Numbered from the stretch's first letter, positions 1 through 64,000 are shown. The stretch is 64,000 nt of DNA from a virus (IMGVR_UViG_3300045988_108221:4654-68653), one strand, 5' to 3'. The notes: generated by a model from the letters alone, not told the origin. Program-made: numbers and translations.

Positions 1-421
1 CAGTTTTATTGTCAACTTTTAATTTAAAATGTGGCTCACCAGTAAAGGTTAGATTTGGGTTACCAACCAAAATTGTAGACTGTAAAGCCATTGGAGCATA
101 ATTTGTTCGTGGCATTGGTTTGCCCCAGTTACCTAATAGTGCACTCAACACAGAGTCTACGGTGGAGTCGTCACACCAGATGTTATTTTCTAGCAACTTT
201 TGTCGTGCTTGCTCTGCTTTGGCTGTGCCACCGCCTTGCAGACTTGCAAGCCACTCTTGTTCCGTACCAATGAAACCGTTTCGGACGGCAACACGATATG
301 CATCATCGCCATCTCTACCGTTTATACCGTCTTTCCCTGCTTTTCCCTCAAAATTTGGTATAGCAACATTGACCTGTATAGGGTCAACCAAAGAAATTTT
401 TGTAATAGTATCATCTGCCAT
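1..421 (-). CDS. tail fiber protein, N-terminal part (ORF runs off the left edge)
   Basis: ATG at 421 behind CAGGAGA. Translation MADDTITKISLVDPIQ..GKAGKDGINGRDGDDAYRVAVRNGFIGTEQEWLASLQGG has a collagen-like G-X-Y run plus the AY..A..NGF.GTE.EWL.SL motif common in phage fibers. Absent from the ORF track because it has no stop in the window. Confidence 0.6.
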   Translation of the reverse strand, partial: MADDTITKISLVDPIQVNVAIPNFEGKAGKDGINGRDGDDAYRVAVRNGFIGTEQEWLASLQGGGTAKAEQARQKLLENNIWCDDSTVDSVLSALLGNWGKPMPRTNYAPMALQSTILVGNPNLTFTGEPHFKLKVDNKT

Positions 422-442
422 AGTTTGTCTCCTGTAAAAAAT

Positions 443-781
443 TTAATGCATAGAAATGTCATGGATAATCTCAATATCACCCATGCAAACTTTATAGGAC
501 TTATCATCCTTGAGAAGAAACACATCGTATTTACCCTTGCGTATTCGTTCATCAATACCAAGAGTTGTATCATATCCAATTTGTACCAAGACTTGATTGC
601 CACTAATCGAACACATTGCCGTACACAAGACATTATTTTTCATGTCTCTGATTTTACATACCGCAGATGCATCATCTAGTGTAAAATCAGGGTTTTGACT
701 GTTGATGATATACAGACGTTCCCAATCAGCACCAGTATGTAATGTCTCAGGTACATCAATCACATAGTTGATATTAATCAC
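443..781 (-). CDS. hypothetical protein (distal tail module)
   Basis: 112-aa ORF, co-directional, overlaps the upstream gene by 8 nt; no motif recognised. Confidence 0.45.
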   Translation of the reverse strand: MININYVIDVPETLHTGADWERLYIINSQNPDFTLDDASAVCKIRDMKNNVLCTAMCSISGNQVLVQIGYDTTLGIDERIRKGKYDVFLLKDDKSYKVCMGDIEIIHDISMH

Positions 782-1274
782 CTGCCTTTATTATATTTAG
801 TACAACAGTTATCCACCCAGATATTGTATGCTCAAATGATGTGCTATTATTTTTACAATAAGCAATACCATCTGAGTTGATACCAACGAGATAGTCAGAG
901 CCACGATACAATGGGAACTCTGGAGGTTTAACAATCGCACCAACATTTGGAGAATTAAATCTGTCGTCTGCCATTTGGAATGATACGATTGTTGCCCTGT
1001 ATTTAGAACTTGGGTATTCTTCCGTGTAAACGGCATCCCCATGTTTAATTCTAAAGATTAAGGCTTGAGAAGAACCATTTGATGGATTCTGTGGTTCTTC
1101 TGGGTTAATCTCTGGTTGTTCAATCACATAAGGTTTAATCTCGCCGTTTACCAACTGAATTTCCCATGTGTTGTAGAACTGTTCTGTTTCAATGGCGGTT
1201 GTGCCATCTATGTGTACTTCAATTGGTGATGAACATACGCATAAACCAGTGTTGTTGTCAAATATATAGAACAT
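774..1274 (-). CDS. hypothetical protein (tail-tip module)
   Basis: ORF track gives 774..1331. I prefer ATG 1274 (MFYIFDNN..), which lies 5 nt after the stop of the J-like gene and behind GAAAGG. Confidence 0.5.
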   Translation of the reverse strand: MFYIFDNNTGLCVCSSPIEVHIDGTTAIETEQFYNTWEIQLVNGEIKPYVIEQPEINPEEPQNPSNGSSQALIFRIKHGDAVYTEEYPSSKYRATIVSFQMADDRFNSPNVGAIVKPPEFPLYRGSDYLVGINSDGIAYCKNNSTSFEHTISGWITVVLNIIKAGD

Positions 1275-1279
1275 ATGTT

Positions 1280-4200
1280 TTAACCTTTCTTGCCAATCAC
1301 AAGAACATAAAGAACACCTAAAGCAATCCATTCGGTGTCTCTGTCACCACGGTTGCTATAGTGAGTTGTTGTATTCCATGTACTTTCACATACAGCTTTT
1401 CTATTGTTAAGTCCAACAACACAGTTTAAATCTTTAGCTCCGTATTGAGAATAAATCCATGGTTGTTGACCTTGTAGATAAATAGTGCATCTCCCTATTT
1501 TTCGTTTATTGGCTACATCATATCTTTTTCTACCATCGTAATCGCCAGCGTTACTGTTGTATTTTTCTGTAAAATTATACCCAATAGGAACAAATGTACA
1601 TTCGTTAACACTATAGTTGCCAATCGTTGGAACATCTTGACCGTGAGCTACAGTAAGAATTGCATAGTCTATATTCTTAACTTTATAGCCAGAGTTATAT
1701 ATTGAATCAGCACTAATGGTTGAACCTGTAATATTCGCACCACGGATATTGCCATTTGGGTCTACAGAGAATGTTCCGTTGTCATTTTTAATGGTAGAGC
1801 TTACGATTGTACCACTATGGACATCCCCCAAGTTAGCACTAATGGCACTTAAGGAGTCAGCTTTAATTTTGTCAGCAGTTACTGCATTGGCTTGCAACAT
1901 TTTGTCTGTAATAATGTTGTCGTCAAACTTAGCTTGACCTGTAACATGAAGCAATCGACCATCAATCAATGTGCCTGCGGAAGACAAATTGATTTTCGAT
2001 ACCAGCTTGTCGCCTGTCAAGTTCTCTTCCACTTTAAGCTGGATTGCTTTTTCAGTCTGTGTTAACTGAGAGGACATTTCCGCTTTAGCATCGTCAATCT
2101 TCTTTTGTACAGTTGACGAGATACCATTCACGGTTTGAACCATTTGTGTTACACGACCATCAATAGCGTTAACTTGAGTTAGAATCCCATTCTTAGATTG
2201 TGTGATTTCAGACCGTAGTGTGTTTTCTGTATTAGAAATCTTGGTTGTGTTTGCGGTTACATCGTTCTTAATACCATCTACTTTATCACTAAGAGTAGAC
2301 ACAAAATCTTCAATCGTAGTCAACCCAAGAGCTTCTCTATCCAGCATTTCTGCATCAATAGTTGCTTTGACTTGGACTGTTTGCTCAGGAGAGAACTCAC
2401 CGAGTCCAAAGTAGTCTTCAAAGGCTACGGATACGTTATATAAACCGCCATCGCTATTGTAGACAAACAAAGGTTCTTTAGTTCTATAGTCTGTTCCGTC
2501 AATACGAACAACAGCTTCACAGCCTTTTGGTATAGCATTATAGTTTACTCTAAAAGATTGTAAGAATGATTTAATTGTCACGGATGGAGCGGTTGGTTTT
2601 GGTAGATTGTACCCATACTTAGTAGGAGCACTATAGACTTCCTCTGAATTGACTGCATAGACCCAAACAGTACCACTTCGACCAATTCGTGTTAAATCAA
2701 TCTCTCCGCTGATTTCAGATGTCATTAATAACAGATTATTCTCTGTAAGAGATTCAGATGAGCGTACCTCATATCGGTCTATATCAGCGGTTGTTACACG
2801 TTTCCACGAGATAGTTACACTCTCTTTTGTAAATCTAATGGTAACATTCTCTGGTGCAGATGGATTACCAATTTTTGGAACAATCGTATGTGTGTATGTT
2901 ACCATTGACTCTTCGTGTGGTAATTCTTTAGAATCATATGGTATAATTCTGAAATGAACTTTATCGTTTTTGTTTAAGCCAATCACAGGCATTATACCAT
3001 GGCTAACACCATAAACTTTCCAATCACCAAGTACACCATTGCGTTCAATCTGAACAGACACTTGTGAGTATCCATAGTTAACATCGTTTGGCTCTGTAAA
3101 CACAAGCATAGCATCATATGTTGGAATACCATTGACTTTTTGACGGTATACCTGTTCAACAGATACATTTTCTACAGGCTTAACAGTTTCTGGTAACAGA
3201 TTAATTTCTTTAGAATTATCACCTGTTGGAGCGAATACTTTTAAGGATGCACCAAATGCATCGTCGTAGATTGACGGATTGTATTGTTTAGCAGAGATTT
3301 CAAACGTACCGTCTTCTTCTTTCATCTCGACAATACGAACTTGTTGGTTTTCAAACAAGGTTTGTTTTTCGCCGTTTTCATCAATGTATGTTTTTGTGAT
3401 TGTAACGACATCGCCAGCTTCAAGATGAGAAGCCATAAGACCTGTCTTGAATGTGACAGTAATCGGACACAAACGAATAATGTCTCGTGCAATTTTCCCA
3501 AGTCGTAAACATTGCGTTTGTCTGCGGACACCTTTGAACTCAATGTCTTGCTCCACAGGACGACCAATACCAATCGGTGGTGGTAATTGGTTTGTCGCAT
3601 CTTCTACAATTAATTTAACCGCAGTATAATCCAATGCAGGTTCAACATAAGTCAAATTAAACTTGTTTGGACTTTGTTCAATAGATGCTCCTTTATAGGA
3701 TAAAGAGTTTTCAACGATATTGTCGTCATTAAATGCATATACAGGCGTTTCCAATCGTTCACACCGTAGCTTGATTTTATTGTTTGAAAACACAACGAAT
3801 CCAAGGAACGAATTTAATATTGACTGCATATTTTCTAAATGAGATTTTGTCTCATTAAGAATAATATCAAGTTCATATCGCTTTTCTGACTTGGTAACAC
3901 CATATGGGTCATTATATGTAATAACTTCATCGCAGTAGTTCGCAACATCCGTAAATGATTCCATGTCAAGAACATCTGGTGTAATATATTTACCAGCACC
4001 ATAAACATCGTTTGTTAAGTAATCATACAAACATACAGCTGGGTTTTTAGAGTATTCTGTCTTCCCTGTACGCCAATCATATACCTTGCGACCACGAACG
4101 ATAGCTGTAATTGTTGGATTTCCTGCACCCATTTTATCAGTATATCGCAAATCTGCAACCATATACGCAATATTTGGATAACCACCTGTAGTTTTATAAG

Positions 4201-5131
4201 TCGATGGAGCTTCAGCATCGTGTTGTCCATTGTATAAGATAACAGTACTGTCTTTTGCATCTTGCTCGCCGTTCGTGGTGAAGAAAACGTCTTTTTTATA
4301 ACATGGCAATACATCTGTTGTTTGTATTTTGTTTGGTGAGTCTTGACAGATAACAGGGTCAACAAGTTCCCATCCGTCTTTTTGTAAATCAGATAAATAT
4401 GTGTCGCCTAAGATAATTTGGTAGACTTTGCCAAAGGTATTACACGCAAGAGAATACTTGTCGTCAATCTTCGTGTTATCTTCGGTTAAGAAAATGTATG
4501 TTTCCTTACCGTTTGCCTTGAGTACTAACTTAGGGTATTTATTAAAGTCTTTATAGTCAATATCGTCTTGATAAATGGATTGTTGTGATGTAGATGGTAA
4601 TTGTACTAGACCTCTAAAGCCTTTAGACGGTGCAGAACCACCTGTAATTTGAGCGGTTGCATCTTGCCATTTATTGTTTCGGATGCCGAATATATTGACT
4701 TTCCTCGATACAGAGTTACCATCTTTAATAGGCAGTAAATATCCATTGGCAGTTGCACCGAAGAAACCATCAATTTCGCCCTCCCCAACGATAACATGCT
4801 TCAACAGTTTGCGACCGTTAACATCCATATGATGGTATGTTTGTAAACCACCAGCCTTAGACTGACCGTAAATAATTGGGATTGTACCCTCAGATGTTAC
4901 TTGGTTGTTCTTGGAGTCAAACGTAGACTCTGGTGTGCGGTTCTTTTGTTTGTCAAACAGACCACCAATGGCAGAACCGAGAGATAGACCATACATGGCT
5001 GCGGTAAATGCTTTTACACCACCAAGGAACGCCCATGGAGCACCAGCACCGAAACCAAAGGCGATAGCCGCAGCAAGTCCGAGGAACTTACCAACACGAC
5101 CTTTACCGCCTTTTCCTCCGCCTTTACCCAT
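1280..5131 (-). CDS. host-specificity / central tail fiber protein (lambda J-like)
   Basis: 1283 aa, follows the L-like gene. Gly-rich hydrophobic N-terminus, FN3-like segment (PSAPENVTIRFTKESVTISWKRV), coiled-coil and fiber-like C-terminal third. Confidence 0.8.
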   Translation of the reverse strand: MGKGGGKGGKGRVGKFLGLAAAIAFGFGAGAPWAFLGGVKAFTAAMYGLSLGSAIGGLFDKQKNRTPESTFDSKNNQVTSEGTIPIIYGQSKAGGLQTYHHMDVNGRKLLKHVIVGEGEIDGFFGATANGYLLPIKDGNSVSRKVNIFGIRNNKWQDATAQITGGSAPSKGFRGLVQLPSTSQQSIYQDDIDYKDFNKYPKLVLKANGKETYIFLTEDNTKIDDKYSLACNTFGKVYQIILGDTYLSDLQKDGWELVDPVICQDSPNKIQTTDVLPCYKKDVFFTTNGEQDAKDSTVILYNGQHDAEAPSTYKTTGGYPNIAYMVADLRYTDKMGAGNPTITAIVRGRKVYDWRTGKTEYSKNPAVCLYDYLTNDVYGAGKYITPDVLDMESFTDVANYCDEVITYNDPYGVTKSEKRYELDIILNETKSHLENMQSILNSFLGFVVFSNNKIKLRCERLETPVYAFNDDNIVENSLSYKGASIEQSPNKFNLTYVEPALDYTAVKLIVEDATNQLPPPIGIGRPVEQDIEFKGVRRQTQCLRLGKIARDIIRLCPITVTFKTGLMASHLEAGDVVTITKTYIDENGEKQTLFENQQVRIVEMKEEDGTFEISAKQYNPSIYDDAFGASLKVFAPTGDNSKEINLLPETVKPVENVSVEQVYRQKVNGIPTYDAMLVFTEPNDVNYGYSQVSVQIERNGVLGDWKVYGVSHGIMPVIGLNKNDKVHFRIIPYDSKELPHEESMVTYTHTIVPKIGNPSAPENVTIRFTKESVTISWKRVTTADIDRYEVRSSESLTENNLLLMTSEISGEIDLTRIGRSGTVWVYAVNSEEVYSAPTKYGYNLPKPTAPSVTIKSFLQSFRVNYNAIPKGCEAVVRIDGTDYRTKEPLFVYNSDGGLYNVSVAFEDYFGLGEFSPEQTVQVKATIDAEMLDREALGLTTIEDFVSTLSDKVDGIKNDVTANTTKISNTENTLRSEITQSKNGILTQVNAIDGRVTQMVQTVNGISSTVQKKIDDAKAEMSSQLTQTEKAIQLKVEENLTGDKLVSKINLSSAGTLIDGRLLHVTGQAKFDDNIITDKMLQANAVTADKIKADSLSAISANLGDVHSGTIVSSTIKNDNGTFSVDPNGNIRGANITGSTISADSIYNSGYKVKNIDYAILTVAHGQDVPTIGNYSVNECTFVPIGYNFTEKYNSNAGDYDGRKRYDVANKRKIGRCTIYLQGQQPWIYSQYGAKDLNCVVGLNNRKAVCESTWNTTTHYSNRGDRDTEWIALGVLYVLVIGKKG

Positions 5132-5145
5132 ATGTCACCTGCTTT

Positions 5146-5964
5146 CTATGTTCTTACCGTAAATTCAAATGGTACGGACAAGAATCCTGCATATCGTTTT
5201 TGATTGTTATGTCTCTTGCAGTCAGATGGAGTTTTATCACATCCAGCTTGCACCGTACATTGTTTATTTAATAAAAAGTTTGTCGCTTGTAATAGCGGAT
5301 ATTCTAACTTGACAGTCTTATTAGTTATAAAACCAACGATTTTTCTTGCTTCACCCTCAACAATTAATACTCCATTGGTATAATCTTGTTCGGATACAAC
5401 GGCATTTAATGTGACTTCATATCCATTGTTTGTTTGTTGAATGTTTGTAATCGTTGGGTTCATCTGCTTAACAACGGCTTTGCATGATGCATCGCCAAAT
5501 ACAGATGTACAAGAGTATTGCGACCTACGACCGCCACGCACGTTTGGAACATCGCTTGTGACTGTTACCTTAAAGATGCCGTCACTAGATAGTTCTGGTG
5601 AGTCAACTCGCCCCATGAACACAGGTTTAACCAATCGGTTATTCGCAAGTGACTCAGGATATAAGATTCTGTAGATATATATACGACTGCCTGTAAATGG
5701 AATACCCTTGAATAACAGTTGTGTAAATTTGTCGGTCGCATTAGAGATTTCTAACTCGCATGAGTCGATAGAACTATCAACGGTTTTATTAATTTCACCT
5801 CGGCGTATCGGCAACGCCAAGTATGTCTGACCGTTGAATTGTATATTTATATCACATGAGCATAAATATAATGTCATGTTTGGGATATGCACTTCGTATA
5901 ATTCGATGTCAAACACCGAACCGCTTTCCAAAGCATCACGAAATGCAACAGGTAGATTAATCAT
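5146..5964 (-). CDS. minor tail protein L-like (tail tip)
   Basis: 272 aa. The C-terminal Cys cluster GCDKTPSDCKRHNNQKRYAGFLSVP resembles lambda gpL CSKCLSGCKFRNNVGNFGGFLSI. Lies directly upstream of the J-like gene. Confidence 0.65.
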   Translation of the reverse strand: MINLPVAFRDALESGSVFDIELYEVHIPNMTLYLCSCDINIQFNGQTYLALPIRRGEINKTVDSSIDSCELEISNATDKFTQLLFKGIPFTGSRIYIYRILYPESLANNRLVKPVFMGRVDSPELSSDGIFKVTVTSDVPNVRGGRRSQYSCTSVFGDASCKAVVKQMNPTITNIQQTNNGYEVTLNAVVSEQDYTNGVLIVEGEARKIVGFITNKTVKLEYPLLQATNFLLNKQCTVQAGCDKTPSDCKRHNNQKRYAGFLSVPFEFTVRT

Positions 5965-5975
5965 ACATCCTCCTG

Positions 5976-6350
5976 TTAGATTACTTTTTCAATTTGAACG
6001 CTTGCCGTGAAACCAACAGCATTGCCATGAGTACCATTCTCAATAGTAAAATCTCGTAGCACTTTCAGATTAAATTCGTTGGTTGCGAAACGGCAGATTT
6101 GGTCTTTACCAAACTCATCGGTAAACACAAAATGCCTTGTGTTACCACCAACTGTTTCACAAAAGTCTTCAAATATCTTTTGTTGCTCAGTTGTTCCTCG
6201 TAAGCTGATATTCCAAGTTCTTGTCGGTGTTACCGCATTTTGTCGCACTTGTTTTTTACCACTTGCGAATACGACTTCTTGTGTAGCGAACTTTAGACCT
6301 TTTTCAACCTCGAATATATACGGTAAAGGAAACTTTGGTAATTGTGCCAT
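5976..6350 (-). CDS. minor tail protein (gpM-like size and position)
   Basis: 124 aa, lies between the P60-like and L-like genes; assignment rests on synteny only. Confidence 0.4.
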   Translation of the reverse strand: MAQLPKFPLPYIFEVEKGLKFATQEVVFASGKKQVRQNAVTPTRTWNISLRGTTEQQKIFEDFCETVGGNTRHFVFTDEFGKDQICRFATNEFNLKVLRDFTIENGTHGNAVGFTASVQIEKVI

Positions 6351-6769
6351 TAGTTATTCCTTTCTTGACGGAAACCACAATAGAACAATGGTTGCCAATA
6401 ACTGCGTTTAAATACAGCAGATAGAGACTGATTGGTAACACAAGGAACTTGCATCGCCAGTATTTGTCCATTTTGTAGATATACCCCTGTGTGTAAATCT
6501 CCGTCAACATTAAATACAACAACATCTCCATGTTGAAGATTGTCCGCATCTCTGACTTTATCGAAATGTTTCAATAAATATCGCAAGAGTCTCATTTGAT
6601 GGTTCTTGTGAAAATCTTCACAGGACACAGGGTCTTTCTTCCCATCGTCAAAACAATGTGTATATCCATGGTCTTTATACCACATACGGCATATGTCAGC
6701 ACAATGGTATTGACCTTTGGTTTTATCAAAGCCATATTTCAAGCCAAGGTATTTTGTTATGTCTTCCAT
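6350..6769 (-). CDS. NlpC/P60-family tail-associated peptidase (gpK-like)
   Basis: Has YHCADICRMWY (Cys nucleophile context) and GDVVVFNVDGDLHTGVYLQNG (His context), both typical of NlpC/P60. Confidence 0.55.
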   Translation of the reverse strand: MEDITKYLGLKYGFDKTKGQYHCADICRMWYKDHGYTHCFDDGKKDPVSCEDFHKNHQMRLLRYLLKHFDKVRDADNLQHGDVVVFNVDGDLHTGVYLQNGQILAMQVPCVTNQSLSAVFKRSYWQPLFYCGFRQERNN

Positions 6770-6783
6770 ATGACCTCCATAGT

Positions 6784-6815
6784 AAAAACAATAGAGGGGG
6801 TATTCGCCCCTCTAT
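6784..6815 (-). terminator. hairpin plus T-run after the tape measure gene
   Basis: Stem ATAGAGGGG (6791-6799) / CCCCTCTAT (6807-6815), 7-nt loop, followed on the minus strand by TGTTTTT. Confidence 0.55.
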
Positions 6816-6844
6816 CTATAGTATCAAACATTCGACTTTTGTAA
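6810..6844 (-). promoter_or_regulatory. 35-bp late-promoter-like element, copy R3
   Basis: Minus-strand TTACAAAAGTCGAATGTTTGATACTATAGATAGAG. 26 of 35 positions are invariant across all three copies (R1 20786-20820, R2 22723-22757, R3). Confidence 0.5.
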
Positions 6845-6851
6845 CAAGATT

Positions 6852-9800
6852 TTATGCTTGTTTTAATTTCCCAAGAGCAATCAGTTTTTGGTACTTAGAC
6901 AAGAAGTCTTGGTCGGATATTGTTTGTTTAACAAACACAGGTTGAGCGATAGATTGTTGTGAACCAGAACTATTGTTCGCCATATAGTTCATGCCCTTAG
7001 TCATAGCATGAGTATTAGCAACCATTTGATTCATCAATCGGTCTTGCCTTTTAGTTGCATCCGACATAGCACCATTCTTTGTTTCCTCATGTTGCCACTT
7101 AGGTTCAATACCACTTGTTACACCAACACCAAGGTCTTTTGCCGCTTGATTCAATAGTTGACGACCTCGTGCTTTATCTGAGGTTGGGATAATCCATTCC
7201 TTTTTATCACCCTCACCAACACGAACTAATTGGTCTTTGTCAACAGAACCACCGCCAGCGAATTTCAATAGACCAAATTGTTTAGCAAAACCCATGACAG
7301 TACTGAGAGTACCCATCCACTTGTTATTGCCACCACCAGCAATTTTCATGCCAGCGTTGATATATTGAGATACATCGGTTTTACCGTCTTTGTCTTTAGT
7401 TGTCTCAGGTAAGTCTACATTACCTTTTTCACCTTGGACATTACCATAGATTACCGCATCGGTAAATGTCGCTTGTTGCCAAGCAGTACCGTTTTGAGTG
7501 TTAGCCATGAATGTTTCAAAGTTTTTATCAAGGTTTCGTGTAGATTGAGCAGTCAACATTTGATGGTTTAGACTTTCGTCAATACCTCCAATGTTTTTAC
7601 CGTCTTTCCCATCGCCACCCAACACAGGATTGATACCTTTTTGATATTTCTTATCGAATCTCTTTAGTAAGTTCTGTAGCAAACCACCATTACCGTCTTG
7701 GATTTTAAATATCATTTTTAAGGCATCTTCGGCAAGTTGTTTCCACAAGTCTTTCCACACATCTTTAAACTTTTTGCCCTCAAAGATTAATCCGTGGAAT
7801 ACATCGTGTGTTTGTTGCTTGATGTTTTTATTGAGTGCATTGCCTGTTTTCTTGATTTGAACCTCAAGTTTCTTAAGCTCAAGACCAGCCTTGCGAATGT
7901 CAGCTTCGGTATATTCAGAGTCACCACGCTTAAAGGCTGCAACCATATCTTGGTATTTCTTGACTTTAATCATATACTCTTCAACCAAACGATTGACAGT
8001 ACGTACATCAGACACCCAGAAGTTTTCAGATGTTCCTGCAATATCACGGTCTAAATCTTCGTTCTCATGACGGTCTTTCATCATTTGAACGGCTTCGTCA
8101 TAGTCTTTATCACGGTATTTATCTTGAAGACGATGAGTCATAGTTGCTTCATATTTCTTCATCGTTTCTTGAAGACTTTTGACATTGGCTTGAGGATTGA
8201 GTTTTAATAGCTCATCAATCTCTTTTTGCATGCTCTTGATTTTTTCAGTTAAAGATGCCGTTTCTTTTGCAAAATCGGCTTGCTCTTTCGGCTTCATGGC
8301 ATTTTCCATCTCAAGCTGTTCTTTGGCAAGTTTTAGGGCAATGTTTTCAACTTTCTTTTGTTTTTCAATGAGTTTGTTAGCACGATTGTCAGCAGTTTTA
8401 TCCTCATCGCCATAACCATTGTTTGCAAGGGCACGAGCCTTTTGTTGCCGCACCCAGTTATGCTCTTGAGAAGAGCGTTCAACATATTTATCAAAATATG
8501 ATGCATATTCTTCTGGTGTACCATTGACAGATTCACTAAGAACCTTTTGCCAATTACCACGTTCTTTATGTTGCAATTCATACACAAGGAACGCAAGTTG
8601 TGTTTCAAAAGCAGTATAATCAGACTGATTATCTCTTGCGAATTGTTTTAAGTCTTCTAAGCGACTGCCTTGCCATTGAGCAATACCGTACGCACCTGTA
8701 CCGTCTTCCGCCCATGGACGAATATCGTCAAAAGATTCTACTTGTAGATTACCTACGATACCATATGCTTGGTTAACAGAAAACCCTTGTTTTACCAAGA
8801 AATCAATGGCTGCACCAACACGAGTCTCTGCCAAAGGGTTCTTTTGTTTTTTACTTGAGGACTTGCCTTTTTTGCCCTTAGATTCGTCACCTGCTCCATC
8901 TGGTAGTTCGCTTCGTGCATAATCACCTGTGTTACCGCCACCGATAGCACCGCCACCTGCATGACCTGAGTTTGCAGTCATATCCAACTCATTAAGTTTT
9001 TCCGCTTGTTCAACCCTGATATTAGCGATTGCTCGTGCATTAAGTTTTGCGATACTGTCTTGAGCTTCATCTTGCCATTGTTTAGCCATTGATAAAGACT
9101 CTTGAGAGATATTCATTTGGTGTTCGGTTTCAGCCATGCGGTTTTCAAACGCTTGTGCACCTTGTAGGTCTCCCTCTGCTCTTCTTGCTTCGGCTTCGGC
9201 TTTATCTTCTTCAAGTTGTTTCTTGAGGTCTTCAATCCGTGCGTTTGCACGTTTTTCTTTCCATTCGCCAATGATTTGTAACAACTTAGCATAAGCCATT
9301 TGAGCAAGACCAACCCAGCCGATATACTCTTTCAATATAGCCATTCGTCTAATCCAACTGGTTTCTTCGCTTTTGAGAGAGTCTATATTCGCATTGGTTG
9401 CCGCTCTTAATTGATTTGCCGTCTCAGCAATGGCTGCACGTTCGTCTTCGGCTGACTTTTGAAGTTCTTCTTTCTTGCGAGTAATTGCATCTTGTGCTCT
9501 TTGGCTTTGCTCTTCGGCACTATCTGCGGCAAGCACATAAGCAGTCTCTTCTTCACCCAAAATGGCAATAAGTCCTTGTTCTGATTCTTGGACTTGGTTT
9601 TGTAGAGTGATTCGTTCCTGTTCAGATGTTGCTGTGTCTTTTATTTTTTCTTGTAATCGAGAATGGATGGTAATATATTGTTCTGCAACCCCTCTAGCTT
9701 CTTCCATTCTTGCCGCAGTCTCTTCGTATTGTTGAGCTAGCTTTTGGTGTGCTGAATAATCTTCATATAGAGACTTAGTTGTATCTTGTGATGCAGTATA

Positions 9801-11831
9801 AAGGTCGGACAATGTCTCTACAACCATTGCTACAATCATGATGATACCAAGCCATCCGCCAGCAAGTGCTTTTAAACCAGACCCAACACCTTTGATTGCA
9901 CCGCTTGTTGTTGCCATAGCTCGACCAACGCCACTTGTTGCAACAGATGCTTCTTGTGCAGCGACAATATATCCATTTACATGAGTCGTAGCTTCAGTCC
10001 ATAGTCTTGAAACATTCTTAATTACTAATTGGCTGACAGAACCCCATCTGCGTTGAGCAATTAATGCGGCAAGAGTTGCACCAGCTATAACATACATAGA
10101 AGATGGAATAGAGTCAAGCCATTTTAATAAACCCAAGGTGACATCCAATGTGGCTTTAATTGCAGAACCAAGAGTATGACTGCTTGATGTCATTTTCTCC
10201 CATTGAGCAGAAATTTGTTTAAGTTTTGTCTCAATAGTATCTAATTGCATACCAACTTGAGCGTTTGTAAAACCCATAGAAGAAGACGATTGTTTTAATG
10301 CTTCAAGATACTCATTTAAATCTAACATGGCATCTGCTTTATTCCATTGCCATTTACCACCTGAGATAGCCTTTAAAAGACCCTCCATGGACTCTTTTGA
10401 CCCTTGAGCTTTAATCATTAAATCTAATAGAACATCGTCAACTTTACGGAACGATTTTTCACCATTTTCGCCGACCTTATAGACTTCGATACCAAAGTCT
10501 TGCAATGCGGAGATTGCTTTTTTAGAGTGAATAGAACCAAAGATAGACTTTAAGGCATTACCGATTTCACCGCCGTCTGCTTGTGTTTTTCGAGCCATAA
10601 CAGCGACAAGTGCTTGTGCGGAATGAAATGATACACCAACTTCTGCGGCAGATTGAGCCATACGCTTGTTTGCTTCAGATAATGTTTGTGCAGAAACCGT
10701 ATAGTTATGAGCTAATGCAGTCCACGAATCAATAATACGGCTTGAAACACTCACAGCATCGTTTGCATTATGAATTTGGAAACCCCATTGCATGATTGAA
10801 GACTCAAGTGCTTTATTGGCAGATACGATGTCAAACGCATCGGCTACCGCAAGTTTAGTGGCTGCATCTGTTAACGCAAGTACTGTGTTGTTATCTTTGT
10901 ATGCACGACCCCAAAGTTTGGCAGACTCAATCATTTCATGGCTAGTTGTACCATACTTAACGGCAAGTCCTTGTAGTTTGCTTTGCATTTCCTCAAGCTC
11001 ATGCTTAAAGTGTTCCGCTTCTTGCCCAGATAATTGTAGACCATTCACCATATGCGATGGGTCAACTTCCATTAAACTTCGTGCAAAAGCGTTTGTTTGA
11101 CCTGTTCCATGTTTCATTACTTGGGCGAAACCAGCCATATCTTTTTCAACATGTGCCATTTGAGTGAAACTTTGGATAGTTTTATCTAATGCAAACGATG
11201 CGACCATGCGTGTTGCAAGATAACCAAGTCTATGACCTACGTTTTCTGTGTCAATGCCCCATTGTTTTAAAAGACCAATGTTTTCTCTTGTTGCCAAGTT
11301 GACAACTTTTTGTGCTTGATATAGTTTTTGCAATTCAGTATTGAGTGCTCGTGCATTTTGAGCATAAGCCATTGGATTTGTAGCAAAATTTTGTCTATAA
11401 TTTTCTTCCGCTTGTCTCTTTAGGCTCGCAATCTGTCCAGAGAACGATTGTTCTTTAGCCGTCATTGAAGACCGCTGTAATGATTGCCCTAGTTTTTCAA
11501 TGTTTCTTGAAGCATCGGTTACTTCCTTAGAGACATTCTTTGTCATATCACGAACGCTTGCAAACCTAGAGGTTACTTGTCCAAGGGAATTACTGAGAGT
11601 TGCACCGCTTGCAGATGCGGTTTTAAGACTCCTGTCGAGTTGTGCGGCATACTCAGTTAACTTCTTGAATTGGTCTCCACCAGCTTTAACATTAATGGAA
11701 ATATCCTTTACATTCTTGAGTCGTCCAATGGCTTTATCGAGTTCTTGAAGACCCTTGATAACCTTTTGGGTGTCGTCATGGATATTACCATAGTTGACCT
11801 TTATATCATATCCGAATTTCTTATTCGCCAT
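6852..11831 (-). CDS. tape measure protein with internal tail-lysozyme domain
   Basis: 1659 aa, coiled-coil rich, with a hydrophobic central segment. Carries the block AIDFLVKQGFSVNQAYGIVGNLQVESF..GAYGIAQWQGSR. Lies downstream of the frameshifted chaperone pair. Confidence 0.9.
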   Translation of the reverse strand: MANKKFGYDIKVNYGNIHDDTQKVIKGLQELDKAIGRLKNVKDISINVKAGGDQFKKLTEYAAQLDRSLKTASASGATLSNSLGQVTSRFASVRDMTKNVSKEVTDASRNIEKLGQSLQRSSMTAKEQSFSGQIASLKRQAEENYRQNFATNPMAYAQNARALNTELQKLYQAQKVVNLATRENIGLLKQWGIDTENVGHRLGYLATRMVASFALDKTIQSFTQMAHVEKDMAGFAQVMKHGTGQTNAFARSLMEVDPSHMVNGLQLSGQEAEHFKHELEEMQSKLQGLAVKYGTTSHEMIESAKLWGRAYKDNNTVLALTDAATKLAVADAFDIVSANKALESSIMQWGFQIHNANDAVSVSSRIIDSWTALAHNYTVSAQTLSEANKRMAQSAAEVGVSFHSAQALVAVMARKTQADGGEIGNALKSIFGSIHSKKAISALQDFGIEVYKVGENGEKSFRKVDDVLLDLMIKAQGSKESMEGLLKAISGGKWQWNKADAMLDLNEYLEALKQSSSSMGFTNAQVGMQLDTIETKLKQISAQWEKMTSSSHTLGSAIKATLDVTLGLLKWLDSIPSSMYVIAGATLAALIAQRRWGSVSQLVIKNVSRLWTEATTHVNGYIVAAQEASVATSGVGRAMATTSGAIKGVGSGLKALAGGWLGIIMIVAMVVETLSDLYTASQDTTKSLYEDYSAHQKLAQQYEETAARMEEARGVAEQYITIHSRLQEKIKDTATSEQERITLQNQVQESEQGLIAILGEEETAYVLAADSAEEQSQRAQDAITRKKEELQKSAEDERAAIAETANQLRAATNANIDSLKSEETSWIRRMAILKEYIGWVGLAQMAYAKLLQIIGEWKEKRANARIEDLKKQLEEDKAEAEARRAEGDLQGAQAFENRMAETEHQMNISQESLSMAKQWQDEAQDSIAKLNARAIANIRVEQAEKLNELDMTANSGHAGGGAIGGGNTGDYARSELPDGAGDESKGKKGKSSSKKQKNPLAETRVGAAIDFLVKQGFSVNQAYGIVGNLQVESFDDIRPWAEDGTGAYGIAQWQGSRLEDLKQFARDNQSDYTAFETQLAFLVYELQHKERGNWQKVLSESVNGTPEEYASYFDKYVERSSQEHNWVRQQKARALANNGYGDEDKTADNRANKLIEKQKKVENIALKLAKEQLEMENAMKPKEQADFAKETASLTEKIKSMQKEIDELLKLNPQANVKSLQETMKKYEATMTHRLQDKYRDKDYDEAVQMMKDRHENEDLDRDIAGTSENFWVSDVRTVNRLVEEYMIKVKKYQDMVAAFKRGDSEYTEADIRKAGLELKKLEVQIKKTGNALNKNIKQQTHDVFHGLIFEGKKFKDVWKDLWKQLAEDALKMIFKIQDGNGGLLQNLLKRFDKKYQKGINPVLGGDGKDGKNIGGIDESLNHQMLTAQSTRNLDKNFETFMANTQNGTAWQQATFTDAVIYGNVQGEKGNVDLPETTKDKDGKTDVSQYINAGMKIAGGGNNKWMGTLSTVMGFAKQFGLLKFAGGGSVDKDQLVRVGEGDKKEWIIPTSDKARGRQLLNQAAKDLGVGVTSGIEPKWQHEETKNGAMSDATKRQDRLMNQMVANTHAMTKGMNYMANNSSGSQQSIAQPVFVKQTISDQDFLSKYQKLIALGKLKQA

Positions 11832-11845
11832 TTATTTACTCCATT

Positions 11846-12112
11846 CTATTCTGCATATCCAGAACTTAAAAGACCTCGAATGGCATCTGCTCCTGTTACT
11901 GAATTGGAGTCAACAAAAGAGTCTTCCGATGAATCATCTAGTTTATTATTTTCGTTTAATGCAGTAGATAAACCCTCTAGTTCTGGCAAGGTATATTCCA
12001 TTAGACTTGCTTTTGTTTCGCTCGTGTGTTGAACAAGGGATGCGATTACATTGTCGAGTCCGCCATCCCCTGTAGACCCATCATTATCTTTTTTTTTAAA
12101 CCTGAGATACAC
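11846..12112 (-). CDS. tail assembly chaperone, -1 frameshift extension (T part of G-T)
   Basis: This reading frame is -1 relative to 12046..12438 and overlaps it across the A-run. Acidic C-terminal extension. Confidence 0.7.
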   Translation of the reverse strand: MYLRFKKKDNDGSTGDGGLDNVIASLVQHTSETKASLMEYTLPELEGLSTALNENNKLDDSSEDSFVDSNSVTGADAIRGLLSSGYAE

Positions 12113-12438
12113 ATGTATTCATCTAAGATTTCGATACCGCTATCTAAATCAACAACATCCATTACTTCTTTTCTTGGAATGTGTAATGCAAGCTCAAATA
12201 ATTCACACATGGCATTAAATGCCACATAGTCATATTTCACTTTACCATTCTTATCTAGTTCGAATGAACCGTCTTCCTTAGTAATTGGTGTTGGTAAATT
12301 CAAATATAAATACTGGTCATTAATCTTAGACAACAACCGTTCTACTCTTGCATAGTCACCAAGTTTCATTGGATGGATTTGATATTCTTTATCGCCAAGT
12401 TGAACGTATTTACTCTTAGGAATTAATGTGTCTGCCAT
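12046..12438 (-). CDS. tail assembly chaperone (G)
   Basis: 130 aa, sits between the major tail and tape measure genes, ends shortly after the slippery run. Confidence 0.7.
   Translation of the reverse strand: MADTLIPKSKYVQLGDKEYQIHPMKLGDYARVERLLSKINDQYLYLNLPTPITKEDGSFELDKNGKVKYDYVAFNAMCELFELALHIPRKEVMDVVDLDSGIEILDEYMCISGLKKKIMMGLQGMADSTM
12089..12100 (-). promoter_or_regulatory. programmed -1 ribosomal frameshift slippery site
   Basis: Minus strand GGT TTA AAA AAA AAG (9 A in a row). 0 frame reads ..SGLKKKIMMG.., -1 frame reads ..LRFKKKDNDGSTG.. Confidence 0.75.
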
Positions 12439-12455
12439 ATGTTAAATCTCCATAT

Positions 12456-12488
12456 ATAAAAAATAAGGGGCATCATTAAGATGCCCCC
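12456..12488 (-). terminator. rho-independent terminator after the major tail gene
   Basis: GGGGCATC / GATGCCCC stem (12467-12474 / 12480-12487), followed on the minus strand by TTATTTTTT. Confidence 0.75.
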
Positions 12489-12496
12489 ATAAGTTT

Positions 12497-13294
12497 TTAT
12501 TGAATTTCTTGAGTGATTTCCAAGATTTTACCATCGGTACGAGTAGTGTCGTACATTACCTCAAACTCAAGTTGAGGAGCGGACGCCTTTTGGCGTTCGT
12601 GGTCTATATCCATCTTGCCTGTAGCACGTGCACGGAAGATGTGAGTATGAAGAACAACTTTTTTGCCATCGCCCATATCAACTGGGTTAGAAACGTGGCG
12701 GATTTCCACGAATTGAGGAACAGATGTTGCTTTCATTGTTGCACGGCGAGATGTTGTATCAGTACGCAAACCAGATACTTCGATGTATTTATTTGTTACA
12801 GATGCACCTAGCGTGATAGCACCGTTTGCATCAATCGTAAATTGACCTGCGGATGGAGATGCTTTTACATAAACTAAAGTTTCACGTTCGTCTTCCATTT
12901 GCACATCGTTCGCAAGTACAACAATTGTATCTTCTGGAATTACATTGGATACGTTTGGTACAGTAAAGGATGTACCGCTTGCAATCAATGTAGGTTCAAC
13001 AGAGAAAATCAAAGTACCTTTGTTATCGATTTCAGCACCAGCAGTTACACCAAGATAATCAAGGTTGAAACGTGCTTCTGTAAATGATGCAGATACAGAG
13101 GATTCTTTATTCAAGATATAAATAGGTGGCAAGGCATCTGAGCCATACACCTTTTCGTCAGATGAACTAAATGATAGTTTCATTGTTTGAAGCGTGCCTA
13201 GTTTGTAGGCTTCAACTTTGCCGTTTACGACACGTTTCGCCCATGCTTCACCTACACCGTTCAAAACAAAGTTTTTGCCAGTTTGTTGTGCCAT
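12497..13294 (-). CDS. major tail protein
   Basis: Start moved to ATG 13294 (MAQQTGKNFVLNG..) behind CAGGAGAATAC. 265 aa with a strong terminator downstream. Assignment by position. Confidence 0.65.
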   Translation of the reverse strand: MAQQTGKNFVLNGVGEAWAKRVVNGKVEAYKLGTLQTMKLSFSSSDEKVYGSDALPPIYILNKESSVSASFTEARFNLDYLGVTAGAEIDNKGTLIFSVEPTLIASGTSFTVPNVSNVIPEDTIVVLANDVQMEDERETLVYVKASPSAGQFTIDANGAITLGASVTNKYIEVSGLRTDTTSRRATMKATSVPQFVEIRHVSNPVDMGDGKKVVLHTHIFRARATGKMDIDHERQKASAPQLEFEVMYDTTRTDGKILEITQEIQ

Positions 13295-13322
13295 TAAGTA
13301 TTCTCCTGTAATTAAGATGTAA

Positions 13323-13742
13323 TCAAGACCAAGTAAATGGTCTAACTCTAAACATATAACCAATAAGACCTGCTGTGCCTGTAGAGAATGAACCCTCAGC
13401 ATAAACAGACATATCTTCATAATGTTTTTTTAACAATTTGTTCAGGTGGATATATAAGTCATTCATTAGTTTGCGATTGTTACTCCGACCAATAAGTCGA
13501 AACTCAAGCATATTCTTGTTAACCATCCAATTCTTTGTTCCACCTACGGATGGTATGAACGACATAACAAAATAAATATCTTGTTTTTCGTCAACGAGTT
13601 CAGCACCTGCCAACCCTCGTCTCATTTTAGTGTTCCATTCAGTAAGACTCGTTGGGTCTTTTACCCTCAGTAACATAGCCAAGGTTTCATCCTTGCGGAA
13701 TGTATCCCATATTTCGTCTAACAGTTGTACCGTATACTTCAT
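13323..13742 (-). CDS. tail completion / head-tail joining protein (unassigned)
   Basis: Start moved to ATG 13742 (MKYTVQLL..), which overlaps the upstream stop as ATGA. Assignment by synteny only. Confidence 0.4.
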   Translation of the reverse strand: MKYTVQLLDEIWDTFRKDETLAMLLRVKDPTSLTEWNTKMRRGLAGAELVDEKQDIYFVMSFIPSVGGTKNWMVNKNMLEFRLIGRSNNRKLMNDLYIHLNKLLKKHYEDMSVYAEGSFSTGTAGLIGYMFRVRPFTWS

Positions 13743-14347
13743 GCGTTTGCCCCTTTGAAACATCCCTCGATTGAGTCCATTAACCACTCATCGACTGCTT
13801 CATTAATTGCATCTTCAAGTTCAATACACCAATAGAAGACCTCTTCTTCCACAATATGTAGTGGTTCTTGTGGTTCTAGTGGTGGTAATGGTTTTGCCTT
13901 GGGGTTCTTCCGTGGTAGCGGTTTCTCAAGGTTTTTCCCATATAATTTACCACTAGATTTTGTATCCTTTCCACCTCTTTCAGGGGAATGGATAATATCT
14001 CCTTTGTCACGACCTGTGATTGCATTTCCATTAGCTGTCCTAGCGTTGTTGAACCACGAGGAGTTCATGTAATCTGAGACATCTGGGTTGCCTAGGTCTC
14101 CAATTTCTGCACTCGTGTTTGTCACCATAAGTGAACCTGAGCCATACTCAAGGATAAAAGCACCAAGACCCTCAAAATCTAAACCAAGTCTAACCATGTT
14201 TTTGCTTGGTGTATATCGTCTAAGTGTTATATCGTGAGCAGTATATTCACCTTGGTCTGTCGCACTCCATCGTTGCTGGATGCGTTCTGTTAAAGCGAAT
14301 ACATGGTCTTCGACAACCTTAGAGACTACATCTTGGATTGTTTCCAT
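13739..14347 (-). CDS. head-tail joining protein (unassigned)
   Basis: 202-aa ORF in the connector block; no motif recognised. Confidence 0.4.
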   Translation of the reverse strand: METIQDVVSKVVEDHVFALTERIQQRWSATDQGEYTAHDITLRRYTPSKNMVRLGLDFEGLGAFILEYGSGSLMVTNTSAEIGDLGNPDVSDYMNSSWFNNARTANGNAITGRDKGDIIHSPERGGKDTKSSGKLYGKNLEKPLPRKNPKAKPLPPLEPQEPLHIVEEEVFYWCIELEDAINEAVDEWLMDSIEGCFKGANA

Positions 14348-14349
14348 GG

Positions 14350-14937
14350 TTAGCCACGCTCATCTGGTGAGCATTGCACATACAAGAATGGAGCAAAATC
14401 GAACTTGTTGATTACATCAATTTGTAAGAACTGCCCATTGATTTCGATTCTATCAAGTAGTGCCACACCAGTATCTTTGGGTAAAATAAAACGCTTGGTT
14501 GTAGTTGGTAACAAACCATAGTCAAATATATGCATTTTGGCAGAAACATCTTCGTATACACACTTAAGATTTTTCACTTTAAGTGTAGCGGTGGTGCCTG
14601 CCGTGTTACCATATTCGTCTAGTTGATTGTCAACACTATAGATATTTACTGTGGTATTAGTTGTGTAAAACTCACCTTTGTCTCCCTTGAATGAGTTTGT
14701 TTTTGCGACCAAGAACAGCGTATCGCCATTCTTGCGTTCGCAGATGTCTCCACACTCAAGTGCAGAGTCAGACATTAGATTTCCCCATCTGACATTATTC
14801 ACAAGAAACCGTTTTGTACCACGACCGATTCGAGTAAAAAGTACAAACTCAGGCTTCTTGCCATCACATTTTATAGTCTCTCTCCATGATGCGAACATCC
14901 GAGTACAGTCAAACTTAGGCGTATATTTTTCTCTCAT
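14350..14937 (-). CDS. head-tail joining protein (unassigned)
   Basis: 195-aa ORF in the connector block. Confidence 0.4.
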   Translation of the reverse strand: MREKYTPKFDCTRMFASWRETIKCDGKKPEFVLFTRIGRGTKRFLVNNVRWGNLMSDSALECGDICERKNGDTLFLVAKTNSFKGDKGEFYTTNTTVNIYSVDNQLDEYGNTAGTTATLKVKNLKCVYEDVSAKMHIFDYGLLPTTTKRFILPKDTGVALLDRIEINGQFLQIDVINKFDFAPFLYVQCSPDERG

Positions 14938-14949
14938 ATATACCTCCGT

Positions 14950-15522
14950 TTAGAACCTGTAGCGAGACAATAGAGACTTAATCTCATTCGTAAACAAATT
15001 AGGGTCAGCAAGGGAAAATCTAGCATCAAGTGTAGTCATTGAGTCTAATGCAGTAAAGGTTGATACCTGAGATATATTCATGGCAAGCATAGCACATGCA
15101 GTTTTTACTTCTTCTGGGATTCCATCATACCCATACTTGTATGTGACCTTGTAATATCTTGCACCACGCAAGAAGATTTTTGAATATGACATTTTATTGG
15201 CATTATTTAGTAGATAAACGTATTTACTGCCGTCAAAATCGTACAGATATGGCTCTATTTCAACACCAACTTCATTTACATCTCGTGTATGAACACCTTG
15301 GATAGACTCAATCTCTAATACAGGGTCATTCTTAAGTATCAGAATACCCTTGCGGTTCGGATGAACAACTTCGATTGCCCTGTTTTGTGAGAACTTTGAT
15401 TGACCATTGTTCGTTCCAACATAGGCATCAATCATTGTCGATGCGAAGCGAACATGAGTCTCATCAAAGGGAATAATCGTTGCATATTCGTCAATCTCAT
15501 TTGGTTCTAAGTACATCGACAT
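14950..15522 (-). CDS. head-tail connector protein (gp6-like position)
   Basis: Start moved to ATG 15522 (MSMYLEPNEIDEYA..) behind CAGGAGAG. Confidence 0.4.
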   Translation of the reverse strand: MSMYLEPNEIDEYATIIPFDETHVRFASTMIDAYVGTNNGQSKFSQNRAIEVVHPNRKGILILKNDPVLEIESIQGVHTRDVNEVGVEIEPYLYDFDGSKYVYLLNNANKMSYSKIFLRGARYYKVTYKYGYDGIPEEVKTACAMLAMNISQVSTFTALDSMTTLDARFSLADPNLFTNEIKSLLSRYRF

Positions 15523-15535
15523 ATTGACTCTCCTG

Positions 15536-15745
15536 TTATTCAGCTTCCGTTTCTTCTTTGTTTTTGGACTGTTTAGTGTCCAATGGTTTAACAACTTTGC
15601 CAGCTTTTTTATCCACAGGCTCTAGTACGGCTTCATTCAAAGCGTATTCTTCCTCGGAAACCTCAAAGCGACCGTTGTCAGATTCAATGATGCGACCACA
15701 CAGATAAATGCGTTTTGCATCACTATCTTTTAATGTTACTAACAT
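15536..15745 (-). CDS. small hypothetical protein
   Basis: Start moved to ATG 15745 (MLVTLKDSDAKR..) behind GGAGA; 69 aa. Confidence 0.4.
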   Translation of the reverse strand: MLVTLKDSDAKRIYLCGRIIESDNGRFEVSEEEYALNEAVLEPVDKKAGKVVKPLDTKQSKNKEETEAE

Positions 15746-15771
15746 ATGTATCTCCATTCGGTTAAAACATT

Positions 15772-15791
15772 GGGGTGTCAAAAGACACCCC
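15772..15791 (-). terminator. hairpin after the major capsid gene (attenuator/terminator)
   Basis: GGGGTGTC aaaa GACACCCC, followed on the minus strand by AATGTTTT. Confidence 0.5.
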
Positions 15792-15819
15792 TGTGATTAA
15801 TCGTTTGAATTATAGCTGA

Positions 15820-16842
15820 TTACGCTTCAACAAAATCAACTTTGAAGTGAGCACCTGCATCTGCACCTTTAGCAACAACTGCGTCAAACATTACTGCAAC
15901 GTACTCGTCTAATAAGTCTTTAGTGTCGCCCATTTTGAATACACGAGCTTCAGAATCACCAACCCAATGACGTTCGATTAAGTTTTCGTTTACAACATAC
16001 AATGTATGTTTTTTGTTAGATGGGTCAAATGGGATATAGTTGTCTGGAATCAATGGTAAATAGCCAGCTTGTGTACGGATAGTATTCACAATGAAACCAT
16101 TGCCTAAATCAACTTTATCAGCAGATTGGTCTACGCTGAAGTTAGGACGGCGAAGTTCTGCACGGCTTAAGTAATCAATAGTCAATGGGTTCGCATAGAT
16201 AGCTGTAGGCATCCCTACAAACTTAGTAGATGCCAAGTTTTGAGCCATTTTCGTGCGAATAGTATCTGTTACAAAATCACCAGAAGCAGTTGCAAAGCTA
16301 TAAGGGTTAGCCACAGTTACAGAGTCTGTAATTTGTGTTGCCAAACCGCAGTATTCAGTTGCAGTAGAGTCTTCAGTAGAAGTTGCATTACCTGTCCAAA
16401 TACCTTTATTGGATGTTTGATATAAATCAACAAGCATATCTGCCATGTCTTTATTTAACATTTGTTTAGCAAGTTCATCGCCTTGTTGAGCAACAATATC
16501 TTGGTCGAATAAAGAGTATTTAATACCAGAAGTGATTGCTTTAATGAACAATGCACGTTCTTTACGACCATAGTCTTCATCGTAAGTACCTGTAACACCG
16601 TATTTACCAGAGTCACCTGTGCGAGCATCTACGAATTTTGCGTTGTGTGCAATCTTAGTTTGTTCCCAATATCTAGATGGGTGACCTGTCGCCATTACGG
16701 ATTTGATACGGTCACGGATTGTTACTTGACGATTCAACAAGTCAAGCATATCTTTTTGGAACTTAGGAAGTTCGATATAGTGAGATTGATTGTAGTCTGC
16801 AACGGCTGCTGCAGAGATAAAACCTGTTTTTGTTACTGCCAT
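15820..16842 (-). CDS. major capsid protein
   Basis: 340 aa, downstream of the scaffold gene with a hairpin after it. Size and position are typical of an HK97-fold capsid. Confidence 0.75.
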   Translation of the reverse strand: MAVTKTGFISAAAVADYNQSHYIELPKFQKDMLDLLNRQVTIRDRIKSVMATGHPSRYWEQTKIAHNAKFVDARTGDSGKYGVTGTYDEDYGRKERALFIKAITSGIKYSLFDQDIVAQQGDELAKQMLNKDMADMLVDLYQTSNKGIWTGNATSTEDSTATEYCGLATQITDSVTVANPYSFATASGDFVTDTIRTKMAQNLASTKFVGMPTAIYANPLTIDYLSRAELRRPNFSVDQSADKVDLGNGFIVNTIRTQAGYLPLIPDNYIPFDPSNKKHTLYVVNENLIERHWVGDSEARVFKMGDTKDLLDEYVAVMFDAVVAKGADAGAHFKVDFVEA

Positions 16843-16887
16843 ATTATGTAGTCTCCTGTTATGAATAGTACTTAAATATCGTCTGTA

Positions 16888-17790
16888 TTATAATACAGAG
16901 TTAACCATATCTGCGAAGTCTGTGAAGTTTTCTTTCTTGCCAGCTTCTAATTTTGCTTTTGTTTCAAGATTTTTAACATCGGAAACAACAGTTGTTTCTT
17001 TTGCGGATGCTTCGATTTCTGCATCTTTGTCAGCAACAGCTTTTTCCAATTCAGCGATTTTCGCATCTTTTTCAGCGATTGTTACATCTTTAGCAGAACA
17101 TTCAGCAGTCAAGCGTTCAACTTCTGCTTTTGCAGTTGCCAATTCTTGAGCTTCAACTTTTGCTTGTTCAGCTTTTGCATTAGCTTCTAATTGAGCCTTG
17201 ATTGTTTCTTCAATAAGGTTTTGAATTTCGTGTTTTTCCATTTGTTTTCCTTTCGCTGCCTTTGCAGCAATTTCAGCAATATAAGTGTTTTGGTATGCGG
17301 CTGCATTTTTAAACAACATAGCAACACCAGTAAATTCGACATCTGCCATTTCAATATAGTCTTCGTGTTCGTGAAGATTGAACATGGCTTCCACGGAGAA
17401 CCCAAGGGAGTCAACGGTCTTTTTAATGAAGTCTGCAATATCTGGGAAGTCGTTTTTATACATGATGCCTGTAAACTTTAGCTCATCACCATCAACCCAA
17501 CACTTTTCGACAACACCAATTTTATTTCTTCGATTGTGAGCAGTCATGAGTTCATCTGGGAATAGCCATGGGTCATAATCACAATTAATACCCATAAGGT
17601 TCATCGTGGATGCACATTTTTCAGCTTCATCAGAAGACAATACTACTGGTCTGTCAACACCATTGGGCGTATAATCAGACGGTGTGTTCAAAAACATACA
17701 AGTACCTGTAAAACGCATTGCATTTGAGTGTAAATTATCAAGGGTTACACTAATTGCATTAGCTTGCAAGGATACCTTTTGCTTATTCAC
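16888..17790 (-). CDS. scaffolding protein (possibly protease-scaffold fusion)
   Basis: C-terminal A/K/E-rich coiled coil (AKAEQAKVEAQELATAKAEVERL..). Lies between the portal and capsid genes. Confidence 0.6.
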   Translation of the reverse strand: MNKQKVSLQANAISVTLDNLHSNAMRFTGTCMFLNTPSDYTPNGVDRPVVLSSDEAEKCASTMNLMGINCDYDPWLFPDELMTAHNRRNKIGVVEKCWVDGDELKFTGIMYKNDFPDIADFIKKTVDSLGFSVEAMFNLHEHEDYIEMADVEFTGVAMLFKNAAAYQNTYIAEIAAKAAKGKQMEKHEIQNLIEETIKAQLEANAKAEQAKVEAQELATAKAEVERLTAECSAKDVTIAEKDAKIAELEKAVADKDAEIEASAKETTVVSDVKNLETKAKLEAGKKENFTDFADMVNSVL

Positions 17791-19087
17791 TATCTGTCTC
17801 TCCTTTCTCCGTAGATTTCTCTAAAGGAACATCTTGTGGGGTGGATATCACTCGTTGTTCAATTAGAGATGATTTATATTCATCGAGCAGTTGATTGCCC
17901 TTTTGAATATCAGGGAGTTCAATACCAAGAACACCATTTAGTTCTTGACGAGCTTCGTTGATTGTGATAACATTACCATCAACAAGTTTTCTAACTCGTT
18001 CAACGGCATCGGCTTGTTGAGCCTTAGTAGGAGTAAACACAAAACGGAACTCAATTTTGCCACCATAACCAAGTCTATCAACGACATATTTATTGATGGC
18101 ACGTTCAAATATTTTCGCCCATGGCTTAATTGTGTATTCCAGCATCTCGTTGTCTTTTTCCGATGATGTTGAACGGTCATTTGAGATTGCAACCCCAAGT
18201 CGTTCTGGTGGAATGTTAAAGCATGTGGCAATAATTTGTAACAACAGCTTTTGCCAATTTAGAGATGCTGACTCGTCACCAATAGGAGACACTTGTTTTG
18301 CATCTAATTGTGTTGTACCAACGATTGCTACAGCAGATTGACCTTGGATTTCACTTTCGATATACACTCGAACTTTCTCGATTTCCTCTTGAGATGCGTT
18401 TGCACCAAGATTAATCAAATACTTTGGCATCGCATTAGAAGAAATATCATTTGCATACTCTTGTACCTCAGATAGATACTTGATGTGTCGATAGGCTTGT
18501 TCTAATGGTGAATAACCAAACTCATCATAAGTCAGTTTCGTGCGTTGTAACATTGCGATTTTATCACATTTATACCACTCCTGAACACCATTGGCGTTCT
18601 GCATGTATCTTGGCTGGTTTAAATCGCCAGACCAATTTGTGACAACTTCAATCGTTTGAGCATCAATAGGGAATAAATACAAAGGTCTATCCCTTTTAAC
18701 AACCTTTTGTTCAAAGAACGCAAGGTCTAACACAATTAAATCTTCAAATAATTTGCCAATGAAGTCATGGTAATCGTCCACAGGGTTAGGTTGTTTAACA
18801 ATCTCAGTTACTTTGCGAATTGCTTTTTTATTTTCGTTATCATCAATAGAAACAACCTCCCATGGCAATGCTAGGATGCCCTCTCGAATTTGATTAATAG
18901 CACTTCTAGCAATAGGTGTTTTTGCCATGTTTCGTAACGCATCGACACTCAACTTAGTTTCCGTGTTTTTGCGTTTCTTATTACCCCAACGACCAAACCA
19001 TGTTTGTGTTACATTGGCAATAGTATCTCGTGTAACGAAAGCACTCATCCATGCGTAAATTTTTTCTCGTAGGTTCATCGTTTCCAA
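17783..19087 (-). CDS. portal protein
   Basis: 434 aa, immediately downstream of and overlapping TerL; acidic C-terminus. Confidence 0.8.
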   Translation of the reverse strand: METMNLREKIYAWMSAFVTRDTIANVTQTWFGRWGNKKRKNTETKLSVDALRNMAKTPIARSAINQIREGILALPWEVVSIDDNENKKAIRKVTEIVKQPNPVDDYHDFIGKLFEDLIVLDLAFFEQKVVKRDRPLYLFPIDAQTIEVVTNWSGDLNQPRYMQNANGVQEWYKCDKIAMLQRTKLTYDEFGYSPLEQAYRHIKYLSEVQEYANDISSNAMPKYLINLGANASQEEIEKVRVYIESEIQGQSAVAIVGTTQLDAKQVSPIGDESASLNWQKLLLQIIATCFNIPPERLGVAISNDRSTSSEKDNEMLEYTIKPWAKIFERAINKYVVDRLGYGGKIEFRFVFTPTKAQQADAVERVRKLVDGNVITINEARQELNGVLGIELPDIQKGNQLLDEYKSSLIEQRVISTPQDVPLEKSTEKGETDSE

Positions 19088-20763
19088 CCTTTCATGAATG
19101 ATAGTGTGTCCATTCGTTTCTTACGAATTGTACCCATCGCACCAACATTGATAGTCGATGAGTTTTCTAAGAATTTAGATATACACCGTTCTAAACAGTC
19201 AGGTGCATCATCGTGGTCTTTTGGAAAGTTCTTAAGTTGACTTTCGAGAACACGATGGTTTTTGTTAAACTTGATGTATCCCTGCTTTATCTTTGGTGCA
19301 AGCGAGCGTATTCTAGTACCCTTGTTGTCGCTCGCTGTACTACGAGCAGAAATCCAGTTTACATACAGACCCATATCAACGGCGGTCTGCTGTAAAGTCT
19401 TAGAGAAGAACTCTTGGAATACGTTCTCTTCGACAATAAAACCGTCTAAACGACCATTATACTTGTCGAGATACAACAGTATATCATTAATAATAATATC
19501 TGGTGACCTGCGTTCAATGTCGGCTTCTAACACATAGAAATAATTATCTACGCCACGACCGACAAATATAATCGCAGAATAATCAGATGTTCGTGATTTA
19601 CCCATAGATAAATCGACAGATGCATATATCTGTTTCATCTTAGGTAAATTCGTTTCGTCATAATAGTTAGCCTTAATCCACGACTCTTTAAACACTCGAC
19701 TCGCTTCTGTCATAGGGTTGTTTTGATACTCTGAGTTGAACGCTTCATCGTCTTGCATACGCAAAATCATGAGTTCTTGATACCAGTTATCACGAGACAA
19801 TCTCATCTTCTCTTCGTATGAACAATCCATGTGTTCAAATAAACCAAAGTTACGACCCTCCCACATTATTTTGACACCGTCCATCATTTCATCTCGATGT
19901 TCCTCAAAATAATCGGCTGCGTTCTTTGCCGCATCTGGGTCTGACAAGTCGTTAAAGATTTCTTCCCAAACAGTCCAACAAGGACTTTCGGAAAACGTGT
20001 ATACAGCTTTATATATTGAACGATTCCAGTTATTAAATTTGGAGTCGGTCAACACTTTATATAGTAATGATTCATAATGCAATACCGAACCAACATACAA
20101 AAATACAGTTCGAGGATTGCCAATCGGCATCAATACTTTCATGAACCAATCATATAATTTCTTGCGTTGGTTTTCTGTTTCTACTGCTTCGTCATTCTCA
20201 AGGTCGTCCAAGATAACAACTTCTGGTCGAATATTGTTATAACTTGAACCACGTAAAGATTGACCGCTTGACTTTGCAAACACTTGGATTTTGTTCTTTG
20301 TGACAATCTTGTCGCTTGCCCATGTCTTATCACCTTTAAGAAGACCAAAGTCTTTTTTCAAACGTTCATTATCTTCTAGTTCGTCTTTTATCGTTTGAAT
20401 GAACTCCTTGGCTTGTTCAAAGGTATCAGATATAATCAGTATGTTCTTACGATAGCCATACACGATTAACCATATAGGGAACACGACCGAGATAATACGG
20501 CTCTTACCGTGACCTCGTGGTGCCGCACGAACAAATTTGTTATGCAAGTTATCAAAGTGCAGTATCATATTTTCTGCATCCCTAAACATCGAATGATGAA
20601 AGTCGCAGAATGGAGTAGAGAATATATGGGGGAAATATGTCTTGGCGAAGTGTTCCAAGTTTGTAGCACCAATATCTTTGTCAGTTGGTGTGTTATCACT
20701 TGGCTCTGTTGTCGCTCGAGATGCCCCTAGTAGCGTGTCTAAAATATTTTCAGCCATTAACAC
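19075..20763 (-). CDS. terL: terminase large subunit
   Basis: Walker A-like APRGHGKS, Walker B-like VVILDDLEND, C-terminal nuclease-type acidic motifs; 562 aa. Confidence 0.9.
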   Translation of the reverse strand: MLMAENILDTLLGASRATTEPSDNTPTDKDIGATNLEHFAKTYFPHIFSTPFCDFHHSMFRDAENMILHFDNLHNKFVRAAPRGHGKSRIISVVFPIWLIVYGYRKNILIISDTFEQAKEFIQTIKDELEDNERLKKDFGLLKGDKTWASDKIVTKNKIQVFAKSSGQSLRGSSYNNIRPEVVILDDLENDEAVETENQRKKLYDWFMKVLMPIGNPRTVFLYVGSVLHYESLLYKVLTDSKFNNWNRSIYKAVYTFSESPCWTVWEEIFNDLSDPDAAKNAADYFEEHRDEMMDGVKIMWEGRNFGLFEHMDCSYEEKMRLSRDNWYQELMILRMQDDEAFNSEYQNNPMTEASRVFKESWIKANYYDETNLPKMKQIYASVDLSMGKSRTSDYSAIIFVGRGVDNYFYVLEADIERRSPDIIINDILLYLDKYNGRLDGFIVEENVFQEFFSKTLQQTAVDMGLYVNWISARSTASDNKGTRIRSLAPKIKQGYIKFNKNHRVLESQLKNFPKDHDDAPDCLERCISKFLENSSTINVGAMGTIRKKRMDTLSFMKGWKR

Positions 20764-20785
20764 ACCTCCTTACAGAAAATTCGTT

Positions 20786-20820
20786 CTCTATATATAGTAT
20801 AAAACACTTTAATTTTGTAA
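20786..20820 (-). promoter_or_regulatory. 35-bp late-promoter-like element, copy R1
   Basis: Minus-strand TTACAAAATTAAAGTGTTTTATACTATATATAGAG, about 20 nt upstream of the terL SD. Confidence 0.55.
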
Positions 20821-20840
20821 CACTTTTTTGAGAAAAATTA

Positions 20841-21449
20841 TCAATTTTGTTGGATTTTTGCATAATTTGCCAATAAAATCTTATTATCTTTCATTTGTTC
20901 ACGCACTTTATTCGCCAAAGCAGGGTCTTCTTTATTGATAATATCCATAATCTCAACGATAATAGAGTTCATAGCTTGGAATGTATAAATTTTCTCTGCG
21001 ACTGTTTGCATATCCTTTAAGATAGACTGTTTTCTTGCGATATACTTCTCTTGGTCTAACATTAGGTCTTTCATACGTTTGTAGACAACATCGGCATCCG
21101 AAGAACCAGTCGCTTGTTGACATTGCAAGTCGTCTATGAACAGTTGTATCATCTCGATTTGTGTCTCAACCATATCAAGTAAGTTCTTTTGTTGGTTATA
21201 GGTGTTAACCACTTCAGTTTCTTCCGATGGTTGCATCTCTTGTACCAAGTTTGTGCGACACCAATCACCGACCATCTTAGGCGTAATCAAGATATTCTGT
21301 AGCTCGCCCTTATGTTCTTTATTTAGTTGTCGAGCGATTGCCGTATAAGATTTACCAGCGTTTCGCCAATCGGTTACATAGTCGCCAAGACCGAAAAAGT
21401 CAATGCGGTTCTCATAACCCTTTTTACGCTTTAATGCGACTTCATTCAT
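20841..21449 (-). CDS. terS: terminase small subunit (putative)
   Basis: 202 aa directly upstream of terL. N-terminal HTH-like SYTAIARQLNKEHKG, coiled-coil rest. Confidence 0.55.
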   Translation of the reverse strand: MNEVALKRKKGYENRIDFFGLGDYVTDWRNAGKSYTAIARQLNKEHKGELQNILITPKMVGDWCRTNLVQEMQPSEETEVVNTYNQQKNLLDMVETQIEMIQLFIDDLQCQQATGSSDADVVYKRMKDLMLDQEKYIARKQSILKDMQTVAEKIYTFQAMNSIIVEIMDIINKEDPALANKVREQMKDNKILLANYAKIQQN

Positions 21450-21484
21450 AATATCAAATTCTCCAAAAATATTTCAAAAAGTTG

Positions 21485-21513
21485 TTGACATAATATATCC
21501 TGTAATGTATCAT
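21485..21513 (+). promoter_or_regulatory. sigma70-type promoter for the recombinase cassette
   Basis: TTGACA (21485-21490), 17-nt spacer, TATCAT (21508-21513). Confidence 0.65.
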
Positions 21514-21553
21514 ATAAGTAGAAATCATGGAAACACACAGGAGGAAACATATC

Positions 21554-22084
21554 ATGGCTAATACAACAGAACCAATTAGAAATCTATCAAAAGTCCAAGA
21601 AATGAAACAAGCACTAGGGAATGACCGAGATAAAATGTTGTTCACTCTTGGCATTAACTCTGGTCTCCGCATCAGCGACCTTGTCGGTCTCACAGTCGAT
21701 GATGTTAAACCAGAGATGGAATTGTATGAACAAAAGACAGGTAAGTTCAAACGGTTTATGTTATCTAAAGAGGTCTACGCATTGTTATGCGAATACGCAA
21801 GCCGATGCAAGCATTGGTTATTTCCAAGTCGCTCTGGTGACGGACATATCTCGACCGTACAAGCGTGGAGGAAAATCAAAGCTGCATCCGTGAAATGTGG
21901 TTTAGATAACATCGGTACGCACTCGATGCGTAAAACATTTGGATACCATGCGTATCGCAAAGGTGTACCGATTGCGTACCTTATGCAAGTCTTTAATCAT
22001 TCCTCGGAAGCAATCACAATGCGATACATTGGTATCACAACAGAGGAATTAAATACTAAAGTGTATGCCATTATGGCTTTATAA
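21554..22084 (+). CDS. minimal tyrosine recombinase (catalytic domain only)
   Basis: Start at ATG 21554 behind AGGAGG. Catalytic signature present: GLRISD (Arg), KTGKFK (Lys), HSMRKT (H..R), NHSSEAITMRY (His, Tyr). Only about 25 aa precede the catalytic domain. Confidence 0.8.
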   Translation: MANTTEPIRNLSKVQEMKQALGNDRDKMLFTLGINSGLRISDLVGLTVDDVKPEMELYEQKTGKFKRFMLSKEVYALLCEYASRCKHWLFPSRSGDGHISTVQAWRKIKAASVKCGLDNIGTHSMRKTFGYHAYRKGVPIAYLMQVFNHSSEAITMRYIGITTEELNTKVYAIMAL

Positions 22085-22099
22085 CAGGAGGAATCACTT

Positions 22100-22354
22100 A
22101 TGATTGCAATTATTTTATTATTACTATTGGTTACCGCAGTTAGTCTTGCGATTGCATTGGTTGTCGGATGGGTAACATCTCCACGCACCGCAGGTATTCT
22201 GTATATTGTTGTCGCTGGCATGTATGGAGCATCCACCGTAAGCAATATCGCTGACGGAACTGTCAAGTTTGGTGACTCTTGGTTGGCTTTTGCAATTTGT
22301 GCAATTTTTGTCTACCTTGGATTGCGATTTATTGCTGAGTTCCCAGAGTATTAA
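22100..22354 (+). CDS. small integral membrane protein (about 3 TM)
   Basis: AGGAGG SD. Hydrophobic segments MIAIILLLLLVTAVSLAIALVVGW.., ILYIVVAGMYG.., WLAFAICAIFVYLGL. Confidence 0.6.
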   Translation: MIAIILLLLLVTAVSLAIALVVGWVTSPRTAGILYIVVAGMYGASTVSNIADGTVKFGDSWLAFAICAIFVYLGLRFIAEFPEY

Positions 22355-22371
22355 TCACAAAGTCTTTTAAA

Positions 22372-22422
22372 GGGCATACATAGGTTTATATCTTAGGATA
22401 TATTCTTATGTATGCCCTTTTT
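22372..22422 (+). terminator. terminator of the plus-strand cassette
   Basis: 11-bp stem GGGCATACATA / TATGTATGCCC (22372-22382 / 22407-22417) followed by TTTTT. The 24-nt loop carries an operator-like box. Confidence 0.65.
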
Positions 22423-22722
22423 GTGTTTCTTGGGTTACATCTGTATGTTTCATTTGTAGTCTCACACGTATGTTAACAGGTTTGGTCTCAAACACAATAT
22501 CTGACTATAAGGCAAACACGTTAGTGTTTATTGTCGAAGACAATCTTATAGGTTTAATACTTATGTATTCTTTAGAGTATTCCTTATAGATTGCTTCGCA
22601 ATATTCCTTACGGAATGTCTTTCAAGTCGGTTTCTTAAGTTTGGGGTAAAACCTTTTTCAAAAGCTGTTTCTTAAAACTCTTTCAAGAACGCACTTGCTT
22701 TCAAACCATAAGTTAAAACTCT

Positions 22723-22757
22723 CTCTACTTATAGGGTAAAACATTTGATTTTTGTAA
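22723..22757 (-). promoter_or_regulatory. 35-bp late-promoter-like element, copy R2
   Basis: Minus-strand TTACAAAAATCAAATGTTTTACCCTATAAGTAGAG. Points toward terS through the antisense strand of the recombinase cassette. Confidence 0.5.
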
Positions 22758-22939
22758 CACTTTTTTCTTAAAATTGGATAAATATTTTATTTTACATGGT
22801 AAAATTTACCCCTCAAAAATGCCACTCAGCTCAGTAAATATCTGTGTTTCAAGACTTGAAAAAATTTTTTCCAGTTTATGAGTAAAAAATGCCCCATAAG
22901 TCTTAAATCTATAAAATGCGATACAGGATTTTTAACTCG

Positions 22940-23234
22940 CATGGTACTAGGCTGGTGTCACACTCCTATGGTAGTGCTTGGGTTGGACGGCATCTGACCC
23001 ACATGGGATAAAATCGAACGAATGTACGTTGGTAAACACAACCATAGTATCGTGATGAATTTTCACAAGCACAACACTAGGGTCGTGATTTTGGATGGAA
23101 AATAGTTTGGCTGCGGCCTGTAGTTAGTCTGACTAAAAATAAAGCAATCACCATCCTATGATGGTGATTAACTATGTTGAAAAATATTGTCCAAACGATA
23201 CACAGTCCTAGTATTGCATCTCCCTAGTACCATG
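22940..23234. repeat. 12-bp perfect inverted repeat CATGGTACTAGG flanking a 271-bp segment
   Basis: CATGGTACTAGG at 22940-22951 and its reverse complement at 23223-23234. Part of a TACTAGG motif family (22945, 23207 inverted, 23223 inverted, 23257, 23293, 23744). Confidence 0.7.
23134..23169 (-). terminator. hairpin plus T-run in ORF-free DNA
   Basis: 10-bp stem AATCACCATC / GATGGTGATT (23146-23155 / 23160-23169), followed on the minus strand by GCTTTATTTTT. Confidence 0.45.
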
Positions 23235-23718
23235 TCACAAACTTATAATAACGCTATACTAGGAAAACATACATCAAAAAACATAATCATCATACTAGGG
23301 TTTACATATTATAGAAAATCATAAGTTACCTTGTATGCAACCCTAAAAATTTCTACAAAAATTTTAAACGATTGTATATTCGATAGACAACTCAAATTGG
23401 AAAATACGATTGTTCCATATGATGTTTCATATCTTAGACAATCTATTGAAACGATTGTTTTATCGATAGTATTTGCGATTGTTTTCTACATATGTTATGT
23501 GTTTAAATGTATGAAACCATAGATAAAACATGGGTTTGTAGACCATTGTATGGTGTGTTTTGTATATAGCCATTGTTTGTACTGGGGTATGTTTCTTATG
23601 TGTGGACTTAGGTATGCTCTTGGGTTTGTTATGATTATACCGCCCCCAGCTGAGAATGGTTCTCCCTTTTGGATATTGAAAATTTTCGATACGCTTAGGG
23701 GTGTCTCATTGGTTCATA

Positions 23719-23732
23719 TGAACATATGTTCA
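23719..23732. promoter_or_regulatory. 14-bp perfect palindrome TGAACATATGTTCA (GAAC-N4-GTTC core)
   Basis: Read directly; flanked by further CATATG half-sites (23715-23740). Confidence 0.6.
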
Positions 23733-24377
23733 CATATGCACCATACTAGGGTTAGTCAATCAATCGAATAGTATCAATGTAATAGAATATCTAATTGCTT
23801 ACATTCATTATCACTTGTATTCTCAATATGTAGATGTCATATATTGAAAACTATCGATATATATGTTTGTACATAGAGTATTCGTTCATGTATCAACTAA
23901 CGGTTTACAGTTGGGTAACATATGAGTAGATACTCATGTATGCACTATATGCATTATACCTATGATTTTAAGTAATGTTTAATATTGGTCTTGGCTGGCG
24001 GTGGTTGTAAAATTGTATTTTACACAATGTTTTTTATTTGGGTACATCAATAAGGGTTCAAAATTCTGTAGTATCACTCGCCTAAGTCAATGCCATTGTA
24101 CACCCTACGTACACTACCAAAGTACAACCACATCACAATACAATACGTTTATACATCTGTTACATACATGAGTAATACATATGTATAAAACAAATAAAAA
24201 TACAACGATATACAACGATTGTATATAACAGATATATTTACCGTTGTATGCTCATTTGTATTCGTTGCATATGTTTATATTCGAACGAGATTAAACGCAC
24301 CGTATAACTCAAATAAATCAATCGTTTATTCTCATTTAGTCGTGCGTATTGATAACGCCTGCGTTATGTGTAGCATA

Positions 24378-24391
24378 TGAACATACGTTCA
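24378..24391. promoter_or_regulatory. palindrome TGAACATACGTTCA (GAAC-N4-GTTC core)
   Basis: Read directly; one mismatch from the 23719 copy. Confidence 0.55.
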
Positions 24392-24440
24392 TATGTTATG
24401 TTTGTATGAATGGTTGTTTATATATTGAATATAAATATAA

Positions 24441-24465
24441 GCGGTACAGAAATGATCTGTACCGC
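24441..24465 (-). terminator. GCGGTAC-stem hairpin after gene 24476..24736
   Basis: 10-bp stem GCGGTACAGA / TCTGTACCGC with a 5-nt loop. The downstream T-run on the minus strand is weak. Confidence 0.45.
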
Positions 24466-24475
24466 TTGTTATTGT

Positions 24476-24736
24476 TTACATATAACATTCAACAAGACTT
24501 TGCACGGTATCTTTATTTACAGTATCAAGGCTATCCAAATATGTGCTATTTGTATGTATAGCTATTAACTTATTTTTATAGCCTTTTTTACTAATAATTT
24601 TAAATCTAATTAAATAGTTCCATCCTTCCATATCGTTAAAATATAGGAATTTTACTGATGTACATTTAATGTTATCAATTAAATGTAGATTTCTTTGTAA
24701 AAAGTCAAATAATGCATTATATGTATATGTTTTCAT
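24476..24736 (-). CDS. hypothetical protein (AT-rich cassette)
   Basis: Start moved to ATG 24736 (MKTYTYNALFDF..) behind AAGGGG; 86 aa. Confidence 0.5.
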   Translation of the reverse strand: MKTYTYNALFDFLQRNLHLIDNIKCTSVKFLYFNDMEGWNYLIRFKIISKKGYKNKLIAIHTNSTYLDSLDTVNKDTVQSLVECYM

Positions 24737-24753
24737 TTTAATAACCCCTTTTC

Positions 24754-24945
24754 TTAACATTCCCAATAATCAACAATATCATTATGGGCAGTAATTAAAT
24801 CAATCATGTGAAAATATAAATATTCTTTTGAACATTCCCATAACTCATTAGAATTATTATTAATAGTTGCCACATCATGAGCGTGATTTATTGCATAATC
24901 GATGTACACCATGGATATATACGTTATGAGACTGCCAAAATACAT
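24754..24945 (-). CDS. hypothetical protein (AT-rich cassette)
   Basis: 63-aa ORF; no convincing SD seen. Confidence 0.3.
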   Translation of the reverse strand: MYFGSLITYISMVYIDYAINHAHDVATINNNSNELWECSKEYLYFHMIDLITAHNDIVDYWEC

Positions 24946-24972
24946 ATGGTCTAAAAACGCTATATTTGCTTT

Positions 24973-25176
24973 CTAAGGCGTTTTATATGTTTTACATACA
25001 ATCATAAGCGAATGTTTTTACACGCACCCTATAGCGTAAAATAACGAATGTTTTATTGAGAAATGTTCTCAAAATATATGGATGCCTACGCTGGTGTTCT
25101 CATTTAGGATTTCTAATTGAGAATTGCTGCTTAAGGTGTACACGCAAGAAAAAGCGGTATCTATAAGGATACCGCC
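24973..25176. repeat. non-coding repeat module, copy A
   Basis: Aligns block by block with 28637-28810: TACAATCATAA, ATAACG, TTATTGAGAA, ACGCTGG, TTCTCATTT, TCTAATTGAGAAT, then a GGCGGTAT-stem hairpin. Confidence 0.65.
25146..25176 (-). terminator. rho-independent terminator after gene 25184..25495
   Basis: GCGGTATC / GATACCGC stem (25154-25161 / 25168-25175), followed on the minus strand by TTTTTC. Confidence 0.7.
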
Positions 25177-25183
25177 GTATAAA

Positions 25184-25495
25184 CTATAATTCATTTAGAG
25201 TGTTTTTGTAAACCGTGTATAATTCATGTTCAAGGAACGGCAACCATCTCCATTTATCCGCTTTGTCTAAAATCCTTTCATTGATAAACACAATTTCAGA
25301 TATAACATAAGCACGATAATTCATAGTATTTTCGTGTTCCTCTTTTACCCTACTAGGGTTATAACCGTAACACTCGGCATCTCGTAAGAAATTTAATAAT
25401 TTACCTTTATCTTTTGTAGGCTTGCCACTTGTAGCATAATTAGATACTACGTTCAATATAGCTTTTTTCGTGTATTCGTTTTTGATAGTAAACAT
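25184..25495 (-). CDS. hypothetical protein (AT-rich cassette)
   Basis: 103-aa ORF with a terminator directly downstream. Confidence 0.5.
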   Translation of the reverse strand: MFTIKNEYTKKAILNVVSNYATSGKPTKDKGKLLNFLRDAECYGYNPSRVKEEHENTMNYRAYVISEIVFINERILDKADKWRWLPFLEHELYTVYKNTLNEL

Positions 25496-25525
25496 TATTA
25501 TATTACCTCTTTTTATTCCTTTCGT

Positions 25526-25915
25526 TTATACGATATAACTACTTGCAACGGCGAGCCGTTCGCCGTCAATCATAATCTGAACACCTTTATATAAGTTAAT
25601 AGGTAGTAAATATCTTTGATGTGTATAACTATAAATATGCTCGTTTTCATAAATCAAAAATTGCCCTTGATTATTCTGTAATTTAACTTTATATAAATCA
25701 AACTTGATATAATACCGCCGTAAAACACGATTATTTTTATCAAGTAAGATATAAAACTCTTTGCCTTCGCTATCACATGGATAATAAGTGATAGCGTTAT
25801 CTATTTTATATAGTGTACCATTGTTATATAATCGGTTGCGTTTTTCTATTGTGATAGGTTTAAACTCTACCCACTTTAAACCATAATACACTTTTATGTT
25901 TTCTACTGTTTTCAT
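25526..25915 (-). CDS. hypothetical protein (AT-rich cassette)
   Basis: 129 aa; GGAGGG SD. Confidence 0.55.
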   Translation of the reverse strand: MKTVENIKVYYGLKWVEFKPITIEKRNRLYNNGTLYKIDNAITYYPCDSEGKEFYILLDKNNRVLRRYYIKFDLYKVKLQNNQGQFLIYENEHIYSYTHQRYLLPINLYKGVQIMIDGERLAVASSYIV

Positions 25916-25997
25916 GTGTTCCCTCCGATGTGATCACTTATGATTATATTCCACGGTTAAACACAAACGGTATAACCGTGGTTAAAAAATTCTTATG

Positions 25998-26066
25998 TTA
26001 TAATGTTTGATTGTTTTTCGTGCGTTGAATAAACACGATAATTAAACTTAATAAAACTAAAGCCAT
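25998..26066 (-). CDS. possible 22-aa hydrophobic peptide
   Basis: AAAGGGGA SD, then MALVLLSLIIVFIQRTKNNQTL. Below the ORF-track cutoff. Confidence 0.3.
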   Translation of the reverse strand: MALVLLSLIIVFIQRTKNNQTL

Positions 26067-26098
26067 ATAAATATGTTCCCCTTTCGATTGATAAGCAA

Positions 26099-26401
26099 CT
26101 ATAGATATAACTCATCAAGATAATATAGCAAATCAAGATATCTATTGAGAGACTTTATAAAGTCATTCAAATTGTTGTATTCCTTATGTGTTCCCTTAAC
26201 AGTAATAAAACAATAATTATTACCTTGCACAAATATATGTATATCGTAGTCATGATATAATAACGTATGTATTTTATCGTATTCTACATAGCTATAAAAC
26301 ATATAACTTTCTGCATATGTGATAATTTCATAATCTTTTGACATATCAAATATAAATGCATTTAGGTTTATAATCTTATGTATATTATCTTTTGTTTTCA
26401 T
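26099..26401 (-). CDS. hypothetical protein (AT-rich cassette)
   Basis: 100 aa; AGGGGTG SD. Confidence 0.55.
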   Translation of the reverse strand: MKTKDNIHKIINLNAFIFDMSKDYEIITYAESYMFYSYVEYDKIHTLLYHDYDIHIFVQGNNYCFITVKGTHKEYNNLNDFIKSLNRYLDLLYYLDELYL

Positions 26402-26411
26402 ATTTTCACCC

Positions 26412-26771
26412 CTAACAATAAACTACAAATGGACTATACATATCTGTGTATGCAACACATGATTCACAACAAATATTTCTAAATGTTTTTTCATAGTCAA
26501 TCGATATCCAATACGGTAAATCACCATATAAACCACTTTCATAAAAATATAAGTCTATATAATTATAAATATCTGTATAATACCAACAATCACCATTTTT
26601 AATATATTCGCTTGACTCGTCAATATTCAAATCTTGACTTAAAATGTCAAGCATATCCATTTCATATTCTGAAAATTCGTTGATACACTCAAGAAAATCA
26701 TGCAATCCATCAAGTGTTCCTAACTCGTTTTTATATTGTCGTGCATATTGTAACAATGTTATAAATTCCAT
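26412..26771 (-). CDS. ArdA-like antirestriction protein (C-terminal domains only)
   Basis: YNYIDLYFYESGLYGDLPYWISIDYEKTFRN parallels the Tn916 ArdA segment YDVARYYIEETGALGEVPASLQNYIDYQAYGRD (from memory). Acidic; lacks the ArdA N-terminal domain. Confidence 0.4.
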   Translation of the reverse strand: MEFITLLQYARQYKNELGTLDGLHDFLECINEFSEYEMDMLDILSQDLNIDESSEYIKNGDCWYYTDIYNYIDLYFYESGLYGDLPYWISIDYEKTFRNICCESCVAYTDMYSPFVVYC

Positions 26772-26782
26772 GTTGTACCTCT

Positions 26783-27367
26783 TTAACCGTTAATTTCTGT
26801 AATAAGTCCGATATCTTCACCGTCAATAGTAAAATAGTATTGACTACAATAATTTATTAATTCCTTTGTATCTAATAAGTCATTATGGTTATTATGATAA
26901 TGTTCTATAATTAATTCTATATCTTTATCAAAATCATAAAAACTTTGTTGTAATTTTCTCCATTCGTTCGCAAGTTGTAAACATTCGCTATCAGATAATA
27001 AAAGATAATTCTCTAACTTAAAGCCGTTAACATCAAATATTTGATATTTTACGTTTTCGCCGTTTATGTCTGCATTAGGTAAAACAAAACGAATAAGCAA
27101 TGATAATTTTTTATTATCGTTTATAAACATTTCTAAAGCATCACCATAATAGCTATATTTATAAAGACATTGATAATGAGTAGTAATATTATATTCTTTT
27201 TCTTGTACATTAGATAATAATATCATATCAATAAGTTCGTCAATCATTCCATTATGAATGATATTATCAAGCATATTTTTCTTTATTTTATTTTGTACAT
27301 CAATAGATAATTCATTATATTCATATATATTAATTGTCTTTGTTTCTGTTTTTGTAATTGTTTTCAT
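26783..27367 (-). CDS. hypothetical protein (AT-rich cassette)
   Basis: Start moved to ATG 27367 (MKTITKTETKTINIYEYNELS..) behind AAGAGG; 194 aa. Confidence 0.5.
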   Translation of the reverse strand: MKTITKTETKTINIYEYNELSIDVQNKIKKNMLDNIIHNGMIDELIDMILLSNVQEKEYNITTHYQCLYKYSYYGDALEMFINDNKKLSLLIRFVLPNADINGENVKYQIFDVNGFKLENYLLLSDSECLQLANEWRKLQQSFYDFDKDIELIIEHYHNNHNDLLDTKELINYCSQYYFTIDGEDIGLITEING

Positions 27368-27368
27368 T

Positions 27369-27635
27369 TTAACCTCTTTCAATAATCATATATAATTCTT
27401 CATTATTTACTTTTTCAATGTGTAACGGCGAAAATTTTCGAATAAATCTATTTAAGTATTTAGATGTGGTATGAGAATATTTTTCTCTATCTTGATACAT
27501 TACATCATTTTTACTATCATATACGGCAATCAAAGTATTATAACTTTGAAAAGCTGTTAGATTTAAACAGATATTAATAATAAATTGATTGGGAACCGTG
27601 TTACCCTTACTACTTAACATATTTTGTACTAACAT
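27369..27635 (-). CDS. conserved phage/plasmid protein of unknown function
   Basis: The pattern NQFII....FQSYNTLIA....YSHTTSKYLNRFI recalls a widespread unnamed phage/plasmid family (memory only). Confidence 0.5.
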   Translation of the reverse strand: MLVQNMLSSKGNTVPNQFIINICLNLTAFQSYNTLIAVYDSKNDVMYQDREKYSHTTSKYLNRFIRKFSPLHIEKVNNEELYMIIERG

Positions 27636-27748
27636 AATTTTTGCCCTTTCATTCGTTCCAATACGGTATATACTCTATTCATACCGTACACCATAGCCAC
27701 AGTAAACACCATAGCCAAAACATTTTTTAAAATCATAGATAATTCCAT
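27629..27748 (-). CDS. possible 39-aa membrane peptide
   Basis: MELSMILKNVLAMVFTVAMVYGMNRVYTVLERMKGQKLC. Stop overlaps the next start (ATGTTAG). First ORF after promoter 27900-27928. Confidence 0.35.
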   Translation of the reverse strand: MELSMILKNVLAMVFTVAMVYGMNRVYTVLERMKGQKLC

Positions 27749-27899
27749 AGGCTACACCCTTTCGATTAAATATATAACCTTTTCTATGGTCTTATTGTAC
27801 CGCTTAGTAGGTGCAATGTACAATAGTTTTTATCTATGGTTGCCATAGTTTTAAGCTATGGCGGTACACCATTGAATACCGCTATACAATAGATATATA

Positions 27900-27928
27900 T
27901 AAATACCACAAAAACACGAATTTGTCAA
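27900..27928 (-). promoter_or_regulatory. sigma70-type promoter for cassette 27748->25184
   Basis: Minus-strand TTGACA (27928-27923), 17-nt spacer ending in TGG, then TATTTA. Confidence 0.55.
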
Positions 27929-28259
27929 ATTTTAGCAAAAACCAAGCGTAAATGAGAATGTCTCTCAATAAAACGTTTAAATATTTGCGTTCTAAGGTCT
28001 GTCTAAAGTCTCCGCCTTATGATTGTATGCAAAAAGTCAAAAACGCCGTACAACGCAAATAAATCAATTCTAGAGGTATTGTCTAAATGAGAATGACGGT
28101 GGTATCTTTTGTATGCATACATAAGTTATGAATTTGTTTGTCTACAATAGACACCGTTGTATATCGAATGTTTTCTATATGTTATTAACAAATATAATCA
28201 TTATTGACTAATAGCTAAAATTTTCGATATGGTTTACGCAGGCGGTGGTCGTGCAATAT

Positions 28260-28457
28260 GGTTGTATGCAATCGAATTTCACGCAACGGTTTTTCATCTG
28301 AATATATGTTCATATGTTCACACATCGGTTATATGAATAAGTTTTCATATGAACATACATTCATTTGAAAACATATGAATATATGCTCATGTATTCATTT
28401 ATTGAACACATGAAAGTATGTTCAATTATTCATATGTTATAATCGGTTGTATGCAAT
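28260..28457. repeat. CATATG-palindrome array bracketed by 13-bp direct repeats
   Basis: GGTTGTATGCAAT at 28260-28272 and 28445-28457. Between them are 4 CATATG sites (28311, 28346, 28372, 28431) inside TTCATATGAA / GAACATA..TTC-type palindromes. Confidence 0.7.
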
Positions 28458-28636
28458 TTAATTGTGGTATCTCGCAGGATTTACCGTATTGAGAATATTT
28501 CTCATTTAAGCTGCGGTATATTGTGATGTCTTCTATAGGCGTACACATTCATATGTTTTGTACATAAAAACAAACAAACGCAAAAACACGCAAAAAGTCA
28601 TATATCATAAAATCGTGTATTTTCGCTTGTATGCTC

Positions 28637-28810
28637 GTTTAGGTGTTTTATGTACAATCATAAACGGAACATCTGAAAACTGCCGTATAACTCAAATAAC
28701 GCAACTTTTATTTGAGAACAATTATCAAATACGCTGGCTTTTCTCATTTGTAGTATCTAATTGAGAATACGATGGTAAAACAAAAGGCGGTATACCTTAA
28801 GTATACCGCC
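28637..28810. repeat. non-coding repeat module, copy B
   Basis: Paralog of 24973-25176 (see that entry). Confidence 0.65.
28777..28810 (-). terminator. rho-independent terminator
   Basis: 10-bp stem GGCGGTATAC / GTATACCGCC (28786-28795 / 28801-28810), followed on the minus strand by TTTTGTTTT. Confidence 0.75.
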
Positions 28811-28816
28811 AATGGT

Positions 28817-28918
28817 TTATAGGTCTTCTAGTCCCTCTTCTAAGTCTTTTTTATAATCTTCATCTACGTTATCAAGTAGCGCCTTAATATATTCTTGTTC
28901 AACGATAAAATAAAACAT
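28817..28918 (-). CDS. possible 33-aa acidic peptide
   Basis: MFYFIVEQEYIKALLDNVDEDYKKDLEEGLEDL, with GGAGGA 10 nt upstream and a terminator directly downstream. Confidence 0.35.
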   Translation of the reverse strand: MFYFIVEQEYIKALLDNVDEDYKKDLEEGLEDL

Positions 28919-28987
28919 AAGTTGATCATCCTCCGTTATTATTAAGTGCTTAAAGCGTTGGCGGTACATAAGTACCGCCGTTAGTGT

Positions 28988-29281
28988 TTATCTGAGTGGC
29001 TTTTCATCGTGTAGTATGATTTTGGCAACTCGCCAATTATATTGGCTTAAGTTTACCATGTATTCACTACCGCTTTTTGTACTACCGATTAGGCTTGAAT
29101 GTTTTTCGCCATCAAAATAATCACAAATTGTGGTGGTTTGATAGATACGCTCATTCAATGGATACACTTTAGACCAATTAGATTTACTATATTCAATCTC
29201 AATCAAATAAGGCTTTTTTAATAAATATCTGTGTTCCTCTAGGTAGTCAACTAATTTTGATAAACTAGAAAATTCTTTCAT
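28988..29281 (-). CDS. hypothetical protein (AT-rich cassette)
   Basis: Start moved to ATG 29281 (MKEFSSLSKLVDYLEE..) behind GAAAGGGG; 97 aa. Confidence 0.55.
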   Translation of the reverse strand: MKEFSSLSKLVDYLEEHRYLLKKPYLIEIEYSKSNWSKVYPLNERIYQTTTICDYFDGEKHSSLIGSTKSGSEYMVNLSQYNWRVAKIILHDEKPLR

Positions 29282-29486
29282 GAGTTTTACCCCTTTCAAT
29301 ATAAAATTATAAAAGACCTACGAAAGACATTTATCATCTTTCGTTACACTCATTATACACCTAGAGGGGCAATCTGCATAATAGAAAAAATCTATGGATA
29401 GTCATAACTTTAAGCTATGGCGGATAACCGCACTCCGCAGGATTTATCCATACAATTCTATTGTGTACAACTGAATTTTACGCCGT

Positions 29487-29600
29487 CATATGAATATGTG
29501 CTCATATGTTCATGTATCGTTACATGAATGTCTGTTCATATGAACAACTGTTCAGATGACAACACATGAACGAATGTTCATATGTTCAAACGCTCATATG
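29487..29600. repeat. second CATATG-palindrome array
   Basis: 5 CATATG sites in 114 bp (29487, 29503, 29537, 29579, 29595). GAAC-N4-GTTC cores at 29542-29553 and 29568-29579. Flanks resemble those of the 28260-28457 array (CAATCGAATT..). Confidence 0.7.
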
Positions 29601-29785
29601 ATTGAATACAATCGAATTGCATGAGACTATATCGAAAGTTTTCACGCTTTAATCATCTAAAGTATTCGAACTGATTGAAAAAATTCGATTAGTTGCAGGA
29701 TTTTCGATATACTGCACATCGAAAATTTTCGACCTTTAGTATACTAAAGTTTTCGATTAGATGGAAAATTTTGAATATATTAAAG

Positions 29786-29799
29786 TGAACAAATGTTCG
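29786..29799. promoter_or_regulatory. palindrome TGAACAAATGTTCG (GAAC-N4-GTTC core)
   Basis: Read directly. Confidence 0.5.
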
Positions 29800-29859
29800 C
29801 TGGTTGCAGGCGGTCTCGCAGGTCGTGGCGAGCACATGGGCGGTCAATATGTAATGCCT

Positions 29860-30400
29860 TGAAAAAACACACATATGTATTAATATATGAGCGTATATAT
29901 GTATAAAAATAGGGGTGAGATATATATGTATATATACATATATAAAATACCGTGGACATATACATATAAATATATACAAATGTAAAAATCCGTGGACAAT
30001 ATCATATATATAAACAATAAAAACCACCGCAGAATTGATTTAAATCGTTTATACGGTGTGTTTATATCCACGGTGGTATATTTGTATACCACATATGTGA
30101 AAACCACCGTACAATGCAAATAAATGAATTTCATGAGATGATGTGGTCGTATGAACATATGTTCAATCATGGGTATTGCCACGTGGTATCATGGAAGATT
30201 AAAAACAAACAAATGTTCGGTTGTTTTTCTCTTAGGCAGCATCCGTGGTTCGTCAATAGAATACCCCATGAACACACCATAATACACACCAATAGATAAA
30301 CACATATATCATCGACACATATATACGTTTGTTTAATACCACGATATATATAAATAAAAAAATACCACCGCATAAAACGTGGACACATAACGAACGTATA
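29860..30400. repeat. AT-rich (ATATAC/TATATA) block with short iterons; origin-like
   Basis: CCGTGGACA at 29950 and 29990, ACGTGGACA at 30377. ACCACCGY at 30023, 30103, 30364 and inverted at 30070. TATATA/ATATAC runs between them. Confidence 0.5.
30152..30165. promoter_or_regulatory. second perfect copy of TGAACATATGTTCA
   Basis: Identical to 23719-23732. Confidence 0.6.
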
Positions 30401-30608
30401 ATGTATAAGCAATATATGCTGCGGATGCACGATTGTTTCATGCAGGTGTTCGCCATGATTTTTATGCTGTGGTATTTATAATAGACAACAGGTAGTACAC
30501 GCATAAATGTTAGCTGTATTTAAAATGGTGGTATGATTACCTGTGTGCTGTGTTTGGGATGCATCACACAATGTTGGTGTATACATGCACTCATCTGTTG
30601 TCATTTAT

Positions 30609-30638
30609 AGAATAACACAAGACGGTTTGTGTTGTCAA
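30609..30638 (-). promoter_or_regulatory. sigma70-type promoter firing into the ORF-free island
   Basis: Minus-strand TTGACA (30638-30633), 18-nt spacer, TATTCT. Preceded by an A-tract-rich stretch (30650-30710). Confidence 0.45.
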
Positions 30639-30717
30639 TAACCAATGTGTTTTTCTTGGGTTTTATTTTTTGAAATCTTGTTTTTTATTTTTTGGTTTTT
30701 AATTTTTTGGATTTAGG

Positions 30718-31137
30718 TCATTGGTTTTTGGTTATGCCACATAACTCTTGGATGGGAAATTCATAGTTCTGTAGACATGATACACCAATATTATTCGTTG
30801 ACTCGTTGACAAAAACATAGATTGTATTTTTTACATATATCGTCTTTTCTGTAAATCTAGTGACTACGCCGATATAAACATGTTTATCATTAGACCGTGC
30901 AATAGCTGTATCGCCATCTCTGAGATAGCCGTATTTAGTATTTAGCGTAGTAACAGTCGGTAAATCTTCCACAGATTCATCCACAGACTTCCCATTGAAC
31001 AACATCGTGCCAGTCGGAATGAAATTTGAAACCTGAGATTCAGGCTTTAAAAACAATGACTTTAAATATTCGATGTTCTGTGGTGTCACTTCCAGTTTTA
31101 ATTTTAATGTTCCCATAGAGTCGTTTTTGGTTTTCAT
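30718..31137 (-). CDS. hypothetical protein
   Basis: 139 aa; GGAGA SD; start overlaps the upstream stop. Confidence 0.55.
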   Translation of the reverse strand: MKTKNDSMGTLKLKLEVTPQNIEYLKSLFLKPESQVSNFIPTGTMLFNGKSVDESVEDLPTVTTLNTKYGYLRDGDTAIARSNDKHVYIGVVTRFTEKTIYVKNTIYVFVNESTNNIGVSCLQNYEFPIQELCGITKNQ

Positions 31138-31379
31138 TAATTATCTCCTATTGGTTCATCGGTTTTCACCAAGTAAATTGTAATGGCATTTGCCCTAGAG
31201 AGATTTAACGCAAATGCATCTATTGATTCTTCCCGTTCGTTGTCAAACAGATAACATACTTGACCTACAAAAGTGTCAGATAATAAGCTTGTCTTTAGCT
31301 CTTGCAAAGTCTTTGTTGACTTGTATGTGATTGTTCGTCTGCCACTACTGTAATCGGCATGGATGCGATATATATTCAT
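31137..31379 (-). CDS. hypothetical protein
   Basis: 80-aa ORF in a packed operon. Confidence 0.5.
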   Translation of the reverse strand: MNIYRIHADYSSGRRTITYKSTKTLQELKTSLLSDTFVGQVCYLFDNEREESIDAFALNLSRANAITIYLVKTDEPIGDN

Positions 31380-32123
31380 TTAGACCTCCTGCACGATTTT
31401 AAACCACTCTTTGTAAAAGTTGTCATGGACTGCTGCAATAAATACTTTTTCTTCAAAAGCAGATGTAGTCACACTTTCAACTGTAACTTGTTTTGTTTTT
31501 GTCGGAGGAGTTGTTTCAATATTGGCATACAACACTTCTGCTTCGACTTCAACTTTAGTACCACTTGGTAATAACGCTGATAATTCATCCACAGTAAAGT
31601 CTGTAGTATGATACCATTTGTCTGCTTGTAGAGCAACTCCATGAATTAATTCCAAGTTTTTATCTGTGGCAAACCATCCGCCGTAGCAATCAACACCATC
31701 GTGTTCAACATTACATTCAAAGCCATTGGTTGCATTATCTAGTTGTACGACATAACCCTCTGAGAAGTCAACACCACTCATTGGTAAGCGAACAATAGTG
31801 CCTGTAAAGTCGTTATATTTTACGATTACACGGTCGCCAATATTAAACTTAGACTTTGGTTGCTCCTGTGGTTCATCTGGGTCAACCGTTGGCTGTTCTT
31901 GCGTATAATCAAAAGATTTAATCTGATGTGGATACGTTGGCTGTTCTTGGGTTTCCATCCGTTGTTGCTCCAAAACTTCCACCAGCTTATCTGCATGACG
32001 TTTGATATTCATGGCACAACCAAAGTTTTGTCCTTGAATGGCAAACTTAATGATTGTTCCTTTTAAGAATGAAATAAACTCATCTTTTGTTAGATTTTCT
32101 TCGATAATGTCTAATGTTTTCAT
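31380..32123 (-). CDS. hypothetical protein, DUF3310-like N-terminus (weak)
   Basis: Start moved to ATG 32123 (MKTLDIIEENLTKDEFISFLKGTIIKFAIQ..) behind CAGGAGAA. N-terminus loosely resembles DUF3310. Confidence 0.5.
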   Translation of the reverse strand: MKTLDIIEENLTKDEFISFLKGTIIKFAIQGQNFGCAMNIKRHADKLVEVLEQQRMETQEQPTYPHQIKSFDYTQEQPTVDPDEPQEQPKSKFNIGDRVIVKYNDFTGTIVRLPMSGVDFSEGYVVQLDNATNGFECNVEHDGVDCYGGWFATDKNLELIHGVALQADKWYHTTDFTVDELSALLPSGTKVEVEAEVLYANIETTPPTKTKQVTVESVTTSAFEEKVFIAAVHDNFYKEWFKIVQEV

Positions 32124-32136
32124 ATGTTTTCTCCTG

Positions 32137-32451
32137 TTAGTCAATTTGAGTATATATTATTTTATATCCATCATTAATACATTTCTTAATCTGACATAAC
32201 TGCTCTACTTGGTCATGGAATATTAATGGGTCTCTTGGGTTAGATAATGGACTGCGAGTTAATGTTCCATCTTCGTGAGACTCCAACAAACGTGAAACCA
32301 AAGAGCCATCAATAATGTATTCCTCGTTTGGTTGAAAATTACGGAGATTATCTCTGAAAAACCCTCCGACATTTCTGTTGTAGATGCTAAAGTGTGCCAC
32401 AGGAATGACTCTATTGTTTGCAAACACATAAAACTCGTTGTATATGCCCAT
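32137..32451 (-). CDS. hypothetical protein
   Basis: 104-aa ORF; start overlaps the upstream stop (TAATG). Confidence 0.5.
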   Translation of the reverse strand: MGIYNEFYVFANNRVIPVAHFSIYNRNVGGFFRDNLRNFQPNEEYIIDGSLVSRLLESHEDGTLTRSPLSNPRDPLIFHDQVEQLCQIKKCINDGYKIIYTQID

Positions 32452-32588
32452 TAGTAATCCTCCTGTTTCTCTACCAGTAGATATTCAATGTCTGCAAAAG
32501 CCAATAACTGTAGAAAATACATAGGGTCTTCTTTTGTATATAATTCTTGGGTTTGTTTATTGGCTTGTCTAAAGGTGATTTTATGCAT
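32451..32588 (-). CDS. small hypothetical protein (45 aa)
   Basis: CAGGAGG SD, then MHKITFRQANKQTQELYTKEDPMYFLQLLAFADIEYLLVEKQEDY. Below the ORF-track cutoff. Confidence 0.45.
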   Translation of the reverse strand: MHKITFRQANKQTQELYTKEDPMYFLQLLAFADIEYLLVEKQEDY

Positions 32589-32604
32589 TAGAATACCTCC
32601 TGTG

Positions 32605-32922
32605 TTATAGAAATGCTTGTCGTGTCACGGCAAAAGTCAGTAAAATTGTCACAATAACAGTTATAACAACTAGTTCCATTGGCATATACCGAGTGCCATA
32701 CTCAAAGCCACCAATGACATGAACTGCTTTTTGTCGAATTGCTGCACTCGCCCATTTTTTATCAAACTTTTGACATGAAATCTCCCATCTGGCAGAACAT
32801 AACTCGTCTGTTGTTTTTTCTAACTTGCGTTGTAACTGCTCAATATAACTGTCTTTGGCGACAATCACTTGGTTCTGTTCTTCGATTGTTTTATGTAGTT
32901 GTTGTGTGTCCAAGTTAATCAA
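32605..32922 (-). CDS. hypothetical protein with C-terminal TM segment
   Basis: Coiled-coil N-terminal half, then MELVVITVIVTILLTFAV. Confidence 0.5.
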   Translation of the reverse strand: MINLDTQQLHKTIEEQNQVIVAKDSYIEQLQRKLEKTTDELCSARWEISCQKFDKKWASAAIRQKAVHVIGGFEYGTRYMPMELVVITVIVTILLTFAVTRQAFL

Positions 32923-33259
32923 TCTCCTGTTCTAAATGGGTTTCAAACAATTTTAAGAACTGAAGCTCTGCATCCAAGTCGTCAACTTGCTCGGTATCAT
33001 ACATCACTTGGTCTTCTAAAGTTAAGAACGAGAGTCCATATGCATATCTTGTAAGTTCACCACTATTACGAATAAACATTAAGTTTGTATACGGTCGTTG
33101 CTCACCGAATAAAGACATATTATGAGTATACACAATCATGTGACCTTGTGGCAACGTTACAGAATATACAGAATACATTTGCTTGTGTACATCCCCAATA
33201 TAGCTGTAGATGTTTTCAACTGTTTTGTCGATTTGTTTTAATAATTGTTTGCGTTTCAA
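32915..33259 (-). CDS. hypothetical protein
   Basis: 114-aa ORF. Confidence 0.5.
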   Translation of the reverse strand: MKRKQLLKQIDKTVENIYSYIGDVHKQMYSVYSVTLPQGHMIVYTHNMSLFGEQRPYTNLMFIRNSGELTRYAYGLSFLTLEDQVMYDTEQVDDLDAELQFLKLFETHLEQEID

Positions 33260-33282
33260 TGGTTTTTCCTCCTGCTATTGAA

Positions 33283-33816
33283 TTAAACTTTCAACTTAAA
33301 AATTGTGTTTTTATGCTCAAATGCACGAATTAATTGATATTCATATGTGTTGATAATGGTTTGTCTTGCATTTTGTAATATGTTCCCTAGAGTCTCAAAT
33401 TGCTCTACCGTGTATTCTTGAGTGCCATCAAGAAAATACATATTAGTGAGTAATCCTTGATGCAATAAAACTTTATCTTTTCTAACCTCCAGTCGATAGC
33501 CGTCTCGTAAGTATATTGTATCACATAACTTTAATATCGCCAACAAGTTATCTGAGTCAAACTTAACAGAAACACTTGGTTGTCCATTAGACCAGCTTGG
33601 TTGCACGGTTGTTACAATTAAATCTGGCACATTATCAGACCAGAACTGATTGCGACCTAAAGTAATACCATGGAGTCTCATGGGTAATGTCTTTGGTATG
33701 ATAACATCTGCACCATATTGATTGATACTGCTATAGATGATTTGTTGAGACATATATTCATCGAAAATATCTATCTCAGGCTGTACAGGGTCTAATCTTA
33801 AGTACGTTACTTCCAA
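33283..33816 (-). CDS. hypothetical protein
   Basis: 177 aa; TTG start 8 nt after AGGAGG. Confidence 0.5.
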   Translation of the reverse strand: MEVTYLRLDPVQPEIDIFDEYMSQQIIYSSINQYGADVIIPKTLPMRLHGITLGRNQFWSDNVPDLIVTTVQPSWSNGQPSVSVKFDSDNLLAILKLCDTIYLRDGYRLEVRKDKVLLHQGLLTNMYFLDGTQEYTVEQFETLGNILQNARQTIINTYEYQLIRAFEHKNTIFKLKV

Positions 33817-33818
33817 GG

Positions 33819-34238
33819 TTATTCCTCCTGCCTTTCTTGTGGTTTCTCATGTTTATCAGCAAGCGTTAAGCACTTGTCGCATACGCCCTGTAGCTGTTTC
33901 TTAACCAGTGTCACCGCTTGGTCTAATTCCTTGATTACTTGCTTAACGCACTTCAAGTCTTCTTTTGTTAATCGGTCAGTATCTGCATTTGGCAATAACA
34001 AAATGATGTCTTTGATTGTCTTGATTTGTTTCCACTCGACAACCTGTTGTTGCAATGCTTCAAAAGATAACGTATGTTCACCAACAGCATTTAAAATCTC
34101 TTGATACATTGAGTATCGTAAATGGTTTAAAACCACATTATCTTCTTTGTGAGAATTGATGTTATCTGCCATGCGGTCAATATATAACGTAAGCGGATAA
34201 CCTGCCATAGAATTTACTAAGATGTCTTTATTATTCAT
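33819..34238 (-). CDS. hypothetical protein
   Basis: 139-aa ORF. Confidence 0.5.
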   Translation of the reverse strand: MNNKDILVNSMAGYPLTLYIDRMADNINSHKEDNVVLNHLRYSMYQEILNAVGEHTLSFEALQQQVVEWKQIKTIKDIILLLPNADTDRLTKEDLKCVKQVIKELDQAVTLVKKQLQGVCDKCLTLADKHEKPQERQEE

Positions 34239-34253
34239 TCCAACCTCCGTTTT

Positions 34254-34520
34254 TTATTCGTTATCAATTTCTTGTTGTCTTTGCTCGGCGTATAACCGAC
34301 TGTAATATTTTTGTTTACACGTTGTTGTACAAAACCGTTGATTGTGACTTTTGGGTATAAACCAACGGTCACAACAATCGCATTGTTTCATATGTTTTCT
34401 TCGTTCGGCTTCTCGCTTATAAAACCCAATAAGAAAATCATGTGGTACTGCTGGGTGAGGTCTGCCGTCAAAACAAGATTTCCCCTGTAGAAATTCTGGT
34501 AATTTAGACATAGATTCCAC
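34254..34520 (-). CDS. Cys-rich zinc-ribbon-like protein
   Basis: CDCCDRWFIPKSHNQRFCTTTCKQKYY. Confidence 0.45.
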   Translation of the reverse strand: MESMSKLPEFLQGKSCFDGRPHPAVPHDFLIGFYKREAERRKHMKQCDCCDRWFIPKSHNQRFCTTTCKQKYYSRLYAEQRQQEIDNE

Positions 34521-34526
34521 CTCCGA

Positions 34527-34841
34527 TTATAACTCAAATGTTTTACGTTGAGTCGCTTTAGAACCACGGTTTTGAACCAATGCTGCTTCATAGTTAGAGA
34601 TAAATGCTCGTAGATTAATGTATACATAACCCTTGCCTGTTGCAACAGCATCTTCCATAAGCTGATGAGTCAAGGTGTTAAACATTTTAGACAACATAAC
34701 TGCATCAATTTCAGATACAGGTACGTTAATTGTCATGTTTGACAATTCGTTGTCCAAAATGATAATCTTAGATTGCTTCGCATCGAATGTAAAAGTTTTA
34801 ACGAATGTTGTATTTGTATCTAAAGATAACTTAAATAGCAT
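34527..34841 (-). CDS. hypothetical protein
   Basis: 104-aa ORF. Confidence 0.5.
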   Translation of the reverse strand: MLFKLSLDTNTTFVKTFTFDAKQSKIIILDNELSNMTINVPVSEIDAVMLSKMFNTLTHQLMEDAVATGKGYVYINLRAFISNYEAALVQNRGSKATQRKTFEL

Positions 34842-34843
34842 GA

Positions 34844-35059
34844 TTATTTCTCCTGTTCATTTAATTCATTTCTAATAATGTCACGCACCATTGCACAATA
34901 CCATGCACAGTATGGGTCGTGTAATAATTTGGCTTGTTCTTGCCATAATTCTTGTAATTGTTCTTTGGTCTTCTTTGGCTGTTGTGCCCGTTTTAATAAC
35001 TTGCGACCAGCTTTAATTGACTTGGTTATTCTTTTTAGCTCTTTTTCTGTTGGTTGCAC
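34844..35059 (-). CDS. hypothetical protein
   Basis: 71-aa basic ORF. Confidence 0.45.
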   Translation of the reverse strand: MQPTEKELKRITKSIKAGRKLLKRAQQPKKTKEQLQELWQEQAKLLHDPYCAWYCAMVRDIIRNELNEQEK

Positions 35060-35060
35060 G

Positions 35061-35261
35061 TTAGACCACCACCAAGTTTTCTTCCAAAGCTACACTCAAG
35101 GCAAATGCTGCACTATCGCAATCCCATTTAATGGCGTTACCAATTAATGTTCTTGCCGATTGTTGTTCTTGCGGTGTCAAGCGGATGCCGTCTTGAGTTG
35201 ACTGTTTGATTGTCCGAACTCGTTCATCGCAATTTCTTCTGATTTCATTTCTTGGGTTCAT
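35061..35261 (-). CDS. hypothetical protein
   Basis: 66 aa; first ORF after promoter 35343-35371. Confidence 0.45.
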   Translation of the reverse strand: MNPRNEIRRNCDERVRTIKQSTQDGIRLTPQEQQSARTLIGNAIKWDCDSAAFALSVALEENLVVV

Positions 35262-35342
35262 ATAATGTTTCCTACCTTTCGTTAATAATAAAACCCCAGA
35301 CTGTTTAATGTCTAACAGGTGTTTTCCTTACCTGTTGATTAC

Positions 35343-35371
35343 ATTATATCAGTTGGGGTTTTTCGTGTCAA
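35343..35371 (-). promoter_or_regulatory. consensus sigma70 promoter
   Basis: Minus-strand TTGACA (35371-35366), 17-nt spacer, TATAAT (35348-35343). Confidence 0.7.
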
Positions 35372-35406
35372 CAACTTTTTTACAAAATTTCGACTTTTTT
35401 ATTTTA

Positions 35407-35832
35407 TTATTGTTTTAACGTGTATTTGTTCATTACATCAGCTATAGATACCCATTGATAACCTGCTCCGATGTGTGAATACACTTGAATAAATACCGTG
35501 TCAATATCTTTATCCACACGCATGTCGCAACCAATCAAACGAGCGTTCTTATCTCGGTCAAACACATGCTTGTTCATGTATTGTACTGCGGCTAACACTT
35601 GTTTGTCGATGTCCAGGTATTTCCTCTTGGCATCTTCCATGGCTGTAAACAGTTGTTTTACATCATAGTGACCAATATATGTATACTCATCTGTAATGGC
35701 ATAGATTGAGTCAAAAGAGCCATCGTCATACATTACATAAAGTTCTCCATCCGTATCTATACGAAAGATAATGATTGTATATCCACAATCATCAATATAC
35801 ATATCTCCGACTGTTGGCGTATGTTTATCCAT
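35407..35832 (-). CDS. hypothetical protein
   Basis: 141-aa ORF. Confidence 0.5.
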   Translation of the reverse strand: MDKHTPTVGDMYIDDCGYTIIIFRIDTDGELYVMYDDGSFDSIYAITDEYTYIGHYDVKQLFTAMEDAKRKYLDIDKQVLAAVQYMNKHVFDRDKNARLIGCDMRVDKDIDTVFIQVYSHIGAGYQWVSIADVMNKYTLKQ

Positions 35833-36142
35833 TAGCGTTGACCTCCTGTTGTAATGTACAATAAAATTGTTCCAAGAACTGGTCTATTTGATTGATTTCA
35901 CATATGGTATAAACATTATATTCGTGGTCGATAATACCATCTGGGTGGTCTTCCCAAGAACATTCATATACAACTCGACCATCTTTCAATCGTATAACAA
36001 ATGCTGCGTACATAATTGTAAGTGTTGCGTATTCATCATATGCGATTTCTTTGTTGATAACGATTGAGAATTGTTTATCGGTATAATCATATGTAAAACC
36101 ATTGGCTGACACAAGATTAAACATATTTTTGATGTCAAACAT
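35825..36142 (-). CDS. hypothetical protein
   Basis: 105-aa ORF with overlapping junctions. Confidence 0.5.
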   Translation of the reverse strand: MFDIKNMFNLVSANGFTYDYTDKQFSIVINKEIAYDEYATLTIMYAAFVIRLKDGRVVYECSWEDHPDGIIDHEYNVYTICEINQIDQFLEQFYCTLQQEVNANG

Positions 36143-36419
36143 TGTACTTATGCATCCTTTCTTTGAGTGTTATTAATAACAAATTCAGATTGGTATGCTC
36201 GTAAAGTGTAATGTATCGACCAAGGATGTCTCTCTTTTGTATCGTTGATGTCGAGAAACAATCACCTGCCACCATATAGATTACACGATATGTCTTGAGT
36301 GTTTCTTTATATATTAATACAGGTTTGTCTTCCCAAAGGAATACATCCCCAATGGATAACTCGTGTTCATTATTAGACAATTTGTTGTCTCTATTAAAAA
36401 ACTTACAAATCTTCTTCAT
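36135..36419 (-). CDS. hypothetical protein
   Basis: 94-aa ORF. Confidence 0.5.
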   Translation of the reverse strand: MKKICKFFNRDNKLSNNEHELSIGDVFLWEDKPVLIYKETLKTYRVIYMVAGDCFSTSTIQKRDILGRYITLYEHTNLNLLLITLKERMHKYNV

Positions 36420-36633
36420 AGTCTTCCTCGTAATCTGGTTCTTCTTCTTCGATGTAAGAAATCGTCACTTCTTCGACTTGACCATCAACATCGTATTGGC
36501 AAATGGTTGTATTGATGTCGAAACAGTCGGTTAAATCAGATGCAATCTCGTAGGCTTCTTCTTCACTAGAAGCGGTAATCCGTGCTTCACCATAGAATGT
36601 GCCACTATAAGTAATATTATAGACTTTATCCAT
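36403..36633 (-). CDS. highly acidic small protein (DNA-mimic candidate)
   Basis: 76 aa with 24 D/E and only 2 K/R. C-terminus IEEEEPDYEEDYEEDL. Confidence 0.5.
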   Translation of the reverse strand: MDKVYNITYSGTFYGEARITASSEEEAYEIASDLTDCFDINTTICQYDVDGQVEEVTISYIEEEEPDYEEDYEEDL

Positions 36634-36871
36634 TGTTATTCTCCCCCATACCTATTAAACCAACAACCAACAAACAAATGATAAACGCAAGTGTAATCTT
36701 TAGTGTGAACCAAAGAACAGTCCATGCCATCGCCATAGTTACGCCTGCGATACCAATAAGTGCTAGAACGAACGCAATCGAAACAGCAATCCATGATAAT
36801 TTTGTGATAATACCAAGGACAACGATTGCAACCGCAAGGATTGCACCTATAATAGCAGTCAATAGTTTCAT
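36626..36871 (-). CDS. small multi-pass membrane protein
   Basis: Start moved to ATG 36871 (MKLLTAIIGAILAVAIVVLGII..) behind GGAG. 81 aa, almost entirely hydrophobic. Confidence 0.5.
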   Translation of the reverse strand: MKLLTAIIGAILAVAIVVLGIITKLSWIAVSIAFVLALIGIAGVTMAMAWTVLWFTLKITLAFIICLLVVGLIGMGENNNG

Positions 36872-36875
36872 ATGT

Positions 36876-37049
36876 TTAACTCCATTGTTTAATAATGCGT
36901 TTAGACGGTATATACCAAACATGACCGTTAATTTCGGCTTGCACCAAATAGAAATCATCTGTCGGATTATACAGCTTGATTTCACCGACCAATTTTTGGT
37001 CTTTATCGTTTAAAAACTCCACGATTGTACCATCTTTAATTGTTTCCAT
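36876..37049 (-). CDS. small hypothetical protein (57 aa)
   Basis: AAGGAG SD inside the thyX 3' end, then METIKDGTIVEFLNDKDQKLVGEIKLYNPTDDFYLVQAEINGHVWYIPSKRIIKQWS. Below the ORF-track cutoff. Confidence 0.45.
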   Translation of the reverse strand: METIKDGTIVEFLNDKDQKLVGEIKLYNPTDDFYLVQAEINGHVWYIPSKRIIKQWS

Positions 37050-37698
37050 TTTCTAGCTCCTTGCGGACAGGTGTCTTTGGTTTCTTTTTATGTGTTGTAA
37101 AGTCGCAAGATACCTCTTTGCAGGACTCACACATCCCAAGCGTTTGTAAATTCACCAAAGATGGATACAAGTAATTCAAGCGTTCAAAAATCGCTCGTGC
37201 CACTTGTTGGTGTTCCATGGATGCTCTCTTGCAGAGACGCTTTGGCAAGTACTCCATCCATGTACGCAAAGAACCGCTCACAGTCATTGTCACGTTGGTT
37301 GCTAATGGTAACACATAGGATGCAACTTGGTATGGAACGCCTGCATCAACCAAACGGCGGTATTCTAAGATTTGGTTCTCAATTAATTTATTCATGAGTT
37401 GACCCATGTCGTCTGTAATCTCTGGGTGTTCTGTGGAATCAAACCATGTGGCATCGCCAAAGTCTGTTCCTCGTGTAGATTTCACAGTAAAAGACAAGTG
37501 TCTGTGTCGTGTGATTTGTGCAAGGCATTTCTGTGACATTTCAATATCAAATGTTACAAGGGTATGTTCCAATAGTGACAAATGTCCACTTTTGATGGCT
37601 CTCACTAGTGCATCCTCGGTTAGCTCCTTACCATAACATTGACCCATAGCATGAGTCGCTGTATTGAGTGGTGTGTAATTCTGTAGTTCTACATGCAT
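37036..37698 (-). CDS. thyX: flavin-dependent thymidylate synthase
   Basis: ThyX signature RHRHLSFTVKSTR (RHR..S....S.R); 220 aa. Confidence 0.85.
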   Translation of the reverse strand: MHVELQNYTPLNTATHAMGQCYGKELTEDALVRAIKSGHLSLLEHTLVTFDIEMSQKCLAQITRHRHLSFTVKSTRGTDFGDATWFDSTEHPEITDDMGQLMNKLIENQILEYRRLVDAGVPYQVASYVLPLATNVTMTVSGSLRTWMEYLPKRLCKRASMEHQQVARAIFERLNYLYPSLVNLQTLGMCESCKEVSCDFTTHKKKPKTPVRKELENGNN

Positions 37699-37710
37699 AA
37701 AAGACCTCCG

Positions 37711-38046
37711 TTAAAACATTTTGAGTGTAAACCATGTTGCCATTATAATGTTGAAAATCGTAAGACCAAAACACCATGCTTTAAGCCATAAGACAGAACG
37801 CTTGTTTTTCTGTACTTCACAGTTAATCGCACGAAACTTCAGTCTATTATCAATATTCGTATCTCGAATAATCAGGATGGTATCATCTAGCGTTTTTTGC
37901 AACTCTCTGATACTTCGTGTGTTTGATAACGACCGTTGGTTAGCTGCGGTTTGACCGCTAACAAGTAAATCAATGGCATGAGTTCGCTGCTTAACTTTAG
38001 CTTCCATCTGTAAGCATTTGGTTTTTATCTTCTGTATTAAGTTCAT
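37711..38046 (-). CDS. coiled-coil protein with C-terminal TM anchor
   Basis: C-terminus WLKAWCFGLTIFNIIMATWFTL. Confidence 0.5.
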   Translation of the reverse strand: MNLIQKIKTKCLQMEAKVKQRTHAIDLLVSGQTAANQRSLSNTRSIRELQKTLDDTILIIRDTNIDNRLKFRAINCEVQKNKRSVLWLKAWCFGLTIFNIIMATWFTLKMF

Positions 38047-38058
38047 TAAGACCTCCTG

Positions 38059-38490
38059 TTAATGCATTTGTGTTAAACCATATATAAACGTGCCACCTGT
38101 GATTACAATGACCGCAATTAAATACCAAAAGATACGTTTATACATTTTAACCATTTCGGCTCTTAACAAGATAACATCGGATGAAAGACTATCGAGTCGC
38201 TCTTGTTGATACTTTACAACTGTCGACAATTTGTCGGTAATACTATTTATTTGCTCAAATAGTGATTGTTGTGCTTTAAATGTTTCTGCGACTTTCTTGA
38301 GTTGTTCTTGTTGCGTTTGTAGTGATGTGGAAAGCACCTCGATTTGTTTGTGGTGTTCATCTATGGTACTAGAGTACTCTCCTAGCTGGAGGGTCGTGGT
38401 TTGTAATACCTCGTTATTTTTGCCAACATTCTTTGCCAATGTTCCCATCGTTTCGTGTGTACGTTGGTAAGCATCCATTAGTTCTGCCAT
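38059..38490 (-). CDS. coiled-coil protein with C-terminal TM anchor
   Basis: C-terminus IFWYLIAVIVITGGTFIYGL. Confidence 0.5.
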   Translation of the reverse strand: MAELMDAYQRTHETMGTLAKNVGKNNEVLQTTTLQLGEYSSTIDEHHKQIEVLSTSLQTQQEQLKKVAETFKAQQSLFEQINSITDKLSTVVKYQQERLDSLSSDVILLRAEMVKMYKRIFWYLIAVIVITGGTFIYGLTQMH

Positions 38491-38493
38491 GTG

Positions 38494-38706
38494 TTATTTC
38501 TCCTGTGTTATATGATAAAAACAATAGTGTGACCCATAGTCAACCGTGATACCCAATGGATTATGCATGATGCGGTAATATGGTGGTGTAAAGCCATTGT
38601 GATGCCACCATTCTTTAATTGCTTGCAACGCATCAGCTTCGGTCTCAAATAAACCATGGTGTTTCATTTCGTATGTTCGTGTATCTTGCCACTCAAGTCT
38701 ATACAT
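38494..38706 (-). CDS. hypothetical protein
   Basis: Start moved to ATG 38706 (MYRLEWQDTRTYEM..) behind GGAGA; TAATG overlap with the upstream stop. Confidence 0.45.
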   Translation of the reverse strand: MYRLEWQDTRTYEMKHHGLFETEADALQAIKEWWHHNGFTPPYYRIMHNPLGITVDYGSHYCFYHITQEK

Positions 38707-39212
38707 TAGTCTATCTCCACAAGTTTTTGTAAATATAAGCAATTCGGCAATAATGTTGACAACTGAATATCGTCTGTATGACCGACTTGTCTATAGCCTG
38801 TGAATACAATCATGTCTTGCCAATACACATGGTTATTCGGTCGGAAATATACGCCTGTTGGTCTATATTGACAACCATTGACTCTAAGGGTGATACCTCG
38901 GTCAAATGTGTTCCTCAAGAATACAAACTTTTGTTTGGCAATCTCTTGTTGCTCTTTAATGTAAGTCTGTAGTTGAAATCGCACACTTCCATTAGCAATA
39001 TTATATAAGTCAATTTCTAATGGTTTATTGCTGAGATACTTCTTGCGAGATACCAAGTCATGTATGTTTTTGAACACTAATTCGTTACGGCGGATGTCGT
39101 AACAAATGCAATACTTTGGGTCGATGCAGATGTTTTGAACAAACATATATATATTTCGTATTGCATCCTTATAGTTGTGTCGGTCGGTAATTAAGTCTCC
39201 ATACACAAACAT
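38706..39212 (-). CDS. hypothetical protein
   Basis: 168-aa ORF. Confidence 0.5.
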   Translation of the reverse strand: MFVYGDLITDRHNYKDAIRNIYMFVQNICIDPKYCICYDIRRNELVFKNIHDLVSRKKYLSNKPLEIDLYNIANGSVRFQLQTYIKEQQEIAKQKFVFLRNTFDRGITLRVNGCQYRPTGVYFRPNNHVYWQDMIVFTGYRQVGHTDDIQLSTLLPNCLYLQKLVEID

Positions 39213-39214
39213 TG

Positions 39215-39571
39215 TTACACCTGCTTTCTGCGATACTCAGTAATAGTTGTAAGTTCTGGGTACACTTCATACCACTCAAAATCAAATCTTTCGATGGTGT
39301 GAATGTCTTCTGAGAATTGCAAACAATGGTATTTATTTGTTTGAACATTGTGATAAATCTCTTTATGAACTAAGTGTTCGCCACCAAAGACTTCTTTTTC
39401 TTTAACCAACTCATAGTTGCCAAAAGAACAAAACACAATGTTTTCAACAATTTCAGTAATATATTGGTTTGGGTTTTCCAACCAATGAATACATACTAAG
39501 TCCATATCTTCGATAGACAAACCGTCAACACCATAGTCTGCGTAATGTTGTAACGCTTGCTCAGTTGTCAT
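39215..39571 (-). CDS. hypothetical protein
   Basis: 118-aa ORF. Confidence 0.5.
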   Translation of the reverse strand: MTTEQALQHYADYGVDGLSIEDMDLVCIHWLENPNQYITEIVENIVFCSFGNYELVKEKEVFGGEHLVHKEIYHNVQTNKYHCLQFSEDIHTIERFDFEWYEVYPELTTITEYRRKQV

Positions 39572-40262
39572 TTGTTTCCTCCTGTGTATTTAAAATCCGT
39601 TGCTTGGCAACATCGAAGTATAATGGGTCTAACTCAATACCAATGAAATCTCGACCCAACTCAACGGCTGCAACACCTGTTGTACCAGAACCCATAAATG
39701 GGTCAACAATAGTATATTCCTGTGGCAGAATACCTACGATGTTTTTCATTACTTGTAATGGCATCTGACATGGATGCACAGTTTTTTCTGCTGAGGTATT
39801 CTTAACGATATTAATATTCCACCAATCGTAAATCGGTGTGCCTTTAGAACCATTTGCTATTAGCTGTTTAATTCGTTTATCATTTGGGTTTTTGTACGGT
39901 TGTAACACTTGCTTGAAATCAGGCATTACACCAAAGAACGCAATATCACGATGTTGCTTGCGATTGTTTGTGTTATATACCCATGATACTACACGAGTTG
40001 GTGGCATGTCAATATCAATCGCAAGCTGATACAACTGTTCTGGATAGTGAATAACCACGGATGGATGCGATGGAGAAAATACCATAGATAACATATATCG
40101 GTATGCATCATCATCCATTTTATCGTGGTATTTGTCGTAATGATACCCAATGTTGAACGGAGGGTCTGACACGATGATGTACGGCTTGCTTTCTTCTTGC
40201 AGTTGGGTTTCTATTGATTGTAATATGTTTCGACAATCGTTGTGGTATAAATCAATCTTCAT
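39561..40262 (-). CDS. DNA N6-adenine / N4-cytosine methyltransferase
   Basis: Motif IV VSDPPFN and motif I VDPFMGSGTTGVAAVELGRDFIGIELD (beta-class order). Start taken at MKIDLYHNDC (40262). Confidence 0.8.
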   Translation of the reverse strand: MKIDLYHNDCRNILQSIETQLQEESKPYIIVSDPPFNIGYHYDKYHDKMDDDAYRYMLSMVFSPSHPSVVIHYPEQLYQLAIDIDMPPTRVVSWVYNTNNRKQHRDIAFFGVMPDFKQVLQPYKNPNDKRIKQLIANGSKGTPIYDWWNINIVKNTSAEKTVHPCQMPLQVMKNIVGILPQEYTIVDPFMGSGTTGVAAVELGRDFIGIELDPLYFDVAKQRILNTQEETNDN

Positions 40263-40650
40263 AGTCTTCCTCAAATAACATTTTTGCGATTTCTTCGTCA
40301 TAACTGAAGCCAAGTAGTCGCAGGATACTATCTTTATCCTTTTCAGTAAATGCTCTGTGACCGTTCAATTTCAAAGACATATTTGTGAGACTCATCCCAA
40401 TTCTTGATGCAGCCTTGCTGACACTTAAATTTCGGTCTTTTAACATACCTCGTAACATTGTATATCGCTCTTGGTATCGTGTTCCAATGTCTACTTTGAG
40501 TCGTGCGAGATATGTTTTGACATCTTCAATATCTTTAAAAGTGTCGTCTTCTAACACCTTTTGCAATTTTGACAGTAACACCGATGTTTCTTCAAACTTT
40601 TTGTAATCTTCTTCAATGACGATACCATTAATTCTTACATGTGTTTTCAT
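40252..40650 (-). CDS. HTH (XRE-like) DNA-binding protein
   Basis: Start moved to ATG 40650 behind GGAGGA. C-terminal LSVSKAASRIGMSLTNMSLKLNGHRAFT helix-turn-helix. Confidence 0.55.
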   Translation of the reverse strand: MKTHVRINGIVIEEDYKKFEETSVLLSKLQKVLEDDTFKDIEDVKTYLARLKVDIGTRYQERYTMLRGMLKDRNLSVSKAASRIGMSLTNMSLKLNGHRAFTEKDKDSILRLLGFSYDEEIAKMLFEEDYED

Positions 40651-40667
40651 ATATTCCTCCAATAATT

Positions 40668-40686
40668 TGGGGCGGAAGAACCGCCC
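40668..40686 (-). terminator. GC-rich hairpin directly after the adhesin gene
   Basis: GGGGCGG aagaa CCGCCCC. The downstream T-run is weak, so possibly only an attenuator. Confidence 0.4.
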
Positions 40687-40695
40687 CATTTATTA

Positions 40696-42126
40696 TTATT
40701 TACTTAATAGATTTTCTAGCATTTCTACACGCTCTTTTAAGTCTTTTAACTCATCTCGTTTAACATTCGTTGTTTTACCAACTTTAAAGTTAACAGATGC
40801 ATTAGTCACCTTGGCAGAGCCAAAAGATTGTCCAACGTAGAACATTACATTTTCATTCGGAGCGTAGAACGCACCCAATGCACCAGCGTTTGCATTTTTG
40901 TAATGACCGAAGCCAGCACTAAAAGACAGTTTGTTGTTCACATCGAAACCATCCCAATGTAATGCACTCAAGGCAGATACAGATGCAATCGCTTTGTTTG
41001 TGCCACGTTCTAATTGATTGATTTTATTATCGAAGTTACCAAACATTTGTTGACTTTGATTTTCCAAAGTAATAATTCGGTTTTCATGGTTCATAGACAA
41101 TTGTTTTAACGCTGAAATATCGCCTGTGTGAGCGTTTTGGATGTCTCGTAATGTATTTACTTGTGCACTAACATTTGTGATGGATTGATGGTTCTCATTA
41201 ATTAATGCGGTATTAGAACGAATGTCTGCTGTATTGGTTCGCACTTGTTTTTGGGTTTCGACAATCGCATCTGCATTAGTGGCTACATATGTATGCAACT
41301 CATCAATGGCATCTTTGTTTGTTTTGATGTTGATTCCATTAGTATTGATTTCATCAATAGCTGCATGCAACTGAGAACCATTGACTGCATCTATAGAGTC
41401 AGAATCAATACGTCCAGCGGCTACATTCGTAATAGTTCGTTCCTTGCCTGTGTCGCCAATAGATATAGTACCTGCTGGGACAACACCAGCAAATGTATGC
41501 GTTTTGCCATTAATTACGGAAGAAGAAGTACCAATTACTACACTAGCTTTCGCATTATGTCCGATTGCTACGGATTCATCTTGGGTTACAGAAGCATCGT
41601 TACCAATAGCAATACCATAGTTAGCATGGTTGATTGTGCTAGATTTGCCTAAAATAATTCCGTGATAACTGTCTTGTAGTATATTTCTATTGCCAAGCAA
41701 TACATCGCCTGTAGAGTTGCCTGTGTGATTTTCCACATTATTAAAAGCACCGATTAGAACAGAATCCTTTGTAGCACCATGGTTAATATTGCCAATGTTA
41801 ACTGCATCATTCCCATCTGTAGTAAGTCCATAACCAATAGCTATGGAGGTCGTACTATTGGCATGAACTCCATTACCGATAGCAATAGTATTAATATTGT
41901 GTGCACCAACTCCATTGCCGATTGCGATGGCATTTGTGTTAGCAGTAACACCGTTGCCAAGACCAATGCTATTATTGCTTGTGTTGATTACTCCGTTACC
42001 AACTGCAACACTATTATCTTGAGCAGCAATAACACCATTGCCAAACTCCACTGGGTTTGCAAACACGCCCATAGTTGCCATTGCTAATACTGCGGATAAA
42101 ATTGTTGTTTTCATTTTGTTGTTCAT
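40696..42126 (-). CDS. trimeric autotransporter adhesin (YadA-like)
   Basis: Signal peptide MNNKMKTTILSAVLAMATMGVFA. About 12 head repeats of the S.A.G.G / NS.AIG type. Neck ERTITNVAAGRIDSDSIDAVNGSQLHA, about 120-aa coiled-coil stalk. C-terminal anchor ALSALHWDG..LSFSAGFGHYKNANAGALGAFYAPNENVMFYVGQSFG. Confidence 0.85.
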   Translation of the reverse strand: MNNKMKTTILSAVLAMATMGVFANPVEFGNGVIAAQDNSVAVGNGVINTSNNSIGLGNGVTANTNAIAIGNGVGAHNINTIAIGNGVHANSTTSIAIGYGLTTDGNDAVNIGNINHGATKDSVLIGAFNNVENHTGNSTGDVLLGNRNILQDSYHGIILGKSSTINHANYGIAIGNDASVTQDESVAIGHNAKASVVIGTSSSVINGKTHTFAGVVPAGTISIGDTGKERTITNVAAGRIDSDSIDAVNGSQLHAAIDEINTNGINIKTNKDAIDELHTYVATNADAIVETQKQVRTNTADIRSNTALINENHQSITNVSAQVNTLRDIQNAHTGDISALKQLSMNHENRIITLENQSQQMFGNFDNKINQLERGTNKAIASVSALSALHWDGFDVNNKLSFSAGFGHYKNANAGALGAFYAPNENVMFYVGQSFGSAKVTNASVNFKVGKTTNVKRDELKDLKERVEMLENLLSK

Positions 42127-42147
42127 TGTGTTTCTCCTGTGTTTTAA

Positions 42148-42405
42148 TTACAAAGTTTTGTTTAATTGTTTAAAATAATCCAATACGTCTTCTTTTGTTT
42201 TCTTTTTAATTAGATTAATGTCCGTGGTTGTCCAATCGGCACTTGTGAGACACTTAGCATCAATAGATTTTAACCGTTTATGCCATTGGTCGGTACAAAC
42301 GTAAATCACACCTCGTTTCATCCGTAGACATTGCGATGTGTTCCAATGGTGTCTTCGAATGCCCTTGCCGTTTGACATCAATTCGTATGCTTCGTGGAAT
42401 CGCAT
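42148..42405 (-). CDS. DUF2829 / Tad2-like protein
   Basis: Start moved to ATG 42405 behind AAAGGAGA. MRFHEAYELMSNGKGIRRHHW fits the DUF2829 N-terminal pattern F.EA...M..GK.IRR..W. Also has the C-terminal ..ADW.. motif; 85 aa. Confidence 0.5.
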   Translation of the reverse strand: MRFHEAYELMSNGKGIRRHHWNTSQCLRMKRGVIYVCTDQWHKRLKSIDAKCLTSADWTTTDINLIKKKTKEDVLDYFKQLNKTL

Positions 42406-42578
42406 TTGCAACTCTTCTCCTTTCTTGGGAATAAACATAAGACTACAACACTTAATAGCATTGCCCCAAGCCATTCTTGGTTATTGAATATAAATGTTTG
42501 AATGAATGAACCACCCATCAGTAATAAACATGAGATGTCAATCATTCGTCTAATGTCAAGAATTAATTGTTTGTCCAT
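42378..42578 (-). CDS. small membrane protein
   Basis: CAGGAGG SD; two hydrophobic segments; 66 aa. Confidence 0.5.
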   Translation of the reverse strand: MDKQLILDIRRMIDISCLLLMGGSFIQTFIFNNQEWLGAMLLSVVVLCLFPRKEKSCKCDSTKHTN

Positions 42579-42888
42579 TTTCTTCCTCCTGTTGCTTTAA
42601 TTCTTTACGACCAATCTTTTGTAAAAATTTCCATGCTCTAAACATTGACACATAATCAAGGTTTATGTATGTACGGTTCTTTGGATGCTTTGGACAAGCC
42701 AAGTATATCCAATGTTCATCTGCTGACCGCAAGTGCTGAAGTATTGGTATTGGCTTTGTTTTGCACTTATAACAGCCATCTGTTTTTTGACACCTGTCTA
42801 ACACATCGTCAAACCCATCGCCATAATCAATGAAATACTCTCGTTTTTTCGGTAGCTTGCGACCACCGCCAAATCCTGTACTTGCCAT
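42556..42888 (-). CDS. Cys-rich (zinc-finger-like) protein
   Basis: CQKTDGCYKC ... LACPKH; AGGTGA SD; first gene after promoter 42911-42939. Confidence 0.5.
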   Translation of the reverse strand: MASTGFGGGRKLPKKREYFIDYGDGFDDVLDRCQKTDGCYKCKTKPIPILQHLRSADEHWIYLACPKHPKNRTYINLDYVSMFRAWKFLQKIGRKELKQQEEENGQTINS

Positions 42889-42910
42889 ATCTCACCTGCT
42901 TTCTAATAAG

Positions 42911-42939
42911 ATAATACCATATAAATATACTTATGTCAA
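42911..42939 (-). promoter_or_regulatory. sigma70-type promoter of the operon containing the Tad2-like and adhesin genes
   Basis: Minus-strand TTGACA (42939-42934), 17-nt spacer, TATTAT. Confidence 0.6.
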
Positions 42940-42974
42940 TAACTTATTTTTAATAAGTGTAAGATTTTTACATA

Positions 42975-43004
42975 TAAAAAAAAGAGACCAACTATGTGGT
43001 CTCT
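42975..43004 (-). terminator. rho-independent terminator
   Basis: AGAGACCA actatg TGGTCTCT, followed on the minus strand by a run of 8 T (plus-strand A-run 42976-42983). Confidence 0.8.
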
Positions 43005-43010
43005 TATGTA

Positions 43011-43472
43011 CTATTTGTTTGTATTATCTGCTAATTTTATATAATTATATTCAACTATAGCATTTGTGCTTGTAGACCATGAAGACTGTCCAGATGCGTA
43101 TACAAAATATGCTCCATCTTCATACTTAGCAAAATAACGAGGTTTCCAATTTTGTGTGTTATCATCTCTGACTAACACAGGCGTGTCAACAGGCACCTTA
43201 GACCAATCGACAGTATCAATGTGGTCTTCAATCGCAATATAATTTCTGTCGGTTAATAAGTCTTTAGCGACCAACGTGGGAAAATATGAGACAAACGGAT
43301 ATTTTTCTCCATCGCAATACATAAATGTTGCATCACGAAAAACAGGCTCTTGTTTTGATAACATGTGAATACCTCTATCTGGATTGTAAAACACATATTT
43401 AAACCCAAGTTTATAACATTCCTTAAACCAAGCCTGTAAACCGTCTTGTGTTAAATATTTTGATTGTAACAT
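43011..43472 (-). CDS. hypothetical protein
   Basis: 153-aa ORF with a terminator downstream. Confidence 0.55.
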   Translation of the reverse strand: MLQSKYLTQDGLQAWFKECYKLGFKYVFYNPDRGIHMLSKQEPVFRDATFMYCDGEKYPFVSYFPTLVAKDLLTDRNYIAIEDHIDTVDWSKVPVDTPVLVRDDNTQNWKPRYFAKYEDGAYFVYASGQSSWSTSTNAIVEYNYIKLADNTNK

Positions 43473-43484
43473 GTGTACCTCCTG

Positions 43485-43961
43485 TTACCTACTAACCCAT
43501 TTCATGCAGCCAATGCGTAAATATCGCAAGTATTCTTCCTCAGACATTTCCTTATAATTTTTGCGGACTTTTGCTCGTTTAGCATACTTATCAACGCAAT
43601 AAAGATTACCTCGGAAATCACATGTATCAATCTCATCTATTAATATTAAGCCTGCACCGACTTCATTTAACTTATTATCGACAAATTGTCGATGTTTCTC
43701 ATACACATCTATTGGCATGGCGTAATAGAAATACTTGACATGCTCACAGTCGTGATACCTTTTCTTGTTAAAGTCTCGCTTAAAGTCCTCAATATTGGTC
43801 TTAGCTTCAACTTCTGTTAAGAACCGTTGAGTGTGTTTGAAGTATATAAAATCAGCTTCATATTCGCTGCGGTTGTCTCCAAACATTAATACATTGGGAA
43901 TACATATGTATTTTAAATACAGATGACACCCTAGTGCTTGGACAATGTCATATTCCGTCAT
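43485..43961 (-). CDS. PD-(D/E)XK nuclease, MmcB-like
   Basis: EYEADFIYF ... LTEVEAKT (D...E.K arrangement); 158 aa. Confidence 0.45.
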   Translation of the reverse strand: MTEYDIVQALGCHLYLKYICIPNVLMFGDNRSEYEADFIYFKHTQRFLTEVEAKTNIEDFKRDFNKKRYHDCEHVKYFYYAMPIDVYEKHRQFVDNKLNEVGAGLILIDEIDTCDFRGNLYCVDKYAKRAKVRKNYKEMSEEEYLRYLRIGCMKWVSR

Positions 43962-44260
43962 TGTACCTCCAATTCAGAAATCGCCTGTAGATATTCCAGT
44001 ACTGCATCAAGACAAACATTGGTAACATCTCCATCTGGCAACAGCTTAGTATCATAATAAATCACGCCGTCTCTCAATAGTTCTAAACAAAAGACATCAT
44101 TGTCTTCGGTATACTCAAATTGAATAACGGCAACATCATATCCATTGTCAAATGCAAACCACCACATTTGCCTTTCTTCATACATAATGTTTTTTGGTAA
44201 AATAGTCGTGTATTTAAAGCCGTTGTGTTCTTGCAATTCTTTTATAATTGTTTTGTCCAT
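43958..44260 (-). CDS. hypothetical protein
   Basis: 100 aa; first gene after promoter 44299-44327. Confidence 0.5.
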   Translation of the reverse strand: MDKTIIKELQEHNGFKYTTILPKNIMYEERQMWWFAFDNGYDVAVIQFEYTEDNDVFCLELLRDGVIYYDTKLLPDGDVTNVCLDAVLEYLQAISELEVQ

Positions 44261-44298
44261 AATTCCTCCTGTGTAAAAAACAATTTGTTTACATCATT

Positions 44299-44327
44299 AT
44301 GATACCATGGATATATACGTATGTCAA
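44299..44327 (-). promoter_or_regulatory. sigma70-type promoter
   Basis: Minus-strand TTGACA (44327-44322), 17-nt spacer, TATCAT. Confidence 0.6.
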
Positions 44328-44334
44328 CAACCAA

Positions 44335-44365
44335 ATAAAAAAAGACGGAAGAAATTAATCTTCCG
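44335..44365 (-). terminator. rho-independent terminator overlapping the 3' end of 44355..44540
   Basis: CGGAAGA / TCTTCCG stem, followed on the minus strand by TCTTTTTTT. Confidence 0.65.
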
Positions 44366-44540
44366 CCATACGATAATGCCATAATGCACAATCGTCTATT
44401 TCACAAGCCTGTACTTCCGCAAGTGTACCACAACAACACTCTCGACATTTCTTATGAATTGCTTCGAGCGGTGTCTTTGGTTTTGATGGCTTGCGTTTTC
44501 GTTTGGCTGTTTTATTGTTTGGTTTCTTTGGCATGTTCAA
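44355..44540 (-). CDS. small basic Cys-rich zinc-binding protein
   Basis: Lys/Arg-rich N-terminus, then CRECCCGTLAEVQACEIDDCALWHYR, a pattern common in small phage proteins. Confidence 0.5.
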   Translation of the reverse strand: MNMPKKPNNKTAKRKRKPSKPKTPLEAIHKKCRECCCGTLAEVQACEIDDCALWHYRMAED

Positions 44541-45354
44541 CTGCCTTTCGCAAGTGTTCTAATTCAAGAACACGGTCGATGTGGTCGTGTACTCTCATTT
44601 GTTTTTTATTGCGTTCTCCACTAAGCTCAACAATGGATGTACCACAATCGTTTGGGCGATAACCCTTGTCTGCGGAATAACCGCCCCAACCAAGGAATGA
44701 ACCTGTTTGGACATCCAAGTGTTCAATTAAAGACCAAGCCTTGGCAATACGGTTTGGTTCTGCCACCATGGTGCGTTCATACGTTGTCTTATGTAGATGC
44801 TCGTAGAACGTAATATCGGTATGTAGCCATTCCATTTTATCAGGTTTCTTTGAATTGTGCCATGTGCCAATAACATACAAGTTTTTATTGACATTAAAGA
44901 ATACCGATGCCATACCATGGTAGAATGGAACGCCCAACAGTTCAGCTAACATTTGCTCTGGGATTAAACGGTTATGTTTCAACGCTCGTTCATATCCATG
45001 GTTGCCACTTCGGCAGAACAAAATACGGTCTTTAATCGGTTCTAACAAGCGATATGCCGTAAGAACTTGGTCTCCACCGTGCTCAGATTGTTCAAATACC
45101 GATGATGCGGACGATGTGGTTGCATTATCCGTAGAGTCACCACCGATAATCAAATACAGATTGTCAATCGTTTTGACTTGAGAAATGAACTTCTCAAAGG
45201 CTTCACGATTGTGATAGATGTTACCGACATGGATATCAGATATGTCAGCAATATATGCTCGTTCCGACTCCACTCGAACATCCAATTTATTTACATTTAA
45301 GGACTGTTCAGCAATATTCAAATTCGTTTCTCCATATCTTTCAAACGTGTACAT
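44512..45354 (-). CDS. calcineurin-like metallophosphoesterase
   Basis: DISDIHVGN, GGDSTDN and GNHGYE motifs in canonical order. Confidence 0.75.
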   Translation of the reverse strand: MYTFERYGETNLNIAEQSLNVNKLDVRVESERAYIADISDIHVGNIYHNREAFEKFISQVKTIDNLYLIIGGDSTDNATTSSASSVFEQSEHGGDQVLTAYRLLEPIKDRILFCRSGNHGYERALKHNRLIPEQMLAELLGVPFYHGMASVFFNVNKNLYVIGTWHNSKKPDKMEWLHTDITFYEHLHKTTYERTMVAEPNRIAKAWSLIEHLDVQTGSFLGWGGYSADKGYRPNDCGTSIVELSGERNKKQMRVHDHIDRVLELEHLRKAVEHAKETKQ

Positions 45355-45971
45355 TGGTTGCCACAGAAATTACAAATGGTTTGGTTATCACCGAATGACC
45401 CATCCAGATATTCAACCGCTTTACAAGTAGTCATAGGTCTTTGTTCTCCAGCATATTTGTACATGCGTTTAAATGTTTGTCTTGCAGAGTCAAACGGATA
45501 GTTAACCTTGATGGTTGGTGTCTTTGCTTCGTAATGTCTAATACTTGGTCTCAAGACATCCTCATCAAGAACACCATTGTCAATTAAGTCTTTAAGTACT
45601 GCTTGAGCAATACCCAATGACTTCTTGAGTCTTCTTGAGGTCAACATTTTGTATTCACCAAATTGTTTGGCAATGTCGCTAACTTTCATTCGTAAGCCAT
45701 AACGCATCATAAGTCGTTTCATACAACTACTACCGACTTCTTTTCTAAGTCGCAAGAACGCATACATCAACTCTTTGATTTCTTCTTGTTCAATCAAGAT
45801 GTCCTCTGGTGAGCGTTCGTAATCAAAATCCCTGTAACGTTTCATCTTGCGTACCAATTTCTTTGATATTCGCTCTTGGTCGAACTCTTTAAAAGACATA
45901 CGGTTATCAAACTCGTGTATCTTAAAGAGTTCATCCGAATTAGAGCAAAAGAACTCCATTAATTTATTCAT
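45318..45971 (-). CDS. sigma-factor region-4-like / HTH transcription regulator (putative)
   Basis: RLMMRYGLRMKVSDIAKQFGEYKMLTSRRLKKSLGIAQAVLKDL resembles sigma70 region 4. C-terminal CNFCGNQC. Confidence 0.35.
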   Translation of the reverse strand: MNKLMEFFCSNSDELFKIHEFDNRMSFKEFDQERISKKLVRKMKRYRDFDYERSPEDILIEQEEIKELMYAFLRLRKEVGSSCMKRLMMRYGLRMKVSDIAKQFGEYKMLTSRRLKKSLGIAQAVLKDLIDNGVLDEDVLRPSIRHYEAKTPTIKVNYPFDSARQTFKRMYKYAGEQRPMTTCKAVEYLDGSFGDNQTICNFCGNQCTRLKDMEKRI

Positions 45972-46288
45972 GCGACCACCGTATATCTACTATCAACACC
46001 AATAATTTTCTTTGACCGTTCTCCGATTGATTGGCAACGGTCTGTCCGAAAATCACATTGTACGATTGTACCAACATTTCTACCGTTGTACGTTATCTTG
46101 CGATATTTACCCTTTGTGCGTTTCTTTTCTTGCTTTTCTGTTTCCTCGTCTTCACGCAAGAAGATTACCTCTGGTGAAATCGAATATAAATACTGTTGGA
46201 TTATCTCCCTGTGTTCACCGTATATTGATACTCGATATAACTCCCCATTCTTAAACATATCCACTAAAAACATATATCTTTTAAACAT
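45968..46288 (-). CDS. hypothetical protein
   Basis: 106-aa ORF. Confidence 0.5.
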   Translation of the reverse strand: MFKRYMFLVDMFKNGELYRVSIYGEHREIIQQYLYSISPEVIFLREDEETEKQEKKRTKGKYRKITYNGRNVGTIVQCDFRTDRCQSIGERSKKIIGVDSRYTVVA

Positions 46289-46306
46289 GGATGTGTTTCC
46301 CCTGTG

Positions 46307-46807
46307 TTATTTATTTGTTGACCCTGTGCCACCTGTGCGTTGGTCTGTTGTATTGTCGTAATCAGCCAAGAAATATTTTGTGAACACACCTTGCACGATA
46401 CGTTCTCCAGCTTCGATGGTTTGGGTTTCATCACCATAGTTATATAAAACCACCATGATTTCACCCTCGTTATCTGGATTGTTATAATAATCAGCATCAA
46501 TAACTGATGCACTAGTCGCCAGCATTAATTGGCGTTTAATACCCAAAGATGAACGCACTCGCAAGTCCAAGTATTCGTCTGGTGGCATATACGCTTTAAT
46601 ACCTGTTTTAATTAATACCGATTGTTTTGGTTCGATTGTATAGTCGTCATAAGCGTGGATGTCATAACCAGCACTATGGATTGACCCTCGTTTTGGCAAT
46701 TTAACAGGTGTTTCCATTCTACTTACGACCTCAAAACCTCGTACTCGCTTTGTTGCAGGTTTAAAGCCATGTATCTTTCGTATTGCATTTAATGTATTTT
46801 TTGACAT
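46307..46807 (-). CDS. dut: dUTP diphosphatase
   Basis: SAGYDIHA, VIDADYYN and C-terminal RTGGTGSTNK motifs. Confidence 0.85.
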   Translation of the reverse strand: MSKNTLNAIRKIHGFKPATKRVRGFEVVSRMETPVKLPKRGSIHSAGYDIHAYDDYTIEPKQSVLIKTGIKAYMPPDEYLDLRVRSSLGIKRQLMLATSASVIDADYYNNPDNEGEIMVVLYNYGDETQTIEAGERIVQGVFTKYFLADYDNTTDQRTGGTGSTNK

Positions 46808-46823
46808 AATTCTCCTCTAAAGG

Positions 46824-47156
46824 TTACACTAAGACTTCAACAGTAATATACTGTCGTCCAAATTCAATGGCATCTTCGTATGATGGCATCCAAATGTCAA
46901 TAGCATTTGAATAACCACCACCGAATCTATCTTTTACAACATACGTTCGACCATTAATAACCACTCGTGTGCCAAACGGTAAGTCGTCACTTGCGATTGC
47001 ACCATCGTGTGTCCATTCACCGTTTGCCATTGTGCCGTGGTCTGCATATGCGGATACCTCAGCTTGCATTTGATATGCTTGTGATGGCATTAAGCCACTC
47101 AGGAATAATACAAATGCAAGCAAACCCAGTCGTAACATATCTAAGCGTTTTTTCAT
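46824..47156 (-). CDS. secreted 3D-domain (MltA/RlpA-like DPBB) protein
   Basis: Start moved to ATG 47156 (signal peptide MKKRLDMLRLGLLAFVLFLSGLMPSQA). Contains GTMANGEW..IASDDLPFGTRVVINGRTYVVKDRFGGG..IDIWM. Confidence 0.6.
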   Translation of the reverse strand: MKKRLDMLRLGLLAFVLFLSGLMPSQAYQMQAEVSAYADHGTMANGEWTHDGAIASDDLPFGTRVVINGRTYVVKDRFGGGYSNAIDIWMPSYEDAIEFGRQYITVEVLV

Positions 47157-47160
47157 ATAT

Positions 47161-47271
47161 CTATCTCCTGTTGTCGTAATATTCAATAATTTGTTTAATC
47201 CATAAAAAGCACACATAGATAAAACCAACAAACATTAGTGTGGCAATTATCTTATGCAGTAATACTAACAT
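47161..47271 (-). CDS. possible 36-aa membrane peptide
   Basis: MLVLLHKIIATLMFVGFIYVCFLWIKQIIEYYDNRR, immediately upstream of the 3D-domain gene. Confidence 0.3.
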   Translation of the reverse strand: MLVLLHKIIATLMFVGFIYVCFLWIKQIIEYYDNRR

Positions 47272-47273
47272 AA

Positions 47274-47834
47274 TTAAACAGTCCATGATTGCACCGCATC
47301 TATTGTGTGATTTAATTCGTCAACGATACTGTCTTGTGCTTGATACCCAAGTTGCATAGACCAAATTAAACCAATAGTCAATGTATAATCGTTTAATAAA
47401 GCACCAGACACAATCTTGTTGACCTTAGATTGATTATCTTCGTCTAGTCGATATACAGCAATCGTATTTTCTTTTTCGACTTCATCAAAATCTGCAACAC
47501 AGTATTCTTCTTCGATGTCGCCTAATTTGTTAACAAATGCATGTACGATAATGTCACCATGGAACACAGTAAAGGCTTCATCAATCACACCCAAATCACA
47601 CAGGCATTTATCCAATGCTTCACCATTCAAGAACGCTTGACGTGCAATCTCGTTTGTATCCTCGTCTACATCGCCAGTTAAATACACAAGCCAATGCGGA
47701 TGCAATTTACGAATGTCTTCACATGATGGTGAGTCTGTGGATGTCAAGCAATAGGACTGACCGTTGAACCACAACAGTTGTTCTCCCCATAGTTTATTTA
47801 AACCATCTGTGTTTATTAATTTTTGTTCTAACAT
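47274..47834 (-). CDS. hypothetical protein
   Basis: 186-aa ORF. Confidence 0.5.
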   Translation of the reverse strand: MLEQKLINTDGLNKLWGEQLLWFNGQSYCLTSTDSPSCEDIRKLHPHWLVYLTGDVDEDTNEIARQAFLNGEALDKCLCDLGVIDEAFTVFHGDIIVHAFVNKLGDIEEEYCVADFDEVEKENTIAVYRLDEDNQSKVNKIVSGALLNDYTLTIGLIWSMQLGYQAQDSIVDELNHTIDAVQSWTV

Positions 47835-47849
47835 AAGTATTGTCTCCTA

Positions 47850-48269
47850 TTATGGTGTAATGTCATAAACTTTAAACTCGATGCGTGGATGCTCGCTATA
47901 GCGTTTTCTACAGATTACATCGCACACTTGGTTATCATCATGCCATACGATGCCACTCAATGCATCCATGACACCTTTTAATACGTTATCAACATCTGGT
48001 TTTTTAGTCGGTAGAATTAAGCCTGACTTCATATCTTCACGGTCTTTCTTGCGACCACCAGATGGTATTTTACGGTAAATATCAAGTTCAAACAGTAATG
48101 GCACTTCCGTTACATCTTTTGGATGTTCGATTGAGTCTTTAATCAGTTGTTTATAAGCCTTTGACTTCGGAGGGTCATATGCTCTTACGAAACGACCTCG
48201 TCCGCATAGGCGTGGACGACCTTGTGGAACAGGTTCTCCCATTACTGTTGCTGAATAAATTAATTTCAA
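47850..48269 (-). CDS. rusA: RusA-family Holliday junction resolvase
   Basis: GEPVPQGRPR near the N-terminus and PDVDNVLKGVMDALSGIVWHDDNQV. Confidence 0.8.
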   Translation of the reverse strand: MKLIYSATVMGEPVPQGRPRLCGRGRFVRAYDPPKSKAYKQLIKDSIEHPKDVTEVPLLFELDIYRKIPSGGRKKDREDMKSGLILPTKKPDVDNVLKGVMDALSGIVWHDDNQVCDVICRKRYSEHPRIEFKVYDITP

Positions 48270-48272
48270 GTA

Positions 48273-48455
48273 CTAAACCTCCGCTTTATCATACAATCGA
48301 CATAATGCATCTGTAATATCATCGCAAGCCTTGTCTACGAGATGAACAGCTTCTTGTTTTGACAGGTCAGATTCTAACATTCGTCTTCGGACTTCTGCCT
48401 TTAGTTCATTAGTTCTATAATCAATAATCGCAAGCATGTGTAATTCTTTTACCAT
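48273..48455 (-). CDS. hypothetical protein
   Basis: 60-aa ORF. Confidence 0.4.
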   Translation of the reverse strand: MVKELHMLAIIDYRTNELKAEVRRRMLESDLSKQEAVHLVDKACDDITDALCRLYDKAEV

Positions 48456-48458
48456 AGT

Positions 48459-49085
48459 CTATTCTCCGATTGTAGCTTTGATTTTATCAACTTGTTCTTT
48501 TAAATGATTTATGTCTTTAGAGTTATTAATCACGAAGTCACATTGAGATTTTAAATCATCAACAGATGTTTCTGACACATCGTTAAGTCTCGTTTCATTG
48601 CATGACCCATCTCTTTTCTTCATTCGTTTAATACGTTCTTTTTTGTTCGCTGAAATAAAGATTGCGACATTGAACGCTGGGTCTCCAACTTGTAGCTCTT
48701 TTAACATATCAAGCTCATTTTGATAACGACAATCAGTAACAATATATCGACTTGGTTTATCTACCAGTAGTTGATTCTTTAAGACAACAATCCAAAAGTC
48801 TTTAAACAATGACCGCAAACCATTGCCAAGTGCTTGTAGATGTTTCCGTTGTTTGCCATCTAAGACGGTTTTCTCAATCGTTTGTACCACAGGTAGAATA
48901 CCTTGTAATTCTTCGATTGAATATCCACTCAGGTCTGACAAATATTTCATGCCTGCATCTACACCATCAGATTGAATAATGGATACCATTTCTTTGATTG
49001 CATCTGCGTAGGCATACTGTGGAATATCATTAAACATTTCAGCAACAGTATCTTTACCAACGCCAGCACGACCAATTAATATCAT
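48459..49085 (-). CDS. deoxynucleoside monophosphate kinase-like P-loop protein
   Basis: P-loop GRAGVGKDT at the N-terminus; 208 aa; size and layout match phage dNMP kinases. Confidence 0.6.
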   Translation of the reverse strand: MILIGRAGVGKDTVAEMFNDIPQYAYADAIKEMVSIIQSDGVDAGMKYLSDLSGYSIEELQGILPVVQTIEKTVLDGKQRKHLQALGNGLRSLFKDFWIVVLKNQLLVDKPSRYIVTDCRYQNELDMLKELQVGDPAFNVAIFISANKKERIKRMKKRDGSCNETRLNDVSETSVDDLKSQCDFVINNSKDINHLKEQVDKIKATIGE

Positions 49086-49393
49086 TCGACTACCTCCGTT
49101 GTTCCAACGTCTTCGCTACAGGTCACAGGTTCAGCATCGAAGTTAAAGCTAAAGATTTTCTGTAAACGCTCTTGTGTGATATATTTCGTATGTTTGTTTT
49201 TATCTGGAAAATACAGTCTCACTCGTGGTGCTAAATAGCCAGCTTGACTGCGTTCACCATGCAGTTTCGTACAAATGTAAAACTCGTCACCAACACGCAA
49301 GTCATTGACAAACGCTGTTCTCGATTGTCGGTGAATTGCAGTCACTCGGTAACGGTCAACAGTACGAAACTCTTGAGTTTTTATGTTTAACAT
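49082..49393 (-). CDS. hypothetical protein
   Basis: Start taken at ATG 49393 (MLNIKTQEF..), TAATG overlap with the nuclease stop. Confidence 0.45.
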   Translation of the reverse strand: MLNIKTQEFRTVDRYRVTAIHRQSRTAFVNDLRVGDEFYICTKLHGERSQAGYLAPRVRLYFPDKNKHTKYITQERLQKIFSFNFDAEPVTCSEDVGTTEVVE

Positions 49394-50265
49394 TACTTTT
49401 TTATCCTTTCTTGATAATATGGACAACAATATGATACACTACAATAGTCTTTACATTTGCGACCCATTGGATATGTCTTGGACACCCATCGGTCTTTTGC
49501 AGAACACTCTCGTGGTAATTCTTGTTTGGCGATGGCATTTACCAAGGCATCCTTTTTGTATAACGCATAATCAAGCAACCTCTGGTCGTTCATCTTGGGT
49601 AGCTGTATTAGATAACATTGTTTATCTAAATTGAATGTCTTGATTGTATTAATTGGCTCTTTGATAATCACTTGTAAGAACATGTCATTGATTGGTATAC
49701 CATGCTTATTTAACAGTATTCTATATAAATTTTGTTGCTTGCAGTAATCTCCATAATGGTGTAAACCATCGTATACCCATTGTTGTCGCATCTCGGTTTC
49801 ACCCTTGCGTTTACCACGAGTGATTGTATATGGTCTCCACAATGGTCTTCCGCCCATCATTGTCGCACACTTGTATGCACCAACGACTTTGTAATCATAC
49901 AAGGTATGATGCTCTAAGTCAATACAGTCCATCTGACCTGTGAGACCTTGATAATTCAACCGAAACTCACCTGCGTAATTCTGCGGTAGACAATTCTCAA
50001 GAATACCATGCACGGATGTACCGACTGTCGCAGCAATCGAAGAGAATGGGTTGATTGTCTCTGGGTTGTTTGCCTTGAGATACATGTATAATGTTGGAGA
50101 CAATACCTCGGTGACTGAGAAGTGGTCTCTATTTAAATTCCTGAGACGACTTGCATTTACAAGCAAAGGTTTTGCAAGACACCGTTGCCCCATTCGACAT
50201 TCTTTCATACAGTCTTTAACCAGTATGGTTTTGCCGTCAGGGCACAGAAAGGAGTTTTCTTTCAT
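49393..50265 (-). CDS. PD-(D/E)XK nuclease with Cys cluster (Cas4/RecB-like exonuclease)
   Basis: N-terminal Cys residues, core MDCIDLE..LYDYKV, C-terminal CKDYCSVSYCCPYY. Confidence 0.6.
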   Translation of the reverse strand: MKENSFLCPDGKTILVKDCMKECRMGQRCLAKPLLVNASRLRNLNRDHFSVTEVLSPTLYMYLKANNPETINPFSSIAATVGTSVHGILENCLPQNYAGEFRLNYQGLTGQMDCIDLEHHTLYDYKVVGAYKCATMMGGRPLWRPYTITRGKRKGETEMRQQWVYDGLHHYGDYCKQQNLYRILLNKHGIPINDMFLQVIIKEPINTIKTFNLDKQCYLIQLPKMNDQRLLDYALYKKDALVNAIAKQELPRECSAKDRWVSKTYPMGRKCKDYCSVSYCCPYYQERIKK

Positions 50266-50291
50266 ATATTCACCTGCTTTCGTATATACTT

Positions 50292-50320
50292 ATTATACAG
50301 TATTTTTCTATGTTTGTCAA
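50292..50320 (-). promoter_or_regulatory. consensus sigma70 promoter
   Basis: Minus-strand TTGACA (50320-50315), 17-nt spacer, TATAAT (50297-50292). Confidence 0.75.
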
Positions 50321-50346
50321 CAAATTTGCCACCCCTTTATAAACAC

Positions 50347-50393
50347 AAAAAAAAGACCCAAGCGTGAAAGGAGGGAAAACGCTTGGGTCTTTT
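50347..50393 (-). terminator. strong (bidirectional-type) terminator ending the tRNA operon
   Basis: 11-bp stem AGACCCAAGCG / CGCTTGGGTCT. A8 on one side gives T8 on the minus strand; TTTT on the other side. Confidence 0.8.
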
Positions 50394-50517
50394 ACATAGT
50401 ACACTATGTTTAACGTGCTAGTGTGAACACTAAAGATGAAGATGATGGTTTGTAGAGGATTGCAAGTGTTTACATCTCTTGCGTGATGCTGTTATGTACA
50501 TAACAGAAGTAGACGTG

Positions 50518-50592
50518 TGCACTCAGCAAGACTCGAACTTGCATAACGAAAAAGATGATGAGAACCGTTGTTTTACATTAAACTATGAGTGC
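50518..50592 (-). ncRNA. tRNA-like element with aberrant 15-nt anticodon-position loop
   Basis: 7-bp acceptor GCACTCA/TGAGTGC, D arm GTTT-aatgta-AAAC, canonical T arm GCAAG-TTCGAGT-CTTGC. The stem AACGG/TCGTT encloses TTCTCATCATCTTTT. No encoded CCA. Confidence 0.4.
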
Positions 50593-50747
50593 ATGAGCGA
50601 CTTGGGTTTTACCCCAAGTCAGTTAGGAGGAAAAATCATGCGTACCTCTTGGACTATTACCCAAGACATACGATGTATGCCAGCCGAATGGCAAACCCTT
50701 GAGTAAACCATTCGGTGATACAATGGCGTACCATATGCATCTGGCTC

Positions 50748-50837
50748 TGGAGGAAAGTGTGGGATTTGAACCCACGGAACATTTCTGTTCGACAGTTTTC
50801 AAGACTGTTGCATTAAACCAAACTCTGCCAACTTTCC
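50748..50837 (-). tRNA. tRNA-Ser (anticodon UGA), type II, CCA encoded
   Basis: Hand-folded. Acceptor GGAAAGT/ACTTTCC. Anticodon arm ACAGT-CTTGAAA-ACTGT. Long variable arm GAACA-gaaa-TGTTC. T arm GTGGG-TTCAAAT-CCCAC. 3' end TCCA. Confidence 0.85.
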
Positions 50838-50934
50838 ATGTGAGTCGGCTGACAAAACAGCGTACGTCCGTTCTGTCTCTAACGGCAAGCCAGCTCATAC
50901 CGACCACCTTATTAGCTAGATAAGATGGATTTAA

Positions 50935-51026
50935 TGGAGGATGGTACAGGATTTGAACCTGTGGTCGTTTTAATGAACGACATCTCTTTAGCAAAGAGAC
51001 TCAATAAACCACTCTGACAACCACCC
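50935..51026 (-). tRNA. tRNA-Ser (anticodon GCU), type II, CCA encoded
   Basis: Hand-folded. Acceptor GGGTGGT/ACCATCC (G3-U70 wobble). Anticodon arm TCTCT-TTGCTAA-AGAGA. Variable arm GTCGTT-cattaa-AACGAC. T arm ACAGG-TTCAAAT-CCTGT. 3' end TCCA. Confidence 0.85.
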
Positions 51027-51445
51027 ATGTCTACCGCCACACAATCCTTGTTGTGTCATTCAACCACCGAAAGATTGCAATCTCGATGTCTTATGTTCGT
51101 ATACGTCTATACTCATCGGCGGTAGGAGCTATAGCGTACCTGTTGTAGCTTGACAGGCTCAAGCGAGTTTTAACGTCTTCACAATGACGGCGGTCAATAT
51201 AGAGCGGACTCTACATTTTTACACATGATGTTATCGTCTTGTCTGACGGTGTAATTATGAGATTACACACCCCTGTTAGTTTTATCAAGGCTATCAGAAA
51301 CTTGTTTTTGATGTTTGTTTGTCGCACATCAACCAAGCGACCTGTCTTTTACATCTATAGTGATGGTTTACAGTTGTCTCTGTCATGATTCTCGCTACAT
51401 GCAACGCTCACTTTTGACACGGTAGGTAGCACCGTTTATGCTATT

Positions 51446-51505
51446 TGGGTCTCTTGGGAATCGAACCCAAGGTCAAGTATACTCGATTGCTTCCTGCAAC
51501 GACCC
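51446..51505 (-). ncRNA. 60-nt mini tRNA-like element (acceptor plus T arm only)
   Basis: GGGTCGT...TTGGG-TTCGATT-CCCAA-GAGACCC-A. A canonical T arm and an acceptor with one mismatch. The D and anticodon arms are replaced by a tetraloop hairpin TCGAG-tata-CTTGA. Confidence 0.35.
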
Positions 51506-51588
51506 ATGTGTGTCAACGGATGTTACTCCGTTGACTATGTTAAGAAAGGAGGTGGACTAAGTAGGAACACAAACCTTAGTACACTATT

Positions 51589-51617
51589 ATAATAACATCT
51601 CCAACAGTACATGTCAA
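51589..51617 (-). promoter_or_regulatory. sigma70-type promoter of the tRNA operon
   Basis: Minus-strand TTGACA (51617-51612), 17-nt spacer, TATTAT. Confidence 0.6.
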
Positions 51618-51641
51618 GTATTTATTTTAGATTTTTACGAT

Positions 51642-52802
51642 TTATGAGAAATAATTAATCTCTGATAGATGAGATGTTTTCTCGTCATACTTGAATTGGA
51701 ATATATTGGCTGGCCCTCGTAATTTTCTACGAGTCTTACCAATTTTAACATATGTATGGTTCTTGACTTTTTCTCTTTCGTCAAAATCAAGTTGCGTATC
51801 GGTGATATATGGTCGCCACAACAACAAAATAATATCTGCAATGGCTTTTAACGCATTAGAACCCTTGATGTACCTCAATATTGGTTCATATGGTTTCTTA
51901 CTTTTTTCTTTCCCAAAGGTATTTTGAGATTCCTCGTTGAACTGGCAAAGCATAAACAAAATCAAGTTGAACTTTTTAACGTATTCTTTCATCTTGTTTG
52001 CATTTTTGGACAACACAGGAATGTCGTCAATATCAGGTATCAAGTGGAAATGGTCGAACACAACAAAATCCACAGGGAAATCGTTAGCATAACAAACCTC
52101 TGTAATCTTCTCAAGGTCTTCAATGGTTTTATTCGGCTCGTCAACAAAACGTACACGCTTGTCTAGCACAGCAGACACTTTTGAGTAAATCTCGATACCT
52201 GACTCCGTCTGCAACATCTCAAATAATTCGTCTTCTTCAACCCCAAGAATTTCCTTGACGATTTCAGCCAAGAATTGACCTCTTGGCATTTCCAAGGAGA
52301 AAATTAAGACATTATCATTAGAGTCCATTAATCGATGTGCAGCAACCTTGGCTGCAAAGAATGATTTACCTTGGTTGGTGTATGCACCAAGCAATACGAT
52401 TTCTCTACGTTTAACACCATTGATTGCAAAATCCAAGGATGGAAAACCAAGAGGAACACCCTCTTGACCGATGAATGTCTTCATGTCCTCAAACGAGTCA
52501 TTAAACCCATGGACTTTTTCCCAAAGTTCTTCACTATTGGAAGCAGTCACATCGAGATAATTTTTGACATCTTCAATGGAACGCTCCCATCGTTTTGCCA
52601 GCATGGTGGCAATATCGGCAAGCACCATTTTGTCTGTTACCGACTTGCAGAACCGAGATGCTTTTTTATATTGGTCTTCTTTTCTTGGGTATTCTTCCAA
52701 AAGAACATTCAAACATGTAATATCTAATGGTTCAGTCTCAAGAGAGCCAATGTCAATATTTTGGACTAACAAGTCGTTGTAATCTTTACATTGTTTCTCC
52801 AT
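51642..52802 (-). CDS. dnaB: DnaB-family replicative helicase
   Basis: Walker A GAYTNQGKSFFAAKVA, Walker B-like DFVVFDHFH, RecA-type C-terminal domain; 386 aa. Confidence 0.8.
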   Translation of the reverse strand: MEKQCKDYNDLLVQNIDIGSLETEPLDITCLNVLLEEYPRKEDQYKKASRFCKSVTDKMVLADIATMLAKRWERSIEDVKNYLDVTASNSEELWEKVHGFNDSFEDMKTFIGQEGVPLGFPSLDFAINGVKRREIVLLGAYTNQGKSFFAAKVAAHRLMDSNDNVLIFSLEMPRGQFLAEIVKEILGVEEDELFEMLQTESGIEIYSKVSAVLDKRVRFVDEPNKTIEDLEKITEVCYANDFPVDFVVFDHFHLIPDIDDIPVLSKNANKMKEYVKKFNLILFMLCQFNEESQNTFGKEKSKKPYEPILRYIKGSNALKAIADIILLLWRPYITDTQLDFDEREKVKNHTYVKIGKTRRKLRGPANIFQFKYDEKTSHLSEINYFS

Positions 52803-53065
52803 TAGTCCTCCGATAACGTAATCACGGTATTGGATTTCTTATGGTATTCATCAACATAATACTCATTGGTATTACCATTAAATGTTACTTCCCAGTATGT
52901 ATGGTCGTAATCATCATGTGTTGACATAACCAATGCTTTGTGGTTTTTCAATGTTTTTGAGAACCATACAATATTTAAGGACTCGAATACTTCATCGATT
53001 TTATTGTCTTCGACATACATAGTATACCATACGGCTTCAATACAATTATCAATAAATTTGCCCAT
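52802..53065 (-). CDS. hypothetical protein
   Basis: Start moved to ATG 53065 (MGKFIDNCIEAVWY..) behind CAGGAGG; 87 aa. Confidence 0.5.
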   Translation of the reverse strand: MGKFIDNCIEAVWYTMYVEDNKIDEVFESLNIVWFSKTLKNHKALVMSTHDDYDHTYWEVTFNGNTNEYYVDEYHKKSNTVITLSED

Positions 53066-53162
53066 GTAACCTCCTGTGGTGTTCAATAATGTTCTTCCCA
53101 AGTTCGTAAACAATCGGTATAGACACGGAATTACCAGCTTGTTTATATAACTGTGCGTTCGA

Positions 53163-53951
53163 TTATATCTTCGCACAGGTTTCAAATTGTTCATCAGTAA
53201 ACCCCTGTAATCGCCAAAACTCCCTTGGGGTCAACTTGCGTATTACATTAGGATTTTTCGACAATAAAATCTTTGGTTCAATACCACCACCCTTGACACA
53301 CGTCAAAGTCGGTGATAAGCCATGTGGTGAATATATACGACCTCGTTGTGGATTGCCACCAAAAGATGTTGTCTTGATTATATTTCCGACTTGAATAATA
53401 GATTGTTCGCTTTGGTCTGGTCGGTATAATACTTCGGATGGACATTCGTTTCCAAGGTGTCCGATAACGAACAACCTTTCACGGTTTTGCGGAAGTCCAA
53501 AGTCTTTTGTGTTGTACACACGCCATGCGATACTGTACCCTGCTTTGTCCATTTCAGACAAAACGCCGTAAAATCCCCATCCGTTATCAATTGACAAGAG
53601 GTTTTTAACATTCTCAATAAGCAACCATTTGGGTTTATGTTTTGTTTCATTCAATAACCTCGTGACTTCGTAAAATAAACCGCTTCGTGTGTTTCCCATG
53701 CCGTCTTTCAGTCCAGCAATGGAAACATCTTGACATGGGAAACCGAAGCACCATAAGTCTGCATACGGCATCTCTGTACCGTTTAATGCACGAACATCTG
53801 GTGAAAACCAAAGATTATCCGTTGGGTATAACGCACGGTATGATTCTTGTGCGTATTTATCTTGTTCGCACCAACCAACGCACTTCATGCCAGCCTTGGT
53901 TAAGCCATAATGAAAACCGCCAATGCCAGCGAATAAATCAATGAATTTCAT
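53163..53951 (-). CDS. dcm: DNA (cytosine-5) methyltransferase
   Basis: Motif I FIDLFAGIGGF, motif IV GFPCQDVS, motif VI LLIENVKNLL, QNRERLF. Confidence 0.9.
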   Translation of the reverse strand: MKFIDLFAGIGGFHYGLTKAGMKCVGWCEQDKYAQESYRALYPTDNLWFSPDVRALNGTEMPYADLWCFGFPCQDVSIAGLKDGMGNTRSGLFYEVTRLLNETKHKPKWLLIENVKNLLSIDNGWGFYGVLSEMDKAGYSIAWRVYNTKDFGLPQNRERLFVIGHLGNECPSEVLYRPDQSEQSIIQVGNIIKTTSFGGNPQRGRIYSPHGLSPTLTCVKGGGIEPKILLSKNPNVIRKLTPREFWRLQGFTDEQFETCAKI

Positions 53952-53965
53952 GTAGACCTCCTGTG

Positions 53966-54313
53966 TTATATTTTTACCGTGTATAACTTTGGTCGTATCT
54001 CATAACCAATACCACCGTCTGCATCTCGAATAAACCGAACGTCTACCAAGTGAGAAATGGCACTCATGGGTAGATTACGCAATTCTTCTTCGGTATCTCT
54101 AGCAGCAAGATGCCAAAGTATTACCGTTTCCAAACTGGTTAAAATATTTTTACAAAACGCATTTGTAACCCATTGTATCATATCTAAGCGTGGTTCGTCA
54201 ACGTATCTTTTTGACTTAATGTTTTGGTCTACAGATGGCATCACATAATTTGTCTTCAACACGGTCAATATCTTTTGTTCTAATGTCATTGAATCATCCT
54301 TAGTGTCTAACAT
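53966..54313 (-). CDS. hypothetical protein
   Basis: 115-aa ORF. Confidence 0.5.
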   Translation of the reverse strand: MLDTKDDSMTLEQKILTVLKTNYVMPSVDQNIKSKRYVDEPRLDMIQWVTNAFCKNILTSLETVILWHLAARDTEEELRNLPMSAISHLVDVRFIRDADGGIGYEIRPKLYTVKI

Positions 54314-54774
54314 GAGATATCTTCTATTTGATAGAATGTATCATGTAAAATAAGTCTGCCATCTGCTTGCATCTCATAATGACCTAGTTTGAAATAAGCA
54401 TTATCATATGTACGACTAAAGCCACCAAGTTGTTCATAACGATTATTTAACGCACAGAACTTTAAAAACATTTCTTGTTGTCCTGTGGTAAACTTACGAA
54501 GAACTTCTGGATACTTCTCAGGCTCATCTAAGAAATCATAAAAGTCTACGCTATTGAAGCCGATGGTTTCATGAAAGACTTCATCTAAATGCTGTTCATC
54601 ATATTGCCCTAAAGCCATAGAGATAATATCGTATTCTTCATTATCTGCTTTTTCTTTAAGAATCAACTCAGACCACTTATGTTTGGCTGCACTTAGATGA
54701 AAAAACATATATTCAGGACTTTCGATATAATCTTCGTATTCTCCTGAGCATAACGCCAAAATGTAAACATCCAT
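54307..54774 (-). CDS. hypothetical acidic protein
   Basis: 155-aa ORF. Confidence 0.5.
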   Translation of the reverse strand: MDVYILALCSGEYEDYIESPEYMFFHLSAAKHKWSELILKEKADNEEYDIISMALGQYDEQHLDEVFHETIGFNSVDFYDFLDEPEKYPEVLRKFTTGQQEMFLKFCALNNRYEQLGGFSRTYDNAYFKLGHYEMQADGRLILHDTFYQIEDISC

Positions 54775-54788
54775 TATTAAACCACCTC

Positions 54789-55337
54789 CTAATCGTTATG
54801 TTGTTTACCTGTGTACCATTCTTGATGTTCGCTATTGTCGTTTTCAATATGGATTACGATGTCGTTATTAAACAGATATGTCAACAAACCTTCTTTGGTT
54901 TGAAACATATTTTTGTCCACGACATTCCAAGATTGATGGTCAACATATGCATCGACCTTACTAGAGTCACCGTATTCTTCTGGTAGATTGACAACAATAT
55001 CTAATTCGTTTAACCATTGGATTACTTGTTTGAAAAATGGGTCTTCTTTAATAACACCCCAAGTTTTATACTGGTAGACGGACGACATAAGGTAACTTAG
55101 CTTTTCTGCTGGAGAAGATAACACATCAAATCCCCAACCGTATTCATCAAAGTACAAAGGCATATACGAATACATTTCATATTCCTTTGGCTTCTTTGTT
55201 AGATGCAATTCTTTTGTGGCGAAACACAAGTCGTCTTTTGGTTTGTAATTGTAATCACGCAAGACCGTGTTTTTGTATGCCAACGAATGTGCAGAACTAG
55301 AGTTTGTTTCAAAAACTCCGTTGCGTATTAATTTCAT
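54789..55337 (-). CDS. FETNSSS.HS-motif protein, paralog 1
   Basis: Start moved to ATG 55337 behind TAGGAGG: MKLIRNGVFETNSSSAHSLAY.. Shares N-terminal, central (DPFF.QVIQWL) and C-terminal (MFQTKE.L..YLFNNDIVI) blocks with 55643..56137. Confidence 0.6.
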   Translation of the reverse strand: MKLIRNGVFETNSSSAHSLAYKNTVLRDYNYKPKDDLCFATKELHLTKKPKEYEMYSYMPLYFDEYGWGFDVLSSPAEKLSYLMSSVYQYKTWGVIKEDPFFKQVIQWLNELDIVVNLPEEYGDSSKVDAYVDHQSWNVVDKNMFQTKEGLLTYLFNNDIVIHIENDNSEHQEWYTGKQHND

Positions 55338-55347
55338 TTGTTTCCTC

Positions 55348-55629
55348 CTATTTGGCAACCCAATAATCAACAGTTTTCACCTTATGCTCGACTTCGATAA
55401 AACGAATAAGATGTCTTTTCTTGTTATTGTATTCTTCGTAACATTCTAACATATAATAACGACCATTAGACCCCATGTATATATCTTGAACCTTAGCATA
55501 AAGACTATCGAAGTATAACACAATATGTTTAACTCGGTCTAAACATGACGGCATCATGTCAACATCACAACGAATACCAACTTGGGATTCCAATAGACAT
55601 TCCAATGAATGTTGGTCTTGTGAATCCAT
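55348..55629 (-). CDS. hypothetical protein
   Basis: 93-aa ORF between the two paralogs. Confidence 0.5.
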   Translation of the reverse strand: MDSQDQHSLECLLESQVGIRCDVDMMPSCLDRVKHIVLYFDSLYAKVQDIYMGSNGRYYMLECYEEYNNKKRHLIRFIEVEHKVKTVDYWVAK

Positions 55630-55642
55630 TAGTACTCCTCCC

Positions 55643-56137
55643 TTAGTACTCTGCCATTACCTCATATTGGCGAACATCAATCACGATATTATTATCAAAC
55701 AAATATTTGTATAAATCTTCTTTGGTTTTAAACATTTCTTGCTTAACAACACCATTGGTAGGAACTGATTCAACAATGTCGTCTACATCGTACCCAATTT
55801 CTTCTAAATAGATTCCGATGTCAGATAACCATTGTTTTATCTGTAGATAAAATGGGTCACCAAACACTTCGTCAACCAAAGATTCGCTATAGATTTCCAT
55901 TAGTAAAAACCATAGTTTATCTTGTGGTGTTGACAATGTTTGTTCTTTCCATACATAATCCGTAAAGTGGACTTCCCAAGACTGGTCGTTAAACATCGGA
56001 GTAAAACCAAGAACCCCAAACTGTTGTGTAATTGTTTGTGTTTGTGGCGGTTTAGCCAATTGTAATCTTGCGACATATGCCATAGAATGACAAGAAGAAC
56101 TGTTGGTTTCAAATACGCCTACTCGCTTAAGAATCAT
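55643..56137 (-). CDS. FETNSSS.HS-motif protein, paralog 2
   Basis: Start moved to ATG 56137 behind CAGGAGG: MILKRVGVFETNSSSCHSMAY.. ..DPFYLQIKQWL.. ..MFKTKEDLYKYLFDNNIVI. Confidence 0.6.
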   Translation of the reverse strand: MILKRVGVFETNSSSCHSMAYVARLQLAKPPQTQTITQQFGVLGFTPMFNDQSWEVHFTDYVWKEQTLSTPQDKLWFLLMEIYSESLVDEVFGDPFYLQIKQWLSDIGIYLEEIGYDVDDIVESVPTNGVVKQEMFKTKEDLYKYLFDNNIVIDVRQYEVMAEY

Positions 56138-57041
56138 GCGACACCTCCTGTGATTCGCAAAAATGAAAATACGAACGTAAATCAGTTTCATCAAAACGTT
56201 TGATGTTATTCCGTGTTCGGCTGGATGGAGCAAAATATTGTTCCACCGCATTGATATACATGGAATGTTCGCCTTGGTAAAACGATTTGTATTCCTCATC
56301 TGTTATCTTACCACGGATTTCCAATTGTTGCAACCCCAAGTTATCAAAAGATACAATGTCAAAAATTTCTGTGAGTTGCATTATATTGGATTTCCATTGT
56401 TTGTGTTCTGGTGTGTTTAAATCAACTTTACCACGGTTAAACCCAAAGTCTTTTTCACCCAAGATTAGTAACTTACGGTACTTCACAGATAGCTCTTTTA
56501 CATCGTCAAAATCATCAATACCATTAATCACATGGATAACAGTATGTGGATATTCTGCAATCCAATCTGGTAGCGATAAACAACCCTGTAACGAACGATA
56601 CGAGATACCAAGACCATATACATATGGCATCATCTCTTTAAGCCGTGTGTCGCCATATTGCAAAATATAACGCTCGTTCATTGTAATGTTGACAACCAAA
56701 CCAAGTTTCCATAAATTCTTGACGAACTGCATTAAGTCGTCTGTAATTTGATTGACACCTAGGGCAATTTCTGTCCCACGTGGTAATTTTGCGTCCATCA
56801 ATACCTGTTGCAGAATACCATAATGACATTCTACTCCGCTAACCAATGCAGATTCGTGACAAAATGCACAAGTAGATTTCTGCGTTTCCACGTTATAACC
56901 ATATGGACATTGTGTAGAAACACGAATATCAATATTGAGTGGTGTCTGTAGTGTTAGCGGTTCGTTGTCTGGGTATTCAATAATGCGTGTGCCATCTCGT
57001 AAGTCAAGCCACACGCTTGCGTTTCCGTTTGTATACTTCAT
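56127..57041 (-). CDS. Cys-motif enzyme-like protein (possible non-canonical radical-SAM/Fe-S)
   Basis: 304 aa with STQCPYGYNVETQKSTCAFCHES (C-x12-C-x2-C with an aromatic residue between the last two Cys). Function not recognised. Confidence 0.3.
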   Translation of the reverse strand: MKYTNGNASVWLDLRDGTRIIEYPDNEPLTLQTPLNIDIRVSTQCPYGYNVETQKSTCAFCHESALVSGVECHYGILQQVLMDAKLPRGTEIALGVNQITDDLMQFVKNLWKLGLVVNITMNERYILQYGDTRLKEMMPYVYGLGISYRSLQGCLSLPDWIAEYPHTVIHVINGIDDFDDVKELSVKYRKLLILGEKDFGFNRGKVDLNTPEHKQWKSNIMQLTEIFDIVSFDNLGLQQLEIRGKITDEEYKSFYQGEHSMYINAVEQYFAPSSRTRNNIKRFDETDLRSYFHFCESQEVSHDS

Positions 57042-57060
57042 GATTTCCTCCTGTAATAAA

Positions 57061-57315
57061 TCAACCGATGTACTTATCGTTAATCTCTAATAAGCTGTGT
57101 GGTGTAACATCAAAGTCATAACCTTTGTATTTAACCAACACCATGGCAACCAACGCAGTCACCATTCGGCATACACTCAGGATGCCAAAGATGCCAATCG
57201 TTAATGCAATTAGCGTTGGTTGTTGCATATTTAACACCAATAGTAAAATCACATATAGTGTCCAATACAGAACACGAAAGGTAAATACTGGGTGTTGTTC
57301 AATTAGTTTTTTCAT
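57061..57315 (-). CDS. small membrane protein (2-3 TM)
   Basis: FRVLYWTLYVILLLVLN.., LIALTIGIFGILSVCRMVTALVAMVLV. Confidence 0.5.
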   Translation of the reverse strand: MKKLIEQHPVFTFRVLYWTLYVILLLVLNMQQPTLIALTIGIFGILSVCRMVTALVAMVLVKYKGYDFDVTPHSLLEINDKYIG

Positions 57316-58040
57316 TTGTTTCTCTCCTGTTGTTTAATGTAGTCACCCCATTGTTTAGCCATTGCATCTGCCATACCCTTGAAAGTCTTAGAGCGTAAAC
57401 GTCTGCGTTCTTCGGCAGTCTTTGTTTCGGTTAATGCATCTGAAATCCACTTTTGCATCCGTTTGCCGCTTTTAAAAGTAAGTGTCTCACCCTCGTCTAC
57501 GACATTCGTAGGTTCTAATAATGGCAACCCTTTCAGCCATAAACATGTTGTTTTTCGTGCTTGGTCTCCAAACATAAATGGTTGAACGATTTGGTCTGGC
57601 TTGCGGTATCTCGTTGACATAACACCAACAGGGTTTTCTACCGCAATATAGTCAATGTTTGCATCCATAAGAGCCATAAAGAAGTTTGCACCATCTTCTT
57701 GGTCTTTCTTACGATTTGGAAACTTTGGATGTGGTCTGCGTTGTTCAATCGGTAGATGTTTGTCCTCAGGATGATAATACCATTTTGCACCACTAGATGT
57801 CAAGTATGTACATGGTGGATGTGCAATCATTAAATCCCATTTGTCAACCATAACTCGTGTACCATCTTGTGTTATACCACCGTTATTCCTAATGACTTCT
57901 AGTGCATCACCCATAATGTGCCACTCAGGATATCCACCAGAGCACTCCACCAAGTCACAACTGTAGGCGTTAAACCCAAGTTCCCTAAAAGCCTTACAAA
58001 CGGTTTGAGACTCCTCGCATGCAATTAATACGTTAATCAA
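57312..58040 (-). CDS. C5-methyltransferase-like protein (short phage type)
   Basis: TTG start 7 nt after GGAGG. N-terminus MINVLIACEESQTVCKAFRELGFNAYSCDL and IAHPPCTYLT (Pro-Cys catalytic context), as in short phage proteins annotated as DNA cytosine methyltransferase. Confidence 0.5.
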   Translation of the reverse strand: MINVLIACEESQTVCKAFRELGFNAYSCDLVECSGGYPEWHIMGDALEVIRNNGGITQDGTRVMVDKWDLMIAHPPCTYLTSSGAKWYYHPEDKHLPIEQRRPHPKFPNRKKDQEDGANFFMALMDANIDYIAVENPVGVMSTRYRKPDQIVQPFMFGDQARKTTCLWLKGLPLLEPTNVVDEGETLTFKSGKRMQKWISDALTETKTAEERRRLRSKTFKGMADAMAKQWGDYIKQQERNK

Positions 58041-58207
58041 AATTCAACCTCCTGTACCCATTCTCCCAAGTAATCAAAAACTGTTCCATTCAGCACATCT
58101 AAAGAAAAGTACTTCTTACCGTCTTTCACAATGGCTTTATCTTCGCAATAAGCGGTTATATCGTTTGAACCGAATAAATCTTCATAAGATACGACTTTTA
58201 TTTTCAT
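58037..58207 (-). CDS. small hypothetical protein (56 aa)
   Basis: CAGGAGG SD, then MKIKVVSYEDLFGSNDITAYCEDKAIVKDGKKYFSLDVLNGTVFDYLGEWVQEVEF. Below the ORF-track cutoff. Confidence 0.45.
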   Translation of the reverse strand: MKIKVVSYEDLFGSNDITAYCEDKAIVKDGKKYFSLDVLNGTVFDYLGEWVQEVEF

Positions 58208-59124
58208 TCTTCAACCTCCTGTTTGGGATATTTAACAACACGCACGTTTAATTCTGGTGCGTACTTATTGATGTCTTCTCGTGTCTTTAACAATGCCTTA
58301 CGCCCTGTTGCATCACACTCTGGATTGTCAACAGCCAATGCAAAGGTAATATCGCCATTATATCTCTTTTGTAACTCCCATAGTAAACCAATTTGGTCTT
58401 TTGTCAAACGACCACCAAGATAACCAACGCATGGTACGCCTTGTTGATGTGCTGACATAACATCGAGATAACCCTCGGCAACATGCAGTATACCATTTGG
58501 TTTTAACATTTTGATGGCACGATGGTAATTAAACAGCAGTTGTCGTTTAATGAATACATCGTCTTCTCTTGTGTTCTTGTACTTTGGTTCGTTGGTTTCT
58601 TCGAGCCGTCTTTTGGAAAACCCAACTATACGACCATAGGCATCTTGAATTGGGATAACAATACCAGATGATTGCACTCCTAAGAAACCACCAGCATCAT
58701 AACCAATTAGAAATTCTTCCAAAGTCTCATTATTGATGCCACGCTTAATATTCATATATTCACGAACGGCATCAACGGCTTTATGATACTTCATGGCAAC
58801 CTTGGTGTTTTGTCCTACGATGCTTTTCTGCTTTTGGTACGTTGGGTCGTCTGTTGATACCTCGTACTTTTCTGCCAAGGCTTCTACCGCTTGATAGAAC
58901 GGAAGACCCTCTACTTCGGCATAGAAACCGATGGCATCGCCAGATGAACCACATCGGTGACAATAATATCTGTCGCCCAAGATGCAAAACTCTGTTGGGT
59001 TATCACCATGACAAATCGGACAGGTTCCTCGTGGTACTTTGCCACCGTTTCGTGATAACGTGGTGTATTCTTCCACAAGTTCTTGTATGTCGATTTTATA
59101 CTTAAGTGTTGAGATTGTGTTCAT
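58204..59124 (-). CDS. dnaG: DNA primase (DnaG-type)
   Basis: CHC2 zinc finger CPICHGDNPTEFCILGDRYYCHRCGSSGD. TOPRIM AEGYLDVMSAH and DNPECDATG. Confidence 0.85.
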   Translation of the reverse strand: MNTISTLKYKIDIQELVEEYTTLSRNGGKVPRGTCPICHGDNPTEFCILGDRYYCHRCGSSGDAIGFYAEVEGLPFYQAVEALAEKYEVSTDDPTYQKQKSIVGQNTKVAMKYHKAVDAVREYMNIKRGINNETLEEFLIGYDAGGFLGVQSSGIVIPIQDAYGRIVGFSKRRLEETNEPKYKNTREDDVFIKRQLLFNYHRAIKMLKPNGILHVAEGYLDVMSAHQQGVPCVGYLGGRLTKDQIGLLWELQKRYNGDITFALAVDNPECDATGRKALLKTREDINKYAPELNVRVVKYPKQEVEE

Positions 59125-59734
59125 ACCAATTATATTCCTCCTGTAGTTTTTTAATTAATGTATTCATCTCATAATCTATTGTATCATCAAAACAACACTT
59201 TAGCAAGTACAATGTGTTTACTAGCTCTCTAACAGGAACTGGCTTGTTGTCTCTGACTTCTATAAGCGGTAGATATTCACTAATTGGTTCAACGTGTGTA
59301 ATGAATTTAGGCTCAATAGTACAGTTGCGAACCACTCTTTCACGGTCAACCAAATACAGTTCTTCAAACGGACTGTATGGGTTTTCTATGGTTTCCATAA
59401 CGCTCAATAATTGTTTGTACGATGTTTCAATACTATTAGTAATTTCCTTAGCGTTGTCAAATGAACCTTTAATTGTTGCTCTGCGTTTGTTTATGAATTG
59501 CGACACAGGCATTTGTTTATGTGTCATGGCAGATTTTTCACTAAGATAGCAAAAGTCTTTATGTCTAAGGGATGTCAAGTATTCTCCATTAGATAGAATC
59601 AATAAACCGTCATTTGTTGGTTGTATTGTTTGATACCCATGTTCGTAAATCAACTCCATCAACTTTATTAAATTCTTGCGTATATCTAAGGAATACAATA
59701 AATGAAAGTATCTCAAGTTATCTTCAATCTTCAT
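59102..59734 (-). CDS. hypothetical protein
   Basis: 210-aa ORF in the replication module. Confidence 0.5.
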   Translation of the reverse strand: MKIEDNLRYFHLLYSLDIRKNLIKLMELIYEHGYQTIQPTNDGLLILSNGEYLTSLRHKDFCYLSEKSAMTHKQMPVSQFINKRRATIKGSFDNAKEITNSIETSYKQLLSVMETIENPYSPFEELYLVDRERVVRNCTIEPKFITHVEPISEYLPLIEVRDNKPVPVRELVNTLYLLKCCFDDTIDYEMNTLIKKLQEEYNWYEHNLNT

Positions 59735-59735
59735 G

Positions 59736-60170
59736 TTACCCCCAATAGTTTAAATCTGACATTTCCCATATCTCAAGCTCTGTCTCTGGATATGGCTTAC
59801 GGATAATAAAGATAAACGTTTCGTTCTTACCATAGTCAAAAATGAACAAGTATGAACGCTTGTCTCTTTGATATGAGCCAAAACCAATATGTTCAACATT
59901 CCAATTTCTTGCAAAAGGTTTTTGTTCTTCTTCAAATACAACCCTGAGTGCATTACCAACTAACTGATAGTCAAAAGGCTTATGAGTATCTGCAATAGAC
60001 TCAAGTTTAAGAAACACTTCTTCTTTATCAGTAGTTTTTACTTTTGCCAGATATTTATGGCTGTTAAGTCGTGACATAAATGTATTTAGGTTGACATCTT
60101 CGATTTTTCTCTTAGGTGTTGGTTTCTTTTTATTGACAACCAAGAAACCTAGTTGGTTAACCCTACGCAT
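59736..60170 (-). CDS. hypothetical protein
   Basis: 144-aa ORF; start uncertain (weak SD). Confidence 0.45.
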   Translation of the reverse strand: MRRVNQLGFLVVNKKKPTPKRKIEDVNLNTFMSRLNSHKYLAKVKTTDKEEVFLKLESIADTHKPFDYQLVGNALRVVFEEEQKPFARNWNVEHIGFGSYQRDKRSYLFIFDYGKNETFIFIIRKPYPETELEIWEMSDLNYWG

Positions 60171-60501
60171 TGTCGTCTAGCCATTTATTAATGTCAAACT
60201 GTTTGCGTTCTCTGACAGTTTTATTTGTATTGGCTTTTGCGAACTGTACTGCATTTAACTCGTTTGCTTTAATGAACAGGTCGGTTAAAGACATTTCTTT
60301 GTATTCCAACGAGTTCATGTATTTATGCAATTTCAACATAGAGTTTTCGTCAATCTGCATAAAGAATGAGCGAACTTTAAAGAACTCAGATGTTGGTTTG
60401 TTATTCTTGAACGCACCATTTTTGGTACACTTCTTAAAGTATTGCATGGCAAGTGTCCATGCTTTTTTCTTTGGTTCTTGTTGTTCAAAGTCTGTTGCCA
60501 T
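60163..60501 (-). CDS. hypothetical protein
   Basis: Start moved to ATG 60501 (MATDFEQQEPKKKAW..) behind CAGGAGG; 112 aa. Confidence 0.5.
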   Translation of the reverse strand: MATDFEQQEPKKKAWTLAMQYFKKCTKNGAFKNNKPTSEFFKVRSFFMQIDENSMLKLHKYMNSLEYKEMSLTDLFIKANELNAVQFAKANTNKTVRERKQFDINKWLDDNA

Positions 60502-60655
60502 GTTTTGTTCCTCCTGTCGGTCTAATAGTTTGTTTCTGACTTGTTGTACCATCATTATATCACACCTGTATTACCAAGTCAAGAAAGTTTTGTCTGACTA
60601 AGAAAAATACAATCGGCTTGCCGATTATTGCGAAGCAATTCATATGGTTTGTCGT

Positions 60656-60696
60656 ATAACTTATGTATTCGAACGTAGTGAGAATACATAAGTTAT
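60656..60696. repeat. 15-bp perfect inverted repeat (hairpin) built on the ACTTATGTATTC box
   Basis: ATAACTTATGTATTC (60656-60670), 11-nt loop, GAATACATAAGTTAT (60682-60696). Confidence 0.7.
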
Positions 60697-61012
60697 CAAA
60701 CAAGTATTCCACTACTGTATGAATACCTTAAGTAGAAAAACAGAGAGTGAAAACATATGTATAGGGAACTTGTGTATTAAGACCATTGTTTTAAATCAAA
60801 GGTATGAATAACCAATGTATTCATACCAATGTTTTAATCCAAAAGTATTCAAACACAAGTATACTTATGTATTAATTCTAAGGTATATTCTTATGTATTA
60901 ATACTAAGGTTTGATAGGGTATCACAAAAGTTTAAATTTGTCAAGGATAAATCTCACACTTTTACATAAAATTTTAGACAAAAATACAACATTGTTTGAA
61001 CGCCAAAATACC

Positions 61013-61050
61013 CAAGCCGTATTTGACTTGGGTTGATTTTGGTTCTCAAT
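61013..61050 (-). terminator. terminator-like hairpin after ssb
   Basis: ACCCAAG / CTTGGGT stem (61020-61026 / 61037-61043), followed on the minus strand by ATTTTGG. Confidence 0.5.
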
Positions 61051-61062
61051 ATTTGGTTTTAA

Positions 61063-61662
61063 TTAAAATGGAATGTCTTCAGAGTTATCAAATGTTTCTG
61101 CCATTGGAGAGCCACCAAAGGACTGAACACTATCGGATGCAGAACCACCGAACGCACCACCAGAGCCACCTGTGATTAAGTCGATAACTTGAATACCTTT
61201 GAGTTTTAAAGACACACCGTACATAGATGGTGTTTCATATGGTTTAGCACCAAGCCACAATGCAACTTTAGAGCCTTTCCAAATTTGTGTTTTAGTGTCC
61301 ATTGGTTTTTTGTTACCATCGACTAATTGGATGATGTTTTCATGAACATTACCGTTTTTGTCTGTAAACTCAGTCTTGGTAGTTGCCTTGAGTTGCCATC
61401 CGTACTCCTTAGATTTAGTTAATGGGAACTTAGGACGGTCAACTTCTTTTTCTTCATCAACTCTAGCATCGTGAGTGTCGGAGTTTTCCCAAATGTCCAT
61501 CAACTGTTTTTGTAATGCTTTGGCATCTGACTCTTCAAGTTTAATGGTAATAGTATATTTATTTTGACCCATGTAATCGTCAACGACACCATTAATCTTG
61601 CAGAACACAGACTCACCAACTGGAGTCATTACATCAATGATTTTTTCGACTGTTTTTGCCAT
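61063..61662 (-). CDS. ssb: single-stranded DNA-binding protein
   Basis: Start moved to ATG 61662 (MAKTVEKIIDV..). Gly-rich tail GGSGGAFGGSASD.. ends in the acidic tip FDNSEDIPF. Confidence 0.7.
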   Translation of the reverse strand: MAKTVEKIIDVMTPVGESVFCKINGVVDDYMGQNKYTITIKLEESDAKALQKQLMDIWENSDTHDARVDEEKEVDRPKFPLTKSKEYGWQLKATTKTEFTDKNGNVHENIIQLVDGNKKPMDTKTQIWKGSKVALWLGAKPYETPSMYGVSLKLKGIQVIDLITGGSGGAFGGSASDSVQSFGGSPMAETFDNSEDIPF

Positions 61663-61713
61663 ATGCTTTTGTCCTCTTTTGTAAAAAAAACTTTGCGGTA
61701 TAACTTTCCGCAC

Positions 61714-61742
61714 TTGTATTGTCGCACAATGTGTGGTATACT
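61714..61742 (+). promoter_or_regulatory. promoter for dnaE (extended -10)
   Basis: TTGTAT (61714-61719), 17-nt spacer ending TGG, TATACT (61737-61742). Confidence 0.55.
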
Positions 61743-61794
61743 GTCAATAGGGTAAATGAAAATTTTTACAATAGCAATTGTAACAGGAGGCAAT

Positions 61795-64000
61795 ATGTCA
61801 GATAATTTTATTCACACACATCTACACTCGCAGTTTTCAAACTATGGGATGAAAGATGCAATCAGTTCCGTAGATGGTATTATCCAGCGTGTACACGAAT
61901 TGGGGCAACGTGGATTTGCACTCACAGACCACAATGGCTGTTCTGGGTTGATTGATACGTATGTACATCTGCAGAAATATAACAAGAAACATGGCACGAG
62001 TTTAAAGTTGTTGATGGGGTCAGAGCTGTATTATACATATGATGTAACCATTAAAGACAAATCGTATTCACATATATTATTCCTTGCGAAGAACCAAGTT
62101 GGTCTTGAGAACTTATTCGGGTTAACAACGGAAGCCCACCAGCATTATTATTATAAGTCAAGATGTGACTTGGATATGATACGCAAATACTCCGATGGCT
62201 TAATCTGTACATCGGCTTGCATGGGTGGATGGTTAAAAGGTGATAATCGTGAATCATTAATTCCACAGTTCAAAGACATCTTCGGTGATGACTTGTATTT
62301 TGAAATCCATACGTATCAGCATGAAGACCAAAAACGGTTCAATGCGATGGTTGCAGAAATGGGTGCAAAATATGATGTACCATTGATTGCCGCTTGTGAT
62401 TCTCATTATGTCTATGAAGAAGATTATGCTTTACATAAGGCGTTCCGTGGTCGTTCACAAGATGATGACGAAGACCAATACTATGGTTCAAACGATTTCT
62501 TTATACAATCGGAAACACAAGTGTTTGACCGACTTGAACCACAATTTGGTAAAGATATGGTTCAAACAATGATTGGCAATACAAATGTTATTTTTGACAA
62601 GTGTAATACACAGATTGATTTCAACCTTGATGTGTACCCAAAGTTTGTTAAAGATGGTGATGTCAAGCCTGTGTTTTTAGATGCGTTACGCCAGGGATAT
62701 AAGAAGAAAATCATCGGCAAGGTAACACCAGAATTTAAGAAACGTGTCGACGAGCGTGTGTTGCACGAGATTGATATTTTGGAACAAGTTGGGTATATGG
62801 ACTACTTGTTGATTACCAAAGACTTACTCGATGCTTGTCGTAAGCGTGGAATCCCTGTTTCAAGCGTGGGGCGTGGTTCTGTTGGAGGATGTGAGTGTGC
62901 ATATTTACTCGATATTGTCGGTTTGGATGCTATTAAAAATAACTTGTATTTTGAACGGTTTGCAAATCCAAACCGTGTATCTCCAGCCGACATCGACAAC
63001 GATTGCTCTAAGACAAGACGTGGAGAAGTCATTCAATATCTCGAAGAAAAATATAAATATGTATACCAATGTCGTACATTTTCATACATGAAAGCATCTG
63101 GTGCCTTAAAAGAAGCCGCACGTTGTTTAAACATAGACCATACAATTGCAGATGCCTACTCAAAGAAAATCAAGGGCGTATCGTTCGATGATGATGAAGA
63201 CTATTACGATAACGACCTAGAGTATGCCAAACTTGACCATGTAAACGATGGTAAACATCCAGAGATGTTCTCTCTAGCAAAACAGTTGGTCGGTATTATG
63301 ACTGGCTTTGGTAAACACGCATCGGCAGTCATTGTTTCAAACCAAGATATTACCAAGTATTGTTCTTTAGAAATGCAAAAAGATTCTAAAACAAAAGAAG
63401 AAACATTTGTGGCATCCACAAACTTTAAACATTTAGAGTCTATGGGTTTTCTAAAAGAGGATATTCTTGGTCTTAGAACCTTGGATGTAATTGACGATTG
63501 TGTAACGATGGCTGGTGTCAAAGAAACACTTGACTTAATTAATTTACCTTGGAATGATGAAAAGACTTTACAGTTATTGCGAAAAGGTGATACATTGGGT
63601 GTGTTTCAAATGAAATCACCGGGAATGATTAAGGTTCTTAAAGATATTGCTCCAAGGTCTTTTGTCGATTTGATTTCTGTAGTTGCCTTGTATCGACCAG
63701 CGTGTATTCTCGGTGGTACATTACAGGAGTTCATTGACCGAAGAAATGGTAAACCGTTTGAATACTTGGATGAACGACTAAAAGGTGTACTTTCGGAAAC
63801 ATATGGTATTATGTTATACCAAGAAGACATCATGAAAGTAGTTCAAGTTATTGGTGGCTACAGTATGGCAGAAGCTGATACGGTTCGTAGAGCCATCGGT
63901 AAAAAAGACCATGATTTAATGCAACAAATCACAGGTGAATTTATTGAACGTGCAAAATCCACAGGTACAGACCCAGAGGTGGCACAACAGATTTTAGATA
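61795..64000 (+). CDS. dnaE: DNA polymerase III alpha subunit (DnaE-type), 5' part; runs off the right edge
   Basis: AGGAGG SD. PHP domain FIHTHLHSQFS..DHNGCSG, palm GRGSVGGCECAYLLDIVGLD..YFERFANPNRVSPADIDND. Absent from the ORF track because it has no stop in the window. Confidence 0.9.
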   Translation, partial: MSDNFIHTHLHSQFSNYGMKDAISSVDGIIQRVHELGQRGFALTDHNGCSGLIDTYVHLQKYNKKHGTSLKLLMGSELYYTYDVTIKDKSYSHILFLAKNQVGLENLFGLTTEAHQHYYYKSRCDLDMIRKYSDGLICTSACMGGWLKGDNRESLIPQFKDIFGDDLYFEIHTYQHEDQKRFNAMVAEMGAKYDVPLIAACDSHYVYEEDYALHKAFRGRSQDDDEDQYYGSNDFFIQSETQVFDRLEPQFGKDMVQTMIGNTNVIFDKCNTQIDFNLDVYPKFVKDGDVKPVFLDALRQGYKKKIIGKVTPEFKKRVDERVLHEIDILEQVGYMDYLLITKDLLDACRKRGIPVSSVGRGSVGGCECAYLLDIVGLDAIKNNLYFERFANPNRVSPADIDNDCSKTRRGEVIQYLEEKYKYVYQCRTFSYMKASGALKEAARCLNIDHTIADAYSKKIKGVSFDDDEDYYDNDLEYAKLDHVNDGKHPEMFSLAKQLVGIMTGFGKHASAVIVSNQDITKYCSLEMQKDSKTKEETFVASTNFKHLESMGFLKEDILGLRTLDVIDDCVTMAGVKETLDLINLPWNDEKTLQLLRKGDTLGVFQMKSPGMIKVLKDIAPRSFVDLISVVALYRPACILGGTLQEFIDRRNGKPFEYLDERLKGVLSETYGIMLYQEDIMKVVQVIGGYSMAEADTVRRAIGKKDHDLMQQITGEFIERAKSTGTDPEVAQQILD

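Follow-up and report, generated by a model that had tools for sequence, protein, structure and literature searches.

The window, a 64,000-nt stretch of viral DNA, contains a cluster of eleven genes on the minus strand that is flanked by DnaB on one side and DnaG on the other (Table 1). The cluster includes two genes for proteins with the same N-terminal tag, designated FET-A and FET-B, a gene for a radical-SAM (rSAM) protein and two genes of methyltransferase type. A preliminary description of the locus had read all eleven genes as a candidate DNA/nucleotide-modification island. However, across 135 non-redundant loci only the rSAM and tagged proteins travel together, and because these alone co-travel across unrelated phages, the island reading fails as a unit. 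The untagged g6 belongs to the rSAM/tagged-protein module by position only, and searches of Pfam, PHROGs, NCBIfam and PADLOC returned no match for it; the same four libraries contained no family match for g3 or g4.

Table 1 Genes in and beside the DnaB–DnaG interval (positions counted from the first nucleotide of the window)
Gene	Position	Strand	Length (aa)	Remarks
DnaB	51642-52802			flanks the cluster on one side
g1	52802-53065	minus		DUF6275; start is the ATG at 53065 behind AGGAGG, not 53194
Dcm-type C5 cytosine methyltransferase	53163-53951	minus		PF00145; truncated by in-frame TAA
g3	53966-54313	minus	115	without family match
g4	54307-54774	minus	155	without family match
FET-A	54789-55337	minus	182	tagged protein; local HMM E 1.9e-43
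g6	55348-55629	minus	93	untagged; between FET-A and FET-B
FET-B	55643-56137	minus	164	tagged protein; local HMM E 5.7e-34
rSAM protein	56127-57041	minus	304	phrog_16999 'Fe-S oxidoreductase', 9e-23
g9	57061-57315	minus	84	hydrophobic protein
g10	57312-58040	minus	242	predicted DNA methyltransferase, ACEESQ...PPC...ENP type; phrog_757
g11	58037-58207	minus	56	PADLOC scan
DnaG	58204-59124			flanks the cluster on the other side

FET-A and FET-B are paralogous far beyond chance. BLASTP aligns them with 34% identity (E 1e-24), 16 of their first 21 residues are identical, and the three common motifs noted in the preliminary description, which had also placed both genes correctly, are all visible in the alignment. 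Their N-termini read MKLIRNGVFETNSSSAHS in FET-A and MILKRVGVFETNSSSCHS in FET-B. Both starts lie 6-7 nt downstream of an AGGAGG ribosome-binding site, and an 11-nt overlap joins the start of FET-B to the stop of the rSAM gene. Beyond the tag, FET-A has a canonical class-1 body with the motifs EYGW, YVDHQS and IENDN, and the alignment shows that FET-B has a class-1 body that is without the DH and NDN motifs of the family and keeps the tag. An AlphaFold2 (AF2) model of FET-A, with a pLDDT of 82.5, matched no fold in the PDB or BFVD.

Close relatives of the window phage differ from it in this region. Their FET-A orthologues carry an extra C-terminal Tad2-like domain (PF11195; 30.9 bits against the Pfam cut-off of 25 bits in the relative P0001), a fusion that was found in 3 of 51 long tagged proteins, was confined to close relatives within this phage group and is absent from the FET-A of the window. 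In most close relatives the slot occupied here by g3 and g4 holds the Tad2-like domain and a third tagged gene, so that three tagged ORFs are found there in relatives L004-L014. Tad2 (DUF2829) is a Thoeris anti-defence sponge, the fold of which binds Thoeris signalling nucleotides.

The two paralogs belong to a large family with members of 100-480 residues, which form at least 2,000 clusters when grouped at 50% identity and at least 6,760 when grouped at 90%. In IMG/VR it gave hundreds of loci, spread over phages as diverse as 60-kb gut phages, the Lak megaphages and the cyanophages of Microcystis. The preliminary description had not recognised the family, and indeed Pfam, NCBIfam and PADLOC contain no model for it, profile searches of Pfam, NCBIfam and PDB sequences found no match for its proteins, and a fold search of the PDB and BFVD detected no structural relative. 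In PHROGs, 62 of 68 FET members match phrog_28997, which is annotated as 'unknown function'.

The near-invariant feature of the family is its N-terminal tag, M-x2-[IV]-R-x2-[VT]-F-E-T-N-S-S-S-x-H. Among the 51 long tagged proteins, for which mean column identity is 15%, the only invariant columns are R, F, E, T, N, S, S, S and H, and in 313 of 337 ORFs the tag phenylalanine is residue 9 or 10; this invariance is partly by construction, because the tag-seeded scans selected FETNSSSxH and the family HMM is tag-weighted, a bias that is lessened, not eliminated, by the rSAM-seeded set and an index-free search. By contrast, the bodies behind the tag fall into 31 BLAST clusters, and hhalign detected no relatedness among the three largest (probabilities of 2.5%, 0.3% and 0.2%). 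An AF2 model built with 129 sequences is confident in the body, in which Trp68 is the sole invariant residue, and gives the tag a pLDDT of 54-69, although low AF2 confidence is common at N-termini and is weak evidence. The recurrence of one N-terminal motif on unrelated bodies, together with its unconfident packing, therefore suggests a portable tag that is tied to the rSAM protein. The same two observations weaken the idea, put forward in the preliminary description, that the motif forms a catalytic N-terminus.

The 304-residue protein was described at the outset as having cysteines spaced C-x12-C-x2-C, reminiscent of rSAM variants, and this is correct: the cluster motif is C45-x12-C58-x2-C61, contained in STQCPYGYNVETQKSTCAFCHES. 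In the form C-x12-C-A-F-C, the window copy retains the three cysteines and the aromatic residue in a non-canonical spacing, whereas the canonical form, CxxxCxxC, is found in 48 of 54 representative relatives and in the homologues from Microcystis and Lak phages. The three cysteines are invariant across 55 family sequences, and since they are the only conserved cysteines in the clade the enzyme is probably of the single-cluster type. Of these diverse family members, 39 of 55 match the Pfam Radical_SAM model PF04055 at E<=1e-3, several above its 29.5-bit cut-off, and the neighbour genes at loci L080 and L164 are PF04055 genes. Nearly all profile matches in the PDB are radical-SAM enzymes. The window copy itself has no Pfam match, PF04055 included, at E<=0.1 and no NCBIfam match; its membership follows from homology, with an E-value of 2.7e-158 against the family HMM. 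Judged by these comparisons, it is a member of a distinct phage radical-SAM clade. The family scores below all NCBIfam cut-offs for the named subfamilies (MoaA, viperin, QueE, NrdG and the anSME/SPASM maturases), its best matches, which include the nucleotide-acting MoaA and viperin, being at most 35 bits against cut-offs of 126-650 bits. No RRE, SPASM domain or auxiliary cluster is recognisable in it.

The enlarged cluster loop arises from a 9-residue insertion common to one subclade of the FET-linked family. In this subclade a second element, corresponding to the GGE-type motif that binds SAM, has also changed: the family consensus ELAIGGGNPL, which lines up with GGEP in PDB entry 7tol, reads EIALGVNQIT, so that the GGE-like GGGNPL is replaced by LGVNQI. 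Because its cluster loop and its GGE-like motif are both altered, the window subclade is less certain to be active than the canonical members. QueE, with its C-x14-C-x2-C motif, is a precedent: it is active although a long insertion separates the first of its cluster cysteines from the second. QueE is among the weak PDB and NCBIfam matches; the identification of the window protein as QueE was rejected at 16-19 bits against cut-offs of 260-300, and the cluster yielded no 7-deazaguanine genes.

Co-occurrence of the FETNSSS family with radical-SAM genes or methyltransferases, a check proposed in the preliminary description, was evident for the former and did not reach beyond close relatives for the latter. 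An rSAM gene is present in 74 of 79 tag-seeded loci from IMG/VR and reference genomes and in 68 of 81 from bacterial and archaeal genome assemblies, where many of the misses sit on short contigs or contig ends; conversely, 48 of 49 rSAM-seeded loci contain a tagged gene. In all 135 non-redundant loci the two genes lie on the same strand, and the median distance between them is 9 bp (<=50 bp in 108 of the 135). Each rSAM gene is accompanied by one to ten tagged genes, with four in tandem in Lak-B7 and ten at L120/L154, and two loci (L068 and L070) encode a natural fusion, a single 453-residue rSAM-tag-body protein. No third gene family is co-conserved among distant loci, where the Pfam contexts vary. 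In Microcystis phage Ma-LMM01, gp130 and gp128 belong to the same families as phrog_28997 and phrog_16999, and both Ma-LMM01 and MaMV-DC carry the pair close to a primase gene. The rSAM and tagged proteins thus constitute a widespread, uncharacterised two-component phage module in which pairing is almost obligate in both directions; none of the libraries or papers searched describes a link between them, and none of the papers mentions the tagged family.

Genomic linkage, translational coupling and natural fusion together support a physical collaboration between the rSAM enzyme and the tagged proteins. We propose that the core of the window region consists of the single-cluster rSAM enzyme and its dedicated partners, FET-B and FET-A, and that the tag would be the element that the enzyme recognises. 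As judged from the gene neighbourhood, the 5'-deoxyadenosyl radical would most likely modify a residue within or beside the tag, candidates being one of Ser13-15 or His17, possibly with Trp68. Conceivable chemistries are the conversion of serine to dehydroalanine or formylglycine and a Ser/His-Trp crosslink. The outcome would be matured proteins whose biological activity resides in their variable bodies. That the tag serves the enzyme as either a docking or a modification site is, in our estimation, probable. Modification of the tag in particular falls somewhat short of an even chance. Against it, the rSAM enzymes known to dehydrogenate or crosslink peptides generally do so with an RRE, a SPASM domain or an auxiliary cluster, none of which is recognisable in this family. 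The expansion of paralogues, the cassette-like replacement of neighbours and the Tad2-like fusion in close relatives weakly suggest a role in host takeover or counter-defence. The most far-reaching version of the proposal, which we put forward tentatively and would not expect to hold in full, is of a phage-wide, hitherto undescribed class of ribosomally synthesised proteins with a portable N-terminal tag of ~14 residues (R-x3-F-E-T-N-S-S-S-x-H), in which a dedicated single-cluster rSAM enzyme makes a modified residue or protein-derived cofactor on diversifying anti-host effectors, for example those of counter-defence.

A variant of this mechanism would have the tag merely dock variable adaptor bodies and the rSAM enzyme act on whatever the bodies bind. 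A tag that serves docking only is unlikely in our view, and so is the fuller model in which the bodies would capture various molecules of the host, defence proteins and signalling nucleotides for example, for the enzyme to damage or transform. One enzyme serving many diverse bodies is what such adaptors would look like, and the FET-A orthologues fused to a Tad2-like domain and the weak similarity of the enzyme to nucleotide-acting rSAMs point the same way. However, the model is drawn from inference, the fusion is as rare and as narrowly distributed as described above, and nine polar residues of the tag are strictly invariant, which is more than docking alone usually demands.

The class-1 bodies present a different problem, as they keep the polar motifs GEYGW, G-Y-[IV]-D-H and N-D-N, which AF2 places at or after strand ends; from these motifs, a class-1 body may itself be an enzyme. 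The tagged proteins would then be small metal-dependent enzymes with a joint active site formed by the E-T-N-S-S-S-x-H loop, DH and NDN, as the suggested catalytic N-terminus would also have it, and the rSAM protein, instead of modifying proteins, would perform an adjacent step in a small-molecule or nucleotide pathway, in keeping with the presence of MoaA and viperin among its best weak matches. We regard this as improbable. The tag also occurs on bodies that are without DH and NDN, among them FET-B, classes 2 and 3 and a large number of singletons, one rSAM gene is accompanied by as many as ten paralogues, neither the fold nor the profile searches returned an enzyme, and the AF2 model leaves the tag unconfidently packed.

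Known systems share individual features with the proposed pairing of an rSAM enzyme and tagged substrates. One is anSME/AtsB, a dedicated rSAM maturase encoded beside a folded protein substrate, the sulfatase, in which it targets a short invariant motif with Ser/Cys close to the N-terminus. Yet anSMEs have a SPASM domain and two auxiliary clusters in place of the three conserved cysteines of the FET-linked clade, and their target is (C/S)xPxR on an alkaline-phosphatase fold, unlike the FET tag on bodies with no fold match. The glycyl-radical-enzyme activases PflA and phage T4 NrdG are, like the FET-linked enzyme, small single-cluster rSAMs whose partner protein is usually encoded adjacently, and NrdG and PFLA are among the weak NCBIfam matches, all of which lie far under the cut-offs of their families; these activases act, however, on a C-terminal RVxG[FY] glycine loop of large enzymes, whereas FET proteins have no such loop and an N-terminal tag. 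In rSAM-RiPP systems one maturase likewise serves several paralogous substrates that share a conserved N-terminal segment and differ elsewhere, but there short peptides serve as precursors and an RRE together with a SPASM or twitch domain is usual in the maturase, in contrast to the folded proteins here and an enzyme in which neither RRE nor SPASM was detected.

Protein-acting radical-SAM enzymes are known in few cases, namely those of glycyl-radical enzymes, sulfatases and RiPP peptides, and the present data reveal a distinct rSAM clade locked to a large tagged protein family. Were the tag modified, it would define a new rSAM chemistry on proteins and offer a handle, the tag itself, with which effector repertoires could be found in uncultured phages. 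Were it not, the obligate pairing would still mark a two-component activity common in phages of anaerobes.

The methyltransferase genes, the membrane protein g9 and the small ORFs are independent neighbours of the module, as both methyltransferases, g9 and the small unknowns are conserved solely in ~25 close relatives. Elsewhere in the window, a scan of ten ORFs confirmed the ThyX, dUTPase and dNMP kinase genes of the preliminary description and added a third, N6/N4, methyltransferase. That the rSAM enzyme, the FET paralogs and the two C5-type methyltransferases cooperate in a DNA/nucleotide hypermodification island is very improbable: the module does have replication genes around it here, in some other phages it is close to primase, DnaB or Pol III, and in single loci an N6/N4 methyltransferase or a weak Mom-like match adjoins it, but the methyltransferases are not co-conserved with it beyond close relatives, ThyX, dUTPase and dNMP kinase belong to the usual nucleotide supply of phages, tagged paralogues that multiply with unrelated bodies are unlike a DNA-modification pathway, and Pfam, PHROGs and NCBIfam searches of the cluster (g11 being covered by PADLOC alone) returned no hydroxymethylase, DNA-base kinase, glycosyl/amino-acyl transferase, DpdA or QueC/D.

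The assignment of g10 as methyltransferase-like stands on its match to phrog_757 'DNA methyltransferase' (4.6e-61) and on visible PPC and ENP motifs, though it has no match in Pfam or NCBIfam; its relatives lie in 220 phage records, and among the matched features listed the annotations, which are predictions, read DNA/SAM-dependent methyltransferase or hypothetical protein. The gene called a canonical Dcm does match PF00145 (E 7.7e-59) and has the catalytic PCQ motif, as GFPCQD, but it is broken, a further point against an island. An in-frame TAA at 53163-53165 occupies the place of a CAA glutamine codon after which relatives continue for 37 codons. This gene, kept only in close relatives of the window phage, consequently stops before SNAQLYKQAGNSV, and the C-terminal QAGNSV motif is cut off, yet readable downstream in frame.

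The genes of interest lie between DnaB and DnaG, an interval in which every gene is on the minus strand, in an uncultured ~64-kb phage that gave no close DNA match among 50,697 phage records and whose terminase shares only 33-36% identity with its Mu-like counterparts. The preliminary description had noted in this interval a pair of paralogs and a neighboring protein with a distinctive cysteine spacing. Both observations hold: the paralogs, FET-A and FET-B, share 34% identity (E 1e-24), with 16 of their 21 N-terminal residues identical and an AGGAGG sequence 6-7 nt 5' of each ATG, and the spacing in the neighboring protein, termed rSAM, was confirmed. Among mechanically called ORFs, the window contains exactly two genes with the N-terminal motif M-x2-[IV]-R-x2-[VT]-F-E-T-N-S-S-S-x-H (the tag, the remainder of each protein being its body) and one rSAM of this type, the stop of which is overlapped by 11 nt by the FET-B start.

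Positions of the window features discussed in the text
Feature	Position	Strand	Description
GC-poor patch	24000-28000		GC 0.26-0.30 vs about 0.38 elsewhere in the window
tRNA-Lys	27797-27871	plus	anticodon UUU
DNA methyltransferase gene	39561-40313	minus	N6/N4 type, PF01555 (8.7e-24)
YadA-like ORF	40696-42126	minus	476 aa; YadA_head, YadA_stalk, YadA_anchor
Cys-cluster protein	49393-50265	minus	290 aa; CPDG...C...C and CKDYC...CC
tRNA-Ser pair	50748-51026	minus	anticodons UGA and GCU
DnaB	51642-52802	minus
Dcm in-frame TAA	53163-53165	minus	CAA (Gln) in relatives
g3, g4	53966-54774	minus	small ORFs adjoining Dcm
FET-A	54789-55337	minus	182 aa
FET-B	55643-56137	minus	164 aa
rSAM	56127-57041	minus	304 aa; C-x12-C-x2-C
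ACEESQ protein	57312-58040	minus	predicted DNA methyltransferase
DnaG	58204-59124	minus

The earlier guess that the 304-residue protein is a radical-SAM variant is supported by homology. The window rSAM itself matched no Pfam or NCBIfam model and no NCBIfam equivalog came near its cut-off; it matches phrog_16999 ('Fe-S oxidoreductase') and shares 35.6% identity with its Microcystis-phage homologues and about 30% with those of Lak megaphages. PF04055 was matched by 39 of 55 representatives (<60% identity), with its gathering score passed by four tested members, and PDB profile matches were nearly all radical-SAM enzymes (7tol, 8wm2, 5v1q, SkfB, QueE, PqqE and viperin), the alignments spanning the cluster loop and a GGE-like motif. 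The Microcystis-phage and Lak homologues carry a canonical CxxxCxxC at the equivalent position; thus, the window spacing arises from nine extra residues inserted into the cluster loop, a feature common to a subclade that includes loci L016, L040 and L047. Three cysteines are invariant across the 55 representatives and the other cysteines are not conserved, indicating a single cluster. On its sequence, the protein is a predicted radical-SAM enzyme and belongs to a clade of its own.

The paralogs had been described as an unrecognized family, and they remain one. Profile searching without an index recovered 2,028 proteins (E≤1e-3) among 1.84 billion representatives, and word-indexed searching yielded 6,760 or more clusters at 90% identity. 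No Pfam family (0 of 68 members with a consistent match), NCBIfam model or PADLOC model covers them, and the family profile gave only noise against PDB sequences; 62 of the 68 match phrog_28997 ('unknown function'). C-terminal extensions of the 290-480-residue members had no Pfam match, and among 51 long tagged proteins nothing consistent was found in Pfam except a Tad2-like domain in three. With 129 sequences, AlphaFold2 modelled the body confidently as an α/β structure (mean pLDDT 82.5). Foldseek, which the preliminary description had proposed, found no match in the PDB for two such models (best E 2.2) and a sole match in BFVD, itself an uncharacterized family member. A tblastn search of cultured phages with FET-A returned nothing, the low-complexity filter possibly masking the tag, and our literature searches on the tag motif, or on radical SAM together with phage anti-defence, Ma-LMM01, Lak phage or Tad2, found nothing relevant. 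One distant member, P0282 (478 aa), combines a linker rich in Lys and Ala with an additional C-terminal domain that appears ASCH/PUA-like by eye and has no Pfam match.

The association between the two gene types extends well beyond the window. MaMV-DC gp128 and Ma-LMM01 gp130 are tagged genes located 1-2 genes upstream of rSAM, and in a Lak phage (Lak-B7) rSAM is followed immediately by four tandem tagged genes. Passages of the Ma-LMM01 transcriptome paper name only gp054-gp063 as early genes and do not mention gp128-gp130; hence they do not help to place gp128 or gp130 in time. When IMG/VR was scanned with the tag motif, and ORFs were called and searched with local HMMs, rSAM lay within 8 kb in 74 of 79 loci, and it was present in 68 of 81 loci from one genome per prokaryotic species, these tag-seeded scans and the family HMM being biased towards the tag. 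Many of the prokaryotic loci without rSAM sit at the end of a contig or on a short one. Most of the prokaryotic records are MAGs from gut or rumen (Clostridia, Bacteroidota, methanogens and Patescibacteria), so the DNA in question is likely of phage or prophage origin and may have been mis-binned. Seeding instead with the rSAM motif recovered a tagged gene in 48 of 49 loci (rSAM ≤59% identical to that of the window), and 87 of the 89 tagged genes in these loci have FETNSSSxH. Across 135 non-redundant loci, each with 1-10 tagged genes, the nearest tagged gene was always on the rSAM strand, was upstream in 111 and was within 50 bp in 108 (median gap 9 bp). The pairing is therefore near-obligate in both directions. 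The two are also joined naturally: in L068 and L070 (6109-7470) rSAM occupies residues 6-294 of a single 453-residue chain, with ...RRVVRHSLFETNSSSIHS... and a class-1-like tagged body immediately after it. The largest expansion found, in Fibrobacter and Prevotella MAG contigs (L120 and L154), places ten tagged genes no more than about 10 kb from a single rSAM.

Within the tagged proteins, conservation is concentrated at the N-terminus. Of 337 unique ORFs, 313 have the tag Phe at residue 9-10, and all have an Arg four residues before it, a position that the search pattern did not cover. In two broad family alignments (A3 and A4) R5, E10, T11, N12, S13, S14, S15 and H17 are invariant, F9 and W68 are conserved in every sequence of A4 and in more than 90% of those of A3, and G67, Y82, D133-H134 and N166-D167-N168 are near-invariant. 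FET-B keeps the N-terminal motif while lacking the DH and NDN motifs. Stripped of the tag, the bodies form 31 BLAST clusters, including class 1 (203 members with GEYGW, DH and NDN, FET-A and FET-B among them), class 2 (63 members of about 127 aa ending in AFGxYGYDG) and class 3 (26 Cys-rich members). Pairwise profile-profile comparison of these classes gave probabilities of only 2.5%, 0.3% and 0.2%, and a strand followed by G-x-Y-G-[WY] is the sole element common to classes 1 and 2. Mean column identity across the 51 long tagged proteins is 15%, and no column except those of the nine tag residues is invariant; AlphaFold2 assigns the tag a pLDDT of 54-69 compared to above 90 for the body. Thus, the N-terminal motif behaves as a portable tag. 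Rare variants retain the middle serine (NGSS in L062, NSSA in L120), thin evidence that Ser14 may matter most. Class-3 tagged proteins of 200-320 residues (alignment A8; for example L131 79-1020 and L134 7992-8915) have three invariant cysteines in a C-x11-C-x-C region, which may form a metal site; their genes lie directly upstream of rSAM, for the most part in MAGs of the class Clostridia (Christensenellaceae among them).

That rSAM and the tagged proteins are direct physical partners is supported by the near-obligate two-way adjacency, by translational coupling and by the natural fusion. Because one enzyme accompanies many tagged genes, the tag is invariant on unrelated bodies and FET-B retains it without the body motifs, we infer that the tag would be the element recognized by rSAM and, most probably, modified by it. 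For a single-cluster radical-SAM enzyme, simple H-abstraction outcomes would be the more plausible chemistries; serine dehydrogenation to formylglycine would normally require auxiliary clusters. Candidate reactions would be a viperin-like serine dehydration to dehydroalanine, generation of a protein radical, or a crosslink to the invariant Trp68. It is possible that the tag only docks bodies to rSAM, as an adaptor, and also possible that the N-terminal loop of the tagged protein is itself catalytic. Other candidates were dropped: a capsid-targeting N-terminal signal leaves the obligate rSAM neighbor unexplained, as does a pyruvoyl-forming Ser-Ser cleavage site, since that cleavage is autocatalytic; SGNH hydrolase, histidine-phosphatase (RHGE-T-x-x-N) and alkaline-phosphatase-like sites misfit in motif order or spacing and lack a fold match; and GEYGW resembles a glycyl-radical loop only loosely.

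By contrast with the tagged genes and rSAM, the DNA or nucleotide modification island first proposed for this interval was not borne out. Clustering of all locus ORFs revealed no third gene family common to distant loci. Of the co-occurrences suggested for checking, with radical-SAM genes or methyltransferases, the former holds; recurrence of the Dcm and ACEESQ methyltransferases, of the membrane protein and of DnaB and DnaG is confined to roughly 25 close relatives. Elsewhere the Pfam neighbors vary (AlkB-like, HNH, N6/N4 methyltransferase, PcfJ, SPbeta YorF/YorH, DnaB, Pol III, integrase and many small unknowns). The ACEESQ protein family is found in 220 cultured-phage records. ThyX, dUTPase and dNMP kinase are present in the window, as described, but these are ordinary nucleotide-supply genes. 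In the window Dcm, the in-frame TAA removes QAGNSV; the 37 codons beyond it, QAGNSV included, stay open and conserved, so either the nonsense mutation is very recent or the stop is a sequencing error. A related contig encodes a 240-residue chimera (P0087) in which FET-A residues 1-69 run into the latter half of Dcm across a common GWGF, either a natural ~1.5 kb deletion or an assembly artefact.

In close relatives FET-A carries a fused Tad2-like domain (PF11195, 30.9 bits) and is accompanied by a third tagged gene, where the window has the unrelated g4 and g3. A role in counter-defence is weakly suggested by this cassette-like turnover, together with the fused Tad2-like domain and the expansion of paralogs.

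Elsewhere in the window, which has a GC content of about 38%, the YadA-like ORF encodes a trimeric-autotransporter-adhesin-like protein, which suggests a diderm host. The N6/N4-type gene is a third DNA methyltransferase gene, outside the flagged region. The Cys-cluster protein, with a cluster at each end, is a possible Fe-S nuclease-like candidate. The tRNA-Ser genes are adjacent and immediately downstream of dnaB, and the tRNA-Lys, the sole plus-strand tRNA, is located inside the GC-poor patch.
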